Sequence record: PZ445527.1
Origin: a phage
Length of the DNA: 64,000 bases
Reading direction: 5' to 3' (one strand)
In this document: piece after piece, positions 1-64,000 of the stretch
Numbering within the stretch: the stretch's first letter is position 1
Layout of the letters: each line of letters begins with the position of its first letter
Notes under the pieces: model-generated
What the model saw: only the letters and a program-made list of their open reading frames with translations
Databases searched by the model: none
What the model was told of the DNA's origin: nothing
Position numbers and translations under genes: made by a program

Positions 1-1235
1 TCTTTAATGTTAGCATTACGATCATCAAGCCAACGGGATAGCGCCAAATCGTGATTCGATTCAACAATGATTGTTTGAGAAAAATCGCGCTCCATCGATT
101 CCAGCACGCGACCGGTATCGATAAGATCATCCAGAATTTTATCACGTCCAGCGGCGTACTGTTTTGCTAGGAATACACCGCTGGCGCGATTGTGATGGTT
201 GCGTGATGTAAAATCATGCACGTCATGCACGAATTGATATTTTGGTTTAAGAATATCAAGCAAGCTATTTTCGCCAGCCCATGACGCTGCGGCGCAATCG
301 TCATCTAATTTTTCGGCGTGTATGTCACCATATTGCAAGCCTAAAACATGCCCCGACGTTTCATAGCATCCGGCGGGAGTGGCGCAAATATTCAAATCGT
401 AAAACACGCCGCTTTCATCCATCGTTTCAAGCTGGCGAACAAAAAATTCTCCGTCTTCGTCGAACTCGACAACAAGCGCGCCAAAGTTATGCAGCGCCTC
501 CGCTTTCTGTCCTGCTTTCTGCTGGATGTAATTTTTTAGCGTTGCCGTTCCGGTTGAATACATACGGCGCACTACTTCACCTTTTAAAGCTGGAACGCTT
601 TCGGCGGTGATTTTAGCCGCTCCAATTGCCAGACCTTCAAGATTAAGCGCGGTTGCAGTTTCAGCGAATCCAGAAAGCGGATAGTCTGCGGTAGGTAAAA
701 CGTTAATTTCAGCCATGAAAGCAAAGCGGCGGTTATTTAAAAATACATTCTTATTGCAGATATATTTGTCAAAAGCGGAATCATATTTGATTCCGTTGGC
801 GCCCTCGCCATTTTGAAAACCGTTTTTGTTATAAATAAACTTGCTAACCAGCAAATCAGCGCCGATAAATTGGGCATATTGCTCCAGTGAGGCCAAAAAG
901 TTTTTATGCGGGAACGTATTATTCTGAATCGATGTAATAATAAAGCGTTTTCCCTGCTTTACTTCCCATTGCTCGATCGTGCTAGAAATAACTCCAGCGG
1001 CTTCAGGGCGGTCATCGTTTTTTATGGCTTTTGCTACTTTCGCCGCTTTTGGTTTCGCTGGTTTATTTGCTTCCAGCCAGTCACAAATCGCAGTGGAATG
1101 TTTTGCAGTATCGTAAACCGCTTTTGATATATCGTCGCATACTTCCAGCTTAGTAGCGCGCAGACGTTTACCGTAGAAATTGAAATCAGCGGCAAGGTTG
1201 AGGATCTGGGTTTGTTTTTCTGCGGAAATAACCAT
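1..1235 (-). CDS. metallophosphoesterase-like protein, 3' end truncated by window edge (possible T5 A1-like pre-early protein)
   Basis: Uninterrupted minus-strand reading frame from ATG at 1235 to the window start (over 410 codons), GGAG upstream; phosphoesterase-like motifs GDIH, HDVHDF, ESNHD. Not in the ORF track because no stop lies in the window. Confidence 0.5.
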   Translation of the reverse strand, partial: MVISAEKQTQILNLAADFNFYGKRLRATKLEVCDDISKAVYDTAKHSTAICDWLEANKPAKPKAAKVAKAIKNDDRPEAAGVISSTIEQWEVKQGKRFIITSIQNNTFPHKNFLASLEQYAQFIGADLLVSKFIYNKNGFQNGEGANGIKYDSAFDKYICNKNVFLNNRRFAFMAEINVLPTADYPLSGFAETATALNLEGLAIGAAKITAESVPALKGEVVRRMYSTGTATLKNYIQQKAGQKAEALHNFGALVVEFDEDGEFFVRQLETMDESGVFYDLNICATPAGCYETSGHVLGLQYGDIHAEKLDDDCAAASWAGENSLLDILKPKYQFVHDVHDFTSRNHHNRASGVFLAKQYAAGRDKILDDLIDTGRVLESMERDFSQTIIVESNHDLALSRWLDDRNANIK

Positions 1236-1332
1236 AATAATAAAACTCCATTAAAGGGATTAAAAACGTTTGTTATTGGCAAATATTGCCAGATATAACG
1301 CCTCAAATAATAGGCGTTATAATTTGCAATAT

Positions 1333-1548
1333 TTAACTAATTGGCATTAGGCTAGAACTAACCCCACAAGCAATGGCGGCTATTAAACAAAGTAAGCCCA
1401 ACCGCTTTGCTAATTTAGCTTTACGCTTAAAATAATACGAATCCAGATCATTTTGGAAGTATGCAAATAATAATGAGGCCGCCATAATAAATAAGCCTAG
1501 AATGAGGGATTCAGTAGGGTAAAAGACCATTTTAATAACTCCAGTCAA
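1333..1548 (-). CDS. small membrane protein (71 aa)
   Basis: ORF track; two hydrophobic segments. Confidence 0.45.
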   Translation of the reverse strand: MTGVIKMVFYPTESLILGLFIMAASLLFAYFQNDLDSYYFKRKAKLAKRLGLLCLIAAIACGVSSSLMPIS

Positions 1549-1586
1549 AGGAAATTATAGCGGGGAATATTCCCCGCTAATTAAAT

Positions 1587-1994
1587 TTATTCGCCTGCGG
1601 CTTGTTTTACTTCATCGGCAACGCCTAACAGCTGCGCCACGGCGTCCAGCGTTTCTAATTTTGCGCTTTCCAGGGATGCCAGATCGTCAACGTCTTTGAT
1701 AATGCCGGAATCAATGGCATGTTTTGCAATAACGCGCACGTAATGCGCTTTGCGGATAGAACTACCGCCGCCAACTTTGCGCGGCTTATCGCTTTTCTGA
1801 TACGCTTTCGCGCTGGTCAATTTTGAGCGAACGGACACGGGAGAAGTCGCGCCAACTGCTTTTGCAATTTCTCTCAGGCCGTCGCTGTTGGCGAACTCCA
1901 AGCCGTTCTCATTGATTAGCTGTTGATACATGGTAACAGCCTGCTGGGTGTTTTCTTCATTCCAAGAGAATTTTGCGGTTTTAACGTTAGTCAT
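1587..1994 (-). CDS. hypothetical protein 135 aa (possible pre-early A2-like DNA-binding protein)
   Basis: ORF track; size and position next to the A1-like gene; no motif recognised. Confidence 0.45.
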   Translation of the reverse strand: MTNVKTAKFSWNEENTQQAVTMYQQLINENGLEFANSDGLREIAKAVGATSPVSVRSKLTSAKAYQKSDKPRKVGGGSSIRKAHYVRVIAKHAIDSGIIKDVDDLASLESAKLETLDAVAQLLGVADEVKQAAGE

Positions 1995-2090
1995 GATATA
2001 AACTCCAATTAATTTAATTTAAGGGATAAGATTAACACAATGTTAATCGTTATATACCCCGAACTGCTGGGGTATATAAAGTTAACACTA

Positions 2091-2342
2091 TTACGCTACA
2101 GCTTCCCATTTTTCGTTACGTTGAACAACCTTTACAACGTCGCCGGATTTAACGCGAACGTTATAAATAGTTTTCCCGTTGTTACTCCGTTCCGTTTCAG
2201 CGTAAACCGCATCAATTACATCAAACGGCATAAGCGACGCGCCTTTAATGCGTTCGGCTTTTCCGGTTAGTTCATCCGTTTTAGTAACGAAAGGAATGAA
2301 GACGGATTGACCAATTTTCGGCGCATTAGTAACGTTTTTCAT
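2091..2342 (-). CDS. hypothetical protein 83 aa
   Basis: ORF track; GGAG 8 nt upstream of ATG; inverted repeat attacctg/caggtaat at 2378-2404 upstream. Confidence 0.45.
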   Translation of the reverse strand: MKNVTNAPKIGQSVFIPFVTKTDELTGKAERIKGASLMPFDVIDAVYAETERSNNGKTIYNVRVKSGDVVKVVQRNEKWEAVA

Positions 2343-2569
2343 AGTATAAACTCCAGTTTATTTCGTGGATTGTTCCGCATTACCTGCTAAAAAGTAACAG
2401 GTAATAAGAAAAAATCCGCTCGCCAATATAATCAATTTAAAGAACTCCACTCAGGCCGCTATATCCCGTTAGGGGGCGGGGCACATTTTGGCAAGTACCG
2501 GCCGTCAAATTGTATCAAGTTATCGCTCTTATCGAACTGGGTACATCTTAAAGCCTATCGGCTAGGGTG

Positions 2570-2773
2570 TCAAACTATTTTTTGCAGTTTTTTATGATTT
2601 TCCTTCAGGTCGATCATAATATTTCGCCAGATCATTTCTAGACCTTGCTGGCGGCCTTTCTTGTACTGCTTAAATCGATATTTTACCGATCTTTGCGCTA
2701 TTGTCAATAGCTTTCTAGTATTGCCATCCAGTTTTTTGGCTGGTTTACCAGTGACTAATAAAGTTTGTTTCAT
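2570..2773 (-). CDS. hypothetical basic protein 67 aa
   Basis: ORF track only. Confidence 0.3.
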   Translation of the reverse strand: MKQTLLVTGKPAKKLDGNTRKLLTIAQRSVKYRFKQYKKGRQQGLEMIWRNIMIDLKENHKKLQKIV

Positions 2774-3446
2774 ATCTGCGATCCCTTATAATGTAATAAG
2801 TTTGCCGCCGATAGACTTTAAGATATACCCAATTTTTAAAGAGCGCGGCGGTAAACTTCCCGCCGTGTAGTTCGTCATTGCCGCCCTACGAGATAAATAA
2901 TAACAAATGCCAAAAATGGCGCAACCTTATTTTTGTAAAGAAACGTAAAGAAAGCAAATACTCGCACCGCGTCCGGCGATTGCCCAAGTTTAAAGGAAAC
3001 GGGCGCGCGGATACCATAAAATCCAGCAGATAGGCAAGTAATTTTTTCATTTATATTTGCCTTGCCCTACTTGATTTTTCTAGAATCCATCAGGTGACGA
3101 TAAACGGGCTATCCCTTTATGATGGGATACCTGAAAAATTTACCTCGTTGTAGGACGTTTTAGGCCGCTTATTTTCGAGTTAACAAATATTTAACAAAAG
3201 CAAAATTGAAAAATAGTTGTAAAAGGTATTGACTTTTAAAAATCAAGATTAAACGAGTTATTTTATAAAATTAATTAATTGACTTTTATTTGTTGTTGTG
3301 TACTAGAAAGATAGCAGACTAATAATTACTAGAATGATAATCATGCTGGTGGATTGTAACAGCCTGAACCATTAGCAGACTACTAATTCCGGAAAATCTC
3401 ATTAGCCAACTAACTATTTCCTGAGTTATAATATAAACATAAATTA

Positions 3447-3610
3447 ATGAGAAATAATAACTATAAAAATAATCACCATTATAATAATAACTATAAAAAT
3501 AATAACTATAAAAATAATCGCCATTATAATAATAATTATAAAAATAATCGCCATTATAATAATAACTATAAAAATAATCACCATTATAATAATAACTATA
3601 AGAAACTATC
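3447..3610. repeat. about 4.5 tandem copies of a 30-bp AT-rich unit (aataactataaaaataatcRccattataat)
   Basis: Direct reading of 3456-3590; copies differ at 1-2 positions, one half-copy inserted. Confidence 0.85.
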
Positions 3611-3639
3611 GGTCTAAGTGAGAATCACTATCATTTAAG

Positions 3640-3721
3640 TTATTCACAAAGTTATCCACAGCACAAAATGATTTGACACGATAGGCGGCGATATAAGGGC
3701 TTATCCACAGACTTATCCACA
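3640..3721 (+). promoter_or_regulatory. cluster of four DnaA-box matches (ttattcaca 3640-3648; ttatccaca 3652-3660, 3701-3709, 3713-3721)
   Basis: Matches to DnaA box consensus TTATNCACA, three perfect TTATCCACA. Confidence 0.6.
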
Positions 3722-3731
3722 GGTTTTCCTA

Positions 3732-3747
3732 CTGTATAAATATACAG
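3732..3747. promoter_or_regulatory. LexA (SOS) box-like palindrome CTGTATAAATATACAG
   Basis: CTGT-N8-ACAG with AT-rich spacer, flanked by ta...gg; immediately downstream of DnaA boxes. Confidence 0.55.
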
Positions 3748-3963
3748 GGTAAAAAGGTAGTGTTAACGACTGCAATCAATTTTAAGCGGCCTAAATCGCT
3801 TTCTAACGAGCTAAATGATGCGGGGTAATATTAAAGTAAAGCCTCCACCCGTTGCCCTGGGTGAAGGGTATTGATATTTCTACTTTTACCGTTAACAACG
3901 AAAACGAGTAATAATTAACCTAATGTAAAGTTTTGTAAAGGTCGCCATAATCGGTGGCTTTTT

Positions 3964-3972
3964 TGTTATAAT
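3964..3972 (+). promoter_or_regulatory. candidate extended -10 promoter (TGtTATAAT) for the small-gene cassette
   Basis: TATAAT at 3967-3972 with TG at -15/-14; weak -35. Confidence 0.3.
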
Positions 3973-4031
3973 GCCCCTACACCGTTTGAGGACGGTTGAA
4001 AATTTTCCCAAAAAAATTTTGGAGGCTTAAA

Positions 4032-4262
4032 ATGGTTGCGTATTCTTCTTCTGACGCTCTTTTCACTGGAAAAGGCTGGGTATCAAATCGCTGGATCATT
4101 CAAGAAATGGTGCGGGAGTTCGGCATTGCTAAAACTTACACTACCATTCAGGCGCTTTATGATAATGATCAAATCGATCAGCAAACGGCGGGCTTTTTGC
4201 TGGATACCCTGAAGGCGGAACATTGTACTAAAAAACAAGCCGCCAAAATTGCTTTAATGTAA
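4032..4262 (+). CDS. hypothetical protein (about 76 aa)
   Basis: ORF track frame 3996..4262; start moved to ATG 4032 preceded by GGAGG at 4021-4025. Confidence 0.5.
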   Translation: MVAYSSSDALFTGKGWVSNRWIIQEMVREFGIAKTYTTIQALYDNDQIDQQTAGFLLDTLKAEHCTKKQAAKIALM

Positions 4263-4270
4263 CTAATAAC

Positions 4271-4289
4271 GGGGCGTTATTTTCGCCCC
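4271..4289 (+). terminator. GC-rich stem-loop (ggggcg-ttatttt-cgcccc), possible terminator
   Basis: Perfect 6-bp GC stem right after stop at 4262; no clear U-tract. Confidence 0.35.
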
Positions 4290-4310
4290 ACTAACTAGGG
4301 GGGAATGAAA

Positions 4311-4457
4311 ATGGTTATTTTTCGATCAATTCTGGCGGGTATCTTGGGCGCTGTTTTATCACTTTTTGCCATAGCTTTCGGCGTTCACGCGGTTATTGTT
4401 GGCGCGGGTATCGCCGTTTTTTCTTATTTGCTGGGCTGCATGAGTAAAGGGGAATAA
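4311..4457 (+). CDS. small membrane peptide (48 aa)
   Basis: ATG at 4311 after gggggga; hydrophobic sequence MVIFRSILAGILGAVLSLFAIAFGVHAVIVGAGIAVFSYLLGC; below ORF track size cut-off. Confidence 0.45.
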   Translation: MVIFRSILAGILGAVLSLFAIAFGVHAVIVGAGIAVFSYLLGCMSKGE

Positions 4458-4459
4458 AA

Positions 4460-4672
4460 ATGATCCGCAACGTTTCTCTTGCTCGTTCGAAAGGCTTTAA
4501 GCTGGTGGACGTTAACACGTTCGAGCGGGAAGATTGTAAAATTGAATATATAGCACGGAATAAAAACGCCTTCCGTGTTACTGAAAAGAAATTCGATAAG
4601 CGCGGCAACGTGATCGCTGAAACGGTTAGACACTTTGCCACCTTTTACGCGGCCTTTCGTGGGGTACTATGA
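4460..4672 (+). CDS. hypothetical protein 70 aa
   Basis: ORF track; aagggga upstream; start overlaps previous stop. Confidence 0.5.
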   Translation: MIRNVSLARSKGFKLVDVNTFEREDCKIEYIARNKNAFRVTEKKFDKRGNVIAETVRHFATFYAAFRGVL

Positions 4673-4794
4673 AAAGCGTTGTTATTGTTATCCTTGCAAT
4701 GGTTGGCGGTTTTACCGCCACCTTATTTAAGAATGATCCCCTTTCATTGGGGATTTTTATGCTTTTATCTGGTTACCTGATTGGGAGGTTATAA
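4669..4794 (+). CDS. small membrane peptide (41 aa)
   Basis: ATG at 4669 overlapping previous stop (ctATGa); hydrophobic MKSVVIVILAMVGGFTATLF... Confidence 0.4.
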   Translation: MKSVVIVILAMVGGFTATLFKNDPLSLGIFMLLSGYLIGRL

Positions 4795-4795
4795 A

Positions 4796-5140
4796 ATGGT
4801 AATTTATGAAGGCAATCGCTTTGTTACTAATTGCCGCCCGGCATTGTTAGCAAACTACTTAAACCAGCTTTCTCCTGAATATAAGGGCGTTGTTAATATT
4901 TACGAGGGAAAAGCGCATTATAAGATTAATGCGGTCGTTGCCCGTGAACTAGCGTTTCAATTTTTGACCTTTGCATCTTGTGATATTCAGGTCATGGGGG
5001 AGGCGTTAATCGCAGAAAATGAAAATGATTTTATTAATATTTTTCGCAAAGTATGCACCGAGCGCCTGATAATGAAAGGCGCATATATTCAATCCACTGC
5101 GGATAGTATTGAAACAGCGTTTCGAAAGGTGGCACAATGA
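4796..5140 (+). CDS. hypothetical protein (114 aa)
   Basis: ORF track frame 4781..5140; ATG 4796 preceded by GGGAGG. Confidence 0.5.
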   Translation: MVIYEGNRFVTNCRPALLANYLNQLSPEYKGVVNIYEGKAHYKINAVVARELAFQFLTFASCDIQVMGEALIAENENDFINIFRKVCTERLIMKGAYIQSTADSIETAFRKVAQ

Positions 5141-5155
5141 AATTATATATTTTCG

Positions 5156-5434
5156 TTGGTAATAGTAAGGCAGCTAATGATTCCGCTGGGGGCGATAACG
5201 TTCGCCACTATTGGCAAAAATATATTTACTAGGGTTATTATGAGCAATAAAATTATTATAACTAAAACTACCACAATGGTAGACGTTTTTTACGTGCCCG
5301 ATACGCCGGAAAACCGGCAAGCGGTCGAGCGGGGTGATTATGGTAGCGTTATTTATGATGCCGATGGCTATTATCGGCATTTGGTCGATTCCTATGGGGA
5401 AGAGGAGAAGATCACGCATCGACTACCAGACTAA
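5156..5434 (+). CDS. hypothetical protein, start uncertain (possibly internal ATG near 5240)
   Basis: ORF track; acidic C-terminal half; followed by a GC hairpin at 5441-5470. Confidence 0.35.
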   Translation: MVIVRQLMIPLGAITFATIGKNIFTRVIMSNKIIITKTTTMVDVFYVPDTPENRQAVERGDYGSVIYDADGYYRHLVDSYGEEEKITHRLPD

Positions 5435-5469
5435 TAATAACGGGGCGCAACTATCAGGGAGTGCCCCCA

Positions 5470-5516
5470 ATTCTCAAATGAGAATCATTCTCAAATGAGA
5501 ATGATTCTCATTTGAC
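5470..5516. repeat. imperfect palindromic repeats built on tctcaaatgagaatCattctca
   Basis: Direct reading; same aatgagaat motif family recurs at 5840-6030. Confidence 0.7.
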
Positions 5517-5707
5517 CGCGCCCGCGATGGTTAGCCTGCTAATGATTAGGGTGTTACGTGTCGCCTTGTGTGATCGTTAGCTCGCTAACTAATTTTCAAG
5601 CCTCCTCCAATTTTGCCCTTGTTTTAGTATCCCCGCCAAAATTAAACGCGTTAGAATGCGATTCAGGACGTTTTAGCGGTATATTAGAATTATTCACTGC
5701 ATAGGAA

Positions 5708-5727
5708 TACTGTATAAATATACAGTA
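5708..5727. promoter_or_regulatory. LexA (SOS) box, 20-bp consensus-like tACTGTATAAATATACAGta
   Basis: CTGT-N8-ACAG with TA flanks; second copy of the 16-mer at 3732-3747. Confidence 0.6.
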
Positions 5728-5747
5728 GAATAACCTGGGGATAAGTC

Positions 5748-5817
5748 TGTGGATAACGCTTCAAAATGGCTAGGATTCTGTCAAGTCAAATCGTGCTGTT
5801 GATAAGTCTGTGGATAA
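5748..5817 (-). promoter_or_regulatory. two DnaA boxes in inverted orientation (tgtggataa at 5748-5756 and 5809-5817), each within gataagtctgtggataac
   Basis: Reverse complement of TTATCCACA; the 18-bp context is the inverse of cttatccacagacttatcc at 3700-3718. Confidence 0.6.
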
Positions 5818-5839
5818 CTTAAATAACAGTGTTTCTCAC

Positions 5840-6030
5840 TTCCGTTTTTAAATGCGAATCATTATCATTCGTATTCCACTATCTAACCGATAATCATTCC
5901 ACTTTTTAAATGAGAATCGTTTCACTTCTTGAATAGTTCTCATTCCCTTTCTTAAATGCGAATAATTATCATTCGCATTTCACTTTTTAAATGAGATTGA
6001 TTCTCATTATCATTCGCATTCAGGCGAGCA
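5840..6030. repeat. cluster of degenerate repeats (ttttaaatgMgaat / tcattatcattcg units)
   Basis: Direct reading: at least 4 copies of ttttaaatg[c/a]gaat and 3 of (t)cattatcattcg. Confidence 0.65.
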
Positions 6031-6050
6031 GGGCAATTGCCCTGCGCTTT

Positions 6051-6653
6051 TGTGCAAATCCGACATCTGCTCCAAGGGTTACGTGCTGGCGTGTATGTGC
6101 AAATCCGACAATTTTTGGTAGTGTGCAAATCCGACCCGAAAAATTTTTATAGTGTGCAAATCCGACGACGAATCTGTCTCCCAAAAACTCCAGCAATCAC
6201 GAACTGCGTTCGAATCCTGTGGGATATGTGCAAATCCGACATGGTTTTTCTAGGATTAAGATGTGCGAATCCGACAAGATTTTTGTGACTTCGATTGAAG
6301 GGTGTGTGATTGTGTGGGTTTGAGGAGAAGATGAGAGAGCGAGAGAAATTTTGGGACTAGAAGGATGTGGGCGCAGGATTGGTGCGGAGCACCTGATTTG
6401 CGGGGATTTTGGGGAAGATGTGGGATAATTTGGGAAGATTTGAGATAGGTGCAGAAAAAGTGAAATTTTATTAGCAAAATGGGGCAAAATAGCTTGACAA
6501 GTGAAAATTTCTGTGGCTCTAAAAACTCAGGCAATCATGGGCCTTCGGCCCGAAATAATGCTGCTATTTTCAGGAGAGTAGGAGTTCCTAAAAACTTAGG
6601 CGTTTGTGCAAATCCTACCATAAATTTCTAGAATATCAATGTGCAAATCCGAC
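6051..6653 (+). repeat. iteron-like array: 8 dispersed direct copies of TGTGCAAATCCGAC (6051, 6106, 6122, 6153, 6227, 6263 variant, 6605 variant, 6640)
   Basis: Six exact 14-mers plus two 1-mismatch variants, all same orientation, in non-coding DNA. Confidence 0.85.
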
Positions 6654-6689
6654 AGTAATTTCTGGAAATGTGTTTTCGAAAAATGTCTC

Positions 6690-6790
6690 CTAGAAATAAC
6701 CGCCCTCCCTATAACCGCCCTATATTAACCGCCTATTGCTAGAGTTTCTAGGAACAATGAAAACCGCCTGAGTTGACTAAAGTTTTCATA
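6690..6790 (+). repeat. four copies of a short aaccgcc(c/t) motif
   Basis: ataaccgccct, tataaccgccct, attaaccgcct, aaaaccgcct within 100 bp. Confidence 0.5.
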
Positions 6791-7189
6791 AAAACTTAGG
6801 AGTCTAGAAGAAAGTGTTGTGCCATCCTAGCAGATGAGCGGCAACAGGTGTATCATCTTGAATGTAAATTATATGGTCAAAAGTTTTACTTTTATTTTAA
6901 ATATAAGATCCCCCAGGGTTCTCATATAGAGCTTTGCCCCCGCCAGAAGGTCTCGTGATGTTTCTAGCAATTTATATTAAATTACTTATTAACTTGTCCT
7001 GTCGCTCCGTATCCTCCGCTACAAGTTAGTAATTTTAAATTACTGAACCACCACACCTTCTGTGTGGCAACTCTAAATGGTTAATTCTATTAACTCATAG
7101 AGTTATGATAACATACATTTAGCTATCTGTCAACGAAAGTTTGTATTTGAGTCTCGGTACAGGTATTGTGCACCGAGACATGCAGAGTA

Positions 7190-8074
7190 TTATAATAATT
7201 CTTGGTATGCTTTTTGATACGCCTCAGTATCTGTAGGTGTATCTTTTGCTAACGCAATTAGTTCATCTGTTATCTGAACATTCGTACTATAACGTTGGTG
7301 GAACTCTTCTGGGATTTCTAGGTATCTATTTATGAACGCTGCAGCAAGCGGTGTAACTAACCCAATTTCTAGGGATAACTTAACTTGTTTCTCATAAATT
7401 AAATATTGAGAGTCAGATGGGGTTGGTGGGGTTACATCAACTTTTTCTGGTTCTTTTTCTGGAAGCAATGGATTGTTATACAATGCTTCATCTGGAAGCA
7501 CAGATTTACGCTCTTTAAATATATAAGTTTCTAGATCCGATGCTTTAGATCCTGAGTAAACAGCGAAGATGCTAGCTTTACCTTGAGATGCCCTAACTGG
7601 TAAGTAACTAGTAGGATAGCTCCTTAATGCATCGTGGAATGGACTTCCTGAGTATTTGTACGTATCCCCATAGAGATCATCAATATTCATTCGTTCATCT
7701 TCAAAGATATGGAAAGAGCTAAATGATGGAATGGTGAAGTATTCCATCTGTAACCCATAAACTAAGAAACGATGTGCATATGCGCTAATCTTTAAGACTG
7801 TAAATGCTTTCTCACCTTCTTTATAAGAATTGCCCTTTGAAGTAACTTGATAACGCTTACAAAACATCTCTACTAGACGTTTCTCATTAATATTGAGTGA
7901 GGAATATAAACGTCCATTTAGCCCTAGAAGGGCATCAAACATAAATGCTAACTTATCTTTTTCTTCTTGGGACAGTTCTGGAAATGGTAATACTTTCGCA
8001 TTAGGAACATTATTGTTCTCTTTAGGTTTTGTTTTACCAGCATTTTGTCTTAGCTTATCTTTAAAGTTATACAT
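7190..8074 (-). CDS. hypothetical protein 294 aa
   Basis: ORF track; first gene of the long leftward block. Confidence 0.6.
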   Translation of the reverse strand: MYNFKDKLRQNAGKTKPKENNNVPNAKVLPFPELSQEEKDKLAFMFDALLGLNGRLYSSLNINEKRLVEMFCKRYQVTSKGNSYKEGEKAFTVLKISAYAHRFLVYGLQMEYFTIPSFSSFHIFEDERMNIDDLYGDTYKYSGSPFHDALRSYPTSYLPVRASQGKASIFAVYSGSKASDLETYIFKERKSVLPDEALYNNPLLPEKEPEKVDVTPPTPSDSQYLIYEKQVKLSLEIGLVTPLAAAFINRYLEIPEEFHQRYSTNVQITDELIALAKDTPTDTEAYQKAYQELL

Positions 8075-8153
8075 TATTATCTCCCGTTTTTAAGGTCTGG
8101 ATGACCTTCTTTTTATTTTAGAGCCTCCATAGAGGCTCGTGTATTAGGAATTA

Positions 8154-8765
8154 TTAATCCTTTTTACTTTCGTTAATAACAGCCCCTAATGCTTCCATAA
8201 TTGCATCTTCTAAACTTCCATGTTTATCAGGATTGCTTAAGTGAATAGTATAAACAGAATTCCTAGAAACTCCAGAGTCCGCTGGTGCTACGCTTTTCAT
8301 GTCAGATTCAAAAGCTTCTTGAGTATGTTTCAATTGTACAGAAGGTCCATAATCTTCACCAACTCGGTAGGACTGATTAGACGACAGTGTACCACCACAT
8401 GGAACATTGTGCAAATCCGACGTTATTTTAGGGCTGTTCCACATTGTAATTGGCCCTGACTGCCACGGATCTCGAATAGTCACAGGAGTACTAGGACGGT
8501 TAACCTCAGTCTTCACAAGTTTATAGCCAGCATCGATTAGTGTATTAATTAGATTATCAGCTGGGATGCGAGCTTTGCCAAAGATCTTACGAGCGTTGTT
8601 GAGCCTACCTTCAAAATCTTTACATGCTTTAATATTAGTGTGCGCAAAGGTTAGCTTCATAGATTTGAACTGTACAGTGGCAGTTAAATCTTTAAAAGCA
8701 TAATCCCACGTATTCAGTTCATGATCTGGTACTACTTGAATAGATTGCTGTGCATATAAAGTCAT
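8154..8765 (-). CDS. hypothetical protein 203 aa
   Basis: ORF track; contains one copy of TGTGCAAATCCGAC at 8408-8421. Confidence 0.6.
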   Translation of the reverse strand: MTLYAQQSIQVVPDHELNTWDYAFKDLTATVQFKSMKLTFAHTNIKACKDFEGRLNNARKIFGKARIPADNLINTLIDAGYKLVKTEVNRPSTPVTIRDPWQSGPITMWNSPKITSDLHNVPCGGTLSSNQSYRVGEDYGPSVQLKHTQEAFESDMKSVAPADSGVSRNSVYTIHLSNPDKHGSLEDAIMEALGAVINESKKD

Positions 8766-8950
8766 TATTTATTCTCCAGTTTGTCTAACATCTTATGAGC
8801 TGCTAGGTTATATTGTTTAAGTTCACGATTAAGGATTTGGTTCTCACACTTTAGTTCTAGGTTCTCCTTGTTAAGGAGATTGCAGATTAGTAGAAGTGCT
8901 AGTATAACTAGCAGAGAACCTACGAGCATTAAAAGAAAAAGAGTTTCCAT
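8765..8950 (-). CDS. small membrane protein 61 aa
   Basis: ORF track; N-terminal hydrophobic helix; overlapping stop/start. Confidence 0.5.
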   Translation of the reverse strand: METLFLLMLVGSLLVILALLLICNLLNKENLELKCENQILNRELKQYNLAAHKMLDKLENK

Positions 8951-9183
8951 TATTTAATTCCCATGTAACGTTTGAGATACATGATGAAGTCTTCTGTTGT
9001 ATGTTCTACGCTACCCTGAACCACAAACAACTTTAAAGCCTCACGCTGTAATTTAAGAGCAGCTAACTCACCGCGTAATTTTGTTATATCTTCCGCTAGT
9101 TCTCTAGCTCTGCGCATAATAGCAAATGATACAGATGTTACAATAAATAACATAACTGCTAAAATAATTACTATGAACTCCAT
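8950..9183 (-). CDS. small membrane protein 77 aa
   Basis: ORF track; N-terminal TM segment then charged helix. Confidence 0.5.
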   Translation of the reverse strand: MEFIVIILAVMLFIVTSVSFAIMRRARELAEDITKLRGELAALKLQREALKLFVVQGSVEHTTEDFIMYLKRYMGIK

Positions 9184-9461
9184 ATTAACATCCAGCTCTT
9201 ATCGTATATTTGGGCATGTTCTACTAATTCATTTATTGATATAGAATTATCGTAGATACTCTCTAGTAAACATTTTCTGTCAAATTTATCTACCAAATAC
9301 TCCGCGCCATTTATCACTACCCTATATAGCTCTGGAACTAAGGGGTGTTTGTTTGGTATTGGGCGACTGCCTAAGTCTATTTCATTATATCCCCACGTTG
9401 TTTTAAATAGTTTGTTACTAAGTGCTGCTAGTGGGTTTGACCATACAATATAGCTACTCAC
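9171..9461 (-). CDS. hypothetical protein 96 aa
   Basis: ORF track. Confidence 0.45.
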   Translation of the reverse strand: MSSYIVWSNPLAALSNKLFKTTWGYNEIDLGSRPIPNKHPLVPELYRVVINGAEYLVDKFDRKCLLESIYDNSISINELVEHAQIYDKSWMLIWSS

Positions 9462-10002
9462 TATTTATCTCCATTCTTAACTTTGAAAACTTATTATACC
9501 AAACTATGTAATTATCGTCAATTACAAATTTATGATAACATGCTGGTACGGTATAAGTTCCATAATCCGTGACACGCTGCACAACCTTGTGTGCGCACAG
9601 TCGACATCCATGCCCTTCTAAATGAGATCTAGCAGTTTGCCAGTAATAACCATCATGGTCTGGACAATAGATCTCGACTTGCTGTTGCATTGTCTTATAA
9701 TTTACACGCTCATACCCGAAGAAAGCCCCGTGAGCTGCAATAGCTTTCTTGATAAATATAAGGTTTAGCGCTTCTTGCTGGAAGTCGGGATGTAGCTGCT
9801 TAATTTTAGTTCTATTAATAGACCCATCCGATTTGATGAACCTATTTATTGGAAAGTTGTTAGCTTCCTCGATTAATAATTCATTTACTTTCTCTCTCAT
9901 ATTAGATACTCTCACAACTAAGGTGGAAACATTCGTAAGCATCCCCAGTAAACTCTTTATCTTGTAATAAACACTTAGCCTGGTCTTCCGGTACTCCAGC
10001 AT
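9454..10002 (-). CDS. hypothetical protein 182 aa (Cys/His-containing, HGCRLCAH)
   Basis: ORF track; start may be internal. Confidence 0.5.
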   Translation of the reverse strand: MLEYRKTRLSVYYKIKSLLGMLTNVSTLVVRVSNMREKVNELLIEEANNFPINRFIKSDGSINRTKIKQLHPDFQQEALNLIFIKKAIAAHGAFFGYERVNYKTMQQQVEIYCPDHDGYYWQTARSHLEGHGCRLCAHKVVQRVTDYGTYTVPACYHKFVIDDNYIVWYNKFSKLRMEINSE

Positions 10003-10105
10003 CTAATAATTGTTGTTTACTTGGCTTTTCAGCAAATACCTTTACAAAATACTCGCCATCCTGATTATACTCATTTATATCTCTAGTAAGGACATATACT
10101 TGCAT
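9902..10105 (-). CDS. hypothetical protein 67 aa
   Basis: ORF track; overlaps 5' end of previous ORF so one start is probably wrong. Confidence 0.35.
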   Translation of the reverse strand: MQVYVLTRDINEYNQDGEYFVKVFAEKPSKQQLLDAGVPEDQAKCLLQDKEFTGDAYECFHLSCESI

Positions 10106-10123
10106 TTAAAGTTCCTTGAAAAC

Positions 10124-10153
10124 ATAAAAGGCCAGAACAATTAAGTCCTGGCC
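10124..10153 (-). terminator. rho-independent terminator (ggccag...ctggcc stem, U-tract)
   Basis: 6-bp stem at 10130-10153 followed on minus strand by UUUU (plus aaaa 10126-10129). Confidence 0.55.
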
Positions 10154-10161
10154 TCCTAAAA

Positions 10162-10533
10162 TTAATGAAGTTGTTTACCACTTCTTAACATAGTGGCCGT
10201 TTCCATAAGACCTAGCGTAGCATCACGCTTATTGATCTGTTTACCAAGTTCATCAGTACGTTTACTGATGTAAGCATTAATAGCCATATTCATAGCTGTA
10301 GCGAGATCTTCTTTGGTTATCTCTTCATCGTCTAAAGCTAATTTAGCCAAAGAATCAAATGTGCTAGAGAGTCCTATAAGATCTGAGGTTTCTCCAGCCA
10401 AAATAGGATTAATATTATCTACTGTTACTTCTAGCATGGAGTTGACAATATCTTCACCGTCTATTAGACCAGTTTCAATATTACTCTCCCACTCCTTCAT
10501 CTGCTCCAATAATGGATTTTTCTTTTCTGTCAT
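10162..10533 (-). CDS. hypothetical acidic protein (about 123 aa)
   Basis: ORF track 10162..10599; start moved to internal ATG to avoid 119-nt overlap. Confidence 0.45.
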   Translation of the reverse strand: MTEKKNPLLEQMKEWESNIETGLIDGEDIVNSMLEVTVDNINPILAGETSDLIGLSSTFDSLAKLALDDEEITKEDLATAMNMAINAYISKRTDELGKQINKRDATLGLMETATMLRSGKQLH

Positions 10534-10942
10534 GGTAGAGGTTTCCTGTGTCAGTCGGTAAGAAGGATGATTGCGTTTTAGGTGGATGTTGCTTAGCAAT
10601 CCAGTTAAGAATCAGCACGCGACTAGGAACAATATCGGTGTTATACCAAAAATCGTGAACCCATTGACGAGCGTCTTCAAACTTACCAAATTTATATGCT
10701 TTCTTAAACAATTCAAATCCAAAACAATCTGGTGTAAAGTCTACTTCGCGATATTGAATTACTTTAGAACCAGTTAGGTCTTGGATCGCTGCATTAATTT
10801 CTGTATGTGAGAATTTTGTTTCATGAAACTTATTAAAGAATCGGTAGTTGAAGCGTCCGTTCGTTTCGACAAACAACTGGATGAAAAGATCGTTAAATTG
10901 GTTATCAAACCAGTAATTCTGTAGTTGTTGTAGTGCTGTCAT
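10481..10942 (-). CDS. hypothetical protein 153 aa
   Basis: ORF track. Confidence 0.5.
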   Translation of the reverse strand: MTALQQLQNYWFDNQFNDLFIQLFVETNGRFNYRFFNKFHETKFSHTEINAAIQDLTGSKVIQYREVDFTPDCFGFELFKKAYKFGKFEDARQWVHDFWYNTDIVPSRVLILNWIAKQHPPKTQSSFLPTDTGNLYHDRKEKSIIGADEGVGE

Positions 10943-11139
10943 TTACGAACCCCGTTAATCGCCATAATGATGCCTTCGTACATAAAAGGAAGTAGCCCAG
11001 AAGTATAGAATATACTTTCCGTTATTCCTAGATGTCGAAAAAGTACATTAAATAACGCTGTTAGAAATACAATCTGAGGCAATAATACAAAATACTCAGT
11101 TACAATCTTTGGTGCCTGATAAACAAGACGTTTTATCAT
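10939..11139 (-). CDS. small membrane protein 66 aa
   Basis: ORF track; hydrophobic. Confidence 0.45.
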   Translation of the reverse strand: MIKRLVYQAPKIVTEYFVLLPQIVFLTALFNVLFRHLGITESIFYTSGLLPFMYEGIIMAINGVRK

Positions 11140-11238
11140 TGTTTTTAAGTCTCCTTATTACTTTGGCCTGCTCCACAATAATGAAAACTGCGAGCACTAA
11201 TAGTGCTATTAGCCCCGCAGTAATTGGTACTAAATCAA

Positions 11239-11583
11239 TCATGGGAGACGCCATACGTAATTAGCTGTCTGTAGGACCATAGGAGTACCATTATGGTGCA
11301 TTACTACAGACGTTGGAGAGTAACTATTCGCCAGTTCTGTACGAACCATCTCACGTTCTTCTCCAGTTTCAATATTTTTAACAACCACCTTCATTTTGAG
11401 AGGTGTCAGTTCAGAGAGCGGTTTCCAAGAGTCCTCAATTTCAATTCCTACCTTTTTCTCAATTAACATGAGAACTTCTAGTGTATCATCTGGAATACTA
11501 ATATTATTATTTACAAACTGTAACAGCTCATGCAAAGTATTTAATTCGTTGAAATTAAGTTTCATCTTTAAGAATATCCTCAA
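11239..11583 (-). CDS. hypothetical protein 114 aa
   Basis: ORF track. Confidence 0.5.
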   Translation of the reverse strand: MRIFLKMKLNFNELNTLHELLQFVNNNISIPDDTLEVLMLIEKKVGIEIEDSWKPLSELTPLKMKVVVKNIETGEEREMVRTELANSYSPTSVVMHHNGTPMVLQTANYVWRLP

Positions 11584-11800
11584 TCATATCACAGGACTGT
11601 TGCAATTCGTCAGCAATGCGCTTAACATCGGTCTTCGTCACTTTACCGATTAACATCACTAGTAGCATAGAAAATATAACAAGGGGAACTGGAATAACAA
11701 ATAATGCTACCTTAACTACATTCTTTGGTGCCCATGTATGGTATTTAGTAACTAGAACTCCCACCACGATTAGATAAAATGCTAGAATAAACATCATCAT
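11555..11800 (-). CDS. small membrane protein 81 aa
   Basis: ORF track; two TM segments. Confidence 0.5.
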   Translation of the reverse strand: MMMFILAFYLIVVGVLVTKYHTWAPKNVVKVALFVIPVPLVIFSMLLVMLIGKVTKTDVKRIADELQQSCDMIEDILKDET

Positions 11801-12078
11801 TTTTTAATCTCCGTAATTATCTGTGCACGCATTACTTTATTAGGTAATTTTGTATTCCCAGCTATTGCTTCAATATTATTTAGTTTTTCTTTAAGAATAT
11901 CTGAGCGTCTTTGTGCTAATTCAATATCTTGCTCTTGCTCTAGTAACCGGTGGTGTAGCCCATCATTAGTAATGAGCATACTTTCCATGTTTTTTCGTGC
12001 GTTTACAATCCCAATAACTCCACCAATCGCTACTAGCGTAGTAAGAACCAGTAACCCAATAAGAATTTCAATCAACAT
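11797..12078 (-). CDS. membrane-anchored coiled-coil protein 93 aa
   Basis: ORF track. Confidence 0.5.
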   Translation of the reverse strand: MLIEILIGLLVLTTLVAIGGVIGIVNARKNMESMLITNDGLHHRLLEQEQDIELAQRRSDILKEKLNNIEAIAGNTKLPNKVMRAQIITEIKK

Positions 12079-12241
12079 TAAATGTCCTTACATTTTTCAT
12101 TGTTTGGAACTAGTTTACACATCTCCACATTTAACTCGTGGATAGAATTGTCTAGTTCTTCTAAACGTGTGTGAAGAAAAACTATACTATATATTAACAC
12201 TCCTAAAAGGAGTGACAGCATAAAAATGGATAGTCTTTCCA

Positions 12242-12538
12242 TTATTTCTTACCTTTCAGTTGTTTAACTTCACGCTCAAAGCTAGCTGCACGGCGTTCTG
12301 CCACTGCTTGATGCTCCTTAGCAAAGCGTGCCTCTTGTTTTGCTAAGTTAAAGGCCATAGCGTTCTTGTTAAGAGAATCATACATCTTCTTCATCGCCGG
12401 AATAGACATTTTCATCAGTTGCCCCTCAAATCCTTGCATGTCGAGGAGAATTGCTAATACATTGGCCATTTCAGTCTTGGTAAGGTTAGAGGCGTCGAAG
12501 TCTTTAGTCATGTTTTCCATTAGAATTTCCTCTCTCAT
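12242..12538 (-). CDS. hypothetical protein 98 aa
   Basis: ORF track; consensus promoter immediately upstream. Confidence 0.55.
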   Translation of the reverse strand: MREEILMENMTKDFDASNLTKTEMANVLAILLDMQGFEGQLMKMSIPAMKKMYDSLNKNAMAFNLAKQEARFAKEHQAVAERRAASFEREVKQLKGKK

Positions 12539-12553
12539 TAATTTATGAACTTA

Positions 12554-12582
12554 TTATACAGAATTTTGAGGTTTAAAGCAAC
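12554..12582 (-). promoter_or_regulatory. sigma70 promoter, T5 early type (TTGCTT-17-TATAAT)
   Basis: Minus strand reads TTGCTT, 17-bp spacer, TATAAT; AT-rich upstream; gene start about 20 nt downstream. Confidence 0.7.
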
Positions 12583-12598
12583 TGAATTTTTTAATTAC

Positions 12599-13030
12599 TT
12601 ACCAATCGTTAACAACACCAGAGAACTCAGAAGCAAAAACTTTCTCAAATTTTTCTGCAATTTCAGGATGATCCTTACAGATCAACTCAATACATGCTTC
12701 TGGAGTCATTCCTTCGTCTTCAGGATCACCATAATACTTGTCCCAAAGATCGTCAGGGATGATGTGCTCTGCCAAATCTTGGAAAGAGATTAGCTGATAA
12801 CGTTCTGCTTCCTCAGGGATAAGGATTTCACAAAGATCTTTATCTATATCACTACGGTAATCAGCAATTAGCAGGGCATTGCAAGCATGACACTCCCAAA
12901 CCATCAAGCGTTCAGAAATAGAATTAGACTTATCCTGAATGTAGGACTGAAACAGGGTTCGAAAAGTAGCTTTAACTTGTTCAAACTTATCTGCTGCTGC
13001 AAAAACTAGAGCTTTATCAACTTTGTTCAT
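12599..13030 (-). CDS. hypothetical acidic protein 143 aa
   Basis: ORF track. Confidence 0.55.
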   Translation of the reverse strand: MNKVDKALVFAAADKFEQVKATFRTLFQSYIQDKSNSISERLMVWECHACNALLIADYRSDIDKDLCEILIPEEAERYQLISFQDLAEHIIPDDLWDKYYGDPEDEGMTPEACIELICKDHPEIAEKFEKVFASEFSGVVNDW

Positions 13031-13060
13031 TTTGTTTCCTTCTCATCAATTTATAAAGTA

Positions 13061-13089
13061 ATTATACAGAAACTTAGGCATTTTAGCAA
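13061..13089 (-). promoter_or_regulatory. sigma70 promoter, T5 early type (TTGCTA-17-TATAAT)
   Basis: Minus strand TTGCTA(17)TATAAT then gagaagga SD and ATG at 13030. Confidence 0.75.
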
Positions 13090-13197
13090 ATAAAACTTTT
13101 AATTAAAATGCCTAATCCTGTACTAATAGCAATACAAATGATTATAAGTATTGCTACTGCTTGTATGACTCGTTTAATGATAACCTCAGCTATATAC

Positions 13198-13719
13198 TTA
13201 GACATTTAACATCCAGCTAGTTTTATCATGGGAAGTATACTTACCACTCATGATGTCTTCCAGGCGTACTGGTGATTTTGCATACTCTACACAAACGTTA
13301 ATATAACGAGGGTCTCCCATTAACTCAAAGTGAGTATGCCCATGTAAGTTCTTTTTACCCCTCAGCTCCTCTGGATGTACTGGAGCATGGGAAAGCCAAA
13401 AGTTTTTATACTTAACTAGGGATTGTACATTATCTACTACTCCTACTAAGTCTTTGAAAGATAACCCTTCTCGTTCTAAGTCGTGGTTCCCCAAAACTAA
13501 TATAGTTCTAACATTGCTAAAGAGTTTTTCGAACTTTTCCAAACCATTTCTAGATACAAATGCATCTCCTAAAATATAAAATACTGTACGCTTATCTTTC
13601 ATGGATGTAATAGTATCCATAATAAATTCATCATGCTCTTCCATAGTAGAGAAGATTGGTCTGAATTTAGTAATATTTGCATGTCCTAAATGGAGATCAC
13701 TCCAAAAGCAAACTTTCAT
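13198..13719 (-). CDS. metallophosphoesterase (calcineurin-like) 173 aa
   Basis: Motifs DLHLGH, GDAFVSRNG, GNHD, HGHTH. Confidence 0.7.
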   Translation of the reverse strand: MKVCFWSDLHLGHANITKFRPIFSTMEEHDEFIMDTITSMKDKRTVFYILGDAFVSRNGLEKFEKLFSNVRTILVLGNHDLEREGLSFKDLVGVVDNVQSLVKYKNFWLSHAPVHPEELRGKKNLHGHTHFELMGDPRYINVCVEYAKSPVRLEDIMSGKYTSHDKTSWMLNV

Positions 13720-14594
13720 TAAAGGATCCTCTGTACACCACAGCTATTATTTTTGTCAGTGGTAAATGCTGTGATTTTGCCAGTTTCATCATTAACCTGC
13801 GCAACCGTCAACTGCCCGTTGAAAACACCGCCAGTATCAAGATAAACACGGTTTTTATAAAGAAGTGGGTAAGGTACTCCAGTATGCCCGTGAAACACGA
13901 AATCTATCCCTTTAACTTCTGGCACTTCCACCATATATTCTTCTTTAAATCCTGCATAACGCTGGAAATAGGGGTGTTCCTCAACATTTTTAGACAAGTG
14001 GAAGCCTATTTCTTGGATTACATCTCGATCCCATAAATATGGTTCAACATGGTATCCAGGAGGGTCATGTGGGTCTTCCTTAGCTGCTTCTACTTGTGCA
14101 ATAAGGTTATCCCATACTGGGGTTTCAACTTCGTTACCACATTCTTTGTACATAAAAGGTACACCACCATGAACAACACCATATTTCTTGCCACGATGTT
14201 TAACAGTTAGGAATACTGGCATTTTTTCAGCCATGTCTTCGGCAATATTTTTAATGGTATCTGCATCTAGTTCATTCATAGCCCACATACCACCGTTATA
14301 CATCCAGTTAGCCCAATCTCCTACAATCATAAACTGGTCATGATTTCCACGAACGCTACAGAAACGTGGATTATACAGGAATTTGGCTAAAACTTGTAGG
14401 TTCTGCGTGCCTCGATCAATTAAATCTCCCACGCATACAACGCAATCTTTCTTGCCGTTATAGCCAGCTAATTGTAGTGCATCTTCTAGCAAATCGTTGC
14501 ATCCATGAATATCACCAACAAAGAATAAGTTAACATCATCAGGTACTACTAGTGTTTTATGTACATTAAATTCTTTTTTCATAATTATTCCCAA
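13719..14594 (-). CDS. serine/threonine protein phosphatase (calcineurin-like) 291 aa
   Basis: Motifs GDIHGC, GDLIDRG, GNHD, HGG; size typical of phage Ser/Thr phosphatases. Confidence 0.8.
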   Translation of the reverse strand: MGIIMKKEFNVHKTLVVPDDVNLFFVGDIHGCNDLLEDALQLAGYNGKKDCVVCVGDLIDRGTQNLQVLAKFLYNPRFCSVRGNHDQFMIVGDWANWMYNGGMWAMNELDADTIKNIAEDMAEKMPVFLTVKHRGKKYGVVHGGVPFMYKECGNEVETPVWDNLIAQVEAAKEDPHDPPGYHVEPYLWDRDVIQEIGFHLSKNVEEHPYFQRYAGFKEEYMVEVPEVKGIDFVFHGHTGVPYPLLYKNRVYLDTGGVFNGQLTVAQVNDETGKITAFTTDKNNSCGVQRIL

Positions 14595-14830
14595 ATAACA
14601 TTTAAAATAGTTGTACCATAGTTATTCGATAGTTTGAGAGTATAACCCTCTTTATTGAGGGCTTTTATAGCCTCATAACTAATTTCGTCACGATTAAGCT
14701 GTACAAAGGAACCTCCAATCTCGACAGAAGATACTATCCTCCGCTTAACCCATCTATACGTTTTCTTTCGGCTCTTAAGGAGTGCAGCTCTATTAACCCT
14801 AGCTAAATGTTTTGCTTGCTCTGCTAACAT
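14585..14830 (-). CDS. hypothetical protein 81 aa
   Basis: ORF track; promoter upstream. Confidence 0.5.
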   Translation of the reverse strand: MLAEQAKHLARVNRAALLKSRKKTYRWVKRRIVSSVEIGGSFVQLNRDEISYEAIKALNKEGYTLKLSNNYGTTILNVIWE

Positions 14831-14857
14831 TTAATCCTCCTATCAATCTATATAAAT

Positions 14858-14886
14858 ATTATACCAAAATTTTTAGCAAAAAGCAA
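14858..14886 (-). promoter_or_regulatory. sigma70 promoter (TTGCTT-17-TATAAT)
   Basis: Minus strand TTGCTT(17)TATAAT then ggagg SD. Confidence 0.7.
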
Positions 14887-14927
14887 GTAAAATAAAAGCC
14901 TGATCCGCTAAGATCAGGCTTGGTTTA

Positions 14928-15224
14928 TTAATCCTCTGGATTATCATCCAGGAAATTTTTAATAGCTTCGTGCATAGTTTCCTTACGAAGCTGACGTCCA
15001 ATCAAAATATGGTTAGCTTCTACTCGACCATTAGGTAAGCGATCTGCCAGAACTACTACAGGTACTTGACGTACACCAAATTTCTGCATTAATTCTGTAT
15101 TATCAGTCTCTTTATGGACTTCCAAGTTATAGTCATTGACTACTTTATCAAATACTGGCTCGAAAAGAGCACAAGGACGACACGTGGAACCTTTTAATAA
15201 ATAAATAATTTTGCTCATATACAC
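14928..15224 (-). CDS. thioredoxin/glutaredoxin-like redox protein 98 aa
   Basis: CxxC motif (STCRPC) near N-terminus, size of NrdH/Trx-like proteins. Confidence 0.55.
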   Translation of the reverse strand: MYMSKIIYLLKGSTCRPCALFEPVFDKVVNDYNLEVHKETDNTELMQKFGVRQVPVVVLADRLPNGRVEANHILIGRQLRKETMHEAIKNFLDDNPED

Positions 15225-15231
15225 TCCTATT

Positions 15232-15771
15232 TTACTTGTTAAGCTCTTCTAAATCTGGTATATATCCAAGAAACTCCTCAATTAAAGCGTACTCCCCAGC
15301 AATCTCCTGTCTAGACTTATTCGCTAAGTCTACTGCCAGAGCTAAGTCTTCATAATTGAAGGTTCCTTTCATACGTTTTCGGCCTGTTTCATCCGTAATT
15401 TGAACTCTCCATTTCTGCCTATCTTTAGCCCACATAACATTTGCATATCCAGATTTGGACTTTCTATGCTTCTTATTACGACAATTTTGTGGTTTAGATG
15501 CAGAACGTAAGTTTTTCCATCGGTTATTTTGTGGATTTCTATCTATGTGATCCACAAATTCAGGTATATATCCTTCCATATATAGGAAGGCCCATCTATG
15601 GGCTCCCTGCCTCTCCCCTTCCACCATTATCATTATGTAATCATTGTTATATAGAGTTCCAGCTTCCATTCCCCTCTTTACATACTGATTATTACCATCT
15701 ATCTTCCAGGTAAATATCCCGGTTTCTGGATTATATTCTAGTAATTCTTTTAGTCTTTCTTGAGTGATCAC
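15232..15771 (-). CDS. HNH homing endonuclease (AP2-like N-terminal domain) 179 aa
   Basis: N-terminus MITQERLKELLEYNPETGIFTWK, HNH-type His/Asn core; paralog of 39016..39558. Confidence 0.7.
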   Translation of the reverse strand: MITQERLKELLEYNPETGIFTWKIDGNNQYVKRGMEAGTLYNNDYIMIMVEGERQGAHRWAFLYMEGYIPEFVDHIDRNPQNNRWKNLRSASKPQNCRNKKHRKSKSGYANVMWAKDRQKWRVQITDETGRKRMKGTFNYEDLALAVDLANKSRQEIAGEYALIEEFLGYIPDLEELNK

Positions 15772-16172
15772 AATTTATTAATGGCCTCTAAGAAGTTTTT
15801 CATGCACTTAACAGTTGCGGTGCTGAGGTCTAGAGTAGTTCCTAAACATTCTGTTAATGCTGCCTGGTAAGGCGCTTTTAAACGCCCTTCAGGGACTTCT
15901 ACCTTTTTGTAGGTTTTATTCTTTACTTTATCTAGCATAGCTTCAAGAACATTGAGAGGCAACTTCGCACCCTCAATATTCACACCAAGCATTTCGGTCA
16001 GCATGTTATTAAGATCAATACGAGTAAGTTTCTTGCCTTTAGACATAGTAGTTCCTGCCTTCTTCTCAAGTTTTTTACGCTCTGGTGAATCGAGGTCACG
16101 TAATGCGATGTTCAACTCATATGGAGCCATGTTATAATGTTCCGCCATTTGAGTGTAGAAACGATCAGACAT
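15768..16172 (-). CDS. hypothetical protein 134 aa
   Basis: ORF track. Confidence 0.55.
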   Translation of the reverse strand: MSDRFYTQMAEHYNMAPYELNIALRDLDSPERKKLEKKAGTTMSKGKKLTRIDLNNMLTEMLGVNIEGAKLPLNVLEAMLDKVKNKTYKKVEVPEGRLKAPYQAALTECLGTTLDLSTATVKCMKNFLEAINKL

Positions 16173-16247
16173 AGTATATACCTCTCTTAACTAATTTATG
16201 TATATATTATATAATAACTAGGGCTAAAAGTCAACTACTTTTTTATC

Positions 16248-16664
16248 TTAATCTACTGCATGTATAAATCTTTTCCTAACTAGATACATAGTTATTGGGT
16301 AAATTGAGTACATAAGTATAGGGGAGAAAAGGGTGAAATACGCTGTAACTCCCCCAGCTAACATCAAAGGTATTAATGCTAGAGTAAGGGCCATAAGAAT
16401 CATACCGAATGAAACAGCCAAAGCTATGGATATAGGATTCTCTAGTTCCATCCATAACCAACAATATTTCGTATCTCTGTGGCAATTGCATTTACAAACG
16501 CCGAATAAACCCATAATTATATACTCTAGTCCGTGAATAACCTTTATTAATAAGCTATTTCGGGTAGTTAATGCAATGATAGTAAAGACTATCATTAAAA
16601 CGAATACTACTAGACTTATTTTCCAAATACCTAGCAGCATCATAGTGAATAGTTCTGCAAACAT
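16248..16664 (-). CDS. multi-pass membrane protein (lysis-associated, holin candidate) 138 aa
   Basis: Several hydrophobic helices; immediately downstream of endolysin. Confidence 0.5.
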   Translation of the reverse strand: MFAELFTMMLLGIWKISLVVFVLMIVFTIIALTTRNSLLIKVIHGLEYIIMGLFGVCKCNCHRDTKYCWLWMELENPISIALAVSFGMILMALTLALIPLMLAGGVTAYFTLFSPILMYSIYPITMYLVRKRFIHAVD

Positions 16665-16705
16665 GGCTTTCTCCTATCTTCAAAAGTTATTAAAGCCCCC
16701 TTTGC

Positions 16706-16730
16706 CTAAAAAGGCGGGAGTATTCCCGCC
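16706..16730 (-). terminator. rho-independent terminator (ggcggga-gtat-tcccgcc + U-tract)
   Basis: 7-bp GC stem at 16713-16730, UUUUU on minus strand. Confidence 0.65.
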
Positions 16731-16739
16731 GTATCTTAC

Positions 16740-17153
16740 TTAAATCAATTCTATATGTGGGCCATCAAAAGTACCACGTTGGATTTCATCCTTATAACTT
16801 CCGTTCTGGTTCCAATCACCACCCCATCTAATCTTTACCCCTAGCTCTTCTGCTGCCTTAAAGAAGGCATCTGCCACTAATTTGAATGATTCTAAATCAT
16901 TCCAATCAATCTTCCCATTTTTAAGAGGAGCAAAGTCAACGGCCAGCCCTTGTACGTGTTTTGACTTGCTCGGGTCTTTTAAAAACGAGGTTCCATTCTT
17001 AATATTTTGGGCGCTTTGTTCTAAGGAACGTAATCCTTCTGTAATTGTAAAATCATATGGGCTTAATTCTAAAGCTCTATGAGTTACTCTTACTAAATCT
17101 GGATGAACACCCTTTAATCTATCTAAACTTCTTTTACTAAATTTAAAACTCAT
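16740..17153 (-). CDS. lys: endolysin, L-alanyl-D-glutamate peptidase (peptidase M15 type), T5 endolysin-like
   Basis: 137 aa, same length as T5 endolysin; conserved blocks LELSPYDFTI, NGTSFLKDPSKSKH, DFAP, GKIDWNDLE. Confidence 0.85.
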   Translation of the reverse strand: MSFKFSKRSLDRLKGVHPDLVRVTHRALELSPYDFTITEGLRSLEQSAQNIKNGTSFLKDPSKSKHVQGLAVDFAPLKNGKIDWNDLESFKLVADAFFKAAEELGVKIRWGGDWNQNGSYKDEIQRGTFDGPHIELI

Positions 17154-17860
17154 ATTGACCTACCTAAAGACCTCTGTTGTGGGGAACAGAGCTTTGCTAA
17201 ATATTCCTTGAACTGTTCAGAATCAGCTGTATCTACCGGATTATCTTTCCAAGCAATACCAATGTACCCAGCATAGATATTTTTTAGATTGAAGTATGGA
17301 CAAGTGTATATGTAATTAAAAGTAATGTTTTTAAACGCAGGTATATTTAACCCCATATATTTATTTACTCTTACACTTAAATCCGATGCGTAGTTAAAGC
17401 CCTCTAAATGACGTCTGTATAATTCAGACGTTTTATTTACCGCTTTATCGGCCAAGTCAGCCCTATCTAATTGCGCATTACTTTCCCATGCAATAATATT
17501 GGAATAATCATTGATAGCATCTGGTTTATACTTGACTACAAAAACAGCATCTGCACCCGTCTGAGAGAAGAGAACCATGCTCTTTTCCCTCGCCACATTA
17601 GGGAAGTTATCTATCCTCTGGGTTTGTAAATCCTGTAAAACTGCAGACGTGGAAAAAGTCTTTAAGAATGACATCACTTCACTAGTATTACTAACGAATA
17701 AGAAAATAATGACAGCAACTAAGATAGTTAGCAGACGTTTAAGAAGCGATGCTGGGTCTTTCGCTTCTTGGAGCAGTACTGTTAATAATTGTAAGAACTT
17801 TTCCAATTTGTAACCTCCTCTAACCAGTACCATTATACTAATTTTGGAGGAAAATTTCAA
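17150..17860 (-). CDS. membrane-anchored protein 236 aa (possible holin/lysis regulator)
   Basis: N-terminal TM helix (LLTILVAVIIFLFV); directly upstream of and overlapping endolysin. Confidence 0.5.
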   Translation of the reverse strand: MKFSSKISIMVLVRGGYKLEKFLQLLTVLLQEAKDPASLLKRLLTILVAVIIFLFVSNTSEVMSFLKTFSTSAVLQDLQTQRIDNFPNVAREKSMVLFSQTGADAVFVVKYKPDAINDYSNIIAWESNAQLDRADLADKAVNKTSELYRRHLEGFNYASDLSVRVNKYMGLNIPAFKNITFNYIYTCPYFNLKNIYAGYIGIAWKDNPVDTADSEQFKEYLAKLCSPQQRSLGRSI

Positions 17861-17962
17861 TGGGTTTTTAAATGTTATACTTGGAGCACAAAATTATGTC
17901 GTTGTCAAGAAGAATTTTAGATAAAAGAAAAGCCAGGGTACTTAACCCTGGCTTAAAATTAC

Positions 17963-18562
17963 TTACTCTTCGTTGCGCTCCTCGGATTGAGGTAACTGCG
18001 CTTTATTATATTGCTCAGATCGATATTTTGCCAAGATTTCAATACGTTTATGGATTTCCTTGCTATCTAGATAGATATTTTTGTTGTCTTTTACCATCTC
18101 GTCGATTTCATCTATTGAGAAGAACGGATAGTAGACATCTAGCATCATATCTTCTACGAACTTGTTGTAAGATTCATAGGCTTTCTTGATTTCTTGACCT
18201 TTCTCACAGAACCCGCCAGAGAACGTGTGTCCCATTAGCGTAGCATGTGGATGTACTACCCATCCATGACAAGATAGGAAAATTGTGCAGTAAGCAGAAG
18301 CACTAGGACCAATCAGGTGTCCTATAACTGTTCCACGGCAATTAGCAATTAAGTTAGATAACTGTGCAGCGGTATCAACATAGCCACCAGGGCCATTAAT
18401 CATCAGATTAATTTCATCGTCCTCATTTGCCTGCATAAGTACCATTGATAAATCACGGTATTCATCCGGCGGACCAAGTTCTTCATCAAAGAAAAAGGTA
18501 TACTCGTTAGATTGGCGAATAGAGTGGAACAGGTTAGTCTTTTCTTCTTTTTTATTAGTCAT
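17963..18562 (-). CDS. ClpP-like serine protease 199 aa
   Basis: ClpP-type blocks (INGPGGYV, GHLIGPSASAYCTIFL). Confidence 0.65.
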   Translation of the reverse strand: MTNKKEEKTNLFHSIRQSNEYTFFFDEELGPPDEYRDLSMVLMQANEDDEINLMINGPGGYVDTAAQLSNLIANCRGTVIGHLIGPSASAYCTIFLSCHGWVVHPHATLMGHTFSGGFCEKGQEIKKAYESYNKFVEDMMLDVYYPFFSIDEIDEMVKDNKNIYLDSKEIHKRIEILAKYRSEQYNKAQLPQSEERNEE

Positions 18563-18574
18563 AGCGATCCTTGA

Positions 18575-19327
18575 TTATCCAACTAGTGGTTCTAGCTCTA
18601 AGTCACAGAAGTTATACACTTCTAGTTTAAGGTTATTGATACCATCGAATTTATTAACTAATTCATGAGTAATATATTTTGCAGGAATACCACTTTCAGA
18701 TGGATGATCTGATTTAATAGTGAACTTCTGCTCAGCGGGCACTACATTTACTAGTAAAGAATCCATATCTAAATGGTTTGTTTCTCTGAGTAACTCTCCT
18801 TCATTGGGGAATCTCACATCTGTTATTACGGCGACATCTGGGTCGTCTTTAGCGATGGATTGCTCCAGAATTATGAGCCAAATGCGTTCATGTACTAGCT
18901 GCCTTCCTAGCTCTGTTCCTACGAGCTGTAACATTTTTCTCGGAGAAATAAATAAACTATAAAGTCCATCTTCTTTATTCTCTGAGATAAGTTGTTGAGG
19001 ATTAAGATATTTTTCCTCAAAAATAGGCCAAACGTACGAGAAGTCCTCAAACTTATCGATACCATATTTAAACCATACGTCTCTAGCTCGCTCCAATTGA
19101 TATTGTGTGACCGTAAACCATTGGTCAATCTCTTTCCCCCTGCGCTCTCCTAGAAACTCTGGAGTTACCCCGAGGATTACGGATGCAAGCTCATAAACTG
19201 GTTTAGCAAAACTGTAACGACGTGGTAAACACGTTGGATACGTGTCATTACACCAATCGATAATTAATTTTGCAACGGTATCTTTTCCTGCACCTGCCTC
19301 GCCATGTAAACCTACTAATACTGACAT
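18575..19327 (-). CDS. deoxynucleoside monophosphate kinase 250 aa
   Basis: P-loop GEAGAGKDT at N-terminus, size similar to T4 gp1-type dNMP kinase. Confidence 0.7.
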   Translation of the reverse strand: MSVLVGLHGEAGAGKDTVAKLIIDWCNDTYPTCLPRRYSFAKPVYELASVILGVTPEFLGERRGKEIDQWFTVTQYQLERARDVWFKYGIDKFEDFSYVWPIFEEKYLNPQQLISENKEDGLYSLFISPRKMLQLVGTELGRQLVHERIWLIILEQSIAKDDPDVAVITDVRFPNEGELLRETNHLDMDSLLVNVVPAEQKFTIKSDHPSESGIPAKYITHELVNKFDGINNLKLEVYNFCDLELEPLVG

Positions 19328-19680
19328 TAATCTTTCCTATTGTTAATGGGTGGATAGTAAATTAAGCAACGTTTTTCTTGTAAATCTTGGCGATAGAAGC
19401 AAACCATACTAGTCAATCGTGAGATATATGAATATTCTGCCTCCCGACATTTTGCTAACATATTCCAATCTTTATATGGTACAACAACTACTACACCATC
19501 TTCGCCATTTGTAGCTAATTTCTTTTCGAATTTGAAATCAAAGCTACAAGGCTGAAGTCCTTTAGGCCAATCTACATGAGCTGTTGGTAGCTCATGTGTA
19601 GGTTCTGGCTTTACTTCTTGTGCACAGCCTGTGATTGTGATTGCGGCTGTGAGCAGTATTCCACACTTCCAGTTAAACAT
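19327..19680 (-). CDS. putative lipoprotein 117 aa
   Basis: Signal peptide with lipobox-like ITGC. Confidence 0.5.
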   Translation of the reverse strand: MFNWKCGILLTAAITITGCAQEVKPEPTHELPTAHVDWPKGLQPCSFDFKFEKKLATNGEDGVVVVVPYKDWNMLAKCREAEYSYISRLTSMVCFYRQDLQEKRCLIYYPPINNRKD

Positions 19681-20054
19681 GCTAATCTTTCCTCGAACTC
19701 CTTACTCTGCTTTTTAGCAATTAATGTAACCAATCCAGGCTTTGCAGCTATAATATCTTGACGACTAAGTGCTTTATCAAGCTGGGAGATCTTCTTATCA
19801 AGATCTTGTTGGGAAATATTATGGAAAGTGAAATATTGATTCATACGTGTTTCACGTTGTTCACTTTCAACTTTAATCTTGTTTAAGGAAGTTTCTAGAG
19901 TAGAGATCTTTTTAGTAGCTACTGCAAGATCACCTGATAGAGTCTCAACCTTATTAACTAAGTGATAAGCACCGAATCCGATGCCTATCGCTAGACCTGC
20001 TCCCAGGATATACCATTTACCTTGCCATAGAGAACTAATAAAGTTTTTTATCAT
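19611..20054 (-). CDS. membrane-anchored coiled-coil protein 147 aa
   Basis: ORF track; TM helix then coiled-coil-like region. Confidence 0.45.
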   Translation of the reverse strand: MIKNFISSLWQGKWYILGAGLAIGIGFGAYHLVNKVETLSGDLAVATKKISTLETSLNKIKVESEQRETRMNQYFTFHNISQQDLDKKISQLDKALSRQDIIAAKPGLVTLIAKKQSKEFEERLACLTGSVEYCSQPQSQSQAVHKK

Positions 20055-20731
20055 CTTTTCATATTCCTGAATGACGTAACCGTATCAAATCCATGTGCTG
20101 CTAGGCGGTCTTTATCAGAAGTGGTAATAATATCTGGTTCTCCTGTTCCAAGTACACCCCAAATATACTGCTCGATTCTTTGGTGCAGCCGATATAGGTT
20201 AGGTTCCACACTCTGCCACGGAATACCTGATAGGTGTAGACGCGGATTAGTTATAACCTTGAAGTATTTATTGTTATCTTTATCATTTGGAACTAATGAA
20301 TCTAGAACTGCTAACGGTACTCTTAACTCAGTTAAGGCTTCTTCAGCTTTGGGGGTAACTTCTTCTTGCCATGCTAAGATAGACTCTTTTGGCTTCCCCC
20401 TATTTATGTCTAGCAAAGAAAACCCTGTTGACCATCCCTTCTCCTCCAAAATTTCTAACGCCTCGTCCAAACTGAAGGTTTTTACTTGGGTATCCAGTAC
20501 ATCAATGTGGTATAACCAGTAAATCTCCCCAGCTAGGAAGAAAGGCAAAATTTTAAAGTAGCCAATCTTTCCCTCAATACGAGCAATCCTACGTTCTTGC
20601 ATGATCATATAGTTGTCATCATCTGGGGCTTTTATTGTTAGCTCTTCAGTTTTACGTTCCCAAACGCGATCGGGGTCGAACAAACTGTTCTGCAAATCAT
20701 ACACATCTACGAATTTAGAGATGATTCTCAT
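20051..20731 (-). CDS. hypothetical protein 226 aa
   Basis: ORF track; promoter upstream. Confidence 0.6.
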   Translation of the reverse strand: MRIISKFVDVYDLQNSLFDPDRVWERKTEELTIKAPDDDNYMIMQERRIARIEGKIGYFKILPFFLAGEIYWLYHIDVLDTQVKTFSLDEALEILEEKGWSTGFSLLDINRGKPKESILAWQEEVTPKAEEALTELRVPLAVLDSLVPNDKDNNKYFKVITNPRLHLSGIPWQSVEPNLYRLHQRIEQYIWGVLGTGEPDIITTSDKDRLAAHGFDTVTSFRNMKR

Positions 20732-20762
20732 ATTTAATCCTCTTGCCTCAATCTATGAATAT

Positions 20763-20791
20763 ATTATACAAAAGTTTGGGCATCTATGCAA
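20763..20791 (-). promoter_or_regulatory. sigma70 promoter (TTGCAT-17-TATAAT)
   Basis: Minus strand TTGCAT(17)TATAAT. Confidence 0.65.
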
Positions 20792-20804
20792 CTAAAATTT
20801 TATT

Positions 20805-20840
20805 ACAAAAATAGCCCAGTCGCAAAAGTGCAGGCTGGGC
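20805..20840 (-). terminator. rho-independent terminator
   Basis: Stem gcccag/ctgggc with U-tract on minus strand. Confidence 0.5.
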
Positions 20841-20885
20841 TTTGTCATTATTTGCTTTTGCTAGTAAGTTGACTTAGTGTCAATC

Positions 20886-21266
20886 TTATGTAATATTAGT
20901 TTCTCTAGCTTTGCGTAGTACCCCTGCATTTCTCCATAACTTAATATCGTCTACTGTTTCTTTATAAGGAGCTATGGTAAAACCTAGTGGGCCAGCACTA
21001 AATAATCCTAAGAATCCTATTGCACGCATATAGAATAAACATTCTTCGCCTGTCATTTCTTCAACTGCTTTTCTTTGTTTTTCGTTTTCAAACTCGTGAT
21101 CCTTGTTGTCTATACGAAGGTGTTTAATGAACCATTCAGCAGAATATTCATCTAAGTGTCTAAGTATGGCTACTGCATACCCAGCACCAATTAAAAACCA
21201 AGTGGTAACAAGAATTAATACTATAGTCATATCATCTCCAGTTAAGGTCAGCGACCAACTCACCAC
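20886..21266 (-). CDS. membrane protein 126 aa
   Basis: ORF track; two TM helices. Confidence 0.5.
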   Translation of the reverse strand: MVSWSLTLTGDDMTIVLILVTTWFLIGAGYAVAILRHLDEYSAEWFIKHLRIDNKDHEFENEKQRKAVEEMTGEECLFYMRAIGFLGLFSAGPLGFTIAPYKETVDDIKLWRNAGVLRKARETNIT

Positions 21267-21340
21267 TTACCGCACTAAGGGGCACGACTCCCTTATCCGT
21301 AACAGTTGCAGGTGACGCAACTCGGTCCTACGCGAGTTCT

Positions 21341-21625
21341 TTAAGTATTCTGCATTTCTGCTTTAAATTTTCTCATATTACGGGTTTTTCGGTAATAGAA
21401 AAATACAGATGTTGGGCCTAAAAGAATGTCTATAATAAATATTGCAGATCTAGCACACCTGAGCAACGTTTTATCATCAAGAGGTGCTAGGTCTGATGGA
21501 CGTGTTTTATGTACAACATATAAGATCACATCTTTATTCTTGGAGATGAATAAATCATCTATTAGACTATAAATAGCAACCACAGAGCCGATGACGAACC
21601 AAAGAGCAAATGGAGAAACAATCAT
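21341..21625 (-). CDS. small membrane protein 94 aa
   Basis: ORF track. Confidence 0.45.
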   Translation of the reverse strand: MIVSPFALWFVIGSVVAIYSLIDDLFISKNKDVILYVVHKTRPSDLAPLDDKTLLRCARSAIFIIDILLGPTSVFFYYRKTRNMRKFKAEMQNT

Positions 21626-21918
21626 TTCAGATCCTTTTCATTAATTAAAATATTTGTAAATAATGGAGTATTTCCTAAACTCATAGTAGGTCCAAATGTT
21701 TTCATAGCTACCCATAACTGCATAGTAATCATGCCATCTTTAATTTCTGGATCTTTATACTCCTCGATACGTTTTTTAGCAAAGGCAACTACATCTGGAG
21801 TGCTGCCATTCTTTATAACATGATCATGCCAAAATTGTGCATCCTCACTACGCAGGAATGTTAAGATGTCCTTAGTTGCTGGAATCTGCACTGTGCTATT
21901 GATGTTTAGCTTTTTCAC
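21622..21918 (-). CDS. hypothetical protein 98 aa
   Basis: ORF track. Confidence 0.5.
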   Translation of the reverse strand: MKKLNINSTVQIPATKDILTFLRSEDAQFWHDHVIKNGSTPDVVAFAKKRIEEYKDPEIKDGMITMQLWVAMKTFGPTMSLGNTPLFTNILINEKDLK

Positions 21919-22315
21919 GTTCTTCTCTCCGACGTTTGCATTCTTTCATCATATGAGCTGCTACTACTTCATGGTAGTAGTCATTAATGTTATCTTCTGG
22001 CAAGAAATGCTTAATAGTCTCTAGCTGACAAATAACTCGATGAAGATGATTATTTGGTAGACACAATTTCATACCTGCAACAAATCCAGAGAAGCCTGGA
22101 ACACTGAACATGGGTTGGGCTTCTACTCTACCTTCAGAGTTGATATTAAGCTCAATTGAGATACCCATTTTCATGCTATAAAGCTGGCAGTATTCCCCAT
22201 TACCAGATCTTGACCAAATAGTGAAGTCTTCATCAATTTGATCTTGGATTTCTGTAATTGCAAATTTAATTCTAGGATCTAAATTATTCATCTTCACCTT
22301 CAAAGTCGCAATCAT
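21896..22315 (-). CDS. hypothetical protein 139 aa
   Basis: ORF track. Confidence 0.5.
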   Translation of the reverse strand: MIATLKVKMNNLDPRIKFAITEIQDQIDEDFTIWSRSGNGEYCQLYSMKMGISIELNINSEGRVEAQPMFSVPGFSGFVAGMKLCLPNNHLHRVICQLETIKHFLPEDNINDYYHEVVAAHMMKECKRRREEREKAKHQ

Positions 22316-22584
22316 AACGACAAGTAAAAGAACTAGAGCTATTAGTACGTTGAGTAGTTATCTCACCGCGTTTGCTAATGGTAATAGCTGGTGTAGAGAA
22401 ATTTTTGTTAGTGTATACCTCTACTTTACCATTACGTTCCCTAACATCACGAACTTTACCATACTCGGTAATAATACCATTCTGTTGTACCCTAACATTC
22501 CCATTTTTCATAAAAACTTTGGTAGATGCTAGAGAACCGAAACTAACTGCTGAAACCATCAGTGCAATAATAAACTTATTCATC
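22284..22584 (-). CDS. secreted protein (about 100 aa)
   Basis: ORF track 22284..22694; start moved to ATG with GAGGAAG SD giving signal peptide MMNKFIIALMVSAVSFGSLAST. Confidence 0.45.
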
Positions 22585-22857
22585 ATGGTCTTCCTCATTG
22601 CAGTCACGGCATACATCATAATCATTGAAGGAATGTTCGTGGGCTTCACACCACCAAGAACAAGAATCACAGAGGAATATTTCGGTTTTCTCAAGTGCTT
22701 GGCCTAAAAGATCATCAGCTTCCTCAGCAGTAATCTTCAATCCACATACATCTGCCACACGTTCTTTAATTAAGCGACCTGCCTCATGGTAAGACATACA
22801 GGTTCCAACAACACTATGCTCGACAACGTGAATAGCACAGTCTAGACGAGTTTTCAT
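22576..22857 (-). CDS. Cys-rich hypothetical protein 93 aa
   Basis: ORF track; CxxC pairs near C-terminus. Confidence 0.5.
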   Translation of the reverse strand: MKTRLDCAIHVVEHSVVGTCMSYHEAGRLIKERVADVCGLKITAEEADDLLGQALEKTEIFLCDSCSWWCEAHEHSFNDYDVCRDCNEEDHDE

Positions 22858-22887
22858 TTCAAACCTCTCTCATCAATTTATAAATAT

Positions 22888-22916
22888 ATTATAACAAGAA
22901 AAGAGAGGTTTAGCAA
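22888..22916 (-). promoter_or_regulatory. sigma70 promoter (TTGCTA-17-TATAAT)
   Basis: Minus strand consensus. Confidence 0.7.
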
Positions 22917-22933
22917 ATGAATTATTTCAGAAA

Positions 22934-23281
22934 TTAGTCGTAGCACCACCATAACCCACGCTTACGCATGTCATGATCGCGATTATAGTCGTAATTTTCT
23001 GGATCTTTCATCACGCGGTGGAGTTCTTGACGATTCCCTTGACGAACCATTTTATTAGAATGCCACTTAACATTCTTACTAATGGAATTCCAGTTATAAC
23101 CATCCTTTTTCTCATTACGAATGGTTGCTTCCTTCATTTCTTTTTTGATGTCGTCCCAGGATTTAGCATAAGTAACACGAATCCAGTAGCCATTTTCTTT
23201 TAGGAAAGAATATTCTTGAGAGAATTGTTCTTTAGACTTCCACCACTGATCACCAGATTGTTTACGATAAGTACGGCTCAT
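22934..23281 (-). CDS. hypothetical basic protein 115 aa
   Basis: ORF track. Confidence 0.5.
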   Translation of the reverse strand: MSRTYRKQSGDQWWKSKEQFSQEYSFLKENGYWIRVTYAKSWDDIKKEMKEATIRNEKKDGYNWNSISKNVKWHSNKMVRQGNRQELHRVMKDPENYDYNRDHDMRKRGLWWCYD

Positions 23282-23402
23282 ATTACCTCCATTAAGTCTT
23301 TTAAACTAACCTAATGTGGATGAATTTTGTTATACATATATTATGTACCTTTATACAGAAAAACCCCAGACTACTTATTCAATAGCTGGGGTTTGTTATT
23401 AA

Positions 23403-23714
23403 TCACAGATCGGGGCGCTTATCTTCTAAACAGTCCGAGCTAATATCTTCTCCGAATCCTACGAAGCCATCAAATTCATTTGAAATATCCGTAATCATTG
23501 CTTCCATTTTCCTAATCTCCGAGGTTTTCATCCCTGCTTTACTATTCTTAAAGTGTTTGCGAGGATTCCCGCACATCCAACAAGAACAGATACAAGGAGT
23601 AGTAGTGATAATACCTAACCGTTTAGGGCTTTCTTCATGCGGGAAGACTGTCCAATATTTCTTGCGGTTGTTCTTCACACGTTGCCGGTGATGACGTCTT
23701 AATGCTCGATCCAC
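23403..23714 (-). CDS. Cys-rich hypothetical protein 103 aa
   Basis: ORF track; CICSCWMCGNP cluster. Confidence 0.5.
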   Translation of the reverse strand: MDRALRRHHRQRVKNNRKKYWTVFPHEESPKRLGIITTTPCICSCWMCGNPRKHFKNSKAGMKTSEIRKMEAMITDISNEFDGFVGFGEDISSDCLEDKRPDL

Positions 23715-23795
23715 ACATTTCTCCTAAAACTTGGGAGATAAATGGAGTTTGCTCGACTACCTTACGTAGTTCGTAGAAACCGTATCCAAGCCCCA

Positions 23796-24164
23796 TTACA
23801 TCGCCTGAGTAAATGTACGACTAATAACGTCGTTCTGCTGTTCACGCGTCAGTGCGTTAAAACGCACAGCATAACCAGAAACACGAATGGTTAGCTGAGG
23901 ATATTTTTCAGGATGTTTCTGAGCATCCAAAAGCTGGTCACGACTTAACACATTGACATTTAGGTGTTGACCCCCTTCAATTTGAGGGGCGACTTCCACC
24001 TTGACTTCACGAAAGGATTCGGGGTCAAAGTGAGGTGTGATACCTTCTAGATCCTCAACTAGAACTTTTTGTTTAAGTTCACCATCTTTAGAGTATAATT
24101 GAATAATCTGATTATTATGAACAATATTAATTACGCCAGATTTAAGATTTTGATATGCTTTCAT
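23796..24164 (-). CDS. grcA: autonomous glycyl radical cofactor (GrcA/YfiD-like)
   Basis: C-terminal half closely matches remembered E. coli GrcA blocks ([30 protein letters not shown]). Confidence 0.8.
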
Positions 24165-24529
24165 TAGATCTCCCTGATGTTAGAATTTGGCTCAGCTTTT
24201 TGTTAACCCAGAAGCAAGATAAAAACTGGAAGGCAGGCTTGCTTTTCTCTTAACCACTAGGCTACTTTTGGGTGCTAGCATTCCGGTGAGATTGATGGTC
24301 TCGGTTAAGAAGAAAAACACGGGACTTCTGTTTTAACGTCGTGCTCCCGGATTGATGCGACTACGTGATTGCTCGCGCTAAGACAATGGCTATCTAAAGT
24401 CTTAGCTTCTACATTTATACTCCTGGATAGCATGGAGTTGCAGTCTACTTCCTGCTGTCACGCCCGGTCATTTATAGAATGTGGACTCTCTTCTCAGCAA
24501 GTTCTGGCACTATGGCCTGATCTTCTGTT

Positions 24530-24603
24530 TGGTAGTTAGTAGTGGAATCGAACCAGGTTCCACGGTTTACAAGACCGTTGCATCGCCAGCAATGCTTTAA
24601 GAG
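24530..24603 (-). ncRNA. tRNA-like remnant: anticodon arm with UGU (Thr-like) plus imperfect T-arm, no matching 5' acceptor strand
   Basis: acggt-cttgtaa-accgt arm with U33/A37, then GGTTCGATTCC-like loop and CCA; acceptor pairing not found. Confidence 0.3.
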
Positions 24604-24996
24604 CTATCGTTGTCTTGTTGAAACTCTATTTCTGGCCCTATGCGTAGAGGTCATAGAGTGGCAGTTAGGGCAGAGAATCTTTAGATTTTCTGGAGAACAG
24701 TTAGTTGCATCTCCATCTATATGATCTACCTCAGTTAAAACTGCTCCGTCAATTGGATGTTTCCCATCCCAACCACATACTTCACAAGCAGTACCACGAG
24801 TATCCCACAGCCACTTCCTAACAAAAGGTTTTAATTGTGCAGCTTTACCAGTATAACCAGGTTCTTCACCTGCCAGCCACTTTAATACTTTTTGCTTTGT
24901 CTGGTACTCCTGCTGACAAGCAGGACCACAATACTTACCTGCGGAACCTCTACTTTTAGGTTTTGTGATTCCGCAATTTAAACAAGTAAACTCCAT
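24604..24996 (-). CDS. HNH endonuclease 130 aa
   Basis: HNH core (HIDGD...N...NL..LCPNCH) with zinc-finger cysteines. Confidence 0.75.
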   Translation of the reverse strand: MEFTCLNCGITKPKSRGSAGKYCGPACQQEYQTKQKVLKWLAGEEPGYTGKAAQLKPFVRKWLWDTRGTACEVCGWDGKHPIDGAVLTEVDHIDGDATNCSPENLKILCPNCHSMTSTHRARNRVSTRQR

Positions 24997-25160
24997 GTTG
25001 CTTCCTATTTCAACGGGATTTCTTTTTCAATAACAAGGGCTTATCAGTCATAACTGTCATTGCCATTTGTTGTAGAAATTCAAAGGTGAAGGCTACACGT
25101 TCTTCACCAATCTCTACTTCTACACGTTTCTTTTGTTTGTCAACCTTTAATTTTAGGCTA

Positions 25161-25382
25161 TCAGCCATCTTCGGATTCTCGTTGCTCGGCTACTGCTAGC
25201 CAGTCTGGTAAAAGAAACTTAGTACGAAACTCTTCATACGTTTCTTCTGGATAAAAGCTAAAACCCCCTTTCTCATCATTCAAGATAACAGAGCCGTCAG
25301 TTTGTTCATATGCTCGATATGTTTCTCCAATAATGATAACTCGCTTATCAGTACTTTTATTACGAAACTCAAAAACGTGCAT
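25161..25382 (-). CDS. hypothetical protein 73 aa
   Basis: ORF track. Confidence 0.45.
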   Translation of the reverse strand: MHVFEFRNKSTDKRVIIIGETYRAYEQTDGSVILNDEKGGFSFYPEETYEEFRTKFLLPDWLAVAEQRESEDG

Positions 25383-25398
25383 AACGTTTCCTTAAAGT

Positions 25399-25474
25399 TG
25401 GAGCGGCTAGAGGGAATCGAACCCTACTCAGCGAGGCTTGGAAGGCCTGCGACACAACCCGTGTGCTTAACCGC
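25399..25474 (-). tRNA. tRNA-Gly (anticodon UCC)
   Basis: Hand fold: 7-bp acceptor (one G-U), T-loop GGTTCGATTCC, anticodon loop CTTCCAA, encoded CCA. Confidence 0.55.
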
Positions 25475-25482
25475 TTATTGTT

Positions 25483-25560
25483 TGGCAGGGGATATTGGAT
25501 TTGAACCAATGATCTCGACTTCAAAGGCCGTTGTGCTAACCGTTACACTACTCTCCAATT
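25483..25560 (-). ncRNA. tRNA-like 3' fragment (canonical T-arm + acceptor 3' strand + CCA) without a pairing 5' acceptor strand
   Basis: ATTGG-TTCAAAT-CCAAT T-arm followed by atcccct-g-CCA; no complementary 5' strand within 100 nt. Confidence 0.3.
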
Positions 25561-25648
25561 GTTTGGCTGGAGTGCCTGATTCAATCCCAGGCACCTTCGG
25601 AGTCAGAGGCCGACGACTTGACAATTGATCTACACCTCAAGAATACTA

Positions 25649-25885
25649 TTAACTAGATGCTGGTTCTGCTGGCTGAGATACAGCAGGCTGTTCTAATGTA
25701 TCTGGTGCTGATACAGAGAAAAGAGCTTGTAATGCTGCAATATCACGCTCGTAAGTTTCAATACGAGTAGTAAGAGTATCTACCATCTGTTTATGATAGG
25801 CTAAGTTATTCTGAGATTCATCTCGAAGGGTTTGCAGTTCTGCAAGACGTGTTAACATAATTTCACTAATTAAAGCATTACTCAT
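25649..25885 (-). CDS. hypothetical coiled-coil protein 78 aa
   Basis: ORF track. Confidence 0.5.
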   Translation of the reverse strand: MSNALISEIMLTRLAELQTLRDESQNNLAYHKQMVDTLTTRIETYERDIAALQALFSVSAPDTLEQPAVSQPAEPASS

Positions 25886-26075
25886 TTGTTTCTCCTAAAT
25901 TTTCCGGTTCTTCTAAACGTTTGCCTTCATGATCTACTCGAATAACTCCGCATCCTTCGCAAATCACAACTGCACCATAACCTTCTTTGACTTCAGCTTC
26001 TGTAATCAAACCAGAAAGATCACCAGTATCTCTGCCCCACATATCAATGGAGCATTGTTTGCAGAAATCAGCCAT
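25878..26075 (-). CDS. small Cys-containing protein 65 aa
   Basis: ORF track; CKQC...CEGC. Confidence 0.45.
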   Translation of the reverse strand: MADFCKQCSIDMWGRDTGDLSGLITEAEVKEGYGAVVICEGCGVIRVDHEGKRLEEPENLGETNE

Positions 26076-26100
26076 ATTTTATTTCCTATTTAAGTTAATT

Positions 26101-26177
26101 TGGGGTGGCTAGTGGAACTCGAATCCACATAGGCCTGATTCACAATCAGGATCATTAACCAATTATGATATAGCCAC
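26101..26177 (-). tRNA. tRNA-His (anticodon GUG)
   Basis: Perfect 7-bp acceptor, D-stem TCAT/ATGA, anticodon stem CCTGA/TCAGG with loop TTGTGAA, T-arm GTGGA-TTCGAGT-TCCAC, encoded CCA. Confidence 0.75.
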
Positions 26178-26543
26178 AATTGAAAACTCGCAGGGTTAGC
26201 GAAACCATCCTCAATTAGCATGTTCTAGAATACTAATCAAGTTATCTCCTATTGCACGCAGCTCAAGACGAGTACGAATTTTCAATTGTGGCGGCTCTCA
26301 GAAACTCTTCTATTCTAGCCTCAGAAGCTTACCCCCGAACGCATGTCGGGAAAGTCTTTCCAAGCGCATCAAATAGCACCGTTACACTTTGAGCCATTGA
26401 TGTATCAAGGAATAGAAGGACTTGAACCTTCATGAGTTAGACCATTTAACTCAACCGCTTTTTAGGGTATATTTCTAGGAGTGGATGTTCCTAGTAAACC
26501 TATTCGGCAGTCCCGTCTACCAATTCCGGCATATTCCAAGATT

Positions 26544-26638
26544 TGGAGGTAGGTAAGGGGATCGAACCATTACACCGTATCACTACGGTCAACCGATTTC
26601 AAGTCGGAGTCCATCGCCAGCCGTTGGATTGACCTACC
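26544..26638 (-). tRNA. tRNA-Ser (anticodon UGA), type II
   Basis: 7-bp perfect acceptor, anticodon loop CTTGAAA, long variable arm (ACCGTA/TACGGT), T-loop TTCGATC, CCA. Confidence 0.7.
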
Positions 26639-26650
26639 TTATAAATTGTT

Positions 26651-26735
26651 TGGTGGGTTAGGAGAGACTCGAACTCTCACGCACTTAAGCAAGGGCTTCT
26701 AAGACCCTCGTGGCTACCAATTACACCACTAACCC
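26651..26735 (-). tRNA. tRNA-Leu (anticodon UAG), type II
   Basis: 7-bp perfect acceptor, anticodon loop CTTAGAA, long variable arm, T-arm GAGAG-TTCGAGT-CTCTC, CCA. Confidence 0.7.
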
Positions 26736-26741
26736 CTAATT

Positions 26742-26816
26742 TGGTGGACAGTAGGAGAGTCGAACTCCTCACTCCTGAGTGCAAGTCAGGTATTTTCCCA
26801 GATAAACTAACCGCCC
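26742..26816 (-). tRNA. tRNA-Ala (anticodon UGC)
   Basis: Acceptor GGGCGGT with G3:U70 wobble (Ala identity element), anticodon stem CCTGA/TCAGG loop CTTGCAC, T-arm AGGAG-TTCGACT-CTCCT, CCA. Confidence 0.7.
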
Positions 26817-27055
26817 AAATTCTTTAATTTACTAAGGCTATTAGCTCGGCGTAACTACAGCACCTTCGCTTCAAGCGGAAGGAACCGCGTCATCTCGCAA
26901 ACCCAATACACTATTCAGTTGCCGCTGAATCTAGTGGACTAATCTAGAACTTCTCCCGAGTCGTAGGGATCGTGCTTTTTGGCAGCCAGTCCTAGGTCGA
27001 GCTAATACCTTAGTGAATTATGATGAGGATTTCTCCCATATCAATTTATATAAAT

Positions 27056-27084
27056 ATTATAACAAGAAATTAATCATCAAGCAA
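27056..27084 (-). promoter_or_regulatory. sigma70 promoter (TTGCTT-17-TATAAT) driving the tRNA block 26101-26816
   Basis: Minus strand consensus upstream of untranslated spacer and tRNAs. Confidence 0.65.
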
Positions 27085-27158
27085 TTGAGTTTTTCTTGAA
27101 ATTGGTAGCGGGTTCCAGTACTGCCCTGGACTTACTTAGCTTATGAGACTAAGAAGAA
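27083..27158 (-). ncRNA. tRNA-like sequence with CAU anticodon, 1:72 mismatch and non-canonical T-loop
   Basis: Acceptor 6/7 bp with CCA, anticodon loop CTCATAA; T-loop GGCAGTA lacks the T-psi-C pattern. Confidence 0.3.
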
Positions 27159-27165
27159 CTCTATG

Positions 27166-27260
27166 CCTTCCACCCGCAATTGTTTGGTTATTCTAGACAG
27201 GATTCGAACCTGTTATCACTTGTGCGGACTTACGAGAACCATTCTTTCACTCGAATCGAA
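27166..27260 (-). ncRNA. region with two T-loop-like motifs (GGTTCGAATCC and CGTTCGATTCG) that does not fold into a canonical tRNA
   Basis: Hand folding failed to find anticodon arm/acceptor pairing. Confidence 0.25.
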
Positions 27261-27431
27261 CGAGCTTCTGCCCTAGCCAAGCTGGTTTCCCCATCAACCA
27301 CGCTAGAATGTTTGATTGTTTTCAGTGCAAGAGTCCGAGTCTTGGACACGACCGTTTCGCAAGTACATAGGCAGCTTATCATGAGTCAGCACTTCCGAAT
27401 TGCTAGCCCCGTGTTCTGCACTGAAATTTTA

Positions 27432-27779
27432 TTAGTTTAACCGTAAAGTATTATCTAATTCACCATTAATTGTTCGGCATTCCTCTGGAATTGCTGGTGT
27501 GGCCTTGTATTCCCACCACTCAGCACCATCATATTCCCCACGTTCTAGCCAAGTTCCGTCGGCAAACCATACATTACCATAAAGTAATTGTCCACCGTAT
27601 CCAGAATCATACTCAAAGTCTAGGTTATCAAGAAAATCCTCAATATCTTCTTCTGTATAGCCTAAAGGTAATACCCAAACTTTTTTATCCCCATAATACC
27701 CGAATTCTATTTTAATACACTTAATTTTAGAATTGGTATTTTTTAAGGCAAGTAACAACTCTTCTTTAGCATTACGCAT
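27432..27779 (-). CDS. hypothetical protein 115 aa
   Basis: ORF track. Confidence 0.55.
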   Translation of the reverse strand: MRNAKEELLLALKNTNSKIKCIKIEFGYYGDKKVWVLPLGYTEEDIEDFLDNLDFEYDSGYGGQLLYGNVWFADGTWLERGEYDGAEWWEYKATPAIPEECRTINGELDNTLRLN

Positions 27780-27804
27780 AGTATATTCTCATACTGAATT
27801 AATT

Positions 27805-27881
27805 TGGCGCGACTGATGGGATTTGAACCCACATTCCCTCCCGTGATAGGGGAGTACCATTACCAAGCCAGCCACGGTCGC
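27805..27881 (-). tRNA. tRNA with unusual anticodon loop CTATCAC (anticodon AUC if folded conventionally)
   Basis: Acceptor 6/7 bp + CCA, T-arm GTGGG-TTCAAAT-CCCAT, anticodon stem CTCCC/GGGAG; A34 is atypical. Confidence 0.5.
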
Positions 27882-27890
27882 ATAATTTAT

Positions 27891-28076
27891 TTACTCAGCT
27901 TTGAGTTTTTCAATAGCTGCATTAAGTTCTTTAAGAAACTCTTTTCGTACATTAAGACGATTGAGACTTACTAGTATATCATGTTTAAGTTCTTCGATGT
28001 ATTTCTTCTCAACTTCAATATTGTTGATAGTGCTATCACGATGAACTTCTAGCTGCGCAATCACATTCTTGGACAT
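27891..28076 (-). CDS. hypothetical coiled-coil protein 61 aa
   Basis: ORF track. Confidence 0.4.
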   Translation of the reverse strand: MSKNVIAQLEVHRDSTINNIEVEKKYIEELKHDILVSLNRLNVRKEFLKELNAAIEKLKAE

Positions 28077-28178
28077 GCTTGTTTCCTCAGTTATTAATGA
28101 AAATGGTATCTGTGGCTGAATTAGATGTCAGCAATGATAGCTGGTTGGCTACCGGTTTACTTAACTCTACACAGAATT

Positions 28179-28260
28179 TGGCGGGCCGTGTAGGATTCGA
28201 ACCTACGTTGTCTTTCGACACGGATTAACAATCCGCCGCCAAACCGCTTGGCTAACGACC
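28179..28260 (-). tRNA. type II (long variable arm) tRNA with anticodon GUU
   Basis: 7-bp acceptor (one G-U), D-stem GCCA/TGGC, anticodon arm GCGGA-TTGTTAA-TCCGT, extra arm GTC-GAAA-GAC, T-arm GTAGG-TTCGAAT-CCTAC, CCA. Confidence 0.55.
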
Positions 28261-28416
28261 CTAAAAAATTTATATTGCTGACTAGGGTTTTCACCTAGAC
28301 GGAGTTAGCACCGTAGCGTGTAGCGGCATACCTCTCCAAACCGTGCCTCATCTTTCAATTACGGAGACAGTGTTCCTACGCGTGCCTGAATTGATTTAAC
28401 AATTCTTTCAGCAAAT

Positions 28417-28492
28417 TGGACGACCGCATGAGGATTGAACTCACATAAAAAGGATTTGCAATCCTTCGCCTAAGCCATTCAGCCAACGGTCG
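28417..28492 (-). tRNA. tRNA-Cys (anticodon GCA)
   Basis: 7-bp acceptor, anticodon stem AAGGA/TCCTT loop TTGCAAA, T-loop TTCAATC, CCA; 5' end overlaps stop of ORF 28479..28670. Confidence 0.65.
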
Positions 28493-28670
28493 ATTTATCT
28501 TGTTTTTCGAGATCTTCAAACTCTAAATCATTGAAGTTCCCTAGAGTACGGGTATAGAACCCATCCCCTGCGTCATAGCCTGATTTACCACAATCACACA
28601 TTTTAAATTCGCGCAGGTGTGTGAAAACATGTTCAGAACCACAACACTTAAATCTAACTAATCGTTTCAT
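28479..28670 (-). CDS. small zinc-finger-like protein 63 aa
   Basis: ORF track; CC...CDCGKSG. Confidence 0.4.
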   Translation of the reverse strand: MKRLVRFKCCGSEHVFTHLREFKMCDCGKSGYDAGDGFYTRTLGNFNDLEFEDLEKQDKSTVG

Positions 28671-28698
28671 TAGCTTCTCCAGTTCAATTTATGTAATT

Positions 28699-28727
28699 AT
28701 TATATAGAACTTTTGGGAACTAAGCAA
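28699..28727 (-). promoter_or_regulatory. sigma70 promoter (TTGCTT-17-TATAAT)
   Basis: Minus strand consensus. Confidence 0.65.
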
Positions 28728-29009
28728 CTACATTTTTTAAGAATTTGATGCCTTTCTTTTTCTTCTTATATTTCCACGTTAATGGATTCTGTCGATTATG
28801 AACGCTTGAGATCTTTGTCTCGTCAAAGTTCTTCAATATCATGTAATCACAAGATAATTGTTCTAGTGGAATGTGATCACCGTCAAAAGCGTATACATAA
28901 GGCTGTTGACTAGCACGATAATGATAGACTTTGTTAATTCTACGTTTCAGCGACTTATCCGCGCAGTAAATAAAGAAGTTTTAAGGGTGCATCAGCATCT
29001 CCTTCAATT

Positions 29010-29093
29010 TGGTGCATCGTGCTGGATTTGAACCACCAACCCCGAAGGGCACGGATTTACAGACCGCTGCAATAGCCATTCTGCCAACGATGC
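29010..29093 (-). tRNA. tRNA-Tyr (anticodon GUA), type II
   Basis: Perfect 7-bp acceptor, anticodon loop CTGTAAA, long variable arm (CCC-TTCG-GGG), T-loop TTCAAAT, CCA. Confidence 0.7.
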
Positions 29094-29221
29094 ACATTTA
29101 AAAGTATTCAAATACTAGTTTAAACACTTTTAAATATGTTTCCAAATTAGATAACTATTATACCAAGTTTTAAGGCACTGAGCAAGTCAGATTTTGAAGA
29201 ACTTGCTCAGTGCTGTATTAG

Positions 29222-29506
29222 TTAGTCGAACTTAGGAGTGACAGATAAGGAGAACGGAAGTTCAAAAACTTCTTCACCCTCATTACTAACGGTAACTACA
29301 CGACCTTTAAGTTCAGACATTAAAATATCAATATCAGCTTTTGCATCTGGAGCCATGCCAGCTTCAATACATTTAGCTTTAACTTCCGGTAAAAGCTCTA
29401 CGTTATAGAGATAGAGCCACTCAATCTCACCTTCCCAGTCTTCCCAGTCTTCCCAGGATTTGCAGATTGCACTTTCAATACCAGTTGCTACAACACGATT
29501 TTGCAT
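29222..29506 (-). CDS. hypothetical acidic protein 94 aa
   Basis: ORF track. Confidence 0.5.
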   Translation of the reverse strand: MQNRVVATGIESAICKSWEDWEDWEGEIEWLYLYNVELLPEVKAKCIEAGMAPDAKADIDILMSELKGRVVTVSNEGEEVFELPFSLSVTPKFD

Positions 29507-29596
29507 TCGTTAACTCCTTCATCAATTTATATAACTATTATACCAGAAATTTAAAGCAAAAGGCAAGTACATTTTTAAAAATTCTGTTTGGAGGAG

Positions 29597-29803
29597 CTAA
29601 ACTCCAGATTCTTCTGCCAAGTCTAGACTAATAAGAGTTATAGCCATAATTGCTGCACCGTGTTCTTTTTCTCCGGTGTTTTTAGCAGAGTCTATAATAT
29701 CCTTAATCTGTTCGTAATAACTTTTTACTTCTTGTTCAATGCCTGCCTCGGCTATCATGCCTTTAGTCATGAGTCGTTGCATGGTAATTTCAGTATTAGC
29801 CAT
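29597..29803 (-). CDS. hypothetical protein 68 aa
   Basis: ORF track; GGAG SD. Confidence 0.5.
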   Translation of the reverse strand: MANTEITMQRLMTKGMIAEAGIEQEVKSYYEQIKDIIDSAKNTGEKEHGAAIMAITLISLDLAEESGV

Positions 29804-29963
29804 GTTGTTTCTCCAGTTTCATTTTTAATAGTTTACAAATGAAATCAACGTCTTCATCCGTGCCTAGATCTCTATCTTCAAGGGTTGCCTTGAAATTTTT
29901 TGTTAGTTCCATAAGAATAACTTCCCTGGAACGACGTGTTGGCGGGGGTGGATGTCTATACAT
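29796..29963 (-). CDS. small proline-rich protein (55 aa)
   Basis: ATG with AAGGA SD, MYRHPPPPTRR...; below ORF track cut-off; overlaps next start by 8 nt. Confidence 0.4.
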   Translation of the reverse strand: MYRHPPPPTRRSREVILMELTKNFKATLEDRDLGTDEDVDFICKLLKMKLEKQHG

Positions 29964-29978
29964 CTTATTTCCTTAATT

Positions 29979-30053
29979 TGGTGGGTCGGAGGAGAATCTA
30001 ACTCCTACTCGTTAGCTTATGAGGCCACCGCTTTAACTTTAAGCTACCGACCC
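29979..30053 (-). tRNA. tRNA with CAU anticodon (Met or Ile-lysidine type) and atypical T-loop TTAGATT
   Basis: Perfect 7-bp acceptor GGGTCGG/CCGACCC, CCA, anticodon loop CTCATAA, T-stem AGGAG/CTCCT. Confidence 0.55.
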
Positions 30054-30059
30054 TATGTT

Positions 30060-30148
30060 TGGCGGAAGAAGTGGGAATCGAACCCACAAGGCTATATTTC
30101 AAACCGACAGATTAGCAATCTGCTGCAATACCGTTATGCTATTCTTCC
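30060..30148 (-). tRNA. tRNA-Ser (anticodon GCU), type II
   Basis: Perfect acceptor GGAAGAA/TTCTTCC, anticodon arm GCAGA-TTGCTAA-TCTGT, long variable arm, T-arm GTGGG-TTCGATT-CCCAC, CCA. Confidence 0.7.
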
Positions 30149-30162
30149 GAATTTATAAATAT

Positions 30163-30191
30163 ATTATATTAGAAATTTAGCTTCATAGCAA
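30163..30191 (-). promoter_or_regulatory. sigma70 promoter (TTGCTA-17-TATAAT) overlapping the 3' end of the upstream gene
   Basis: Minus strand consensus; would drive tRNAs 30148-29979. Confidence 0.6.
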
Positions 30192-30687
30192 GAAAATTTT
30201 TCAAGTTTTCGGTAGACATCTCATCCACATCTACAGGAGAAACAAATCCATTTAATTGTCTAGCAAATTTTTTACCAGCAGGATCATTATCCCCAACAGC
30301 TACCAATTTAAAAGGTAGTAATTTCAATTGCTTTAATAGCGCTTTTCCTGGAGAAGAACCCAACATTGCCAAGGCTGGATAACCAGCGTTATGTAACGCA
30401 ACTGCCTTAAATACAGATTCAGCAATCAATACCACTTTTTCATCTCCATTGAGAGTTTCTAGTCCCCATACACACTGTGTAGTAGAATAAGTAAAATATC
30501 TAGCTTCAAAGGGGCACTTACCATGACCTTTTGGAGCAGAAGGATTATAAGTCTGATAGCCTCTCAACATCCCAGAGAAGTCATACAATGGGACTGTTAG
30601 CCATCCTTCCGGGCTTAACCAGCAATGATATTTATCTGTATCAAACCCTCTAGATAAGAGATGTTCTGTTAGTTCATCAACAGTCAT
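30169..30687 (-). CDS. Toprim-domain protein 172 aa
   Basis: Conserved Glu (LIAESVF) and DxD (VGDNDPAGKK) spaced as in Toprim folds. Confidence 0.5.
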   Translation of the reverse strand: MTVDELTEHLLSRGFDTDKYHCWLSPEGWLTVPLYDFSGMLRGYQTYNPSAPKGHGKCPFEARYFTYSTTQCVWGLETLNGDEKVVLIAESVFKAVALHNAGYPALAMLGSSPGKALLKQLKLLPFKLVAVGDNDPAGKKFARQLNGFVSPVDVDEMSTENLKNFLAMKLNF

Positions 30688-30724
30688 ATTTGATCCCCTA
30701 GTTAGTTGTATAAATACATTATAC

Positions 30725-30758
30725 AGAAAAGCCCTGCGCTCTCCAGTGAACGCAGGGC
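30725..30758 (-). terminator. rho-independent terminator (gccctgcg...cgcagggc + U-tract)
   Basis: 8-bp GC stem followed by UUUU on minus strand, downstream of 30784..31731. Confidence 0.65.
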
Positions 30759-30783
30759 TTACTTCGAATATTACGTGTGGGTA

Positions 30784-31731
30784 TTACTTGTTACGCATAT
30801 CCATAATCATTTGGCCATCGTAACCAGTGCCAACCACAGTCTGCGGTACACCACCTTGATACTTCTGAGCACGAATCATTTCAACTTCTAGTTGCTTCCA
30901 GCGAATCATCTCAGGAGTAATGGTACGTTGCAGAGCGGCGTTAGCTTCAGCTTCTTTCTTAGCTGCGTACAGTTTAGCATCTGCATCACGTTCGTTTGCA
31001 ATAGCTTGGTTGTTACGAGCTTCACGATCTGCTTCTGCTTGTTTAACCTTCTGCTGTGCTTCTTGTTCAACACGAGCCAACTCAGCTTTCGCAGCATTAA
31101 CTTGTTCTTCACGAACTTTGGTATTCTGTACCTGTTCCATGATTACAGGCGGCAAAGTAATATCCTGAAGGAACACTTGCTTAACTGTGTAACCATAAGG
31201 GCGTGCATACTCTTCAACTTCCTGTTGAATTGCAGTTTGCAATTGAGCCTGAATTTTAGCATCAAACAAATCTTGTGCTTTAGGTACAGACTTACCAAAC
31301 TCACGAATAGTAGACAGTAATTTTTCAGTTACATACTTGTCTAGTGCCTGATCCTGAGTACCTGCATTAATACGGTTAATCGGTGCCTTAGAACCATCAA
31401 ACTGCAACATAACAGTCAGGTCAACAGTGGATTTAAACTTATCCTGACTAGGAACCTGAAGTTTATCTAATTTTACAGCAATATCTTTTGTACTGAAAGT
31501 ATCGAAAGATGCAAACGGGTTTACAATATGGAAACCAGGTAATACTGGATTAGGGTCTACTTTACCAAGAAATGTTTGGGTTTTAACCGTACCATCAGAA
31601 ACAATAGTATATGAATTAAAAGCTAGGATTAAACCTGCTAAACCAACTACAGCACCAATACCCCAACGTTTAATAGTACGGATTACTTTCTGCTCAGAAG
31701 TCAGTTCTTTCATATTTTTAGTAGCAAACAT
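30784..31731 (-). CDS. SPFH/band-7 (prohibitin/HflK-like) membrane protein 315 aa
   Basis: N-terminal TM helix, SPFH-like core, long Ala/Glu/Gln-rich coiled-coil C-terminus. Confidence 0.6.
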   Translation of the reverse strand: MFATKNMKELTSEQKVIRTIKRWGIGAVVGLAGLILAFNSYTIVSDGTVKTQTFLGKVDPNPVLPGFHIVNPFASFDTFSTKDIAVKLDKLQVPSQDKFKSTVDLTVMLQFDGSKAPINRINAGTQDQALDKYVTEKLLSTIREFGKSVPKAQDLFDAKIQAQLQTAIQQEVEEYARPYGYTVKQVFLQDITLPPVIMEQVQNTKVREEQVNAAKAELARVEQEAQQKVKQAEADREARNNQAIANERDADAKLYAAKKEAEANAALQRTITPEMIRWKQLEVEMIRAQKYQGGVPQTVVGTGYDGQMIMDMRNK

Positions 31732-31765
31732 ATATTTCCTTTGTTTTAGTTACAGTTAATAAAAT

Positions 31766-31839
31766 TGGCCGAGGTGACAGGATTCGAACCTGCATAAAGG
31801 AATTTAGAAGACTCCTGCCTCTCCCTTAGACTACACCCC
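31766..31839 (-). tRNA. tRNA-Arg (anticodon UCU)
   Basis: Acceptor 7 bp (one G-U), anticodon loop CTTCTAA, T-loop TTCGAAT, CCA. Confidence 0.6.
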
Positions 31840-32343
31840 GTTTAAGTATTTTTAAGAACTCTCGTAAAAACTCTTAAAAATACAGACGATACCGGGAGAG
31901 TCATAAGTCTCACTCATTAAGTATTTCAAGACAAAATACAGTAACGTCTATTATTTTCCAGTTTAAGTCAGGGTGACTTAGTGGTTATGTCCTGCGGTAT
32001 ATTGAGGACTCGGTTAGGCTTGGGGTCATGACTTCCCGCCTTTTGCTGCTACTCAACAGGAGTTATCGCGAATTACCTGTGCTATTGTGCACCATTAGTG
32101 ACATCTCTCATGCCAGCATTTCCCACTTTGTGGATAGCTTGAAAAACTACTCCGATACGGAGAAAGAACTTCACTATCCTAGAATACCTTCTAAAGTTCT
32201 TCTTTAGCCTGGACATAGTTAAATCGTAATAAAACTATTCAGCAGACCGGTTGGTTAGTCTGGAACCAACTACCGCGTGGTTTAGGCAGTGCGCAACTAA
32301 CCTCGGAAGCTTTTACGTTAAAAGCACCAGTTATCCAGTTCTT

Positions 32344-32416
32344 ACCGACCGTAGGATTCGAACCTACATCTTCCACCAGTTACGGCTTGATAATACCAAT
32401 TATACTAGGACGGCAG
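32344..32416 (-). ncRNA. tRNA-like sequence (canonical T-arm GTAGG-TTCGAAT-CCTAC, no CCA, anticodon arm not resolved)
   Basis: Hand fold incomplete. Confidence 0.35.
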
Positions 32417-32490
32417 TGTTACTACATAAGTGATTTCCACACCCCACTATTTATAAATTAGAAAAGAATTACTCTCTAATTTATGAATAT

Positions 32491-32519
32491 ATTATACAGA
32501 ATTTATAAGCATTTAGCAA
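32491..32519 (-). promoter_or_regulatory. sigma70 promoter (TTGCTA-17-TATAAT)
   Basis: Minus strand consensus; transcribes leftward into 32416-31766. Confidence 0.7.
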
Positions 32520-32527
32520 ATGAATTT

Positions 32528-32962
32528 TTAGAAAAACTCGCTAGCAATCAAGGCGGCTGTTTTACCATCATAACGCCCTGTAAACTCTGCCTTAATAGTT
32601 TTCATTAAGAGAGCTTTGGTAATACCTGGGTTTAGCTTAACCAATTCTGCAAAGTATTTACGAATTTCAGTTTCAGTTAACTGTTGCAGTGCATAATCAT
32701 GCTCTAAACGCGCTAAAAGATCTAAGTATTCAGCATCAGGGGTATAGTCAACATTCGATTTTTCAGCAGCAATCCGTGTATTCTCAATTGCTTTGAATTG
32801 TGATTTCAACCAGTTAGTAAACTCCAGCTCAGTTACGCAATCTTTATCAATACGTTGCAGGTCTCCTAGAACCGTACTTAGATGCTTAACTGATACAGCG
32901 TCACCACTTTTGCGAGCAGCTTCAATCAACTCTCGCAGTACATAAAGCATATTCATGCCCAT
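32528..32962 (-). CDS. hypothetical protein 144 aa
   Basis: ORF track. Confidence 0.55.
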   Translation of the reverse strand: MGMNMLYVLRELIEAARKSGDAVSVKHLSTVLGDLQRIDKDCVTELEFTNWLKSQFKAIENTRIAAEKSNVDYTPDAEYLDLLARLEHDYALQQLTETEIRKYFAELVKLNPGITKALLMKTIKAEFTGRYDGKTAALIASEFF

Positions 32963-33132
32963 TATTTCATCCCCAATGCTTGGTTGAAAGATTGTTCCGT
33001 CATAACTGCTGAGACTTTGGCGAAATCAAACTTTTTAGGGTTAGTAGTGATCTCAGCAACGTTGGAAGTTTTAACAGTTTTCGTAGTACGAATACCGCGA
33101 GTGTTAACACCAATGACGATCAAGTTTTTCAT
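32962..33132 (-). CDS. small protein (56 aa)
   Basis: ATG at 33132 with GAGAGGAAG SD; stop overlaps next start (TAATG); below ORF track cut-off. Confidence 0.5.
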   Translation of the reverse strand: MKNLIVIGVNTRGIRTTKTVKTSNVAEITTNPKKFDFAKVSAVMTEQSFNQALGMK

Positions 33133-33163
33133 ATTTCGCTTCCTCTCATTAATTTATGAAAGT

Positions 33164-33192
33164 ATTATACAGAAGTTTAAGTATTTAAGCAA
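33164..33192 (-). promoter_or_regulatory. sigma70 promoter (TTGCTT-17-TATAAT)
   Basis: Minus strand consensus. Confidence 0.7.
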
Positions 33193-33200
33193 ATAAATTT

Positions 33201-33650
33201 TTAAGTTTTAGTGACAACAGGCTTATAAAATGTATGTCCCTTAATCTTAGTTGTTTTCTTAAACTTCTTTGTCCAGTACGGTTTATCTTTACCACTATGG
33301 AAGTATAAAGCTCCATGTGTAGGATCTTGTGGTAAATCAACGTAGTATATCACTCTAGCTAAATTCTTGGCGGTTTTCCAAGCCTCATCGGTTTTATCAA
33401 CTTTTGGTCTCTTAGATACCCAAGAGAACTGGTTAGACTGATATACTACTTTACAGTAGGAATCTGGGAATTTACCGGAGTTTACACGGTTTTTAGTAAC
33501 ATGTGCAATCGCCGTCATTCCCTTTATGCCCTCACCACGACTTTCGAAATAGATATTTTTAGCAATGCAATCTATTTCTTTTGCATCGTGCGATGCCTGA
33601 CTACTAAAGCTGAAGGTAAGGGCAGCTACTAAAAGCAAAGCTGCCTTCAT
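33201..33650 (-). CDS. SleB-like cell wall hydrolase with signal peptide 149 aa
   Basis: Signal peptide MKAALLLVAALTFSFSSQA; hydrolase_2/SleB signature NIYFESRGE...AHVTKNRV...FP.SYC.VV.Q.NQFSW. Confidence 0.7.
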   Translation of the reverse strand: MKAALLLVAALTFSFSSQASHDAKEIDCIAKNIYFESRGEGIKGMTAIAHVTKNRVNSGKFPDSYCKVVYQSNQFSWVSKRPKVDKTDEAWKTAKNLARVIYYVDLPQDPTHGALYFHSGKDKPYWTKKFKKTTKIKGHTFYKPVVTKT

Positions 33651-33662
33651 TCTTTTTACTCC

Positions 33663-34484
33663 TTAAAATAGATCATATTCTAATCTATTGGGATTTTCTC
33701 GGTATCCATAAGACGTAAGAGTACCCCTCATATACTCTGCGTCAACAGGATTAGATGTTACTAGAACCACTTTTAGTGGTCTTTGACCTAAAAATAGTAT
33801 ATGATCTAATAAGTCTTTTCCTTGTACCTCTGGATCTCCTAAATCTGAGTCCATAAATAAATAGGATCCTGTGAAACTAAATATATCTGATAGTTCCAGC
33901 GCACCTATAACTGTACGACAAATAATGGACATTTCAGGTAGATCTCTAACATCGTCTATTAGAATATTGGTCTGCTTCCCAATTTCTGCATTACATAAAC
34001 CATTTACTAGTTTTTCTCTTTCCCCTTTAGCTTGTTCGAAAGTGGTGAAGCCAGGAGATACGAAAAACTTTCCACCTAATGTAATGCTATACACAAAACC
34101 CTCTGGGAGTAGTTCTACACCTACGGTTTTATTAGTATTAATCCTATTTAACTTAAAATTTGTCTCTCTTAGATTAATAATTCTGTTATCCCACGGTATA
34201 GTATTTATATGGTCGATCATATAAGGCGGCTCTTCACCATAATGGAGCAACCACGCTATTCGGTGTCCATAAATAATTGTGGGTTTATTATCTAAGAGCA
34301 AACTAACTCTGATGTACCCATCAGAGTTCTTACTACATATTTCTCTCCCAGCATATAGGGTGTGCCAAGTTTTATTCTTGTATTTATTAGGCTTATAAAA
34401 TAATTTACCGGTATAAGGATTATACTCTATAATTTCTCGAATATAATCTATATATGGTAGTATTTGTTTTTGTAATTTACCCAT
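33663..34484 (-). CDS. HNH endonuclease domain protein 273 aa
   Basis: N-terminal AP2-like segment and HNH motif (GHRIAWLLHYG...IDHINTIPWDNRIINLR). Confidence 0.6.
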   Translation of the reverse strand: MGKLQKQILPYIDYIREIIEYNPYTGKLFYKPNKYKNKTWHTLYAGREICSKNSDGYIRVSLLLDNKPTIIYGHRIAWLLHYGEEPPYMIDHINTIPWDNRIINLRETNFKLNRINTNKTVGVELLPEGFVYSITLGGKFFVSPGFTTFEQAKGEREKLVNGLCNAEIGKQTNILIDDVRDLPEMSIICRTVIGALELSDIFSFTGSYLFMDSDLGDPEVQGKDLLDHILFLGQRPLKVVLVTSNPVDAEYMRGTLTSYGYRENPNRLEYDLF

Positions 34485-34514
34485 AATAGCCTCGTTTCAT
34501 CAATTTAAAAATAT

Positions 34515-34543
34515 ATTATACAGATAACTTAGTAAATTAGCAA
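34515..34543 (-). promoter_or_regulatory. sigma70 promoter (TTGCTA-17-TATAAT)
   Basis: Minus strand consensus. Confidence 0.7.
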
Positions 34544-34926
34544 ATACATTTTTAAATTGTGAAACTAGTAAACCGATAAACAGCCTAGAGGCGCCACAGG
34601 CCATATCTTACGAGCCATGTACCTTTGATCTAGGGTTTGAATCATCAACGAATACTTTGCATCTTTTAGCTTTAGAAGTTTAGAAGTTTGAGTTCTTTAA
34701 ACTTTTCAGCTTTCATACTTAAATGTTGATCTTTGAAGTTGTGTCGGTAATATCAACGACGCTTTGTTTTTACGTGTCAGATTAAGTGTCTGATGTAATA
34801 AACATAATCTCCAATAGATTATACTTTATAGTATGGTCAGCGGTCTTATTTAACCTCGTATTTCAACCGCTGCTGCGAGGTAAGATGCTTGGGCTTTCGT
34901 CTACCGATTTACTAGCTTTTAAATTA

Positions 34927-35565
34927 TTACTCTACTTCAATGAAGGTAGAGGCGTTAGACTCGGACAGAACAAAGTCAACATTTGTTGCAAAGTCCTGAT
35001 ATTCCTCGTCATGCTGTTTAATCAGCTTCTCCAGCTCCAGCGGATCAATCAAGAATGGAGTATTCTTGAGTTCCAACAGGTTGAGCTGCATTTTAACTTC
35101 ATCTTCGGAAGTTTTCTTATCGCGGGTAGCCATGCTATCCTGCAAACGCTCATATTTAGCATCAAACTGTGCTTTCTGCGTATTAAACTTAACTGTAGCG
35201 GCATGGAACTGCTTACGCATGTTAGCCAGCAGCTGAGCTTTAAGCTCCATAGAACGCTTAGCTTCAATTGCTTCCGCAACAGTCATCTTACGAGAGCCAA
35301 TCTCAACGATTGTTTCCGCATTGCTTTTAATCAGAGCAGCTTTGATACGATCACGCTGGGACATCATATCCAGCAGAGACTGGAAATCAGTCTTAATACG
35401 GGTAGACAGATCAGCTACTTCGATTGCAGCGCCAACTACAACCTGGTTTTTATCCTTACCTTCACCAACAGCGATCAGAAGCTGTTGTTCAGTAGCTTTA
35501 CGGATTTTAGCTTCCAGAGATTTGATGGTTGCCAGAGCACGAGTTTTAGAAATACGAGTAGTCAT
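34927..35565 (-). CDS. hypothetical coiled-coil protein 212 aa
   Basis: ORF track; chosen over antisense plus ORF 34786..35598 on context. Confidence 0.55.
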   Translation of the reverse strand: MTTRISKTRALATIKSLEAKIRKATEQQLLIAVGEGKDKNQVVVGAAIEVADLSTRIKTDFQSLLDMMSQRDRIKAALIKSNAETIVEIGSRKMTVAEAIEAKRSMELKAQLLANMRKQFHAATVKFNTQKAQFDAKYERLQDSMATRDKKTSEDEVKMQLNLLELKNTPFLIDPLELEKLIKQHDEEYQDFATNVDFVLSESNASTFIEVE

Positions 35566-35618
35566 TATTTGCTTCCTTATATGAAGTTTGAGATTTGAAT
35601 TTGTTTAAAGTTGGTCTA

Positions 35619-35801
35619 TTACAGACCAATTGCCAGCAGAGTGCGTAGAACAGTATCGTTACTGTTATCAATTTTAGGATTAGCACGATTTAGCAGATCA
35701 AAGATCTTCTGGACACCTGATTGACGTTCAGCCATACGACGGCTACCCAGATTACGAGTAGCTTTCTTACCATTTTTACGAACATTTTTAGATACTGGCA
35801 T
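35619..35801 (-). CDS. small basic protein 60 aa
   Basis: ORF track. Confidence 0.45.
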   Translation of the reverse strand: MPVSKNVRKNGKKATRNLGSRRMAERQSGVQKIFDLLNRANPKIDNSNDTVLRTLLAIGL

Positions 35802-35872
35802 ATTTGTTTTCCTTTTATTGTTCTCTCAAATTTATGAATATATTATACAGAATTTTGGGGGCCGGAAGCAAA

Positions 35873-36574
35873 TCAAATTTTCATTTTTTCGATCATAGCT
35901 GCAACACAATAGCTCTCAACTAAGGCATCGAATGCTGGGTCATGTTTAACTGGGTAGATCCCATAACGAATGGTGTCCATCTTCTCCATTTTAGCTTTTG
36001 CCCAGCTAATCCCCTCTGCTTCTAGGTCTTTGTAGTTATAACCAGCCTGCATCCAGAGATTGCGGAGAGATCGAACATTACCCAAGTTCCAGAATTTCCA
36101 CGGAACTATTTCTTCATTGGTTCCAGCATGGAAAGTGTTTGCAGAGTAGATAGTCATATCAAACTCTGGGCCGTTGCCATAATACAAAGCATTCTCTCCT
36201 AGAGCCAACTCCATAATATTTTGAGCCATAGAGTAAGCAGCATAGTTAGAGCCGAGTTTATTAGTACAATGATGTTTACCGTTTTGGAATGCAATCAGCT
36301 TTGGATTACGTTCGTTCATAGCTTCCATAATGTGGAGAGCAGACGGACTATTTTTAGCTTGATCCATCCAGAATGCTAGAGTAGATGCTGTAACTTTAGC
36401 ACCAGAATTAAACTGATCTTGCACATCCAAAGTAACAAATACTAGATCAGGATCTTTATCAATTCCGTGCATAGCCACAAAAGCGAAAGAAGGCATTGCG
36501 ATATGAGTAGTACCACAATCTCCTGGAGTTCCTAGAGATTCAATATCTAGCATACCAAATGGTTTTACTTTCAT
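35873..36574 (-). CDS. DEDD-type 3'-5' exonuclease (T4 DexA-like) 233 aa
   Basis: N-terminal D-x-E motif (MLDIESLG), C-terminal H...D (HDPAFDAL). Confidence 0.55.
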   Translation of the reverse strand: MKVKPFGMLDIESLGTPGDCGTTHIAMPSFAFVAMHGIDKDPDLVFVTLDVQDQFNSGAKVTASTLAFWMDQAKNSPSALHIMEAMNERNPKLIAFQNGKHHCTNKLGSNYAAYSMAQNIMELALGENALYYGNGPEFDMTIYSANTFHAGTNEEIVPWKFWNLGNVRSLRNLWMQAGYNYKDLEAEGISWAKAKMEKMDTIRYGIYPVKHDPAFDALVESYCVAAMIEKMKI

Positions 36575-36602
36575 AACTTATCCTTTATTGTGTAGAAAAC
36601 TA

Positions 36603-36824
36603 TTAAAGAGCTGTCTCTTTAATAGACTCCCACTTCTTGGGGTCTTTAAAACCAGGAAGCATACCCTCACTGACATCCCAGTTCTCCTCCACATAGAGGT
36701 CCTCTAAGTCTAACTCATCTACTGCTAGATCCATTACCTCATGACTAGAAAGTCGTGTATAATCCCTAGCTGACTTATGGGTACTAGCACGGTTAAAATC
36801 ATTCTTTGCTACAAAATTACGCAT
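36603..36824 (-). CDS. hypothetical protein 73 aa
   Basis: ORF track. Confidence 0.45.
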   Translation of the reverse strand: MRNFVAKNDFNRASTHKSARDYTRLSSHEVMDLAVDELDLEDLYVEENWDVSEGMLPGFKDPKKWESIKETAL

Positions 36825-36834
36825 AGTTTCTCCA

Positions 36835-36857
36835 AATAAGAGGGGCTTTCGCCCCCT
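36835..36857 (-). terminator. stem-loop aggggc-tttc-gcccct, possible terminator
   Basis: 6-bp GC stem downstream of 36866..37081. Confidence 0.4.
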
Positions 36858-36865
36858 GATTTAAA

Positions 36866-37081
36866 TCACTTGCCCAGCAGTTTAAGGATATTTTCCATAA
36901 TAGTTTGGGCAGATTTTTCACTCTTGTTGGTTTCAGCCAACTTTAAAGCGAGTTCTTCCTGCTGTTTCTGAATATCCGCAGCAATTTTTTGATCAGCCTC
37001 AATACGAGCTTGAAGCTCATCAGTGATAGTGGTAAAGGAAGCAACGATTTCAGTAACAGAACGTGGTTTCTTAGAGAACAT
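36866..37081 (-). CDS. hypothetical coiled-coil protein 71 aa
   Basis: ORF track. Confidence 0.45.
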   Translation of the reverse strand: MFSKKPRSVTEIVASFTTITDELQARIEADQKIAADIQKQQEELALKLAETNKSEKSAQTIMENILKLLGK

Positions 37082-37144
37082 AAAAATATCCTTGATTAGT
37101 TAGAGAATTAGTAGATTCTAGGGGCAGAAGCCCCTATTTATCTA

Positions 37145-37660
37145 TTACTTCGCTTTACGTTTACGAGCTGGTTTAGCAGATTTACGAGCAGAATCACCCG
37201 TGAACTTAATGCCTACACCGTAACACAGAGCACGAACATTATCTTTACTATACTCTACGCCAAAGATATTTGGCTTAACAGAACCAAACTGTCCACGAGT
37301 ATCACGCAATACATCTGCCGTTGGTTTGCGTTTCTGGTTAACTGCTTTCTCGTAATCTTTCATGGCCATGCCATTACGAGGGAACAATTCTGCTCCAGCA
37401 TTGAAACTCAGTGCTACGGGAACAGATTTGTGACCGTAACCCTGTACATAGGTCACAAGGCGGGTTACAGAACGAGTAGCATTCTTAGCCTTCGGCTTTT
37501 GACGAATCGGAGCCGGACGATTCAGTGCCTGTGCAGCTTGAGCATCAGTAGGGTGCTTGCGCAGGTGGCGTTCCAGACGAGCTTTGCGGTTAGCCTCAGT
37601 CTGAGGGAAAGTTTTAACTGTAGTAGCTGCTTGAGTTTTTGCGTTTTTCTGCTTAGCCAT
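37145..37660 (-). CDS. basic hypothetical protein 171 aa (Lys/Arg-rich termini)
   Basis: ORF track; possibly nucleic-acid binding. Confidence 0.55.
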   Translation of the reverse strand: MAKQKNAKTQAATTVKTFPQTEANRKARLERHLRKHPTDAQAAQALNRPAPIRQKPKAKNATRSVTRLVTYVQGYGHKSVPVALSFNAGAELFPRNGMAMKDYEKAVNQKRKPTADVLRDTRGQFGSVKPNIFGVEYSKDNVRALCYGVGIKFTGDSARKSAKPARKRKAK

Positions 37661-37698
37661 TATTTGTTTTCCTTTTTGTTTATCAATTTATGAAGTAT

Positions 37699-37727
37699 AT
37701 TATACGGTAATTTGAAGCGTTTAGCAA
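37699..37727 (-). promoter_or_regulatory. sigma70 promoter (TTGCTA-17-TATAAT)
   Basis: Minus strand consensus. Confidence 0.7.
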
Positions 37728-37735
37728 ATGAATTT

Positions 37736-38185
37736 TTAATTTATTAACTGTAAGCTTCTTTTAATTTCAGACCTTACCTGCATCAAAAGAACTCCTAAAG
37801 TATTGTCCCCGATGCCTCGGCAAACACCCCAATATGTATCTCCCCAGGTATTTCCTTCGATCAAAGTTGCATTTTTTGTTGCTAACAGTTTGTCCCTCAA
37901 ATCAGGGATTGCAAACTTTAACCGTAAAAGCTCTAGCATTACGTCATCTTTTACCTTATCCCAGTCAGAGCGCAGAGTTAATTTACGTCCCCTACGTTTG
38001 GCAACTCCTGCATTTAGGGAGCGCAGTACATGAGCTACATCATCTTTTTGGTCGGATTTCATAGCCTGAAAAGCATGTTCTACAGTATCAGCATGCCATA
38101 TCTCATTTAGATATTCGAAAGTAATTGGTGATAAATAAAAGTTAGATAAAAAACTATAAGTACCTTTAAATTCAGTAATCTTCAT
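37736..38185 (-). CDS. NADAR (YbiA-like, DUF1768) domain protein 149 aa
   Basis: NADAR pattern: FLSNFY, EHAFQA.K, KRRGRK, RSDWDKVK, GNTWGDTYWG, LG..LM.VR. Confidence 0.7.
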   Translation of the reverse strand: MKITEFKGTYSFLSNFYLSPITFEYLNEIWHADTVEHAFQAMKSDQKDDVAHVLRSLNAGVAKRRGRKLTLRSDWDKVKDDVMLELLRLKFAIPDLRDKLLATKNATLIEGNTWGDTYWGVCRGIGDNTLGVLLMQVRSEIKRSLQLIN

Positions 38186-38466
38186 TTTTTACGCCCCGCA
38201 TCTTTAGCCTCCTCGGCTGTATAGATATACTGATAAGCCCCTTTGGAGTAGGCTGGAGCAGTACACATTTTCTTACGCTCAATCTCTTCTTGAGCTTTTC
38301 TTTCGCGTTCAGCTAATTCTTCATCCAGATAAACTAAACGTTGTTCTGGAGGAGGTGGAAGACGTGTTTCTGGCTCACCAATATTAGCCTTTCTTATTTG
38401 ACGAGGTGATTGTGCACGTTTTCTCAACGGTTTAAATCCTAATGAATTTGAGTTATAAATTCGCAT
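38182..38466 (-). CDS. hypothetical protein 94 aa
   Basis: ORF track. Confidence 0.5.
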   Translation of the reverse strand: MRIYNSNSLGFKPLRKRAQSPRQIRKANIGEPETRLPPPPEQRLVYLDEELAERERKAQEEIERKKMCTAPAYSKGAYQYIYTAEEAKDAGRKK

Positions 38467-38542
38467 AAAGCCCTCCTCACTTTCAATACGAATATTATAC
38501 TAAATTAGAGGGCTTTAAGCAAGAAGATTTTTAATTTATTTA

Positions 38543-39019
38543 TCACATCTCGGCAAGTTCTTGCTCAGTAATAACAGTATTACATAATGCGTCAACTTCT
38601 TCATTACCTCTAATACCTGAGTGCCCTTTAACCTTAATAAAGGTAGGGTTAGTATTATGAAAATTAATATACTGTTGGGTTAGTTTAAATGCTTCTTGCC
38701 ATAGTTCTAAATTGAGAGGAGCTTCACCATCTCCCTTCTTCCAGCCTTTCTTCTGCCAAGACCACATCCAGCTTTCCATACCATTTTTACAGTATGCAGA
38801 ATCAGTGTAGATTATAACTGGACGTTTATCATTCTTAGTAGCCCAGCGCAGAACTTCAACAATAGCTGTAAGTTCCATTTCATTGTTTGTGGTTTTTGGA
38901 CTGAAACCCGACTTAGAACCCAAACGTTCGTCATTAGGATCATAAACTACGAAACCCCAAGCACCTAAACCAGGATTACCTTTACAAGCCCCATCTGTAT
39001 ATATATGAAATGTACTCAT
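38543..39019 (-). CDS. rnhA: ribonuclease H (RNase HI type) 158 aa
   Basis: N-terminal FHIYTDGACKGNPG...WGF and conserved acidic residues. Confidence 0.8.
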   Translation of the reverse strand: MSTFHIYTDGACKGNPGLGAWGFVVYDPNDERLGSKSGFSPKTTNNEMELTAIVEVLRWATKNDKRPVIIYTDSAYCKNGMESWMWSWQKKGWKKGDGEAPLNLELWQEAFKLTQQYINFHNTNPTFIKVKGHSGIRGNEEVDALCNTVITEQELAEM

Positions 39020-39558
39020 TTATTAAGTTCCTCTAAAATAGGGGGTGGTTTTGTGGAATCAAAAGTTTCTATAACAGCGTTTTTACCGTGTAACTGTAGA
39101 CGAAGTTCATTGGCACATTGAATGGCGGATTCTAGGTCTTTGTACTCAAAATAACCACCATATACTGACTTTTTATCGGAGTCTCTAACATGTACTTGCC
39201 ATTTCTGATTTTGCCTATTCCAGCTAATTCCTAGATAACCAGATTTACTTCTAGTGGTTTTATTTCTCTGATTCTCTTGGTAATTAGATTTCCTGAGATT
39301 AATCCATCTATTATCATCTCGTATGCGGTTTATGTGGTCTACCATTTCCGGTAGATAGCCTTCCATATAGAGAAATGCTAGCTGATGCGCATAATATGGA
39401 TTTTTATCCACGGATATAGTTATATATCCGTCTTTTCTTAGATGACCAGCAATACTTCCTATTTTTCCGTTTCTACCCCTGACTCCCGTCCTTCTAGTAA
39501 ATATTCCGGTATCGGGGTTATAATCGAATAGTTCTTTTAATCTTTCTTGTGTGATCAT
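39016..39558 (-). CDS. HNH homing endonuclease (AP2-like N-terminal domain) 180 aa
   Basis: Paralog of 15232..15771 (same MITQERLKEL...YNP.TGIFT start). Confidence 0.7.
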   Translation of the reverse strand: MITQERLKELFDYNPDTGIFTRRTGVRGRNGKIGSIAGHLRKDGYITISVDKNPYYAHQLAFLYMEGYLPEMVDHINRIRDDNRWINLRKSNYQENQRNKTTRSKSGYLGISWNRQNQKWQVHVRDSDKKSVYGGYFEYKDLESAIQCANELRLQLHGKNAVIETFDSTKPPPILEELNK

Positions 39559-39938
39559 TCATCTAACCATCCTATGTCTATACTAAGTAATGCTTTTATT
39601 CCTGTAATACCTGTACCATAGGTATTATATCGAATAGCACTTCTGCTCTTTACTTCAAGTATATTTTCATACTCTGTATTTTCTAGAATTTCTGTAGATA
39701 TACCTAAATATCCTGATTGATCTTCCTCGTCCCAACCCATATCTTCTAGAAGATTTAGACGTAATTCTACCTTCTCATCTCCATTGCCTACAGAGTAGTA
39801 GTCTTCTAAAGTCCTGAATTTAGAAGTGATAGAGTCTAGTATTAATAATATCTGTTCCTTAGTAATAGTTTCTTTATCACCCTGTAAGTAATTGGAGTAA
39901 TTCAGAAGGGCTTGTTCTAATTCAATTTCTTTACTCAT
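39555..39938 (-). CDS. hypothetical acidic protein 127 aa
   Basis: ORF track. Confidence 0.5.
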   Translation of the reverse strand: MSKEIELEQALLNYSNYLQGDKETITKEQILLILDSITSKFRTLEDYYSVGNGDEKVELRLNLLEDMGWDEEDQSGYLGISTEILENTEYENILEVKSRSAIRYNTYGTGITGIKALLSIDIGWLDE

Positions 39939-40038
39939 TTTATTATCCTTTTGTACTTATTGAGTATATTATATTTAAAATTATACCTAATAAGCAGGTA
40001 CAATTTCAAATATAATAGCCCCGAAAGGGCTATTTGAG

Positions 40039-40878
40039 TTAAGAAGACATCTTAGCTTTAAGAGCTGGGTGAGGATCATACCCCTCCAAATGGAATGACC
40101 AAGCTGCCGTATTATTTTCTAGTAAGTCGTAAAGATCTACAAATTCTGGCATTACTAGAGTCGGTAAAGGACGAGGTTTACGTTTTACCTGTTCTTCTAC
40201 CTGTTCCATGTGGTCATTATAGATATGAGTATCGCCGCCACTAAAGATAAGGTAGCGAGGTTTTAATCCTGTCAGTTTTGCTAATATATGCGTTAATAAA
40301 GCATAACTAGCAATGTTGAAAGGTAAACCGAGGAAACAATCCACAGAACGTTGTGTCCATTTAAGATCTAGGTATCCATCGTTACTTACATAGCACTGGA
40401 AGCCGTAGTGACAGGGTGGTAATGCCATTTTATCAAGTTCAGCTACGTTCCATGCAGATACTAGGTGTCTGCGACCATGTGGGTTATTTTTGAGTCCCTC
40501 AATAAGTTCTATAATCTGATCTCGTCCACCAAAGTTGCGCCATTGTTTACCATATACTGGCCCTAGATTACCTTTGTCATAACCCATACTTATGGCTTGG
40601 TCTTCGTAGTTTGGAGTCCATATAGTCCATTGCCCCTCATCACACCCAAAAGTGAATACACGTAGATCATGAAGATTTGTGGAACCAGACAAGAACCATA
40701 AAAGTTCTCCTACTACTGATTTCCAGGCCAGGCGTTTAGTAGTTACAGCCGGGAACCCTTCACGTAGATCGAACTTAGCATAGGAATCAAAAATTGAAAC
40801 TGTGCCTGTTCCTGTACGGTCATTACGGGGTTCACCTAGTAAAATTACATCTGTCAAAATTTTTAAGTATTGTTGCAT
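40039..40878 (-). CDS. thyA: thymidylate synthase (ThyA type) 279 aa
   Basis: Conserved ThyA blocks (GxxxxDRTGTGT, catalytic-Cys region LPPCH, GLPFNIASYALLTHI). Confidence 0.9.
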   Translation of the reverse strand: MQQYLKILTDVILLGEPRNDRTGTGTVSIFDSYAKFDLREGFPAVTTKRLAWKSVVGELLWFLSGSTNLHDLRVFTFGCDEGQWTIWTPNYEDQAISMGYDKGNLGPVYGKQWRNFGGRDQIIELIEGLKNNPHGRRHLVSAWNVAELDKMALPPCHYGFQCYVSNDGYLDLKWTQRSVDCFLGLPFNIASYALLTHILAKLTGLKPRYLIFSGGDTHIYNDHMEQVEEQVKRKPRPLPTLVMPEFVDLYDLLENNTAAWSFHLEGYDPHPALKAKMSS

Positions 40879-41411
40879 TAATAAGTAACCAATTCCTGTA
40901 CAAATCGCAGGCTGTTATCACTGTTTGCGCCAACTGCATAGACTAATCGAGTGGATTCATAGTTATAATCCAGTATCATACTATCTAGGTGTGTATCTGC
41001 CTCTAGCTTCTGTTCGCTAAAGATTGTAGATACAAAAGCACTTTCAATATGCCCATGTTGGTACATTTCTAGAAGAAGACTAGCTCCACCTAGAACTACT
41101 GTTTGCTGATCTTTTAGAAAGGTAGGTAATGTATCACCTATCATTGATATGGGAGTGTAAATATCGTGTGTAATATCGTCTGGCAGTGGACGATCAGCAC
41201 GAATAAATAGGTCAGAAGCTCCAATCATACGTTCCCTAACGGTATATGGAAGAGCTAAATAAGTACCCGCACCAATGATGATATTATCGGGATTCAACAC
41301 GTCCAGTTGGGAATAGAAAGCATTCAGCTCTTCCTTGAAGGAGCCCCAAGGAAGCTTACCCCGGAGGCCGAACTCCCCATTCGGCCCAACTGCATACATT
41401 GCTGTAATCAT
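40878..41411 (-). CDS. frd: dihydrofolate reductase 177 aa
   Basis: DHFR-like N-terminus (IGxxGxLPW), size, position between thyA and nrdB. Confidence 0.75.
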   Translation of the reverse strand: MITAMYAVGPNGEFGLRGKLPWGSFKEELNAFYSQLDVLNPDNIIIGAGTYLALPYTVRERMIGASDLFIRADRPLPDDITHDIYTPISMIGDTLPTFLKDQQTVVLGGASLLLEMYQHGHIESAFVSTIFSEQKLEADTHLDSMILDYNYESTRLVYAVGANSDNSLRFVQELVTY

Positions 41412-42553
41412 AGGAAATCTCCAAATTCATTACCCAAATCTTTCAGGGTATCCATAGACGTTTCTGTGACTTGACCTACACGGTAGGCTGCACCAATCTG
41501 GATTTCTTGTGGAGCAGGCTGTAGAGAGGTAGTATCCAACCAGTTCATGATCCACGGAATAGGGTTTTTGGTGATTACTGGTAAGTGACTAGGCCATTCT
41601 ACACCAATGTGCATAAATGCATTACGCCCCACAAAGTACAGATATTCTTCTAGAAGTTCTGCATTCAAACCAATCAGACTACGACCTTTGAAGATGAAAT
41701 GACCCCATTCAATTTCAGTTTTCAGAGTTTTCAGGAGCTGTGCTGGTGCTTTAGCCACTGCTTCATCTACCAGATCTTTGTCAAACTGCTGGAACATAAT
41801 CTGGATGATTGTTTTAGACATCTGCGTGTGAAGGGCCTCATCCTTAGCAATCAACTGCAGATTTTTAGCAATACCTTGCAGAATATCGTTCTCTGCTAAC
41901 GCAAAGGTACATGCAAAGGATGCGTAGAACTGCATTGCTTCCAGACCGTAGATTGCAAAATAAGCATCTAACAGTTTAGCCTGAGTTTCACGCTTAACTT
42001 CAGGGAACTCAGTTTCTGGGTATGTATTGTCACCACGATGATCACGTACTGCGATGAAATACTGACCTAACTGGTACAGTTCATCAAATAGTTCAACAGA
42101 ATCTGCGATACGTGCAAATGCTTCTTGGTTTTTAGTTACAGAATCAATAAATTCTGCCGGATCAGTCAACACATTACGAATAATATTGCTATAGGCACGA
42201 CTATGCAGGTCTTCAAAGTAGCTCCACTGTTTTAGCATTCCTTCCAGTTCAGGGCGGCTTACAAGCGGCATAATAGCTGCTTCAGGTGCGCGACTAATGA
42301 AAGAATCTGTTTGGGTCTGCCATGCTAAGTTCAGGAGTGTAATTTCCTGAATTTCACGAGGGAGGTTAGGCCATTGTTTCTTATCAGCCTCTAAACTGAT
42401 TTCTGTCTCAGTCCAAAATTGAGAGCGTTGCAGAAGTGCCAGACGCTCTAATTCTGGATGTGCTACGCGTACATAATCTGCGATACCTAGAGAATCGCCC
42501 AGGAAAAGATCAGCGTTAGTATGATCCCAATTCAGGTTTAGTAAAGTAGTCAT
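41408..42553 (-). CDS. nrdB: ribonucleotide reductase class Ia small subunit (NrdB) 381 aa
   Basis: Di-iron/tyrosyl-radical R2 blocks, size, adjacency to nrdA. Confidence 0.85.
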   Translation of the reverse strand: MTTLLNLNWDHTNADLFLGDSLGIADYVRVAHPELERLALLQRSQFWTETEISLEADKKQWPNLPREIQEITLLNLAWQTQTDSFISRAPEAAIMPLVSRPELEGMLKQWSYFEDLHSRAYSNIIRNVLTDPAEFIDSVTKNQEAFARIADSVELFDELYQLGQYFIAVRDHRGDNTYPETEFPEVKRETQAKLLDAYFAIYGLEAMQFYASFACTFALAENDILQGIAKNLQLIAKDEALHTQMSKTIIQIMFQQFDKDLVDEAVAKAPAQLLKTLKTEIEWGHFIFKGRSLIGLNAELLEEYLYFVGRNAFMHIGVEWPSHLPVITKNPIPWIMNWLDTTSLQPAPQEIQIGAAYRVGQVTETSMDTLKDLGNEFGDFL

Positions 42554-42619
42554 TGATTTTCCTCTTTCTCACTATTTCAGGAATATTATAGCAAATCAGA
42601 TAGCGATTAGCAAGTAAAA

Positions 42620-43126
42620 TTATAAACTATCAAGCTCCAATAGTTTAGCATCACGCCATTCTATAGCATCCTCTAATTCTTTAAATGTTTTTGTATATTT
42701 TACGCCTTTACGAGCTATCTGGACTTGATATGATCCACTAGCTTTTTGATGAATATTTTTAATACCTAGCTTATTGTCTTTATGCGCCCCGACATTCTTT
42801 CCGTTACTGAATCTATCAGAAGCTACTAGGTTAATAGCTCTATTATCATGTCGTATTCTATTATCGTGGTCTACTTCAGGTGGCAGATACCCATGAATTT
42901 TAGCAAAGATTACCCTATGGGCTAAGTAGGGGTATCCTTTAATATTTAATACTATATATCCTGTAGATTTATCTAAGGAGCCTGCTGGTTTTCCGGCATA
43001 TTTGGTATTAAATGTTTTATTATCTCTAGGTCTATGAGTCAATATTCCAGTATATGGATCATAATCAAATAATTTAGCTACCTCTAGATGATCTTCTAAT
43101 GTTTTTGACATAATTATAATTTCCAA
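42620..43126 (-). CDS. HNH homing endonuclease 168 aa, free-standing between nrdA and nrdB
   Basis: AP2-like N-terminus (FDYDPYTGILTHR) and His/Asn core (EVDHDNRIRHDNRAINL). Confidence 0.7.
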   Translation of the reverse strand: MEIIIMSKTLEDHLEVAKLFDYDPYTGILTHRPRDNKTFNTKYAGKPAGSLDKSTGYIVLNIKGYPYLAHRVIFAKIHGYLPPEVDHDNRIRHDNRAINLVASDRFSNGKNVGAHKDNKLGIKNIHQKASGSYQVQIARKGVKYTKTFKELEDAIEWRDAKLLELDSL

Positions 43127-43175
43127 CCAATTAGTATAAAAATAAGAGGGTTATAATTAACCCTCTTTACTAGTT

Positions 43176-46100
43176 TTATAAGGTGCAGCCACCTGAAGAA
43201 CATCCTGTAGTTTCTCCAGCTCCTCCACCATTCGCAGTGTTAAAGTTAGCATAATACCAGGTTTTTATACCATACTTAACCGCAGTCATAAAGTCACGAA
43301 CTACTACTGGGCCAGGGATGATTTCATTCTCGAATTTAGAGTAATCATAATACATCTGGAAACTTGATGACTGACTCAAGAATTTTTGGTAAACGGCGTT
43401 CCACTTGATCCACTCAATACGATCTACATCATAGGCCAGTTTATAGCTCATGAGAGTATCCCAATCAGTTGCACCTGGGGCAATTGCAATTACTTTATTC
43501 ACTGCACTACCCTTGATAGATACAATCTTACGAGGTGGTTCAATAGAGTTAGTAACGCCTAACAGAACAGAGGAACTTTCTCCCGGCATCTGCGCAGTCA
43601 GAACAGAGTTACGCATACCGTATTTCAGAATGTCTGCACGCAGAGATTCCCAATCCATTTCTAGACCTACGGATACCAGCTCATCAACAGTTTTCTTATA
43701 CGTGTCGATTACCAGAATTCCTTTGGATGGTTTAGTACGATTAAACCATTCACATGCACCTTGTTCTTTAGCCAGACGTACAGAGGCTTTATGTAGGAAG
43801 TAAGACAGTTTTTCAGCTTCACGATGAATCCAGTTACGTGCTTCAACGCCTTCATAAGCCAAACCTTCCGCCGCCATTGCACCTGCTGCGTTCATCAGAC
43901 CAATACCAACATTACGACGTTTCTTAGCCGTATATTCCATAGTTGGGAACGGATAATCCTGAATTTCAATGATGGTATCAACGAATTTCAGGAGGATGTA
44001 GCAAGTTTTCTCCCACTCAGCCAGAGATTCCATGCGTCCTAGTACAACACCACCTAAGTTACACAGAGATACTTCACCAATATCCTCTGGCTTCATTTGA
44101 TCAAGCTGCTCTTTTGTCTTATACAGCTCTGTGATATGATGGAACGGGCGTGTAGGCTGAGTAATTTCTACACAGTTACCCGCTAAAATGCCATTAAATA
44201 CACCTAAGTTTAATTTAGGTTCTGTAAAGCAATAAGTATCACTAATACGACCAGTAAACTCAACGTTAGTTACAGTTACAAAACGGGTTGCGTCTCTATT
44301 GGGGCGTGTTAGGTTTAAGAGTTTCTCTTTATCCAAAGAGAGTCCTAAATCTTTAAGTTTCCAGAAGCCACTACTCCCCACAATAAGCCTACTAGTCTCC
44401 TTGCAGTGGTATAGTTTACTAGTACCAGTACCATCTGGTAACTCGTGGTCACCTTCTTTGCGTCCTAAAATAATCTTGCTAGTAACCCCCAATTCTAGTA
44501 ACAAATCCTTCACTTTACTTAGAAAATCAGGCTCTGCCGAAGCAACCACAATACTAGGAGTTGTGCCATTTTTCTGTATGCAGCCATCTGCATCTAAATA
44601 TCCCTCTAACCATTTGATACGGCTATCAATAGTATACTCTGGGCCAGGTACAAAATACTTCGGCATTAAATCAGACTTAACAATATAGCTCAGTCTACCT
44701 GTGCTGTCCAGTAATCCACTTCCCTGAATTTCTGCGTCAATTTTATCCACTAATGGTAGTTTGCCACCTTTTTCATAGAAGTACAGCTTAGGTTCTCCAT
44801 GTCTTCCATAAGTTCCATCTCCAGTGAAGAAACCGTTAGTATAAGGAGATTTTAGTACCATATTTCCATGATCTACAATAGGATTACTAAATTTAGGCAT
44901 TTTCATACCTACTTGCAAGTCTACTGCTCGTACCTCTTCTAGCCCCTGTTTGAAAGAGGTACGACGATCCTCTCTGACATATTTGGGCTGGTGGTAGAAC
45001 TTATGATAAAGAGTAGATTCAATAGTAGATCCATCAGAGAATGTGATTTTTATCAACTCCTGAGCTTCCCCAGTTTTAGTAGGGATAACTGTTGACCATT
45101 CTTGTCCGTTCCAAATCTCTACTTCTTTACCAACTAAATCAATAATCTCTATGTTACCATTTTTGGTTAAAATTTTTGTTTCTGGAGCTACACAAAGGTT
45201 TGTCATACGGATTGGATCAAGGAAGTTACCGTGACGATTAGATTCCCCGATGTGGTGCGCATACATACGTCCTGTTTCCATTCGGATACGTAGCCAAGTA
45301 TCTAGGATTTCTTTTGCAGAGACTTTAGGAGCTGCTGGAACTGTTTTTCCTTCGTGGTCGATCTTTGTAAGAGATGCCACACGTTTCTCCGCTGCCACGT
45401 AGATTTCTTCAAATTTAGCCTCGTCATCACTATAAAACGCTTCATGAACTTCTGGAGCATAGAAGTATGACATTAGCGTAATATCTTCATTTTTCAGATA
45501 ACGTTTTAACAAAAGATTGTTGAAGCTCAGAGAATAATCCATCTTATCAATTTTATTCTCGTCTGTAGCACGTTGTTGCTTAACCTGCATCAACTGAATG
45601 ATTTCAGGGTCAAAGTATGGATAAGACACTGTAGCAGAACCACCACGAGTTTGCTGAGTATTGGCCTTTACTGAGCGATCAATGTGTCGATAATATGGCA
45701 GTTTTCCGGAATGCGGGAATGCCCCATTTCGCACCGGATCAGCAATTGATCTGCTTTCAAGATGATACCCGATTCCCGCTCTGGCTGCAACCATTTTGAA
45801 GACGATGTGCTCGGCGGTGTCGATTGAATCCAACGTGTCAGTGGAATCCACGAGGCAGCAACTAGCAAATCCACGGTCACTAGAGCGCAGACCAACCAGT
45901 GGCGGCGTAGGAACGTTGATTTTGTGGAGCGACATTGCGTTGTAGAGGTCGATTGCATCTAGAATTGTCCAGTTAGGTTGAGATAACATCGCCATTGCCA
46001 TACCCATGTAGGCAAACTGCGGAGTTTCATAAATTTCACCAGTGGCTATGTTGCGGCGGGAATACTTATCAAAGAACTGCTTCAGTCCACCACTAGTAAA

Positions 46101-46523
46101 AAGACGGTCACGATCATGGTCGATAACCTGATTCAGAGCTTCAAATTGCTCATCGGTAATCCATGCACTCATGTCTTCCCATGCACCTACGCTAACCATG
46201 TGGTCATGGAAGAAGCGCAGAGAAGGTGGTTCGAAGGAATCATAAAGGCGTTTACGCATTTGCGCAAGACGTAATTCCTTTGCTGGCACATCGTATGCTG
46301 GGTTATCTTTGATAAGGCTTTCAGCAGCCTTAATTAATGCGTCCATCAGAGTGTCGGAATCTACAACCCCTTTAGGCAGAGTTTTTTGAGCAGCCATAGT
46401 AATGGCTGACCAACTTACATCAACTGTTTTGCAACCATACTCTGCCCAACCATTGAGTTTTTCAGGAGCAAAGTCTTCTACAGTACCGTCACGTTTAATT
46501 ACTTTTTCAATGCGATGGCTCAT
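43176..46523 (-). CDS. nrdA: ribonucleotide reductase class Ia large subunit (NrdA) containing a 340-aa intein
   Basis: ATP-cone start MSHRIEKVIKRDG (ORF track start trimmed to ATG 46523 behind a consensus promoter and SD), catalytic-site motif TNLC...VEI interrupted by intein; extein about 776 aa. Confidence 0.9.
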   Translation of the reverse strand: MSHRIEKVIKRDGTVEDFAPEKLNGWAEYGCKTVDVSWSAITMAAQKTLPKGVVDSDTLMDALIKAAESLIKDNPAYDVPAKELRLAQMRKRLYDSFEPPSLRFFHDHMVSVGAWEDMSAWITDEQFEALNQVIDHDRDRLFTSGGLKQFFDKYSRRNIATGEIYETPQFAYMGMAMAMLSQPNWTILDAIDLYNAMSLHKINVPTPPLVGLRSSDRGFASCCLVDSTDTLDSIDTAEHIVFKMVAARAGIGYHLESRSIADPVRNGAFPHSGKLPYYRHIDRSVKANTQQTRGGSATVSYPYFDPEIIQLMQVKQQRATDENKIDKMDYSLSFNNLLLKRYLKNEDITLMSYFYAPEVHEAFYSDDEAKFEEIYVAAEKRVASLTKIDHEGKTVPAAPKVSAKEILDTWLRIRMETGRMYAHHIGESNRHGNFLDPIRMTNLCVAPETKILTKNGNIEIIDLVGKEVEIWNGQEWSTVIPTKTGEAQELIKITFSDGSTIESTLYHKFYHQPKYVREDRRTSFKQGLEEVRAVDLQVGMKMPKFSNPIVDHGNMVLKSPYTNGFFTGDGTYGRHGEPKLYFYEKGGKLPLVDKIDAEIQGSGLLDSTGRLSYIVKSDLMPKYFVPGPEYTIDSRIKWLEGYLDADGCIQKNGTTPSIVVASAEPDFLSKVKDLLLELGVTSKIILGRKEGDHELPDGTGTSKLYHCKETSRLIVGSSGFWKLKDLGLSLDKEKLLNLTRPNRDATRFVTVTNVEFTGRISDTYCFTEPKLNLGVFNGILAGNCVEITQPTRPFHHITELYKTKEQLDQMKPEDIGEVSLCNLGGVVLGRMESLAEWEKTCYILLKFVDTIIEIQDYPFPTMEYTAKKRRNVGIGLMNAAGAMAAEGLAYEGVEARNWIHREAEKLSYFLHKASVRLAKEQGACEWFNRTKPSKGILVIDTYKKTVDELVSVGLEMDWESLRADILKYGMRNSVLTAQMPGESSSVLLGVTNSIEPPRKIVSIKGSAVNKVIAIAPGATDWDTLMSYKLAYDVDRIEWIKWNAVYQKFLSQSSSFQMYYDYSKFENEIIPGPVVVRDFMTAVKYGIKTWYYANFNTANGGGAGETTGCSSGGCTL
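44175..45194 (-). mobile_element. intein (340 aa) with LAGLIDADG homing-endonuclease domain, inserted at the NrdA catalytic Cys
   Basis: Starts with Cys (CVAPETKIL) right after TNL, ends ...ILAGN followed by +1 Cys (CVEITQP), restoring NLCVEI; LAGLIDADG-like blocks FFTGDG and LEGYLDADG. Confidence 0.8.
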
Positions 46524-46561
46524 TTGGTTTTCCTTTTTATAGTTATCAGGATTTAAGGAAT

Positions 46562-46590
46562 ATTCTACATTATTATTGGTCATTAGGCAA
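46562..46590 (-). promoter_or_regulatory. sigma70 promoter for nrdA (TTGCCT-17-TAGAAT)
   Basis: Minus strand; followed by AAAAGGAAAA SD and ATG at 46523. Confidence 0.6.
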
Positions 46591-46667
46591 ATAAAATTTT
46601 CTGATAGAAAAGGCCCGAGTATTTTCATACCCAGGCCCTCTGTGTTGTCAGTCTAGTTTTTGGCCAC

Positions 46668-46865
46668 TTAAGTTCTCAGCAGAATATCTATCGAGGTACT
46701 TAGTTCACTATAATTGAAGGGCCGATTTGGATTTGAGGTTACAATTTTCCACGCTAGGGTAGTCTTAGGACTTTCTTCCCCTTCCTTACGTGTAATCATA
46801 TTAGCAGCGCTCAGTGAAGTACGATGTATTTTAGTTTTTCGGTGTAGATGTACAACGTCTCCCAT
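46668..46865 (-). CDS. hypothetical protein (about 65 aa)
   Basis: ORF track 46668..46934 trimmed to ATG 46865 with GGGAAGG SD to remove overlap with phoH. Confidence 0.35.
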   Translation of the reverse strand: MGDVVHLHRKTKIHRTSLSAANMITRKEGEESPKTTLAWKIVTSNPNRPFNYSELSTSIDILLRT

Positions 46866-46866
46866 A

Positions 46867-47628
46867 TTACACCTTCCCCATGTCTTTAAAAATATCGTAG
46901 AATGCTTTAGACTCAGCAGAACGAACGTTATCAATTAATTCGATCATTGAGAATGGAGCATTTTCATATTTCTCATAAACTTCCATAAGAAGTGCTAGAC
47001 CTGAGTCACCTTTAATGTCTTTCTGAGCTATATCCCCGCAGATAATCAAACGGCAGTCTTGTCCTACACGAGTTAGGAGACAAACCATTGCCTCAACGGA
47101 AATATTCTGAGCTTCATCGACAATTACATAGGAGTTGTTGAAAGTTCTGCCACGAGCATGTTCTATAGCCAAAAATTTAATTTTCTGACGTTCGACATAT
47201 CCCTTATAGGCATGATCACCGATGGCCCATTTCATACCATCAGCTATTGGCTCCAACCAAGGCTCTAGCTTTTCGGCTAGATCACCAGGAAGCATACCAA
47301 GAGACTTACCTAGAGGTTCATTAGGACGTACGAGAATCACTTGCTCAATATCTGAGTGAATGTCTACGAGTTCCTGAGCTGCAAGAACGGACGGAATAAA
47401 GGTTTTACCAGTACCTGGCTCACCGATACCCACAGTCACTGTGTTGTTCTTGATCATATTGATATATGATTTTTGCTCGCGGTTTTTACCTACTAGGGAT
47501 TTAGCAACTGGGTTAGCGTAATCATTAGAAAAATCAGCCTGAATTACGTTATTCTCATATTTGTTGCCACGCTTTCTTGAACCATTGCGGTTCTCTCTTT
47601 TTTGACGTGCTTTTCCCATAAATAACAC
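46867..47628 (-). CDS. phoH: PhoH-like ATPase 253 aa
   Basis: Walker A GEPGTGKT and PhoH-family blocks. Confidence 0.85.
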   Translation of the reverse strand: MLFMGKARQKRENRNGSRKRGNKYENNVIQADFSNDYANPVAKSLVGKNREQKSYINMIKNNTVTVGIGEPGTGKTFIPSVLAAQELVDIHSDIEQVILVRPNEPLGKSLGMLPGDLAEKLEPWLEPIADGMKWAIGDHAYKGYVERQKIKFLAIEHARGRTFNNSYVIVDEAQNISVEAMVCLLTRVGQDCRLIICGDIAQKDIKGDSGLALLMEVYEKYENAPFSMIELIDNVRSAESKAFYDIFKDMGKV

Positions 47629-47694
47629 TCCTATAGTGTACTTCGCTTCTAACAGAGGATCAACAAAAGATCTTGTTTATCAACTTACAAATAT

Positions 47695-47723
47695 ATTATA
47701 CCAGTATATACAGTAAAAAGCAA
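47695..47723 (-). promoter_or_regulatory. sigma70 promoter (TTGCTT-17-TATAAT) for phoH
   Basis: Minus strand consensus. Confidence 0.7.
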
Positions 47724-47895
47724 CTACAATTTTAAATAAGCCTATGATATTGCATTTAAATAAAAAATTTGCTTGCTTATAGAGGTAGAAATATGATACT
47801 AGATAATCATTTATTTATATGTAAAAATACTATGCTGTATAGCATCAATAAAAATTGATAAAAATCAAAAGTCAAATAGTATTAGAAAAATGTAG

Positions 47896-47924
47896 TTGAC
47901 GTATGGGGTGGAATTATGTATAAT
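47896..47924 (+). promoter_or_regulatory. sigma70 promoter (TTGACG-17-TATAAT), first rightward promoter
   Basis: Near-consensus, AAGGAG SD and ATG 47946 downstream. Confidence 0.7.
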
Positions 47925-47945
47925 ATGTGAATTAAGGAGAATTTA

Positions 47946-48611
47946 ATGGTAAGAAAGAAAATAACTACAGAAGATGTGAACTTAGCACTTGCTCCCAGAG
48001 GAATAATTATGCTAAGCACGTATATATCAGCTAAATCCAATGCTATATTTAAGTGCTCTAATGGGCATAGTTGGGAGGCTAGAGTAGATAATGTAAAAGG
48101 TGGGAGAGGTTGCCCTTATTGTGCTAGTCGTACTTTAGATCTTAAAGAGGTAAATGAATCCTTAGCTGCTCGTGGAATAAAGATGGAAGGTAAATACATC
48201 AATTCTAAGAGTAAAATTATGTTCAGCTGTGAGAATGATCATAGGTGGGAGTCTACCCTTGATAGTGTTAGAAATCATAATTCTGGTTGTCCTATATGTT
48301 TATTAGAGAAGGATAATTATCCTACTAACGTATATATTTTAGTAAGTAGTATGGGAACCAAAATAGGGATGTCTAGCAGAACTAAAGATAGACTCAGAGA
48401 TATTAAAACTTCTTCTAACATACATGATTTAAAAATATTTAAGGAATATAGCTTTTCAGATAGATCAAAAGCTGTGCGTATTGAAAGAGAAGCCCATTTA
48501 CAGTTTAAGGAATATAATTGTCAGTACAAAGATTTTGATGGTGCTACAGAATTTTTTAGTATTGAGCCAGAAGTAGTAGCAAGGTTTATTGAGGAAATAA
48601 TTAATGAATAA
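47946..48611 (+). CDS. zinc-ribbon repeat + T5orf172 (GIY-YIG-related) domain protein 221 aa
   Basis: Two C..GH.W....G.GCP.C repeats (CSNGHSWEARVDNVKGGRGCPYC; CENDHRWESTLDSVRNHNSGCPIC) and a KIGMSSRTKDRLRDIKT segment. Confidence 0.6.
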   Translation: MVRKKITTEDVNLALAPRGIIMLSTYISAKSNAIFKCSNGHSWEARVDNVKGGRGCPYCASRTLDLKEVNESLAARGIKMEGKYINSKSKIMFSCENDHRWESTLDSVRNHNSGCPICLLEKDNYPTNVYILVSSMGTKIGMSSRTKDRLRDIKTSSNIHDLKIFKEYSFSDRSKAVRIEREAHLQFKEYNCQYKDFDGATEFFSIEPEVVARFIEEIINE

Positions 48612-50451
48612 AGATGAATTGATTAGAAACTGCAAAGAAATTATTGAGGGTTCTGCTGATGAAGAGCTTCTCTTTAATAATGCGAATAAACCCTCTGAGC
48701 GTTTCCCTACACAAAGGGATATGCTTGCAGGGGAATTGAGTAAATATCTGATTCTAGAAGAAATGCCAATTCAGATTCGAAATGCTCATATGATTGGAGA
48801 TATTCATTTCCATGATGCTGACTATGCTGCATTAGGCATGACTAACTGTTGCCTAGTAGCCCTGGAAGATATGTTGAAAAATGGTATGAAAGTTGGTAAT
48901 GCTGAAATTAGTACACCAAATTCTATTACTACTGCGGCGGCTATTACTGCTCAGATTATCACTCAGGTTAGCTCCCATCAGTATGGTGGTACTTCTGTAG
49001 ATCGCCTTGATGAAGTATTAGCCCCTTATGTTCGTAAGTCCTATGATAAAAATCATGCGTTTGCAAAACGTTGGACTAAGGATGAAGCTAAAGCATCTGT
49101 AATGGCTACGGAGATGACTGAAAAAGAAGTCTATGACGCTTGCCAGGGTTTAGAATATGAAATCAATACCATGTTCAACTCTAACGGTCAGAGTCCATTT
49201 ATTACCTTTGGTTTTGGTCTAGGAACTTCTTGGGAAGCACGTCTAGTACAGAAAGCAATACTGAAAGTACGCATGGATGGTTTAGGTATCAATAAACGTA
49301 CAGCTATCTTCCCGAAACTGGTATTTGTACTTCGTGATGGCGTAAATATGAAACCAGGGGATGTTAATTATGACATCAAGAAGTTAGCTATGAAATGTAC
49401 TGCTGAACGTATGTATCCAGATTATATCAGCTATGATAAGGTTGTGGAAGTTACTGGAGACTATAAAGTTTCTATGGGCTGCCGTTCATTCCTAGCTGCT
49501 GCAGAAGATGGTGAAACTGCCGGTCGTAATAACTTAGGTGTTGTTTCTGTAAACTTGCCTAGAATTGCTATCGAAGCTGAAGGAAATATTGACCTATTCT
49601 TTGATTTGCTTGAGCTACGTGTAGATACAGCATTAAAAGCGTTGGAGTGGAGAGTTGATCGCTTAAAATACATTCAAGCTAAAGCTGCACCCATCCTCTA
49701 TATGTCAGGAGCCTTTGGATTACGCTTAGGGCCTGATGAATATGTATTCGATCATTTCTATAACCGTGCTTCTGTATCTCTAGGGTATATTGGTTGCCAT
49801 GAAATGCTACAGTTCATGTTTGGCAAAGATGTAGACACAATGTCCGAGACCTGCATCAAGTTTGTTCAGCGTGTATTGCAGTACATGCGGGATAGAGTCG
49901 ATCAGAAGAAGGAAGAAACTAAGTTAGGTTATAGCCTGTATGCTACACCATCAGAGTCCCTATGTGATCGCTTTTGTCGTCTAGACCGTGAATATTTCCC
50001 GGAGCATGAAGATATTCTGTCCAAAGGATACTACACTAACTCTCACCACCTTGATGTGGAACGTAAAGTTGCCCCTAACGTGAAATTTGATTATGAATCT
50101 AACTTTACTCCGATTGCTTCTGGTGGGTGTATCTCTTATGTAGAACTACCAGATATGAAACGATTCCCGGATGCACTGGAATGGGTTATTAATTATGCTG
50201 CTAGTAAGGTTCATTACTTCGGTATTAATACTCCAGTGGATTCCTGTGGTAAATGTGGATTCTTAGGTGAAACAGTAGCATCCGAAGATGGATTCAAGTG
50301 CCCTATCTGTGGTAATCATGACCCTGAAACTCTTGAAGTAACTCGTCGAGTTTGTGGGTATCTTGGAAATCCAGGTGCTCGTCCGTTTAACCCAGGAAAA
50401 CAACATGAGGTTATGGGCAGGGTGAAACATCAGGATATTCGAGCTAAATAA
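48604..50451 (+). CDS. nrdD: anaerobic ribonucleoside-triphosphate reductase (NrdD) 615 aa
   Basis: C-terminal glycyl-radical motif RVCGYLG and Zn site CPICGN; size. Confidence 0.9.
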   Translation: MNKDELIRNCKEIIEGSADEELLFNNANKPSERFPTQRDMLAGELSKYLILEEMPIQIRNAHMIGDIHFHDADYAALGMTNCCLVALEDMLKNGMKVGNAEISTPNSITTAAAITAQIITQVSSHQYGGTSVDRLDEVLAPYVRKSYDKNHAFAKRWTKDEAKASVMATEMTEKEVYDACQGLEYEINTMFNSNGQSPFITFGFGLGTSWEARLVQKAILKVRMDGLGINKRTAIFPKLVFVLRDGVNMKPGDVNYDIKKLAMKCTAERMYPDYISYDKVVEVTGDYKVSMGCRSFLAAAEDGETAGRNNLGVVSVNLPRIAIEAEGNIDLFFDLLELRVDTALKALEWRVDRLKYIQAKAAPILYMSGAFGLRLGPDEYVFDHFYNRASVSLGYIGCHEMLQFMFGKDVDTMSETCIKFVQRVLQYMRDRVDQKKEETKLGYSLYATPSESLCDRFCRLDREYFPEHEDILSKGYYTNSHHLDVERKVAPNVKFDYESNFTPIASGGCISYVELPDMKRFPDALEWVINYAASKVHYFGINTPVDSCGKCGFLGETVASEDGFKCPICGNHDPETLEVTRRVCGYLGNPGARPFNPGKQHEVMGRVKHQDIRAK

Positions 50452-50459
50452 GCTAATCA

Positions 50460-50490
50460 GCCAGGTTGCTAGTCGACCTGGCTTTTATTT
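50460..50490 (+). terminator. rho-independent terminator after nrdD
   Basis: Stem gccaggt/acctggc followed by TTTT. Confidence 0.7.
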
Positions 50491-50493
50491 TAT

Positions 50494-50522
50494 TTGCTTT
50501 CAGCTAAAAATATATGTATAAT
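50494..50522 (+). promoter_or_regulatory. sigma70 promoter, T5 early type (TTGCTT-17-TATAAT)
   Basis: tatttgctttcag...gtataatagatttataaatttgagagg closely resembles T5 PN25 as remembered. Confidence 0.75.
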
Positions 50523-50550
50523 AGATTTATAAATTTGAGAGGAGAAGACT

Positions 50551-50931
50551 ATGAAAGTAAAACCCTATATAGTTGAGTCTACGTGCGGGAGTTTCCATCT
50601 AGGAGTGGATGATATTGCAGAAGCTATCTTTGCTGCTACAGGTGATTACTCCCATATAGGGGGTGCTGCATACCCCACCGTTATTGGTGATTGGGCGGAA
50701 ACAAATCTAGATGTATCACCATATAGCTCACATTGCTTGTTTGATGAAGACAGAGATGAGGTAAAATGTAATCTTGAATTTGTATACAATAGAGTACTAA
50801 AAGTCTATCAACACAGTGTTGAGGGATATGAAGATATTACTGGAAGTATTAAACAATATCTTAAAGATGTATACTCTAATTTTTCTGATGAAGACCTGGA
50901 AACAGTTGCAGTGGAGTTTAATAATGACTAA
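50551..50931 (+). CDS. hypothetical acidic protein 126 aa
   Basis: ORF track; SD gagaggaga. Confidence 0.6.
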   Translation: MKVKPYIVESTCGSFHLGVDDIAEAIFAATGDYSHIGGAAYPTVIGDWAETNLDVSPYSSHCLFDEDRDEVKCNLEFVYNRVLKVYQHSVEGYEDITGSIKQYLKDVYSNFSDEDLETVAVEFNND

Positions 50932-51157
50932 GAATGTGAAACACCTTAAATATCGCTTAATCTATAACGGACGTATGGAAACTGAAGAGCTAGCTCAATT
51001 AGCTATTAACTCTAGTGAGGTTATGGTGCGTGCGCTAGCAATTGAAAAGTTGCGTGCTTCTTATGAAAGCCGTATTATGCAACTGGAGGAAACCCTTTAT
51101 GGGCTTCTTGAATCAGAAGCTAAAAGCAACCCAGAGGATAGACCTACTAAGCAATAA
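50926..51157 (+). CDS. hypothetical protein (about 77 aa)
   Basis: ORF track 50816..51157 trimmed to ATG 50926 overlapping previous stop. Confidence 0.45.
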
Positions 51158-51211
51158 AAGGTATGCATATTATGGAATAATTTTACCCCAAAACATTATC
51201 GAAGGATTTAA

Positions 51212-52051
51212 GTGAGGAACTGTACAGTGCGTAGATTAATTATTATTAGCGGTGCAGGTTTGAGCGTTGAAAGTGGTGTACGAGCCTTCCGTACTGATAC
51301 TGCTAGTGGTAAAGCATTGTGGGATGATTATGACTTAGAAGAGGTATGTAATATTCATGCCTTTCGTGGTAATTTTTATCATAAAACCCATATGTTTTAC
51401 AACAAGCGTCGTGAAGAGCTAAAAACTATTGAACCCAATCTTGCGCATCTTCGTATTGGTGAGTGGTATAAACAATACCCAGGTCAAGTAGTAAACTTGA
51501 CTACTAACGTCGATGACCTTATTGAGCGTGCTGGCGTTCCGCATAGTGACATTCTACATATTCATGGGTATTTAAAAGAGGTTGTTGTAGCTGACAGCTA
51601 CAATAGCAGTAATAAACGAGTTATTGATGTTGGGTATAGCTCTATTGACCCAGATGATTATAAATGGGTTAAACCTAATGTAATCTTCTTTGGTGAGCAT
51701 GCTCCAGCGTACGCAGAAATGTACAATATTTTTGATGGTATTACCAGTCAAGATATGATCGTTGTAGTTGGTTGCTCTAACCAAGTAATTAACTTCTACT
51801 GGGAATTATTCCCTGTTCTTAATTTGACTGCTGCCAAATTAATGGTAGTTAACTACTATGATAGTGCCCTAGCGACAGAGCCAGGCTATCAAGGTATGAC
51901 TCGTAGTGAGATGTACCAGCTGGAAGAACGCGGTATCCCTTACTGGAGTAAAGGGGCTGTAGATGCCTTCAGTGACCCTGATTTTATTACTCGTGTAGAA
52001 GCTCATCTAGAGGGTAGACCTTATATGCCGGGGAAACAAATATGTCCATAA
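51212..52051 (+). CDS. Sir2-family (sirtuin-like) NAD-dependent protein 279 aa, no zinc-ribbon cysteines
   Basis: GAGLSVESGVRAFR, TNVDDL and HIHG blocks; GTG start with GAAGGA SD; no CxxC pairs. Confidence 0.75.
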   Translation: MRNCTVRRLIIISGAGLSVESGVRAFRTDTASGKALWDDYDLEEVCNIHAFRGNFYHKTHMFYNKRREELKTIEPNLAHLRIGEWYKQYPGQVVNLTTNVDDLIERAGVPHSDILHIHGYLKEVVVADSYNSSNKRVIDVGYSSIDPDDYKWVKPNVIFFGEHAPAYAEMYNIFDGITSQDMIVVVGCSNQVINFYWELFPVLNLTAAKLMVVNYYDSALATEPGYQGMTRSEMYQLEERGIPYWSKGAVDAFSDPDFITRVEAHLEGRPYMPGKQICP

Positions 52052-52224
52052 TTAAATCTGTGTATACACACCCTGATGATATATTTGTATGGGCGGATGG
52101 TAGTTGGTGCTATCGCTGTGAGCTGTGGGAAATGGACTATAAATCCGATGACTATGGTGTCATATATGTTGATACGGTTGAGTATGATACGTTCTTAGAA
52201 AGGGACAAAAGTGGAAATAAGTAA
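52042..52224 (+). CDS. hypothetical protein 60 aa
   Basis: ORF track. Confidence 0.4.
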   Translation: MSIIKSVYTHPDDIFVWADGSWCYRCELWEMDYKSDDYGVIYVDTVEYDTFLERDKSGNK

Positions 52225-52719
52225 TACTCCGATTATTTTTCTAGACATTGATGGGGTGCTCAATTCGAGCATCTCCCACCATCATGCACCTGATGATGAA
52301 AAGATTTTCTTTGGAAGTGACTGGGTTTTCAAACCGCTTCTCAAGGCTTTTCAGGACTTTATTCGTCCTTCTCCGATAATGATTGTTGGAGTATCCTCAT
52401 GGTTCTCTGTCAGGAATGAGGTGGAGAACGTTCACATTATGACCGGATTAGGTCTTATCGATCGTTTTCTAGGTACAACGGATTTTACAGGGGGGTGGAT
52501 TATCTAGGGGTAATTCTGTTCTTCGTTTCGTTGAAAAGCATAAGCTCAAACATTGGTGTGTGCTGGATGATGCTGGTGCTATGATGTATCAGTATCCAAC
52601 AGTTATAGTCAATGGTAGGACTGGGATAAATCTTCAAGATTTAAAAGCTGTTAGCTATATGCTAGAATTTAGCCCAGATCTTGAAATGTGTAAATCCTTA
52701 CAACAATTTAAGGTGTAAA
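52211..52719 (+). pseudogene. HAD-like hydrolase gene split into two frames at a G6 tract (52490-52495)
   Basis: N-terminal ORF 52211..52507 carries HAD motif I (FLDIDGVLN); downstream frame to stop 52717-52719 continues with a WCVLDDAG-type motif; one fewer G would fuse them. Confidence 0.5.
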
Positions 52720-52720
52720 T

Positions 52721-53149
52721 ATGTTCAATAATGTATTCTCTAAAGAAGCTAACCCAATTTTGGTTAACTTTTGGCGTACTCTTCCAGCCAACCTATACAA
52801 TGAGGCTATTAATGCTCTGAAAATATGGTGTGAGAATAATGAAATCTCCTTTGCTTTTAAAGGTGAGATTGAAGAGGCTCCGTGTATTGGTTTAATTGTG
52901 CAGGTGGAGGATGGTCTTGAAGAGATTGTCGGCTGGAAAGAGTTAGATGAAATGGGCTTGGTTTTTGCATTAAACTATAAGCTGTTTATGCCTAATAAAC
53001 ACCGTATTGTTGTTAATTATAAAACCAGTGAATCTCCTGGTTTTCAAGTTAATGAACGGTATGGTTGGTCTTACTCACCAGAAGAGGTAAATGATGGTAT
53101 CCAAAAACTTCGCCGTTTTGGTTATCAAATTCCGGGTTTAACTGCCTAA
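52721..53149 (+). CDS. hypothetical protein 142 aa (paralog of next gene)
   Basis: ORF track; shared blocks PCIG...MGL..ALN..LF...PGL with 53159..53545. Confidence 0.6.
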   Translation: MFNNVFSKEANPILVNFWRTLPANLYNEAINALKIWCENNEISFAFKGEIEEAPCIGLIVQVEDGLEEIVGWKELDEMGLVFALNYKLFMPNKHRIVVNYKTSESPGFQVNERYGWSYSPEEVNDGIQKLRRFGYQIPGLTA

Positions 53150-53158
53150 GGAGGCACA

Positions 53159-53545
53159 ATGGAACAAGTATATTGGCGTCAGATTGATCCTAGTTTAGTG
53201 AAGCGTGCAGAGAAGCTGCTACAACGTTGGTTGGGGGTAAGACAAGCCTCCTTCACTTTTCCGGAGCAGCAAACGGATGATCCCTGTATTGGTGTTTTCC
53301 TATCAGGCTACGCTAGGGAATTGGATTGGAATGAGTTGTCTGCTATGGGTTTAATTGTTGCACTAAATTTCTTTTTGTTCCATCCACGTGGTTTGGCCAT
53401 ATGTCGTGTGCCTGATGACGGTTGTTCGCCCCATCTTTTACAGGTGAAAGATGATACTTGGGAGTACACTCCAGATATTCTCAAAGAAGCCAAAGAACAA
53501 TTGAATCGTGTTGGAATCTATGTTCCAGGCCTGAATGATGAATGA
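53159..53545 (+). CDS. hypothetical protein 128 aa (paralog of previous gene)
   Basis: ORF track; AGGAGG SD. Confidence 0.6.
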   Translation: MEQVYWRQIDPSLVKRAEKLLQRWLGVRQASFTFPEQQTDDPCIGVFLSGYARELDWNELSAMGLIVALNFFLFHPRGLAICRVPDDGCSPHLLQVKDDTWEYTPDILKEAKEQLNRVGIYVPGLNDE

Positions 53546-53568
53546 TTTTTATTAGCTGAACTCTAATT

Positions 53569-53593
53569 GCCGAGTCATTTTGGCTCGGTTTTC
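53569..53593 (+). terminator. rho-independent terminator
   Basis: Stem ccgag/ctcgg with TTTT. Confidence 0.55.
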
Positions 53594-53636
53594 TCTATGC
53601 TCAAAGACACTGGTAGCAGCCCCTGGAAAAATCTAC

Positions 53637-53665
53637 TTGCATGATGCTCAAAATCTTGATATAAT
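53637..53665 (+). promoter_or_regulatory. sigma70 promoter (TTGCAT-17-TATAAT)
   Basis: Consensus spacing; followed by a 590-nt untranslated leader. Confidence 0.7.
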
Positions 53666-54259
53666 ATTTATATTGAATTGAGAGACATTAGTAAAAATTG
53701 ATTTTGCTAATTTTTCTTAGTGAAGCTGACAAGGGATTTACGGCGAGAGGAATCGATGACCCGTAAATAGCTGCATAAGGTACGTTGCTAGAGCTTTACG
53801 AAAAAGTTTTTTCTTGTTTACAATCCGCGATACGGAACAGTTAGGCTGCCCCATTAAGGGTTGTTTTAACTATTACTAGTGTTTATATTGCATTAGTTAA
53901 TCTTCAATTAAGTGATCTGTGTACCCTGAATTCGGAAAGGTAAATCCAAACCGTGCATATTTAGCTCGTTATATAGGCAGAGTTTTATATGGGGGTGCGA
54001 ACGAAAAGAGCAGCGAATGGCGGCACGTACAGTAGTCACCTACCAATAGGATAGTGAGGACAAATAGAATCGGCTTAGCGGCCAATGACCTAGGTTCTAT
54101 TCTGTATATGAGCGAAGAGAGCACAGCACTGAGATATGATAACTTATTCATATTGTTTGATGATAATTGATGTTTACGTAAATAGTAGTAATAGTTGTTC
54201 TATTCTTTCTGAATAGTCCTAAAGAAAAGATTTCGATTAACCAACACAGGAGTATTATT

Positions 54260-57049
54260 GTGTTTTCTATCCTCCAAGGTCACGCCGGGTTTTCTCGTGA
54301 TTTAGCAACAGGTATTTGGCGAGAAATCAAAGCGGAAGATTATACCTTTGCCAAGCGATTCTCGAAAGAGCATCCAGAAGGTAAACCAGCTTCTATGCCC
54401 TTCAAATTTGATGTAATAGAAGAGCACGACCCACAAAGCCTTGCAGAAATGTTACCACTTATGAGACGTTTAACGTCTGACCCTCATATCGTTGCGGTAC
54501 GAGGTCGATGTCTTGCACCTAAAAATAATGTGCGACGTAAGAAAGATAACTTTAATGTATCTAATCCTAGTAATATTATTGCTATGGACGTGGATGGTAT
54601 CCTAGATACCGGTGGGTACGACAAATTTAACCTTGTTGGTATGGCCCGCCACATTATTAAGATGTTGAATAGTATTAGTGAGGATATGTTTCCTCTTGAT
54701 GCAGGCTTTATAGCTCATGCATCGTCTTCGGCTGGGCTAAAACCAGGTATCCGAATGCACTTAATGCTAGAATCTAACGTCAAGGTAACTCAGGGTCAGC
54801 TAAAGTTCTTATTTACATCTATCAATGATAGTAGTAAGCAAAAATTTGGTTTTGATATTGCCGACCTAGCTTATTATTCATCTGTCCAGCTCCACTATTT
54901 TGCCAACCCCTTATTTAGCGATGGTATTGTTGATCCGTTTAAAGCGGAGAGTAAGCCACGTCTGGTGTATGTTAAAGGTTCGAAAGTAAATTTGCCCAAT
55001 AATCTGGTTGACTATGAAACAACTAGAGGGGAGTTTAAAGAGGAATTCTACTCTTTACTCGATCAAATTAAAGGCAAAAAGATTGCTTCCGATAAAGTAG
55101 AAGAAACCATTAGCGAGTTAGAAGAGGCTGATGATGGAGTGTACTTGCGTATTATCCCCAAACTATACCATAGAGCATTAGAGGATGGTGTTGATTTTGA
55201 ATGGCTAGAACGTGAGATTAAACCAGCTTTATCTGAATATATTGCAACTAAAGATAACAGCCGTAATATTCAAGATTACTTTAATAACGGTCGTAAGCAG
55301 GCTCTCAAAGCGTTTGTTAATAATTCTAAACGTGAGATTCCATTAAATCTGAAAGGTGTTCCACTTAAGAAATTAGAAGTGGATTCTCCACCAGAAGTTC
55401 CATACCTGAAGATTAACATTGTGCCCCCAAAAGGCCATATAACATTTGTTAAGGCAAGTCTTGGTACTGGTAAAACTACGGCAGTAACTAAATGGCTGGA
55501 CGCAGGTGTTCTTCCGGGCAACTTTTTAGCAGTTACAAATACTAGAGCACTGGTATCTTCAAATGCTAAGAAATTTAGTGCAGGACAATATGATAAGTCT
55601 GTAGATATGCTTAATTTTAAACGTGGAGCTATTGATCGTATGTCCACAACTATTCACTCTTTACATAAGTTCAAAAGTTTTATTGGGCAAATAGACACCA
55701 TTTTTATTGATGAATGTGACGCTGTAATGAATGACCTATTATTCGCCCCAGTTGTTAAGCAACGTCGCGAGTGTATTCAAGTTCTACGTGACATCCTCAT
55801 GACAGCTAAGACTGTAATCTTATCCGATGGTGATATTAGTGCGGAAACAATTGAAGCATATGGTTCTTTGATTGAGTTCGATAAACCAGTTGCATTCTAT
55901 AATCATCACCGTAAGATGCTGTCAAAAGCTCATGCTTATGAGTTCCCTGATGAATCTAGTATTTGGGTTGCACTTCAGACCTCTCTAGAGATGGGTGAGA
56001 AATCTATTCTGGTATCTGATTGTGGGCCGGATGAACTGAATGAGAAGGGCATGGCGTTGCGTCGTAATACGGGTGCGTTAGTTAAGGAAATCCACTCAAA
56101 CTCTACGTCTGATGTAGATATTCGACGTATTCTGGATTACACAACTAATGAGTTAATTGACCAACAAATTGATTGCTTATTATGTAGTCCATCCGTAACG
56201 AGTGGTGTTGACTTCAACTATTTTGATAACGTATTCGTTATTACTAGAACCTCAAACCAAGCGCCAAACATGCGTTTTCAAGCAATCAGGCGCGACCGTG
56301 GTGCTCAGAATATCTATTATTTTATTGATAAATCCACTAGTGGGTTCTCTGCAGGTTCTGAACAATATAATATTGATGAAGGTTGGCTGGAGTTAGCACA
56401 GCAATTATACGCACGTCGCAGAGAGCTGGAATCTAGGAACTATACTAGTACTTTACGTTATTATTTGCTTGATCAGGGTGCAACTATTGATATTTTCAGC
56501 GAAAGCTGGGGAACTATTGAAGGTGCTGGTAAAGAGTACACAGAAGAGCGAATCAAAGCTATTCTGCACTCAACTCCTGATTATTGTGCTCCACGTCATG
56601 CGGATGCGTATGAAGCTAAACTACTTCTTGTCCGCTATTATCATCTTGAGTCTATTAAAGATGTAACAGTTGAGCATGTTGAACAATATATCAAAGATAA
56701 GCCGAATGATCGAGCTGCATTCTTCCATAAGATGCACGAGATGTTCTGGGAAGATATTAAGAAGTGTTCAAATGTGACCATTAAACCATTCATAGAAGCT
56801 CTGAAGGGTAAGAAGAAGGACTTCTTCCTTAAAACAGGTCAGAGTGCTAACCCAAAATATGCTAGAATGTATCTTGGTATGATGGGTATTGGTAAGGATA
56901 TGAACACTGAAAATATTGTAGACTGGTACAGAACCTATTGTAAAATCGAGTGTATGCCAATTCCTTTCAAATTCATGACAGAGGAAGAGAAGGCTATGGC
57001 AGAAGAAGTAATGTCAGAGCTAGGTGCTAGAAATGACAGTGAAGAATAA
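54260..57049 (+). CDS. Walker A/B NTPase, helicase-like; possible replication origin-binding protein 929 aa
   Basis: Walker A (VKASLGTGKTTAV), Walker B (IFIDECDAV); GTG start with ACAGGAG SD. Confidence 0.65.
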   Translation: MFSILQGHAGFSRDLATGIWREIKAEDYTFAKRFSKEHPEGKPASMPFKFDVIEEHDPQSLAEMLPLMRRLTSDPHIVAVRGRCLAPKNNVRRKKDNFNVSNPSNIIAMDVDGILDTGGYDKFNLVGMARHIIKMLNSISEDMFPLDAGFIAHASSSAGLKPGIRMHLMLESNVKVTQGQLKFLFTSINDSSKQKFGFDIADLAYYSSVQLHYFANPLFSDGIVDPFKAESKPRLVYVKGSKVNLPNNLVDYETTRGEFKEEFYSLLDQIKGKKIASDKVEETISELEEADDGVYLRIIPKLYHRALEDGVDFEWLEREIKPALSEYIATKDNSRNIQDYFNNGRKQALKAFVNNSKREIPLNLKGVPLKKLEVDSPPEVPYLKINIVPPKGHITFVKASLGTGKTTAVTKWLDAGVLPGNFLAVTNTRALVSSNAKKFSAGQYDKSVDMLNFKRGAIDRMSTTIHSLHKFKSFIGQIDTIFIDECDAVMNDLLFAPVVKQRRECIQVLRDILMTAKTVILSDGDISAETIEAYGSLIEFDKPVAFYNHHRKMLSKAHAYEFPDESSIWVALQTSLEMGEKSILVSDCGPDELNEKGMALRRNTGALVKEIHSNSTSDVDIRRILDYTTNELIDQQIDCLLCSPSVTSGVDFNYFDNVFVITRTSNQAPNMRFQAIRRDRGAQNIYYFIDKSTSGFSAGSEQYNIDEGWLELAQQLYARRRELESRNYTSTLRYYLLDQGATIDIFSESWGTIEGAGKEYTEERIKAILHSTPDYCAPRHADAYEAKLLLVRYYHLESIKDVTVEHVEQYIKDKPNDRAAFFHKMHEMFWEDIKKCSNVTIKPFIEALKGKKKDFFLKTGQSANPKYARMYLGMMGIGKDMNTENIVDWYRTYCKIECMPIPFKFMTEEEKAMAEEVMSELGARNDSEE

Positions 57050-57266
57050 AAAATGGGAAACAAGGAAGCTTCCAGTAAAAGAACGTAAAGTTCCTGTTTA
57101 TGATACTTCGGAAAAGCTATGTAGGGTGGTTCCTGCTAGACTAGCTGGCATCCCTAACATATCCGAGTGGTTACTTAAACAACGGAGGACTAACGTATCT
57201 CTTCGCATAGGGTTTGAGTTAGATAAAGTATATGCTGAACTTTCTTCTTTGCTCAAGGAACAATAA
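57033..57266 (+). CDS. small hypothetical protein (start uncertain)
   Basis: ORF track 57024..57266; overlaps end of helicase gene. Confidence 0.3.
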   Translation: MTVKNKKWETRKLPVKERKVPVYDTSEKLCRVVPARLAGIPNISEWLLKQRRTNVSLRIGFELDKVYAELSSLLKEQ

Positions 57267-57838
57267 TGTTTATAAGAATTCCTAAATTTCCTGACTATGC
57301 AGTGAATGAAAATGGAGAGGTGTATTCTTTTCTCTCCTACAAGTTTCTTACTCCAGGTCAAAATACTGCTGGGTACTTACAAGTTAATTTAATGAAGGAC
57401 GGTCCCCCTATAAATATGAGGGTGCATAGGTTAGTAGCCTATTGTTTTGGACTACTTCCTGGGTTAGAATCAGAATTGGTAGTAGACCATATAAATGATG
57501 ATAAGTTAGATCCTAGACTATCTAACTTGCAGGTATTAACCTACAGAGCTAATGCAATAAAATTTCATAATAAAAATTGGAGAGAACATCCAGATTTCCT
57601 AGTAGAAATTAAGAAATTAGAAAGTATGGGCATAACTAAAGCAGCTGCATCCTATAGGCGCAAGGCTATGCTTAAATACATTGTGGCTGTTCCCTCTAGT
57701 GATACTCTAACCTTAGAATTAATAGAATCTACATATCAGAAAACCAATTCTTGGAGAAAAACTGCTAGAGTGCTTGGATTTAAAAGCGCCCCAGCTATTC
57801 TTTATAGATATAACAAGCTGAAAGCAGCTTCTTTATAA
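57266..57838 (+). CDS. HNH homing endonuclease 190 aa
   Basis: NUMOD4-like N-terminus (IPKFPDYAVNENGEVYS) and HNH core (VVDHINDDKLDPRLSNLQVL). Confidence 0.7.
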   Translation: MFIRIPKFPDYAVNENGEVYSFLSYKFLTPGQNTAGYLQVNLMKDGPPINMRVHRLVAYCFGLLPGLESELVVDHINDDKLDPRLSNLQVLTYRANAIKFHNKNWREHPDFLVEIKKLESMGITKAAASYRRKAMLKYIVAVPSSDTLTLELIESTYQKTNSWRKTARVLGFKSAPAILYRYNKLKAASL

Positions 57839-57844
57839 ATTTAT

Positions 57845-57873
57845 TTGCATAGTTCAAAAAATTTCTGTATAAT
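57845..57873 (+). promoter_or_regulatory. sigma70 promoter nearly identical to T5 PN25 (TTGCAT-17-TATAAT)
   Basis: tttctgtataatagattcataaatttgagagaggagtt matches the T5 PN25 promoter/leader as remembered. Confidence 0.8.
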
Positions 57874-57904
57874 AGATTCATAAATTTGAGAGAGGAGTTT
57901 AAAT

Positions 57905-58609
57905 ATGGCCGGTTCTCGCAGAAAGAAACATATCCATGAAATCCCGGATGAAGTCTTTAAAAAAGTTATAGAGCATCTGGAGAACGGTGGTACTAAGAAA
58001 GCAGCATGTGAAATGCTCGGCGTATCATCCAATCCGACTATGGAAAGGATGATAGAAGAGTGGCAAGATCGCCAAATTCAAGTTGCCGAGATGAAGAAAA
58101 AGAAACGTGGTACACTCATTGAAGGTATTGAGTTGGCCAACGTTATTGAACAGTATCTATCTGGTGATTCTTTTGAAGAGATTGCCGATCGTAATTACCG
58201 CTCTGTAGCAATGGTTAAATCCGTTCTGGAACGCTATGGTGCTCTGCTTCGTTTGAACGATATTGTAGATCCATTGAATCCACCAATTATTCCTGATGAT
58301 GCTGTAGCAGAAGAATTTGAGGTAGGTGAGCTTGTTTGGGTTCCTGGATACCAGTGTATCGGTGAAATCAAAAAAGCAATGGATAACCCTGTTGGTTGTT
58401 ACCGTGTATGGCTTCTATCAGAAGGCAAACAACAGAACGTTCATTATATGAATTATGAATTAGCTTCTGTAAAGCATTTGGAAAAGCTAGGGGTAGACGT
58501 AAAATCTCTGGGGTATAAATGGTCCCGGGAAGAAGTTATCACACTGATTAACGAAGCTGTTAAGGCCGCCTTGAAACTTGATAAAGAAAAAGGAAAACGC
58601 CGTGAGTAG
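57905..58609 (+). CDS. hypothetical protein 234 aa with N-terminal HTH-like segment
   Basis: ORF track; downstream of PN25-like promoter with strong SD. Confidence 0.65.
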   Translation: MAGSRRKKHIHEIPDEVFKKVIEHLENGGTKKAACEMLGVSSNPTMERMIEEWQDRQIQVAEMKKKKRGTLIEGIELANVIEQYLSGDSFEEIADRNYRSVAMVKSVLERYGALLRLNDIVDPLNPPIIPDDAVAEEFEVGELVWVPGYQCIGEIKKAMDNPVGCYRVWLLSEGKQQNVHYMNYELASVKHLEKLGVDVKSLGYKWSREEVITLINEAVKAALKLDKEKGKRRE

Positions 58610-58838
58610 ACTAACTGATTTACTTAAAGATGGAGATGTAAAATATCTCCAACGGGATAGCTGGGAAAATAATAAAGAGTATACTGTACTATTGAAGTTT
58701 GACGTAGACAGTAATACTGTACGCCAATACGTGTGGATGCCTTCAGACACTACTCTGCTGCCTAGTGATGAAGAGGTTGAATTAACACTAGATGAAGCTC
58801 TAGCGGATGATTGGGAGATTGTTGAGCTAGATGTGTAG
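58602..58838 (+). CDS. hypothetical acidic protein (about 78 aa, GTG start)
   Basis: ORF track 58578..58838; GTG 58602 with AAGGA SD. Confidence 0.45.
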   Translation: MSRLTDLLKDGDVKYLQRDSWENNKEYTVLLKFDVDSNTVRQYVWMPSDTTLLPSDEEVELTLDEALADDWEIVELDV

Positions 58839-58858
58839 CAATTACCGAAAAATTTCAG

Positions 58859-58887
58859 TTGCTTAATCCTACAATTCTTGATATAAT
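58859..58887 (+). promoter_or_regulatory. sigma70 promoter (TTGCTT-17-TATAAT)
   Basis: Consensus. Confidence 0.7.
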
Positions 58888-58944
58888 ATTCTCATAGTTT
58901 GAAAGAACTATTCTGTTTAATTCTTAATTAAGGAAATATAAAAT

Positions 58945-59355
58945 ATGACTACTCCAACTCAGTGGACTGATGAACTGTTCGAAAAAATGTCTTCCGAATA
59001 TGTTGCTCGTATGGAGCAATTCCCAGAGGATGAACGTCCGAGTGTTAGCATGGAAATTGTTAGCGAAATTGCCCAGGAAAATGGTGTAACTCCGAACGGT
59101 TTTCGTATGAAGCTGACTAAAGCAGGTTTGTATATCAAGAAAGCTGCTGGTTCTACTTCTAAATCTAGCGCATCTACTGGAGAAAAAGCTTCCGGTGGTT
59201 CTCGTACCTCCAAAGCCCAGGCCCATGCCGACCTTCGTTCAGCATTCTCTGACGCTGGCTTAGCACCAGATTTTCTGGATGACGCAATTATCGACAAACT
59301 GACCGGTAAAGCGGCCGCTCATCTGGCAGAAGCAATCCGAGCTATCACTAAGTAA
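58945..59355 (+). CDS. hypothetical protein 136 aa
   Basis: ORF track; strong SD AAGGAAAT; codon usage like the D5-like gene. Confidence 0.6.
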   Translation: MTTPTQWTDELFEKMSSEYVARMEQFPEDERPSVSMEIVSEIAQENGVTPNGFRMKLTKAGLYIKKAAGSTSKSSASTGEKASGGSRTSKAQAHADLRSAFSDAGLAPDFLDDAIIDKLTGKAAAHLAEAIRAITK

Positions 59356-59369
59356 TAGGGAGATTATAC

Positions 59370-59657
59370 ATGAACAAACAAGAAATTATCTCCGCATGTG
59401 AAGCCTATAATGAATTCTATCTCCATTATGAGAAACTACGCCAAAAAGGTACTACGTATCTTCAGGGTACTATGGATTTTTCTGATAAGTACCTAAGTAA
59501 ACGTTTTGCCCAGGAGCGTATCCGTCAACCAAAAGATGACGAAATTCTAGTGTTTAGTCGCACTAATGACAGCTTCCGTTTTATTCCTGTAGCGAAAGTT
59601 CGTCGTGTGACTAGCCTCCAATCAGAGTTAGATCGTGCTTCTCCAGTAGGCCGATAA
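59370..59657 (+). CDS. hypothetical protein 95 aa
   Basis: ORF track. Confidence 0.55.
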   Translation: MNKQEIISACEAYNEFYLHYEKLRQKGTTYLQGTMDFSDKYLSKRFAQERIRQPKDDEILVFSRTNDSFRFIPVAKVRRVTSLQSELDRASPVGR

Positions 59658-59667
59658 GAAAACAATT

Positions 59668-59690
59668 AGCCCCTATATGGGGCTTTTTGT
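59668..59690 (+). terminator. rho-independent terminator (agcccc-tatat-ggggct-TTTTT)
   Basis: Perfect 6-bp stem and T5 tract. Confidence 0.7.
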
Positions 59691-59707
59691 GTATTTGGGA
59701 TATGTAA

Positions 59708-60016
59708 ATGAGCGAACAGGTAAATCAAAACTATGAGGGACACGTTGATGACCAGTCCATCATACTTTGGGAGAAGGAGGGGGAACAAGTAAGATTAACA
59801 GTATCTGAATTTCGTGGGAATCTATACATGGGTATTCGTTACTGGCTTCTTGATATTAATGATGAGTGGTTTCCAACGAAATCTGGCTTCTCTTTTCCTT
59901 ACACCCTAGAAACAACATCACAGCTTTTCTATGCGTTTACACAGATTCTTAGCGAATCTGAGGTTTTACATGAAGTACAGAAACGAGCTGAAGAACTCAA
60001 AGCCAAGAATGCCTAG
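59708..60016 (+). CDS. hypothetical protein 102 aa
   Basis: ORF track. Confidence 0.55.
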   Translation: MSEQVNQNYEGHVDDQSIILWEKEGEQVRLTVSEFRGNLYMGIRYWLLDINDEWFPTKSGFSFPYTLETTSQLFYAFTQILSESEVLHEVQKRAEELKAKNA

Positions 60017-60030
60017 TTCTTGGCTTTTTC
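60002..60030 (+). terminator. rho-independent terminator (gccaagaa...ttcttggc-TTTTT)
   Basis: 8-bp stem overlapping stop codon, then T5 tract. Confidence 0.65.
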
Positions 60031-60043
60031 TTTATAAATGTAT

Positions 60044-60072
60044 TTGCTTTCAACTCAGTTTTGTTATATAAT
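60044..60072 (+). promoter_or_regulatory. sigma70 promoter (TTGCTT-17-TATAAT) for ligase
   Basis: Consensus. Confidence 0.7.
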
Positions 60073-60103
60073 ATTTATATAAATTAATGAGAGATATAAA
60101 TAA

Positions 60104-61075
60104 ATGACTAATGTAAAAGAATTTATTAAACGCTGTCAAGAAGCATATTATCAAGGCATGTCTTTAATCTCTGATGAAGAATATGATCGTCTGGTAAAAC
60201 GCTTCCCGTTAGAGGAAGAGATCGGGCCTAAGGGTGATATTCCACACCTATATCGTATGTATTCTTTACAGAAAGTTTATTATAATCGTGGGGATAAACC
60301 ACCATTCAATCCTTTAGGTCAGGTGGAAACCGATAAGTTAGATGGTTGTGCAATTTCTCTGCTATATATTAACGGTGAATTTGTTCAAGCATTAACCCGT
60401 GGTAACGGTATTCTGGGGAATGATGTCACAAGCAACGTAAGATTGCTGAACATCCCTAAAAAGATTTCCCAAAAAGTACCTACCCAAATCACTGGTGAAG
60501 TTCTAATTACAAAGGAAGTAGAAAATAAACGTAACTTTGCCTCTGGTGCTATTAACCTCAAAGATAGCAATGATTTTGTACAACGCATTGGAGAAGGCGG
60601 TTTAATTTTTGTTGCTTATGGTATCCAATGTTCTGCTGAATCTGTAGGTATTACAGAAGCATACTTAAAAGATATGCTTTGGCTAGAGAATGAGAACTTC
60701 TTAACAGTTGTTAATGTACGTTCCTTCTTTAAATGGATTCCAACCGACGGTAAAGTTGTTCGTATTAATGATAATAATAAATTCTTCCGCGAAGGGTGGA
60801 CTAATAAATTCCCTCGTGGAGCATTCGCTATTAAAGAGGATGAAGAAGGCGAGATTACAACTCTTACTAAAGTTGAATGGGCGACAGGAGCGTCTGGTAA
60901 AGTAACTCCAGTTGGTTATTTCGAACCGGTAATTATTGATGATGCAGTTATTACAAAAGCCACCCTTAATAATGTAGATTATATTAAATCACTAGATTTA
61001 GAGATCGGATGTCAGATTAGAGTAGTACGTGCAGGCGGTGTGATACCAAAGATTGTGGAAAGAGTTTATGAATAG
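60104..61075 (+). CDS. NAD-dependent DNA ligase, N-terminal part (adenylation + OB-fold) 323 aa
   Basis: Adenylation motif KLDG (ETDKLDGCAISL) and LigA-like blocks; ends before the Zn-finger/HhH/BRCT region. Confidence 0.8.
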   Translation: MTNVKEFIKRCQEAYYQGMSLISDEEYDRLVKRFPLEEEIGPKGDIPHLYRMYSLQKVYYNRGDKPPFNPLGQVETDKLDGCAISLLYINGEFVQALTRGNGILGNDVTSNVRLLNIPKKISQKVPTQITGEVLITKEVENKRNFASGAINLKDSNDFVQRIGEGGLIFVAYGIQCSAESVGITEAYLKDMLWLENENFLTVVNVRSFFKWIPTDGKVVRINDNNKFFREGWTNKFPRGAFAIKEDEEGEITTLTKVEWATGASGKVTPVGYFEPVIIDDAVITKATLNNVDYIKSLDLEIGCQIRVVRAGGVIPKIVERVYE

Positions 61076-61709
61076 CGGAGTTTATCCACTGATAGTAAAA
61101 GGATATAAATATGTTGGCTATTCCAGAAATATTGATAGAAGGTTTAAGGAGCATACATATACTTATGTTACTAATCTAGGTCATATAGACTCCCATATCC
61201 CGAGAAACTTACTAGGTGTACAGGTACAGAAGTCAGATATAAGCATAGAAATTCTAGAGTATATTTCTCCGGAAGAGAGTACTGATGTATTTTTAAGGGC
61301 AGAAGATTTGTGGATACAGAGGATTTGTCCAGAGCTAAATACAAACGTTCCTTTATCTAACTTAGTCGAAGCAGTAGAATATTGTATTTCAAACCCATCT
61401 GAAACGTATAAATCAGCGGCCTCAAAGTTCAACATTACACCTAAAATGTTAGAGCATGTTGCCTCTGGAGGATATAACTCCTTAGGATGCATTTTATCAA
61501 GAAGTACTTTAGAACTATTTCGTAGTAAGAAATATAAAGAACTAATATTAGTACACGAAAATGGGGCTAGGTTTGTAGCGACGTCTTACCTTGAATTACA
61601 TAGATTATCTGGGCTAGATAGGCATAGAATATCTGACCTACATAAAGGCAAGTACCCCACCTTTAAAGGGTGGACCCTTTTAACCCCATCTACCATATCG
61701 GAATTATAA
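61068..61709 (+). CDS. GIY-YIG homing endonuclease inserted between the two ligase ORFs
   Basis: GIY-YIG motif near N-terminus (GVYPLIVKGYKYVGYSRNIDRRFKEH); ATG 61068 overlaps ligase stop. Confidence 0.7.
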   Translation: MNSGVYPLIVKGYKYVGYSRNIDRRFKEHTYTYVTNLGHIDSHIPRNLLGVQVQKSDISIEILEYISPEESTDVFLRAEDLWIQRICPELNTNVPLSNLVEAVEYCISNPSETYKSAASKFNITPKMLEHVASGGYNSLGCILSRSTLELFRSKKYKELILVHENGARFVATSYLELHRLSGLDRHRISDLHKGKYPTFKGWTLLTPSTISEL

Positions 61710-61810
61710 AGTGGTTATTGACATTTTCGCCGCTTAGGTATATACTATTATCATTCAGTTGAGGGATAGAAAGTTATGGCGAGGGTAAGCAAAGTTAATT
61801 AAAATTGTAG

Positions 61811-61839
61811 TTGCTAAATGCTTAAATACTTGCTATAAT
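61811..61839 (+). promoter_or_regulatory. sigma70 promoter (TTGCTA-17-TATAAT)
   Basis: Consensus upstream of second ligase ORF. Confidence 0.65.
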
Positions 61840-61869
61840 ATTTATATAAATTGATAAGGAAGAAATTTG

Positions 61870-62637
61870 ATGAAAATCGAAATTCCAACACAATGTCCCT
61901 CTTGTGGTTCTAAGCTAGATCTTGTCAACGGACAATTATTCTGTCGTAATAAGTCCAACTGTCCAGCGCAATCAAGTAAGTTAATTGAGAACTTCTGTAC
62001 AAAAATGAAGTTAAAGGGCTTTGGCCCAAAAACTATTGAGAAGCTGGAGCTGACGAAGATTTCAGAACTATTTTACCTAACCGAAGAAGATTTGGTTAGA
62101 GCCGTGGGTAGCAAGGTTGCCGCTAAGTTAATTAGCGAATTAAATACTAAAGTTCGCGGAGACATTGACTTTGGTTCAGTTCTCGGTTCTTTAGGAATCC
62201 CTCTGATTGGAGAGGTTGCAGCAAAGAAATTATCCCAAAATTGCACTAGCTTCCACGATGTGAAGGCTGACGGCAAGGCTGGAGAAAACTATAAAGCCTG
62301 GCTAAATTCCCCACAAGGCAAGGATGTAATCGAATTACCGTGGAAATTCTCAAAGGGTGTTAAAGCTGACATCATTACTGATGGTCTAGTAGCTCAACCA
62401 AATGGAATCGCGGTATGTATTACCGGATCTTTGCAAGATTTTGCAAATAGAACGGATGCAACAAACTATTTAGAAAGTCTAGGGTATACGGTTAAGAAAT
62501 CCGTTACTAAAGACGTCAAATACCTAATCTGTGAGGATGAATCAAAACGTTCTTCCTCATCTTATAAGAAAGCCGAAACGAATGGGATAGAAATCCTGTC
62601 GATTAAAGAACTATTGGAGAAAAATAATAATGTCTAA
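61870..62637 (+). CDS. NAD-dependent DNA ligase, C-terminal part (Zn-finger, HhH, BRCT-like) 255 aa
   Basis: Cys4 zinc finger (CPSCGSKL...CRNKSNCPAQ) then HhH- and BRCT-like segments. Confidence 0.8.
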   Translation: MKIEIPTQCPSCGSKLDLVNGQLFCRNKSNCPAQSSKLIENFCTKMKLKGFGPKTIEKLELTKISELFYLTEEDLVRAVGSKVAAKLISELNTKVRGDIDFGSVLGSLGIPLIGEVAAKKLSQNCTSFHDVKADGKAGENYKAWLNSPQGKDVIELPWKFSKGVKADIITDGLVAQPNGIAVCITGSLQDFANRTDATNYLESLGYTVKKSVTKDVKYLICEDESKRSSSSYKKAETNGIEILSIKELLEKNNNV

Positions 62638-63397
62638 ACTGAACTGGAACGTAGAAGGTGTAACCGAGTCTCTGAAAGCAAAAGCCACTGCTCTGGGTGT
62701 TGCTGTAATCTCTCAAGAACAAGTAGCTGCTATCGCTGCTGAACTGGCCGCTGAAACTGGTAAAGATGTTACCGCTCGCTCTGTTGGCTCTAAACTGCGT
62801 AAAGAAGGTTTTGAAGTACAAAAAGCTAACGAAGTACAGAAATCCCCGTGGACTCCTGAGCAGGAAGCTGAACTGGTTGATTTCCTGAACGCTCATGCTG
62901 GTCAGTATACCTATGCTGAAATCGCTGCTGCTGTAGCTGGTGGTCAGTTCGGTGCTAAGCAGGTACAGGGTAAGATTCTGAGTCTGGAAATGACCGCTTC
63001 TGTTAAACCAACCGAAAAAGCTGCTGCTGTTCGTTCCTTCACTCCGGATGAAGAAACTGATTTTGTTAATCAGGTTGTTGCTGGTGCTACTATTGAAGCT
63101 ATCGCTGCTCACTTCGGTCGTAATATCAAGCAGATCCGTGGTAAAGCTCTGAGCCTGCTTCGTGAAGGTCGTATCGCTGCTATGCCGGTACAGGAAACCT
63201 CAAGTGCTAAAACTCGTGAAGATCTGTTAGAAGGTCTGGATCTGGTTAACATGACTGTTGCTGAGATCGCTGAGAAAACTGGTAAGTCTGAGCGTGGTGT
63301 TAAATCTATGCTGTCTCGTCGTGGTCTGGTTGCTAAGGACTATGATGGTGCCGCTAAGCGTGCTAAACTGGATGCAAAAGCTGCGGCTGCTGAATAA
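62630..63397 (+). CDS. abundant DNA-binding-like protein with four internal repeats (possible T5 D5 analogue) 255 aa
   Basis: Four repeats of a motif ([KR]..G.....L.[KR].G), biased high-expression codons; size matches the 29-kDa T5 D5 protein as remembered. Confidence 0.5.
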   Translation: MSKLNWNVEGVTESLKAKATALGVAVISQEQVAAIAAELAAETGKDVTARSVGSKLRKEGFEVQKANEVQKSPWTPEQEAELVDFLNAHAGQYTYAEIAAAVAGGQFGAKQVQGKILSLEMTASVKPTEKAAAVRSFTPDEETDFVNQVVAGATIEAIAAHFGRNIKQIRGKALSLLREGRIAAMPVQETSSAKTREDLLEGLDLVNMTVAEIAEKTGKSERGVKSMLSRRGLVAKDYDGAAKRAKLDAKAAAAE

Positions 63398-63414
63398 TCT
63401 GGTAAATTAAACCT

Positions 63415-63446
63415 AAGGGGTGGGGGCTATGCCTCTACCCCTTTTT
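63415..63446 (+). terminator. rho-independent terminator (aggggt...acccct-TTTT)
   Basis: Stem-loop plus T-tract right after stop. Confidence 0.65.
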
Positions 63447-63480
63447 GCATTTAGAAGGCACGAAAGCGTGCAAAGGAGAA

Positions 63481-64000
63481 TGACCTTGTTTAACGTGCAA
63501 GCTGTAGTGTTGAAGATGCTTCTAGCTTCCGAACAGAAGCAAATAGCATTGGAAACATTCTCAAAACTGCATAAAGATCATTTTAATGACGCTTTCTCCT
63601 CAATTTACCAAGCCGTCCAGAATTATTATAAAAAATATAACGCAATGCCGTCCATTGACGCACTTATGCTTGAGGCCAATAGGAACGCCCGCCTTTCTCA
63701 AGCTCTAGTCGTCTTAGCTAACACTCAAATTCCAGAAGTTAGCATGGAACAGGCACTTGAAGTCCTAGAGGCCGAGTATACACAGGATTTATTCCTGAAG
63801 CTTCTAGAAACAGACGTGCTTCAAGATTTAACAATGCTGGATCAGGGAGAAATTCTTAACCGAGTTGCCTCCCTTCACTTAAAATTAGAAGAGAAAGTAA
63901 CGAATACTGGAAAAGTATTCAACGCAGATAACATGCGTATTTTCCAGAGAGAAGAAGATACCAAACTGAACTTAATCGCTCTTGGTATTTGTAATGAGTT
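63481..64000 (+). CDS. hypothetical protein, 3' end truncated by window edge
   Basis: ATG 63481 behind AAAGGAGA SD; open to window end. Confidence 0.5.

Follow-up and report, generated by a model that had tools for sequence, protein, structure and literature searches.

Pre-early/early boundary of a T5-like phage: predicted terminal-repeat end, T5-type repeat families and candidate injection-stop sites

The closest described system is phage T5 (NC_005859), which has an annotated 'injection stop signal' at 9140-10149. The published hallmarks of this part of T5 are a 132-nt inverted repeat whose partner is found some 2 kb from it, paired DnaA or variant boxes (eight in all, with 3 nt between the members of a pair), a 61-nt pair spacing, two 67-nt DRE repeats and a family of 'nine DRD repeats'. 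A DnaA model of the injection stop has been proposed by Davison. In addition, a T5 review states that purified FhuA triggers ejection of the whole genome in vitro, suggesting that the virion alone makes no stop and favouring host involvement. All of these hallmarks were found in the DNA analysed here, a stretch of 64,000 nucleotides (the window) from a T5-like phage with about 92% identity to T5.

The window was collinear with T5 and hundreds of T5-like phages at 87-93% nucleotide identity; alignment gave 90% identity between window 1-3283 and T5 2136-5419, and 93% between window 5616-9255 and T5 9317-13000. Judged from the sequence, the region 2870-7190 very probably represents the right half of a T5-type left terminal repeat plus the spacer preceding the first early gene. 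An earlier note had likened this pre-early/early boundary to the T5 injection-stop region, and the mapping upholds that view, with the T5 stop signal (window 5454-6449), nick and terminal-repeat end all falling inside. The flanking genes agree with this identity too: A2 and other pre-early genes lie to the left, and to the right is a gene homologous to T5.018 (7190-8074, minus strand). In the alignment, the T5 left-terminal-repeat end, 10219, corresponded to window 6519, and the sequence running up to this position is also the terminus of 8 of 12 full-length T5-like records, so that by homology the boundary does not lie elsewhere. The terminal-repeat end is accordingly predicted at 6519/6520, exactly at the first CTAAAAACTCAGG copy; the junction of Spc35 is the same, and other ends are annotated in some records (Kenya-K20, chee24).

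The region is a composite, in which cis-acting sites are interleaved with small pre-early genes (Table 1). From left to right, it consists of a control region (fused Repeat Regions 1 and 2), a six-gene rightward pre-early operon, Repeat Region 3 and the predicted terminal-repeat end. The repeat families listed in the earlier note were all present, non-random, and located where it had placed them or a few bases off. Specifically, the tandem repeats were found as an AT-rich array at 3452-3601 (ten copies of a 15-nt period, with higher-order periods of 30 and 45 nt); the AATGAGAAT-type units include a perfect 20+20-nt palindrome, and their degenerate form, AAATGMGAATNATTMTCATT, has 13 matches versus 0.15 expected, all in 3616-3636 or 5476-6009; the iteron GTGCAAATCCGAC has eight copies at 6052-6653 plus one at 8409 (0.88 expected), a count reached in 0 of 100 shuffles; AACCGCC has four copies at 6698-6768 and one other plus-strand copy in the 64 kb; and the motif CTAAAAACTYAGG occurs at 6519, 6588 and 6788 (two exact, one with a single mismatch), with no further copy at 0-1 mismatch. 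The purine-rich stretch was likewise confirmed, and the most purine-rich 191-nt window in the whole 64 kb begins at 6301. The description 'nearly gene-free' did not stand, however, since seven small pre-early ORFs with PHROG matches (E 1e-21 to 1e-64) cover 1424 of the 4321 nt (33%), the truly non-coding parts being about 3051-4031 and 5435-7189. The 132-nt inverted repeat, the DnaA boxes and two LexA-type boxes were absent from the list in that note.

Table 1. Coordinates of features in and near the region 2870-7190 of the window
Feature	Position	Strand	Basis or remark
Small leftward pre-early ORF, 54 aa	2886-3050	-	phrog_17446, E 1.4e-21; ORF list
Non-coding, equivalent of T5 Repeat Region 1	3051-3446		Collinear with T5 up to T5 5419, site of T5's hegG insertion
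Inverted repeat I3 arm	3138-3171, pairing with 3783-3816		Family I3
TAGCAGACTAAT-type repeats	3312-3329, 3373-3390		Family D11
TTAGCCAACTAA	3402-3413		Within 3051-3446
AT-rich tandem array, ten 15-nt units, AATAATAACTATAAA alternating with AATAATCRCCATTAT	3447-3610		TRF; family D1
Left module, IRC-spacer-IRD of T5 Repeat Region 2	3616-3749	+	I1 arm; DnaA boxes; LexA-type box; 61-nt pair spacing (D15)
Left-module order: palindromic unit; DnaA pair; 40-nt gap; DnaA pair	3616-3639; 3640-3648/3652-3660; gap; 3701-3709/3713-3721	+	
Left LexA-type box, TACTGTATAAATATACAGGG	3730-3749	+	8 nt past DnaA pair; 3 mismatches, intact CTGT-N8-ACAG core
Terminator-like hairpin, then extended -10 element TGTTATAAT	3937-3972 (3937-3962; 3964-3972)	+	Terminator scan; -10 read from sequence
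Six small rightward pre-early ORFs	4032-4262, 4305-4457, 4460-4672, 4669-4794, 4796-5140, 5240-5434	+	PHROG, E 1e-25 to 1e-64
Perfect palindrome of AATGAGAAT units, 20-nt arms, 2-nt centre	5474-5515		I9, 100% complementary
TTAGCCTGCTAA, then TTAGCTCGCTAA, right of the palindrome	5531-5542; 5577-5588		
Right module, IRD'-spacer-IRC' of T5 Repeat Region 3	5708-5841	-	I1 arm; aligned to T5 9411-9542
Right LexA-type box, TACTGTATAAATATACAGTA	5708-5727	-	19/20 consensus positions, 1 mismatch
Right-module DnaA sites: variant; box; 40-nt gap; variant; box	5736-5744; 5748-5756; gap; 5797-5805; 5809-5817	-	Variants read from sequence
Two 67-nt DRE repeats	5833-6021 (5833-5899, 5937-6003)		Families D7, D3, D4, D10, I6
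GC-rich hairpin GCAGGGCAATTGCCCTGC, then T run, terminator-like	6028-6052	+	Terminator scan
Predicted nick site, equivalent of T5 major 7.9% nick	6047/6048	-	Leaves 5'-pGCGC
First DRD sub-array, six GTGCRAATCCGAC copies, one orientation	6052-6275	+	D5, D6
Purine-rich, C-poor tract, final ~230 nt of terminal repeat	6290-6480	+	66.5% purine, 38% G, 6% C; GC skew +0.44
Predicted terminal-repeat right end, ...TTGACAAGTGAAAATTTCTGTGGCTC/TAAAAACTCAGG	6510-6531 (6519/6520)		T5 end 10219 to 6519
CTAAAAACTCAGG copies	First straddles terminal-repeat end; 6588-6600, 6788-6800		
Second DRD sub-array, two copies, just outside predicted terminal repeat	6606-6653	+	D8
Four AACCGCC repeats	6696-6768	+	First two = ATAACCGCCCT (two exact occurrences)
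Spacer downstream of first early gene (7190-8074, -)	6800-7189		~99% identity to T5
Promoter-like site with upstream TG	7133 to 7105	-	Score 11/12
Ninth DRD copy	8409-8421		Within ORF 8154-8765

For the control-region repeats, the pattern TTAGCNNNCTAA has five matches versus 1.17 expected. Relatives have an AT-rich segment directly left of the DnaA boxes, and the AT-rich array is this segment expanded in the present lineage: its stretch was alignable in only 28-58% of 27 relatives, and most relatives carry an AT-rich run of 55-100 nt, 30-130 nt from the first DnaA box. The ORF at 3447-3617 gave no protein-family match in the PHROG search. The ORFs of the region are collinear with T5.012-T5.017, the rightward ones being homologues of T5.012-T5.015, T5.017 and a 41-aa Spc35 ORF, in the order annotated in T5 and Spc35; T5.016 gave no alignment within the rightward cluster. 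The ORF at 4460-4672 matches phrog_4227, annotated as 'endonuclease nicking abasic sites'. The hairpin and extended -10 element, the latter with predicted promoter activity, are the likely start of this operon. At the other side of the region, the spacer and the gene at 7190-8074 form an accessory cassette that T5 also has, but only a third of the 27 relatives have the DNA between about 6895 and 8094. Repeat Region 3 is retained in 93-100% of them and the neighbouring genes in 59-93%; the purine tract has 86-89% identity in 93%.

The 132-nt inverted repeat (I1, arms 3616-3747 and 5710-5841, 77% complementary) carries the paired DnaA boxes; of the seven sites in the 64 kb that match the DnaA consensus, six fall in its two modules. 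Each module also has a LexA-type box; shuffles gave no match at three or fewer mismatches. In most of 28 relatives this box is located 8 nt from the inner DnaA pair. Furthermore, six distant Demerecviridae were picked independently by A2 homology alone, their flanking DNA being unalignable; all six have a LexA-type box no more than 100 nt from a DnaA box, with only 0-3 of 300 shuffles per locus doing as well. A separate idea, that phage protein A2 is a LexA mimic, was tested and rejected. The left module is apparently not essential, a point against the host-factor mechanism considered below: T5 carrying a deletion from hegG to 017 still grows, with small plaques, and from gene order this deletion would include the module. 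The right module is the prime candidate for the injection stop. The estimated first-step-transfer shear point of T5 (9618 in AY587007, about 9698 in NC_005859) maps to about 5997. This position falls within the DRE/palindrome block, with the right module a short way to its left and the hairpin and nick site a short way to its right. The DRE repeats carry palindromic AAATG(A/C)GAAT...ATT(A/C)TCATT units with a 6-nt TGNGAA periodicity, and the T5 'major DNA single-chain interruption' (9748/9749) maps to the predicted nick site, the local sequence being identical. The best Fur-box consensus match in the whole window is at position 5993 (16/19).

For the stop itself, the mechanism that seems likeliest is a brake made of host factors. 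In infection the left DNA end is the first to enter, with transfer pausing once about 8% is inside. Host proteins may bind the right module, at its paired DnaA boxes and the LexA-type box beside them, on cell entry; DnaA is largely membrane-associated. The nucleoprotein complex so formed, together with the neighbouring palindromes, may keep the DNA in place until A1 and A2, two pre-early proteins, release it. On the virion side of the pause are the DRD iterons and the CTAAAAACTYAGG motif. We advance this mechanism tentatively and consider it somewhat doubtful, an objection being that proteins binding the DNA inside the cell would as a rule promote its entry, not block it. T5-like phages have been grown on recA1 hosts such as DH5a (record host field), indicating that RecA-driven LexA cleavage is not required for transfer to resume.

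Because the DRD iterons and CTAAAAACTYAGG motif bracket the terminal-repeat end, a role in forming the end and in packaging is more probable for them than one in the stop. For the part 6052-6800, there is a real possibility, although not one we would favour outright, that the iterons (as a putative terminase-binding site), the motif and the conserved boundary are where terminase recognizes and cuts the DNA to form the right genome end, and are not part of the stop signal; as it bears on this part alone, this reading is compatible with the explanation given above. Since the T5 left end is injected first, the right end should be packaged first, with packaging starting at the terminal-repeat boundary, a direction that follows from a 'last in, first out' rule. 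The DRD sub-arrays flank the end in T5 (9753-9962 and 10306-10478 around 10219), in the window (6052-6275 and 6606-6653 around 6519) and in Pectobacterium phage My1 (12357-12445 and 13101-13285 around 12854), and in Vibrio phage phi 3 the iterons (7514-7749) precede the end (7769). The iteron GTGCRAAWCCGA is retained across subfamilies whose A2 proteins share only 34-54% identity, and no other 100 nt of Repeat Region 3 are as well conserved as 6495-6594 (94% in the 27 relatives). In addition, every DRD copy is beyond the shear point and hence outside the cell during the pause. However, no DRD or related motif was found at the T5 left boundary, the site of the other cut, and the iteron was not found in four other distant relatives (vspsw1, D36, L009 and L025).

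It is unlikely that the stop is set by DNA structure rather than host proteins, with the palindromes (5474-5515, 5850-6021 and the hairpin 6028-6045) or the 132-nt inverted repeats extruding hairpins or cruciforms, or the nick making a discontinuity, and so jamming or stalling the DNA in the tail or membrane channel. At and just left of the pause point there is indeed a cluster of palindromes, one perfect and 42 nt long, several of 20-26 nt (I6, I9, I17, I19); the nick site is about 50 nt past this point, and the palindromic unit is retained in My1, a Sugarland-like Klebsiella phage and vspsw1. However, complete ejection on purified FhuA implies that DNA passes the tail unaided, and the palindromic units, with their 6-nt periodicity, resemble two-fold symmetric protein-binding sites. 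The perfect palindrome is missing in T5 itself, which is unalignable to window 5434-5616, a segment present in 63-71% of the 27 relatives. Interruption-deficient T5 mutants (Rogers and Rhoades, 1979) are reportedly viable, which also counts against a structural stop.

Less probable still is that the 132-nt repeats are recombination substrates, not signals, marking an invertible or exchangeable cassette at 3750-5707. No part of the terminal repeat varies as much as what lies between the arms (1.85-4.26 kb in Davison's account; 59-93% coverage here), and My1 and the Sugarland-like phage have most of their inter-module genes on the opposite strand, as also noted by Davison and as inversion between the arms predicts. 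However, no recombinase or transposase was found inside or nearby by family search, the arms contain precisely spaced host-factor sites conserved far beyond alignable DNA, and the arm nearer the pause point is retained even where the other is lost (Type 4 phages). A replication origin is very unlikely: eight DnaA-type boxes, four of them with the 150-nt AT-rich array immediately to their left in the manner of an unwinding element, nine iterons, and AT-rich runs beside DnaA boxes in relatives would suit one, but mapping placed the T5 origins near the middle of the genome and first-step DNA lacks the replication genes (Davison's summary), no initiator gene was found adjacent by family search of neighbouring ORFs, the array is variable and mostly missing in relatives, and the iterons are at least about 250 nt from the DnaA modules and more than 2 kb from the array.

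The injection-stop and terminal-repeat-end region is therefore real, but it is already known from T5 (Heusterspreute 1987; Wang 2005; Davison 2015 and 2020), and the repeat families left unnamed in the earlier note are the published IRC/IRD, DRE/DRC/pal and DRD families of T5 Repeat Regions 1-3. The DNA left of Repeat Region 3 differs from that of T5. Repeat Regions 1 and 2, split in T5 by the hegG insertion, are fused in the present phage, which has no such insertion; and T5 has T5.011 and its promoter, whereas the present phage has neither, T5 6341-7454 being missing from the window. Compared with the published descriptions, the one possibly new detail is a near-perfect predicted site for host LexA (SOS) that adjoins each DnaA-box cluster.

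The region at 2870-7190 very probably corresponds to the injection-stop and terminal-repeat-end region of T5, as judged from its alignment. Positions 1-3283 of the window align with T5 (NC_005859) 2136-5419 and positions 5616-9255 with T5 9317-13000, and the region is flanked on the left by A2 (1587-1994, minus strand) and on the right by a T5.018 homologue (7190-8074, minus strand), collinear with T5; it occupies the right end of the long terminal repeat, with the pre-early genes of the dmp-A1-A2 side before it and the first early genes after it. In the T5 record, the left terminal repeat spans 1-10219 and includes an annotated 'injection stop signal' (9140-10149) and a major minus-strand nick (9748/9749); the first early gene, T5.018, follows at 10936-11820. 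In a base-by-base alignment, the stop signal maps to 5454-6449, the nick to 6047/6048, the repeat end to 6519 and T5.018 to 7190, and the likeness to the T5 injection stop proposed in the earlier note is therefore correct. T5 DNA is nicked site-specifically in the minus strand, about 7.9% of the way along the genome, and the sequence around that site is identical at 6047/6048, making this a candidate nick site. A megablast search with 2870-7190 matched 517 phage records, nearly all from T5-like phages of Salmonella, Escherichia and Klebsiella, with at least 80% of the query covered in 123 of them, whereas 5,426 E. coli genomes and the PLSDB plasmids yielded no match, arguing against a host or plasmid origin. 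Since the first 20 kb of the window shared at most about 92% identity with any deposited phage, the closest being T5, Shivani and PMBT29, the phage represents a new member of the T5 group.

A comparison of 25 T5-like phages has defined Repeat Regions 1, 2 and 3, comprising an IRC-spacer-IRD and an IRD'-spacer-IRC' module, whose eight DnaA boxes form pairs with 3-nt gaps, along with two DRE and nine DRD repeats and many palindromes; the repeat region overruns into unique DNA (Davison, bioRxiv 10.1101/866236). Every published T5 element is reproduced in the window (see the table), and what we describe is therefore a known structure, on record for T5 since 1987. The T5 injection stop and Repeat Regions are reportedly also treated in Heusterspreute 1987, Wang 2005 and Davison 2015. 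Element order and position are common to both phages, running from IRC-spacer-IRD through the genes, IRD'-spacer-IRC', two DRE, palindromes, nick and nine DRD to the terminal-repeat end, and Repeat Region 3 shares 93% identity. The 132-nt inverted repeat formed by the two modules has arms 77% complementary and 1962 nt apart, which align to T5 6098-6228 and 9411-9542; in both arms, as in T5, DnaA boxes are paired 3 nt apart and the pairs lie 61 nt apart, start to start. The window differs from T5 in that its AT-rich tandem array is expanded to 10 units and a 180-nt segment with a perfect 42-nt palindrome occupies the place where T5 has a terminator of its own. In addition, the same scan gave six consensus and two variant DnaA boxes and 8+1 DRD copies in the window, but four consensus boxes and 9+1 DRD copies in the T5 record, for which seven DnaA sites, consensus and variant, have been counted (Davison, bioRxiv 10.1101/866236).

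Features of the region and its surroundings, in window coordinates
Feature	Position	Strand	Composition
Short leftward ORF	2886-3050	minus	
Repeats of TAGCAGACTAAT and TTAGC-N3-CTAA types	about 400 nt left of AT-rich array		
AT-rich tandem array	3452-3601		period 15, ten copies
Arms of 132-nt inverted repeat	3616-3747 and 5710-5841		
Left module	3616-3749		palindromic unit, DnaA pair, 40 nt, DnaA pair, 8 nt, LexA-type box (3730-3749)
Hairpin and extended -10 element	3937-3972		
Six small genes	4032-5434	plus	
Perfect 42-nt palindrome	5474-5515		
Right module, mirror orientation	5708-5841		LexA-type box (5708-5727), 8 nt, DnaA pair, 40 nt, DnaA pair; both pairs variant and consensus
Two DRE repeats packed with palindromic units	5833-6021		67-nt copies (79%) at 5833-5899 and 5937-6003
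GC-rich hairpin and T run	6028-6052		holds candidate nick site
DRD iterons, six copies	6052-6275		
Purine-rich tract	between iterons and predicted repeat end		
Predicted terminal-repeat end	6519/6520		
DRD iterons, two more copies	6606-6653		
AACCGCC repeats	6698-6768		four copies, then 390-nt spacer before first early gene
DRD iteron, ninth copy	8409-8421		exact

The repeat families listed in the earlier note were all found, far above chance: palindromes of the AATGAGAAT type gave 13 matches against 0.15 expected, none of them outside the region, the iteron GTGCAAATCCGAC nine against 0.88, and CTAAAAACTYAGG is present in three copies in the window. That list lacked three organising features, namely the 132-nt inverted repeat, the DnaA boxes and two LexA-type boxes. 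Its description of the region as nearly gene-free proved wrong, since 33% of the region is taken up by seven small ORFs, one leftward and six rightward, that have PHROG family matches (E-values of 1e-21 to 1e-64) and stand in the same order as T5.012-T5.017 and related genes. The ORF at 3447-3617 within the tandem array matched no PHROG family, and ORFs called inside this array are probably repeat artefacts. Such calls have also been made elsewhere, for example a 'repeat completion protein' in DT57C (5237-5431) and two CDS in Kenya-K20. Nowhere in the 64 kb is base composition more extreme than in the purine-rich tract (6290-6480), of which C makes up 6%. With C this scarce on the plus strand, a leftward transcript would be C-rich and G-poor, like a Rho-utilisation site, and the tract could halt early leftward transcription before the terminal repeat. 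A canonical G-quadruplex motif (GGGG-N5-GGGG-N7-GGG-N7-GGG) fits 6402-6434 but was rejected, its third G run being broken in T5.

The right end of the terminal repeat likely lies at 6519/6520. The window carries a single copy of the repeat, and this end is placed by homology with T5 and Spc35, in which the repeat ends in CTGTGGCTC and is followed by TAAAAACTCAGG. Eight of 12 full-length T5-like contigs with a terminal A2 copy end at a sequence whose final base corresponds to 6519, and the DT571/2 record ends one base after this point; two records annotate repeat ends elsewhere. Conservation within Repeat Region 3 peaks in the 100 nt around the repeat end, and the first CTAAAAACTYAGG copy straddles the predicted cut. 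Annotators thereby gain a likely terminal-repeat end for phage PZ445527.1. A GGGCC-TTC-GGCCC hairpin (6539-6551) is also present in these 100 nt, 20 nt past the predicted end. The Chi sequence GCTGGTGG occurs four times in 64 kb, always on the plus strand (3345, 4501, 44987 and 62936) and never on the minus strand, with two copies within the terminal repeat.

Among 27 relatives anchored solely on the A2 gene, 5695-6794 was kept in 93-100% at 85-94% identity, whereas occurrence fell to 59-93% for the genes left of 5695 and to 28-58% for the AT-rich array. The spacer at about 6895-7189 and the adjacent T5.018-like gene (to 8094) were found in one third of these relatives, the spacer being about 99% identical to T5 and the cassette 85-94% identical to the relatives carrying it. 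Because of this one-third occurrence, the near-identity of the spacer to T5 reflects a shared accessory cassette rather than constraint, and a hidden RNA or deeply conserved element at 6800-7190 was rejected on the same grounds; an Rfam search of 2400-7400 gave only a chance match below threshold. Other phages carry different genes at this boundary between terminal repeat and early region, for example a homing endonuclease in DT57C. The best sigma-70-like site of the region (TTGACA, 17 nt, TATCAT with upstream TG; 11/12) lies in the spacer on the minus strand (7133 to 7105), facing leftward towards the terminal repeat, with no gene evident downstream. Between the inverted modules, most genes of My1 (8019-10487) and of the Sugarland-like Klebsiella phage (6130-8980) are on the strand opposite to those of the window (4032-5434), as expected if the 132-nt inverted repeats had mediated an evolutionary inversion.

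Each module carries a LexA-type box, a 16-nt CTGT-N8-ACAG palindrome with an A/T-rich centre close to TACTGTATATATATACAGTA. The Gammaproteobacteria SOS-box consensus is TACTG(TA)5CAGTA. The right box, TACTGTATAAATATACAGTA, matches the SOS-box consensus at 19 of 20 positions, with one mismatch, whereas the left box has three mismatches but retains CTGT-N8-ACAG and an all-A/T centre; none of the shuffles of the window matched the consensus at three or fewer mismatches. CTGT-N8-ACAG occurs at three sites in 64 kb, the third having a GC-rich centre. A promoter-like site on the minus strand (3766 to 3739; 10/12) has a -10 element that the left box overlaps, while promoter-like sites near the right box score only 9/12. 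In alignments anchored on the DnaA pairs, most relatives carried a box in each module at a constant 8-nt offset, varying only in its A/T centre or towards CTGG/CCAG forms, known also from natural SOS boxes. A motif, (G)CGTTTTAG, lies 30-40 nt outside the LexA-type boxes (3154-3170, 5666-5680 and, as reverse complement, 3783-3816) and adjoins the box in Vibrio phage phi 3 (7181-7198 and 7281-7298), and could belong to the module as an additional conserved element.

Because close relatives were too similar to be informative, we picked six distant Demerecviridae using only A2 protein homology: Pectobacterium phage My1, the Sugarland-like Klebsiella phage and four Vibrio phages (phi 3, D36, vspsw1 and Thalassa). 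In all six, the flanking DNA being unalignable, an A/T-centred CTGT-N8-ACAG lay within 100 nt of a DnaA box, a proximity reached in 0-3 of 300 dinucleotide shuffles per locus; boxes were located at 7227 in phi 3, 7854 and 11805 in My1, 5948 and 9764 in the Sugarland-like phage, and 6345, 9443 and 10120, 5073, and 605 in the loci of three further relatives (L068, L072 and L073, respectively). DnaA pairs and a LexA-type box are all that survives where the surrounding DNA cannot be aligned, and their conservation side by side lends indirect support to binding by LexA. When IMG/VR was scanned for the composite pattern, 20 stretches matched, 19 of them on contigs of 96-128 kb; the exception, on an 11-kb contig, looks like a chance match in coding sequence. 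The most detailed description of these regions that we covered (Davison, bioRxiv 10.1101/866236) makes no mention of LexA or SOS, and our literature search found no paper linking LexA to T5-like phages; an earlier mention, for example in Davison 2015 or in the 1987 and 2005 papers, is possible, and priority for the LexA-type box cannot be claimed.

A phage-encoded reader of the box was also considered. A2 gave a weak LexA_DNA_bind match and a consistent hhalign alignment, but its predicted structure is an all-helical bundle with no LexA-like winged helix, best matched by the GcrA DNA-binding domain and then by Myb-like folds, and A2 as a LexA mimic or box reader was rejected; a search of PDB sequences with an A2 profile yielded nothing useful. 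The box is kept across hosts sharing the LexA motif while A2 identity falls to 34-39% in the Vibrio phages, which favours a host protein, rather than a phage protein, as the putative reader.

The palindromic units resemble another host operator, matching the Fur box GATAATGATAATCATTATC at 13-16 of 19 positions, a score inflated by AT-rich DNA. Matches of at least 13/19 cluster in 3330-3620 and 5474-6000, the best of the window being at 5993. Units nearer to the Fur consensus, TGATAATCATTCTCA, accompany the modules in vspsw1 and in the Sugarland-like phage and are also present in the unrelated myovirus phAPEC8, which shares a 55-nt match and has similar units in an intergenic region; the Fur-like palindromes lie at 5474-6021 in the window, 2460-2600 in phAPEC8, 9464-9490 in the Sugarland-like phage and 5220 in L072. 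However, Fur boxes have T/A where the units keep a symmetric G/C (GAGAAT/GCGAAT, not GATAAT), and we regard the resemblance as a lead only. Outside the window, strong Fur-box matches also fall within dmp, close to where the genome begins on the left, in T5 at 228-252 (16/19) and in the Sugarland-like phage at 161-185 (18/19).

The interest of the region lies in the pause of T5 DNA entry at 8%, a question that dates back to 1968. Entry pauses at about 8% and A1 and A2 are needed for it to resume, whereas purified receptor triggers complete ejection in vitro (T5 review), indicating that the host contributes to the stop; A2 is a DNA-binding protein needed for second-step transfer. The T5 shear point, 9618 in AY587007 or about 9698 in NC_005859 (Davison, bioRxiv 10.1101/866236), maps to about 5997, so that at the pause the right module would be inside the cell and the block of DRE repeats and palindromes at the envelope, with the nick, iterons and repeat end still on the virion side. 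The explanation that we favour, though with low confidence, is a brake made of host factors. Host DnaA and LexA would load onto the right module as it enters, the loaded proteins and adjacent palindromes would hold the DNA, and the hairpin at 6028-6052 would end rightward transcription at the held point. DnaA is largely membrane-associated. We likewise propose, only tentatively, that the deeply conserved core of the stop in the T5 family may be a composite module rather than the palindromes or iterons, consisting of a high-affinity LexA operator 8 nt from paired DnaA boxes, possibly with Fur-like palindromes beside it, at which LexA and DnaA would hold, time or transcriptionally insulate the incoming DNA. 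If this were true, the SOS state of the host would affect the pause or pre-early gene expression. Growth of T5-like phages on recA1 hosts means that LexA cleavage cannot be the release signal. A deletion from hegG to 017, which by gene order should take out the left module, leaves T5 viable; any looping between the modules is therefore not essential, and the left module seems dispensable. By itself, the region is another copy of a known T5 structure and changes nothing. What remains of value is the family-wide LexA/DnaA core and the association of the iterons with the boundary, and the family comparison narrows the candidates, turning a vague 'repeat-rich region' into a few point mutations and host mutants open to direct study.

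The position of the DRD iterons follows the terminal-repeat end, not the pause point. Their ninth copy lies in an early ORF (8154-8765, the T5.019 homologue), and T5 (12154) and DT57C (10393) carry a copy at the equivalent place. Arrays of GTGCRAAWCCGA were found in My1, the Sugarland-like phage and phi 3; Ceto- and Thalassa-like Vibrio phages carry one to three copies, and four other distant relatives none. The arrays (6052-6653 in the window, 12357-13285 in My1, 10036-10636 in the Sugarland-like phage and 7514-7749 in phi 3) bracket or abut the terminal-repeat end wherever it is annotated. Motifs shared by both boundaries of the terminal repeat are ruled out by the T5 left boundary, which has neither DRD nor CTAAAAACT; one AACCGCC and one TTAGNNNNCTAA are present just inside the T5 left end. 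Since the left end enters first, the right end should be packaged first, and a role of the iterons in terminase recognition, packaging or end formation thus seems likelier than one in the stop.

The T7 pac site, with short repeat arrays flanking the terminal repeat, and the R sites of lambda cosB are packaging or concatemer-junction sites. The DRD arrays resemble them as short direct repeats flanking a genome-end cut, but the terminal repeat is 160 bp in T7 and about 10 kb here, where the other boundary lacks a matching array. An iteron-type origin would be another reading of iterons, DnaA boxes and AT-rich DNA, all of which are present, but no initiator-like gene was found, and T5 origins map near the genome centre (Davison, bioRxiv 10.1101/866236). 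Six of the seven consensus DnaA boxes in the 64-kb window sit in the two arms, together with the variants TTATCCCCA and TTATCAACA (reverse-complement boxes at 5736-5744 and 5797-5805). They share with the oriC, datA and DARS clusters high-affinity TTATCCACA boxes, clustered at fixed helical spacing beside an AT-rich segment, but unlike those clusters form two inverted modules about 2 kb apart with an operon between them. Unlike the operators of bacterial SOS genes and temperate-phage switches, the LexA-type boxes lie beside a DnaA pair, at a distance of 8 nt, in DNA that a virulent phage brings into the cell.

Follow-up and report, generated by a model that had tools for sequence, protein, structure and literature searches.

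A hypervariable AT-rich minisatellite in the divergent control region of the first-step-transfer DNA of a T5-like phage

The window analyzed here is a stretch of 64,000 nucleotides of phage DNA (record PZ445527.1), which by its sequence belongs to a T5-like phage (Tequintavirus, Demerecviridae). Hundreds of Tequintavirus genomes matched it at 82-94% identity. The phage collection, IMG/VR and the metagenomes contained no genome exceeding 95% identity, the best phage record reaching about 94%. Searches for plasmids matching the window gave no hit, and a plasmid origin was rejected on this ground. Position 1 of the window aligns to position 2136 of T5, and the tandem array described below therefore falls within the long terminal repeat, which constitutes the first-step-transfer (pre-early) DNA.

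To the left of the array, homologues of A2, T5.007, T5.008 and T5.009 are encoded on the minus strand, and to its right homologues of T5.012 to T5.016 are encoded on the plus strand, its neighbours being A2, small pre-early proteins and a T5.014-type endonuclease. Since a leftward pre-early block lies on one side and a rightward block on the other, the array falls into the non-coding gap between the two (3051-4031, about 1 kb), and its location, in the terminal repeat and between the divergent pre-early blocks of a Tequintavirus, is of the T5 type. In T5 two genes interrupt the gap, hegG for an HNH endonuclease and T5.011; neither is present in the window or in DT57C. The features of the region are listed in table 1.

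Table 1. Positions of the array and of the features around it in the window
Feature	Position	Strand	Basis or remark
Last gene of the leftward pre-early block, T5.009-like; left bound of the gap	2886..3050	-	phrog_17446
Left arm of a 34-nt inverted repeat, 79% complementary; right arm 3783-3816	3138..3171		repeat searches
Motif ATTAGCMRACTA, three copies (3310, 3371, 3401)	3310..3417	+	6 hits vs 0.67 expected
'Headless' early-type promoter core, left of the array	3427..3452	+	matrix from 16 early promoters
Tandem array, ten 15-bp units (about five 30-bp dimers)	3452..3601		Tandem Repeats Finder, direct reading
Degenerate last unit GAAACTATCGGTCTAA, then GTGAGAAT	3602..3625		conserved in every array-bearing relative
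IRC-spacer-IRD arm of a 132-nt inverted repeat	3616..3747	+	alignment to the partner arm; Davison description
First gene of the rightward pre-early block, T5.012-like; right bound of the gap	4032..4262	+	phrog_5145
Partner arm IRD'-spacer-IRC', four DnaA or DnaA-like boxes	5710..5841	-	part of the presumed injection stop region

Two further observations concern the gap itself. A hairpin followed by six T residues, terminator-like, was seen at 3937-3962 and is directly followed by an extended -10 sequence, TGTTATAAT (together window 3937-3973), which stands before the T5.012-like gene; the hairpin-T6 looks like the T5.011 terminator, retained after the loss of T5.011. No GATC occurs across the 1-kb non-coding gap (window 3050-4032).

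Tandem Repeats Finder and direct reading gave ten head-to-tail units of 15 bp, 150 bp in total. Tandem Repeats Finder returned three overlapping readings of the array, with a period of 15 (10.0 copies over 3452-3601, score 167), of 30 (3.5 copies over 3498-3601, 95% matches, score 194) and of 45 (3.3 copies over 3452-3601, score 195), and a separate repeat search returned 11 in-register copies spaced 15 bp. Read in the 5' to 3' direction, the order of the units is A B A A B A' B A B A, where unit A is (A/T)AATAATAACTATAA and unit B is AAATAATC(A/G)CCATTA. The array can be described as four 30-bp A-B dimers, the first followed by an extra A and the last by a closing A; the total length corresponds to 5.0 x 30 bp. 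The preliminary description of this DNA, made from the letters alone, had placed a tandem repeat of about 4.5 copies of 30 bp at 3447-3610. The repeat itself was confirmed by Tandem Repeats Finder and by direct reading. Its limits proved too wide by a few bases at either end, 3447 being the start codon of a spurious ORF; the copy number was close, although the underlying period is 15 bp and the extra A interrupts the 30-bp register at one point.

The G+C content of the array is 12.7%, and its plus strand consists of 57% A, 30% T, 11% C and 1% G. Internal variants are present (CGCC versus CACC, and AATTAT). With up to two mismatches allowed, the A 15-mer had seven matches in 64 kb, compared with 1.05 expected, and six of these seven were inside the array; for the B 15-mer there were four matches (0.39 expected), all inside the array. 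None of 100 shuffles reached the observed count of either 15-mer, so the array is not a product of chance. No dispersed copies of the unit were found within the 64-kb window by the 15-mer scan, and the unit variant specific to the window was absent from IMG/VR and metagenome contigs. The array is a tandem repeat far beyond chance that varies in number among relatives, i.e. a minisatellite.

The right flank of the array is formed by one arm of a long inverted repeat, the sequence at 3616-3747 being 77% complementary to that at 5710-5841, 1962 nt away. The structure IRC-spacer-IRD / IRD'-spacer-IRC' was described for 25 T5-like phages by Davison (bioRxiv 10.1101/866236), who proposed that the inverted repeat is part of the injection stop signal and acts via membrane-bound DnaA, and who noted that the DnaA boxes of these phages resemble oriC. 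The text of that preprint mentions no tandem AT-rich array. In the window, the IRC-IRD arm has DnaA boxes at 3640-3648 (TTATTCACA), 3652-3660, 3701-3709 and 3713-3721 (TTATCCACA), which lie 38-120 bp to the right of the array, with 38 bp between the end of the array and the start of the first box. Three of the four are perfect TTATCCACA boxes. Each arm contains two pairs of boxes, 3 bp apart, and all five perfect boxes of the 64 kb are inside the two arms. The T5-type arrangement was therefore found here as well: IRC-spacer-IRD adjoins the array, its DnaA boxes are paired, and the inverted partner is close to the injection stop region. The array together with the DnaA boxes is enclosed by the arms of the shorter, 34-nt inverted repeat, which, going by the Davison description, is probably IRB/IRB' of the T5 nomenclature.

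A repeat cluster of the injection stop type was detected around the partner arm (window 5470-6021). It includes a perfect 20-nt palindrome (arms 5474-5493 and 5496-5515) and a 23-bp tandem array, ATTCCACTTTTTAAATGAGAATC x 4.1, at 5873-5967. The motif AATGAGAAT recurs in this cluster and at both edges of the AT-rich array. Homology between the AT-rich array and the 23-bp arrays beside the other arm was considered and found no support, the alignment showing homologous sequence only from AAGTGAGAA inward and none in the arrays.

To the left, the array is adjoined by a box with a -10 sequence TATAAT (3427-3432), followed by ATAAA and then by CATAAATTAATGAGA, and lacking a -35 sequence or an upstream A-block. 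The TATAAT-N5-CATAAATTAATGAGA combination is common to about 20 early promoters of the window, which lie on both strands between 12558 and 61834 and share an architecture of about 70 nt: AAAAATTtAtTTGCTt, 17 nt, TATAAT, atatt and CATAAATTgatGAGAG. Among them are clear homologues of promoters that we take to be P-N25 (57868, plus strand) and P-H207 (37704, minus strand) of T5. A matrix was built from 16 of the early promoters of the window, and 127,848 positions were scored. The -10 and downstream half of the box at 3427-3452 ranked 13th-15th of all positions, while its upstream half (-35/A-block) scored -16.5, compared with a minimum of 15.9 in the training set; it was the only one of the top 21 matrix hits without an upstream half. 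The box thus has the -10 and the discriminator/initial transcribed sequence of the early class, as in promoters of the P-N25/P-H207 type, within the 26 bp left of the array, but lacks their TTGCTT-type -35 and A-block.

The box was conserved in all relatives examined, including T5 (TATAATAACTGCATAAATTAG). No promoter is annotated at the equivalent position in the T5 or BF23 records, and the known pre-early promoters P-H22, P-D/E20 and P11 look unlike it. If the box fires, the start would be at about 3439, and the array would then occupy roughly +14 to +163 of a rightward transcript. The last of the three ATTAGCMRACTA copies (3401) supplies a weak -35-like sequence, TAGCCA; one more copy of this motif, inverted, occurs at 5527-5543 on the minus strand, near the other DnaA-box arm. 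Two candidate leftward promoters were also noted on the minus strand. The one at 3353-3361 has an extended -10 (TGTTACAAT), and a leftward pre-early promoter was predicted by the BF23 authors at the equivalent of this site; the other, at 3739-3766, reads TTAACA-16-TATATT. The possibility that the 30-bp unit is itself a multiplied promoter core was rejected: four TATAAT sequences within the array fit a loose pattern, and none is among the 40 best matrix hits.

The slot that holds the array was compared among about 30 relatives (GenBank phages, IMG/VR contigs and metagenome contigs; 27 distinct variants), and was measured between the conserved sequences TATAAT-N5-YATAAATTA and AAGTGAGAA-CACTATCATTTAAGTTAT. 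Slot lengths of 2, 34, 50, 64, 66, 94, 96, 127, 143, 144, 169, 173 and 184 nt were found, with 2 nt in T5-type phages, 169 nt in the window, 173 nt in DT57C and 184 nt in Kenya-K44; the slots of three metagenomic contigs measured 34, 66 and 156 nt. These lengths correspond to 0, 1, 2, 3, 5, 7, 8 or 9-11 units of 15 or 16 bp each, T5 having no unit and BF23 three. The suggestion in the preliminary description that copy number may vary was thus borne out between related phages, at one and the same slot.

The units are alike within one phage and different between phages. In Kenya-K44 the array is A-only, with about 11 near-identical units; dimers of 31 bp (GAAATCATCACCAGTATAATAATAACTATAA) occur in L012 and L040, and L044 has 30-bp dimers like those of the window. 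The arrays of DT57C and DT571/2, which are closely related, are identical. Such lineage-specific homogenization indicates concerted evolution, with repeated expansion and contraction. The slot is bracketed by a short direct repeat, TTAATGAGAAAT on the left and CTAAGTGAGAAT on the right, and T5 has a single hybrid, TTAGTGAGAAA, in place of this pair, a pattern in keeping with slippage or with deletion between such short repeats. The main series of lengths (2-34-66-96-127 nt) increases by two units per step, or about three helical turns. Dimer-wise slippage alone may account for this series. The promoter core and the DnaA boxes might also be constrained to a helical phase, which is not statistically secure: the phasing is suggestive at the level of variants but not at that of length classes, of which only six out of 12 are in phase, and the sequences lack independence.

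By nearest-neighbour calculation, no duplex of the 64 kb is less stable than the array, whether at 50, 100 or 150 bp. Over 150 bp its stability was -0.975 kcal/mol per step, compared with a mean of -1.28 (sd 0.064), which is about 4.8 sd under the mean stability. Curvature was calculated with a wedge model (parameters of the Bolshoy-Trifonov table) and was uniform and moderate along the array, with a mean of 27 degrees (window mean 16, sd 8.4) and a peak at the 96.7th percentile, while a phased A-tract control gave 83 degrees. The DNA bending proposed in the preliminary description therefore receives modest support, the modelled curvature being well under that of the most curved sites, and a strong intrinsic bend was rejected. 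Neither RNA nor DNA folding of the array went beyond that of shuffles (z = +0.82 and -0.79), and a permissive Rfam scan of 2800-6700 returned no known RNA family, only a chance-level match elsewhere.

The divergent control region of the first-step-transfer DNA carries, in this array, a hypervariable minisatellite that is AT-rich and non-coding. It is probable, by a margin short of confidence, that the array originated by slippage, is dispensable, and acts at most as a tunable and easily melted spacer. It occupies one fixed slot, with the conserved -10/initial-transcribed box on its left and the IRC-spacer-IRD DnaA-box cluster on its right, and would grow and shrink by replication slippage or by unequal recombination between the 15-16-bp units, mostly by two units at once (30-32 bp). 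This process may have been seeded by the short direct repeat TAA(T/G)TGAGAA on either side of the slot. The array would have no sequence-specific function, and its dispensability is suggested by the natural variants. Physically, it would separate the pre-early control elements from the DnaA boxes by 0 to about 170 bp of DNA that melts very easily, is rich in A and is moderately curved. Some constraint on the slot is possible, since nearly every phage that is not of the T5 type keeps at least one unit and since the first and last units are conserved, and the length classes of about three turns could reflect selection for rotational phasing, not dimer-wise slippage alone. A further point against a plain spacer, suggestive by analogy, is that the least stable duplex of the window lies 38 bp from four DnaA boxes, which resembles a replication origin.

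Several other explanations of the array were weighed against this spacer reading. That it encodes a small repeat protein is extremely improbable. ORFs are indeed present on both strands, one of 56 aa on the plus strand (3447-3617, MRNNNYKNNHHY...) and one of 46 aa on the minus strand (3444-3584), and one GenBank record, that of DT57C (L001, 3365-3559), annotates a CDS, a 'repeat completion protein', over its own array. However, the ATG has no Shine-Dalgarno sequence before it and is missing in several relatives, units of 16 bp run the reading frame into stop codons, and base composition alone leaves four of the six frames open. Coding was therefore rejected, with neither frame nor ATG conserved and no PHROG match for either ORF or for the DT57C ORF. 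Most records leave the region unannotated. Short ORFs are also annotated over the slot in L037, L041 and L042, as 'hypothetical protein'; these and the DT57C ORF are very likely spurious, and no use of the term 'repeat completion protein' was found in the literature. The array as an assembly artefact, or one with a mis-estimated copy number, is very unlikely. Its 150 bp are about one short read in length, and copies could have been collapsed or inflated; against this, the same architecture occupies the same slot in more than 20 independently assembled relatives, and the internal variant units provide unique anchors for assembly. A protein-binding array, also anticipated in the preliminary description, found no support; a sequence-specific, iteron-like one, for a pre-early protein such as A2 or for the host nucleoid proteins H-NS, IHF or Fis, appears improbable. 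The regular spacing of 15-16 bp, the core AAT(A/C)(A/G)T(A/C)AC that recurs in the units of many phages, and the gene for the A2 DNA-binding protein, 1.5 kb away, would agree with it, and AT-rich, TpA-rich curved DNA is a generic substrate of H-NS. Iteron arrays such as those of P1 oriR, lambda ori and pSC101 likewise consist of direct repeats near DnaA boxes and AT-rich DNA. Their units, however, are of 17-22 bp and in helical phase, whereas those of the present array are contiguous, 15-16 bp long and variable in sequence. In addition, no Rep-type or other initiator gene lies nearby, no unit copies occur elsewhere in the 64 kb, the unit sequence drifts freely between phages, the array is absent from T5, and no match to the IHF consensus was seen in the array by eye.

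Two readings would give the array a part in regulation. It might be part of a transcribed leader or A-rich non-coding RNA that tunes expression in the manner of a contingency locus, with transcription starting rightward at 3427-3452 or reading through leftward from about 3739-3766. The level of pre-early expression would then depend on the length of the array, by way of pausing of sigma-70 at the repeated TATAAT, of RNA stability, or of Hfq or S1 binding to the ten AAYAAYAAC tracts. The -10 and initial-transcribed half of the box, which ranks among genuine early promoters and is conserved in the relatives examined, argues for such a leader, as do the hairpin and T6, which could end the transcript, the promoter-like site on the minus strand at 3766-3739, and the ten (ARN)3 tracts, one per unit (2.7 in shuffles). 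This count is, however, a trivial by-product of repeating one unit. An upstream half far below that of every real early promoter, the dissimilarity to known pre-early promoters, the missing annotation in T5 and BF23 and the lack of RNA structure beyond shuffles also speak against it, and a leader function seems rather unlikely. Alternatively, DnaA bound at the IRC-IRD boxes might open or distort the array, as at an unwinding element of oriC, and this would aid the anchoring or pausing of the first-step-transfer DNA envisaged in the DnaA model of Davison, or provide an auxiliary origin, with copy number tuning the opening. The four boxes nearby, the confinement of all perfect boxes to the two arms, the lowest duplex stability of the window at all three scales, and the likeness of AT-rich repeats beside clustered DnaA boxes to oriC, which has been noted for the boxes, are consistent with this reading. 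Yet T5 and several relatives keep the boxes without the array, and neither GATC nor a 13-mer consensus is present. Relative to the DnaA boxes, the array is also on the wrong side when compared with the DUE-R1 arrangement of E. coli oriC. In the bacterial module of DnaA box and DnaA-trio (PMC8287927), the spacer is at most 16 bp, usually 10-13 bp, compared with 38 bp here, and a DnaA-trio module was rejected for this misfit in spacing and side; what the array shares with that module, or with the 13-mer DUE, is an AT-rich tract of low stability beside consensus DnaA boxes. According to Davison (10.1101/866236), mapping has put the origins of T5 close to the centre of the genome, and first-step transfer takes place before the replication genes have entered the cell. 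In favour of the reading, a second first-step-transfer band near IRC is reported in the literature cited there. On account of spacing, side, motifs, absence from T5 and origin mapping, the array was not filed as an origin element, and an oriC-like role is considered unlikely. The fuller proposal, by analogy, of a copy-number-tunable unwinding element that would form an oriC-like module with the IRC-IRD boxes in the first-entering DNA, where DnaA-driven opening would hold or pause the incoming genome or give an auxiliary origin, and where length would tune this step between lineages, is doubtful to a greater degree.

The array shares its place, between the leftward and rightward pre-early genes, with T5 Repeat Regions 1 and 2 (Davison, 10.1101/866236), and abuts IRC. 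The preprint lists inverted repeats, palindromes and direct repeats, T5 itself being without a tandem array, and describes the Repeat Regions as highly conserved, whereas the array reported here is hypervariable. Among unrelated viruses, a report on monkeypox virus (PMC10101126) describes 16-nt variable-number repeats in the inverted terminal repeats, which are alike in their short AT-rich units, their position in a non-coding terminal repeat and their copy number differing between lineages. The virus and the sequence are unrelated and no functional link is implied; the array of the window, moreover, is dimeric and lies beside DnaA boxes. The array was absent from the literature searched, and as a type of feature it is ordinary.

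These findings are useful mainly for the annotation and typing of T5-like phages. The array explains spurious ORF calls such as the 'repeat completion protein' of DT57C and several 'hypothetical proteins', the slot is a spot where short-read assemblies of these phages may mis-count, and array length is a simple marker for telling isolates apart. The preliminary description lacked the context of the array, namely T5-like first-step-transfer DNA in which the array is flanked by a promoter-type box to its left and by the published inverted repeat of DnaA boxes to its right. New details are the hypervariable AT-rich slot directly beside a highly conserved DnaA-box inverted repeat, and the conserved early-promoter core without a -35 next to it. 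Both belong to the first-step-transfer control region, the role of which in the unsolved mechanism of two-step injection is still debated. If the array cooperates with the DnaA boxes, the natural variants with 0-11 units would be a ready series for studying the DnaA model of the injection stop.

Two minor observations were made away from the array. Nine copies of TGTGCAAATCCGAC (up to two mismatches), all on the plus strand, were found at window 6051-6653 and at 8408, and correspond to the DRD direct repeats of the right end of the T5 terminal repeat and the injection stop region. In the region of about 46000-48000 the sign of the GC skew switches from negative to positive, at about 48 kb, which probably marks a change in the direction of transcription.

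Follow-up and report, generated by a model that had tools for sequence, protein, structure and literature searches.

By its sequence, the part of the window (the whole stretch of phage DNA that was analysed, 64,000 nucleotides of record PZ445527.1) that carries the modules belongs to the left terminal repeat of a phage of the T5 type. The A2 gene was located at 1587-1994, gene order and sequence agreed with T5, and the region was matched by 448 phage records, mostly those of Salmonella and Escherichia T5-like phages. Colinearity of the layout with annotated T5, its iss feature included, bore out the injection-stop-like setting proposed in the original prediction: the region is the T5 injection-stop region. 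The two mirror modules described there were real in arrangement, but belong to a larger inverted repeat, situated to the right of A2, whose second arm still falls just within the border that separates the two steps of DNA transfer. The arms (3616-3747 and 5710-5841) are 132 nt long, close to the ~131 bp of the T5-type repeat, 77% complementary and separated by 1962 nt. The homology could be lengthened inward, with 3616-3835 against 5841-5623 giving 71% over 223 columns. Judged by the alignment, the modules are the inverted arms of a T5-type injection stop, IRC-spacer-IRD and IRD'-spacer-IRC', and the palindromic 16-mer of both arms, CTGTATAAATATACAG, was also found in T5, at 6213 and 9411. Both arms are flanked by AT-rich tandem repeats, the left one by eleven units of 15 bp (3408-3632) and the right one by repeats at 5836-6020. 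The right arm lies on the injection-stop side and has a counterpart in nearly all relatives with enough sequence. An ORF of 48 aa in the right-arm extension (5558-5704) matched no PHROG family and is probably not a gene.

Table 1. Features of the injection-stop region in the window (positions counted from the first letter of the window)
Feature	Position	Strand	Remarks
Left arm of the large inverted repeat	3616..3835	.	3616-3747 = T5 IRC-spacer-IRD; alignment with T5 and Klebsiella phage
Outer DnaA pair, left arm	3640..3660	+	TTATTCACA 3640-3648, TTATCCACA 3652-3660; 3-bp gap
Inner DnaA pair, left arm	3701..3721	+	TTATCCACA at 3701-3709 and 3713-3721
Left LexA-type operator TACTGTATAAATATACAGGG	3730..3749	.	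Core 3732-3747; index 3.56
Sigma-70-like promoter TTAACA-16-TATATT, facing away from cassette	3739..3766	-	10/12 matches; score 11.9, top 0.01% of background
Left-arm inward extension	3748-3835	.	Conserved less
Terminator-like hairpin (3937-3962), then extended -10 TGTTATAAT (3964-3972)	3937..3972	+	Probable cassette promoter
Pre-early cassette, seven small genes	4032..5434	+	Each ORF matches a PHROG family, 1e-25 to 1e-64
Cassette gene 1	4032-4262	+	76 aa
Cassette gene 2	4311-4457	+	48 aa, hydrophobic
Cassette gene 3	4460-4672	+	70 aa, Ung-dependent nicking endonuclease family
Cassette gene 4	4669-4794	+	41 aa, hydrophobic
Cassette gene 5	4796-5140	+	114 aa
Cassette gene 6	5137-5232	+	31 aa
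Cassette gene 7	5240-5434	+	64 aa
Right arm	5623..5841	.	5710-5841 = T5 IRD'-spacer-IRC'; 5623-5709 = inward extension
Right LexA-type operator TACTGTATAAATATACAGTA	5708..5727	.	Core 5710-5725; 19/20 consensus positions; index 0.78
Inner DnaA pair, right arm	5736..5756	-	TTATCCCCA 5736-5744, TTATCCACA 5748-5756
Outer DnaA pair, right arm	5797..5817	-	TTATCAACA 5797-5805, TTATCCACA 5809-5817

Four DnaA-type boxes were found in each arm, arranged in two pairs, five of them with the exact consensus and three with one mismatch. This is the organisation of the T5-type injection-stop repeats (eight boxes in four pairs): the two boxes of a pair are separated by 3 bp, which puts their starts 12 nt apart, and the distance from pair to pair is 61 nt. 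All five exact TTATCCACA boxes of the window (3652, 3701 and 3713 on the plus strand, 5748 and 5809 on the minus strand) lie within the two modules, compared with 0.75 expected, and none of 100 shuffles reached five. A TTATCC-like stub follows the left inner pair and abuts the LexA-type box. The tandem boxes had been predicted to be inverted between the modules and this mirror arrangement was confirmed, but each arm carries two pairs and not one, and the strings quoted for 5739-5756 and 5800-5817 were off by one base.

The two CTGT-N8-ACAG SOS-box matches of the original prediction correspond to exact copies of CTGTATAAATATACAG at 3732-3747 and 5710-5725, a palindrome with an A/T-rich interior. 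The loose CTGT-N8-ACAG pattern was only weakly enriched, with three matches where 0.72 were expected, a number also reached in 3 of 100 shuffles. Both sites were scored as 20-mers with an operator matrix built from operator sequences, in which a lower index is better. On this matrix the 26 E. coli operators compared gave indices of 2.2-12.3; the right-arm box (0.78) was better than all of them and the left-arm box (3.56) ranked with the strong ones, so that both indices are at the level of validated operators. The scoring proposed in the original prediction thus left exactly these two sites, as no third LexA-type site with an index below 11 was found across the 64 kb with the 20-mer matrix (the best in 30 shuffles was 7.44). 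By calculation, 65,536 palindromes of 16 bp are possible, and only ~16 of them fit CTGT...ACAG with nothing but A/T inside.

Both the DnaA box pairs and the variable block of genes flanked by the arms have been published before (Davison 2020, bioRxiv 10.1101/866236), and Heusterspreute 1987 and Wang 2005 are the sources cited for T5 injection-stop inverted repeats with eight DnaA boxes. Even in T5 itself, the cis-acting stop of DNA transfer by these repeats is putative. In papers from 2023 to 2026 the stop signal is presented as no more than repeats, palindromes and DnaA boxes, and the 16-mer is called a palindrome only. The searched literature on T5 and its taxa with LexA or SOS contained no mention of a LexA box at the T5 injection stop, although Heusterspreute 1987, Wang 2005 and Davison 2015 might hold one, and no reports of LexA binding or SOS derepression on T5-type DNA. 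The arms and their DnaA boxes were known before and the LexA box appears to be the new element.

Alignment with T5 and its relatives, which had been suggested as a check, revealed that the module is kept in T5-like, Klebsiella, Proteus and Vibrio phages. Within the T5-like group the whole arm is ~90-100% conserved and therefore cannot single out the LexA box, so that the cross-genus comparison alone is informative. There, the LexA box adjoins DnaA boxes in Klebsiella, Proteus and three Vibrio lineages. The A1 proteins of the lineages compared are 31-42% identical to that of T5 (73% for the Klebsiella phage), and the A2 proteins of the compared Proteus and Vibrio phages are 35-40% identical to the A2 of the window. 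When ten sequences from different lineages were aligned, the mean column identity was 52%, whereas 12 of the 16 core positions did not vary at all. Counted from the LexA 20-mer, the starts of the DnaA boxes kept fixed offsets of -17 (plus or minus 1), -29, and -79 to -90. By sequence, statistics and conservation, each arm carries a predicted LexA operator close to the consensus, at a constant spacing from two phased DnaA pairs.

The LexA box was present in 40 of the 50 A1-anchored viral contigs from IMG/VR, and most of the 10 contigs without it had too little upstream sequence or held distant A1 homologues on other kinds of contigs. One clear loss was detected, in a Vibrio-phage lineage (L107) which keeps the DnaA boxes without the LexA box, so the box cannot be called indispensable. 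The variants of the box (CTGG, CCAG and interior changes) are of the kinds tolerated by natural LexA operators, and no loss of the distal CAG half-site was seen among sites scoring <7.5. Its asymmetric centre is polymorphic, with AAAT and ATTT at 16:9 among the commonest right-arm variants, which would be more in line with binding by a symmetric dimer than with a signal that has a direction. Exact matches in IMG/VR (n = 47) were all on contigs of 95-128 kb. Only one match came from the 100,044 genomes of bacteria and archaea that were searched, on a 3-kb contig which has two inverted copies and resembles a fragment of a phage. The LexA and DnaA composite seems to be confined to the T5-like phage family and absent from bacterial chromosomes. 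Rhizobium phage RHEph10 and Shewanella phage 1/4 were set aside as candidates for a test in phages from hosts with a different LexA motif, their A1-like genes lying among replication or tail genes without a T5-like first-step region.

The two arms are not equivalent. The LexA site on the injection-stop side was always the stronger of the two, and a complete left arm, i.e. a strong LexA box with adjoining DnaA boxes, was found only in the sampled T5-like and Klebsiella phages. In some Vibrio phages the left side consists of degenerate relics without a strong left box: that of JSF10 has no DnaA box and an ATGT variant only, and that of GRLPWR has DnaA boxes and an ATGT variant. Judged from this distribution, the stop-side (right) arm is the ancestral core and the left arm appears to be its inverted duplicate.

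Between the arms seven ORFs with PHROG matches were identified, instead of the five or six tiny genes counted originally. The extended -10 TGTTATAAT corresponds in position to the gene-011 promoter of T5 (annotated 6411-6489), ~220 bp from the left LexA box, and the right LexA box lies downstream of the operon, beyond the last gene. The promoter upstream of T5 gene 011 has been mapped experimentally and displayed ordinary pre-early kinetics by primer extension; only three T5 pre-early promoters have been mapped by experiment, none of them at the LexA boxes. The arm-to-arm distance and the gene content differ widely between phages (Davison 2020). T5 remains viable with a hegG-to-017 deletion, so that the left arm and the cassette seem dispensable, provided that the deletion is contiguous. 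The cassette is best regarded as a putative ordinary rightward pre-early operon with its own promoter, not operated by the arm sites.

This bears directly on the control originally proposed, in which LexA and DnaA bracket the cassette and make its expression SOS- and DnaA-responsive. The cassette does lie exactly between the two arms, and several homologous genes are toxic or DNA-acting (013, 015 nuclease), for which tight control is plausible, but the position of its promoter and of the right box, the variable arm distance and gene content, the degenerate left relics of the Vibrio relatives, the ordinary kinetics of the gene-011 promoter and the viability of the hegG-017 deletion make such control very unlikely. 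Moreover, the sole good promoter overlapping a LexA box in the window, with its -10 inside the left box and a -35 that is absent in T5, is directed away from the cassette, and only weak promoter candidates were found at the right box. The same outward-facing promoter counts in favour of another explanation, to which a small but real chance may be given: that the composite forms a promoter under the joint repression of DnaA and LexA, from which a short non-coding pre-early transcript would arise on LexA cleavage. In such a layout the nearest DnaA box would serve as the -35 (TTATCC/TTCACA), the LexA box would hold the -10 (TATATT/TATAAT) 16 bp downstream, and transcription would run inward over a conserved block of ~100 nt. 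The -17/+5 arrangement indeed repeats in T5-like, Klebsiella and Proteus arms and is of very high quality in Proteus phage 2, where TTCACA-16-TATAAT scores 13.5 (>99.99th percentile of background), and the ~100 nt inward of the LexA box are conserved family-wide. However, most scores (5-8) are about the chance best among a few hundred positions, the right-arm centre alternates between TATATT and TATAAA, the latter without the critical last T of a -10, and none of the experimentally mapped T5 pre-early promoters falls here. Inward of the LexA box no conserved ORF was found, no consensus RNA structure was detected on either strand (RNAalifold, ten sequences from six lineages) and the Rfam search returned a chance-level match only. 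The spacer that separates the DnaA pairs contains a conserved TTGACA, which was also inspected by eye as part of a promoter and rejected, as no -10 was seen at a usable spacing.

A phage protein could also be the binder of the palindrome, either the dimeric A2 or a palindrome-cutting A1/A2 nuclease, with the likeness to a LexA operator being incidental or mimicry. A2 is an essential DNA-binding dimer required for second-step transfer, and the palindromes of the region have been named as possible cleavage sites (Davison 2020). The left relics of the Vibrio phages, with ATGT for CTGT, are kept between two genera though they are expected to be poor LexA sites. Coincidence is unlikely, however, given the small fraction of palindromes that fit the operator pattern, and the observed variants are those tolerated by LexA. 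The site is constant while A2 diverges to 35-40% identity, as expected for a host binder; the specificity of LexA is common to gammaproteobacteria. Binding by a phage protein is on balance unlikely. It is extremely improbable that the arm and the flanking AT-rich repeats form an oriC-like DnaA-dependent origin or unwinding element, and a LexA box is not known to have a role at DnaA-dependent origins. Clusters of consensus DnaA boxes do adjoin AT-rich tandem repeats, a resemblance to oriC in sequence alone which was remarked on before, but T5 origins were mapped near mid-genome and the replication genes are absent during first-step transfer (Davison 2020).

The explanation preferred here, with a probability somewhat short of even, is that the arms provide a landing pad for LexA and DnaA at the first-step/second-step transfer border. 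A pausing role for the arms would agree with the standing hypothesis on this region (Davison 2020). As the first 8% of the genome enters, resident LexA and DnaA would occupy the last-entering (right) arm and, just inside the border, could build a nucleoprotein boundary complex that helps to hold or insulate the DNA while transfer is paused. The LexA part of such a complex would be removable: degradation of host DNA by the A1 nuclease would activate RecA, upon which LexA would cleave itself. DnaA-box complexes block RNA polymerase and DnaA associates with the membrane, and both properties fit a boundary complex. That LexA is a working part of the two-step injection and, bound beside the DnaA array, helps to hold the pause is considered quite unlikely. 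Genome-wide E. coli screens with T5 gave fhuA and Fur-related hits only, with lexA unmentioned, which is weak evidence against a LexA role because such screens select for resistance. A protein complex on the cytoplasmic side is not obviously able to stop DNA entry.

The pause of T5 after 8% of its DNA and the subsequent restart have been a question since the 1960s. The most conserved palindrome in the stop region is a near-perfect predicted operator for a second host protein, LexA, which makes LexA a concrete and easily manipulated candidate factor for the injection pause, since the purified protein is a standard reagent, as are lexA(Ind-), lexA(Def) and recA hosts. An ancestral stop-side arm would also tell experimenters which copy to mutate.

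In comparison with known systems, the region shares with the T5 injection stop its genome position, the 131-132-nt arms, the inner-end palindrome, the variable gene block and the DnaA pairing (paired boxes 3 bp apart, starts of the pairs 61 nt apart). No structural difference was noted and the window holds another member of the same element, in which the homology reaches ~90 nt further inward than in the published T5 arms. LexA operators occur on other mobile elements, such as CTXphi (PrstA), coliphage 186 (tum) and the colicin promoters, which are likewise mobile elements of gammaproteobacteria and have the same near-consensus CTGT-N8-ACAG. There the operator overlaps a defined promoter and governs genes for lysogeny, toxins or transfer, whereas the phage here is virulent and its site is at a DNA-entry boundary, without a conserved strong promoter and register-locked to DnaA boxes. 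The regulatory region of E. coli uvrB has a LexA box and a DnaA box and thus unites both host factors, as do the phage arms, but there the sites serve different promoters in no fixed register, and no bacterial chromosome was found to carry the phage composite. Like oriC-type arrays and DnaA complexes that block RNA polymerase, the arms have clustered high-affinity TTATCCACA boxes beside AT-rich repeats; they differ in that the boxes are 12 bp apart in pairs and that a LexA site is appended to them.

Comparison of the region with phage records gave 448 matches of 80–95% identity, mostly to Salmonella and Escherichia T5-like phages. The A2 protein of the window was 93–97% identical to that of most recovered T5-like viral contigs (65% for the most distant one), and annotated T5 was colinear with the window, with A2 followed by repeat regions, rightward small pre-early genes and then the "injection stop signal". 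These similarities indicate that the window begins within the left terminal repeat, the first-step DNA of the T5 two-step injection. The two arms are the IRC-spacer-IRD and IRD'-spacer-IRC' of T5. In the cassette between them, seven ORFs were counted, all with strong PHROG matches, instead of the five or six tiny genes of the original prediction.

Features of the injection-stop region and its surroundings (positions in the window)
Feature	Position	Strand	Remarks
A2 ORF	1587–1994	−	
Partial third copy of the inward extension	3138–3171		
15-bp AT-rich unit, 11 copies	3408–3632		head-to-tail; abuts the left arm directly at its outer end
Two ORFs	3444–3584; 3447–3617	−; +	wholly inside the 15-bp repeat; probably artefacts
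Near-palindrome AGTGAGAA(A/T)CACT	3616–3630; 5828–5841		outer end of each arm
132-nt inverted repeat	3616–3747 vs. 5710–5841		77%
Inverted repeat, local alignment	3616–3835 vs. 5841–5623		223 columns, 71%
LexA-type boxes CTGTATAAATATACAG	3732–3747; 5710–5725		left; right (injection-stop side)
Candidate promoter TTAACA-16-TATATT	3766–3739	−	faces away from the cassette
Inward extension of the arms	3748–3835; 5623–5709		
Probable cassette promoter, extended −10	3964–3972		preceded by a hairpin
Cassette	4032–5434	+	
Perfect 20-nt inverted repeat TCAAATGAGAATCATTCTCA / TGAGAATGATTCTCATTTGA	5474–5515		with the next-but-one row, probably some of T5's named stop-region palindromes/direct repeats
48-aa GTG ORF	5558–5704	+	within the right-arm extension; no PHROG family match; probably not a gene
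AAATG(A/C)GAAT...ATTC repeat family, related	5836–6020		right of the right arm
(A/G/T)TGTGCAAATCCGAC, five copies	6050–6284		irregular spacing; probably the T5 DRD series near the terminal-repeat end

Both predicted SOS-box matches were found in the sequence. When they were scored against a LexA operator matrix (a heterology-type index built from 26 E. coli operators, with approximate values), the right site, TACTGTATAAATATACAGTA, matched 19 of 20 consensus positions and its index of 0.78 was better than that of all 26 operators, and the left site (3.56) ranked among the strong ones. No site below 11 was detected in the rest of the window, and the best value across 30 shuffles was 7.44. Both sequence and comparison give good support to the identification of the two as LexA-type sites.

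The DnaA boxes were present beside each LexA-type box in the predicted mirror arrangement, as two pairs per arm and not one, with starts 12 nt apart within a pair and 61 nt between pairs. The box strings originally quoted were located in the modules, two of their coordinates being shifted by one base. All five exact TTATCCACA boxes of the 64 kb fell within the two modules (0.75 expected), a number reached in none of 100 shuffles. The near-palindrome at the arm ends was also observed beside the outer DnaA box in retrieved Proteus phage sequences (L043, L111), and may thus be recognised by a further protein. Past the LexA box, the homology of the arms runs inward for about 90 nt more, and the inward blocks CTAAAACG, CGCATTCTAACG and ATAYTAAA could also be recognised in phages of Klebsiella, Proteus and Vibrio, with about 100 nt inward of the box kept across the family. 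Neither a conserved RNA structure nor an Rfam match of note was found for this ~100-nt block.

T5 carries the identical 16-mer at both positions, and it was present in nearly all of 40 A2-anchored loci. Since the entire arm is highly conserved within the T5-like group, such conservation says little alone and the cross-genus comparison is the informative one. The latter was anchored on A1, which in Proteus and Vibrio phages shared 31–42% identity with T5 A1; the value for the Klebsiella phage was 73%. A strong LexA-type box beside DnaA boxes was identified in Klebsiella Sugarlandvirus, Proteus Novosibvirus and three Vibrio phage lineages. Among 50 distinct IMG/VR contigs gathered through A1 homology and not through the motif, 40 had the composite of LexA-type box and DnaA boxes upstream of A1; five of the remaining ten had too little upstream sequence, one was a fragment, three were contigs of a different type whose A1 homologue was distant and one, from a Vibrio lineage, was a true loss.

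The geometry of the composite was fixed, with DnaA-box starts at −17 (±1), −29 and −79 to −90 from the LexA 20-mer. When ten sequences were aligned across lineages, 12 of the 16 core positions proved invariant, the mean column identity being 52%. The box variants observed (CTGG, CCAG and interior changes) are tolerated in natural operators, and the stop-side copy was always stronger than the other. The A2 of this phage shared only 35–40% identity with those of the compared Proteus and Vibrio phages, and the asymmetric box centre flipped orientation freely (16:9) among the commonest right-arm variants, both of which speak for a symmetric host dimer whose specificity is conserved, rather than for a phage protein that co-evolves or a signal with direction.

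Within IMG/VR, the exact composite occurred solely on contigs of 95–128 kb. A search of 100,044 bacterial and archaeal genomes revealed it once, in L161 (RZZU01000077.1, 3015 bp, labelled as a Clostridia bacterium MAG). With its two inverted copies about 2.3 kb apart, like those of T5-like phages, this contig probably represents a piece of phage DNA that ended up in the MAG bin. At about 4947–5040 of L107 (IMG/VR contig 2974785468, 128 kb, Vibrio-type phage), unrelated sequence replaces the LexA box; the conserved inward block is kept together with three exact DnaA boxes, making it a natural loss-of-box variant useful for comparison. The Vibrio phages JSF10 (L044, 7682–7707) and GRLPWR (L046, 581–608) have a second, degenerate LexA-like box, CTGTATATTTATACAT, one base past the outer DnaA box; the unit of DnaA box plus LexA-like box thus occurs twice in tandem in them.

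The SOS- and DnaA-responsive control originally proposed for the cassette is unlikely. About 220 bp separate the left box from a probable promoter of the cassette's own, at the position of the annotated and experimentally mapped T5 gene-011 promoter, and the right box lies past the operon end. The left-side relics in JSF10 and GRLPWR are degenerate, with an ATGT box variant conserved in left non-coding regions and, in JSF10, no DnaA box at all. Moreover, T5 tolerates a deletion from hegG to 017 and then forms small plaques; this deletion, if contiguous (its endpoints are not in the source text), would remove both the left arm and the cassette. The main rival to the boundary complex described below would be a jointly repressed promoter at the boxes. 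In the window, the −10 of a good candidate promoter, TTAACA-16-TATATT, falls within the left box; the −35 of this promoter is absent from T5. In a recurrent "inward" arrangement, the DnaA box closest to the LexA box supplies the −35 and the LexA box itself the −10. This arrangement is excellent in Proteus phage 2 (TTCACA-16-TATAAT); its scores elsewhere were no better than best-of-window chance.

What the comparisons show is a composite, register-locked pair of LexA and DnaA binding motifs, the conserved core of which lies at the transfer border. LexA and DnaA of the host would load on the last DNA entering the cell and could form a boundary complex, which would play a part in the pause or insulate the border. 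As A1 degrades host DNA, RecA-stimulated self-cleavage could then remove the LexA part. Against an essential role count the loss of the box in one lineage, the T5 host screens, in which receptor-related genes alone were reported, and the fact that a cytoplasmic complex would give no obvious means of stopping entry.

The architecture was already known, and no report of the LexA identity was found. Full-text literature on T5 or its taxa combined with LexA/SOS gave nothing relevant, though an older mention may exist, and stop-signal papers from 2023 and 2026 name repeats, palindromes and DnaA boxes only. The words LexA and SOS are absent from Davison 2020 (bioRxiv 10.1101/866236), where the sequence is a palindrome only. 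In that comparison of 25 T5-like phages, the arms are 131 bp long with eight DnaA boxes, paired with 3 bp between pair members (the first reported in 1987, as cited there), the inter-arm distance and gene content are highly variable and some relatives have the right arm alone. Davison proposed that membrane-bound DnaA grips the DnaA boxes and injection thereby stops; the mirror arrangement and its DnaA boxes had therefore been described before, and a pausing role suggested.
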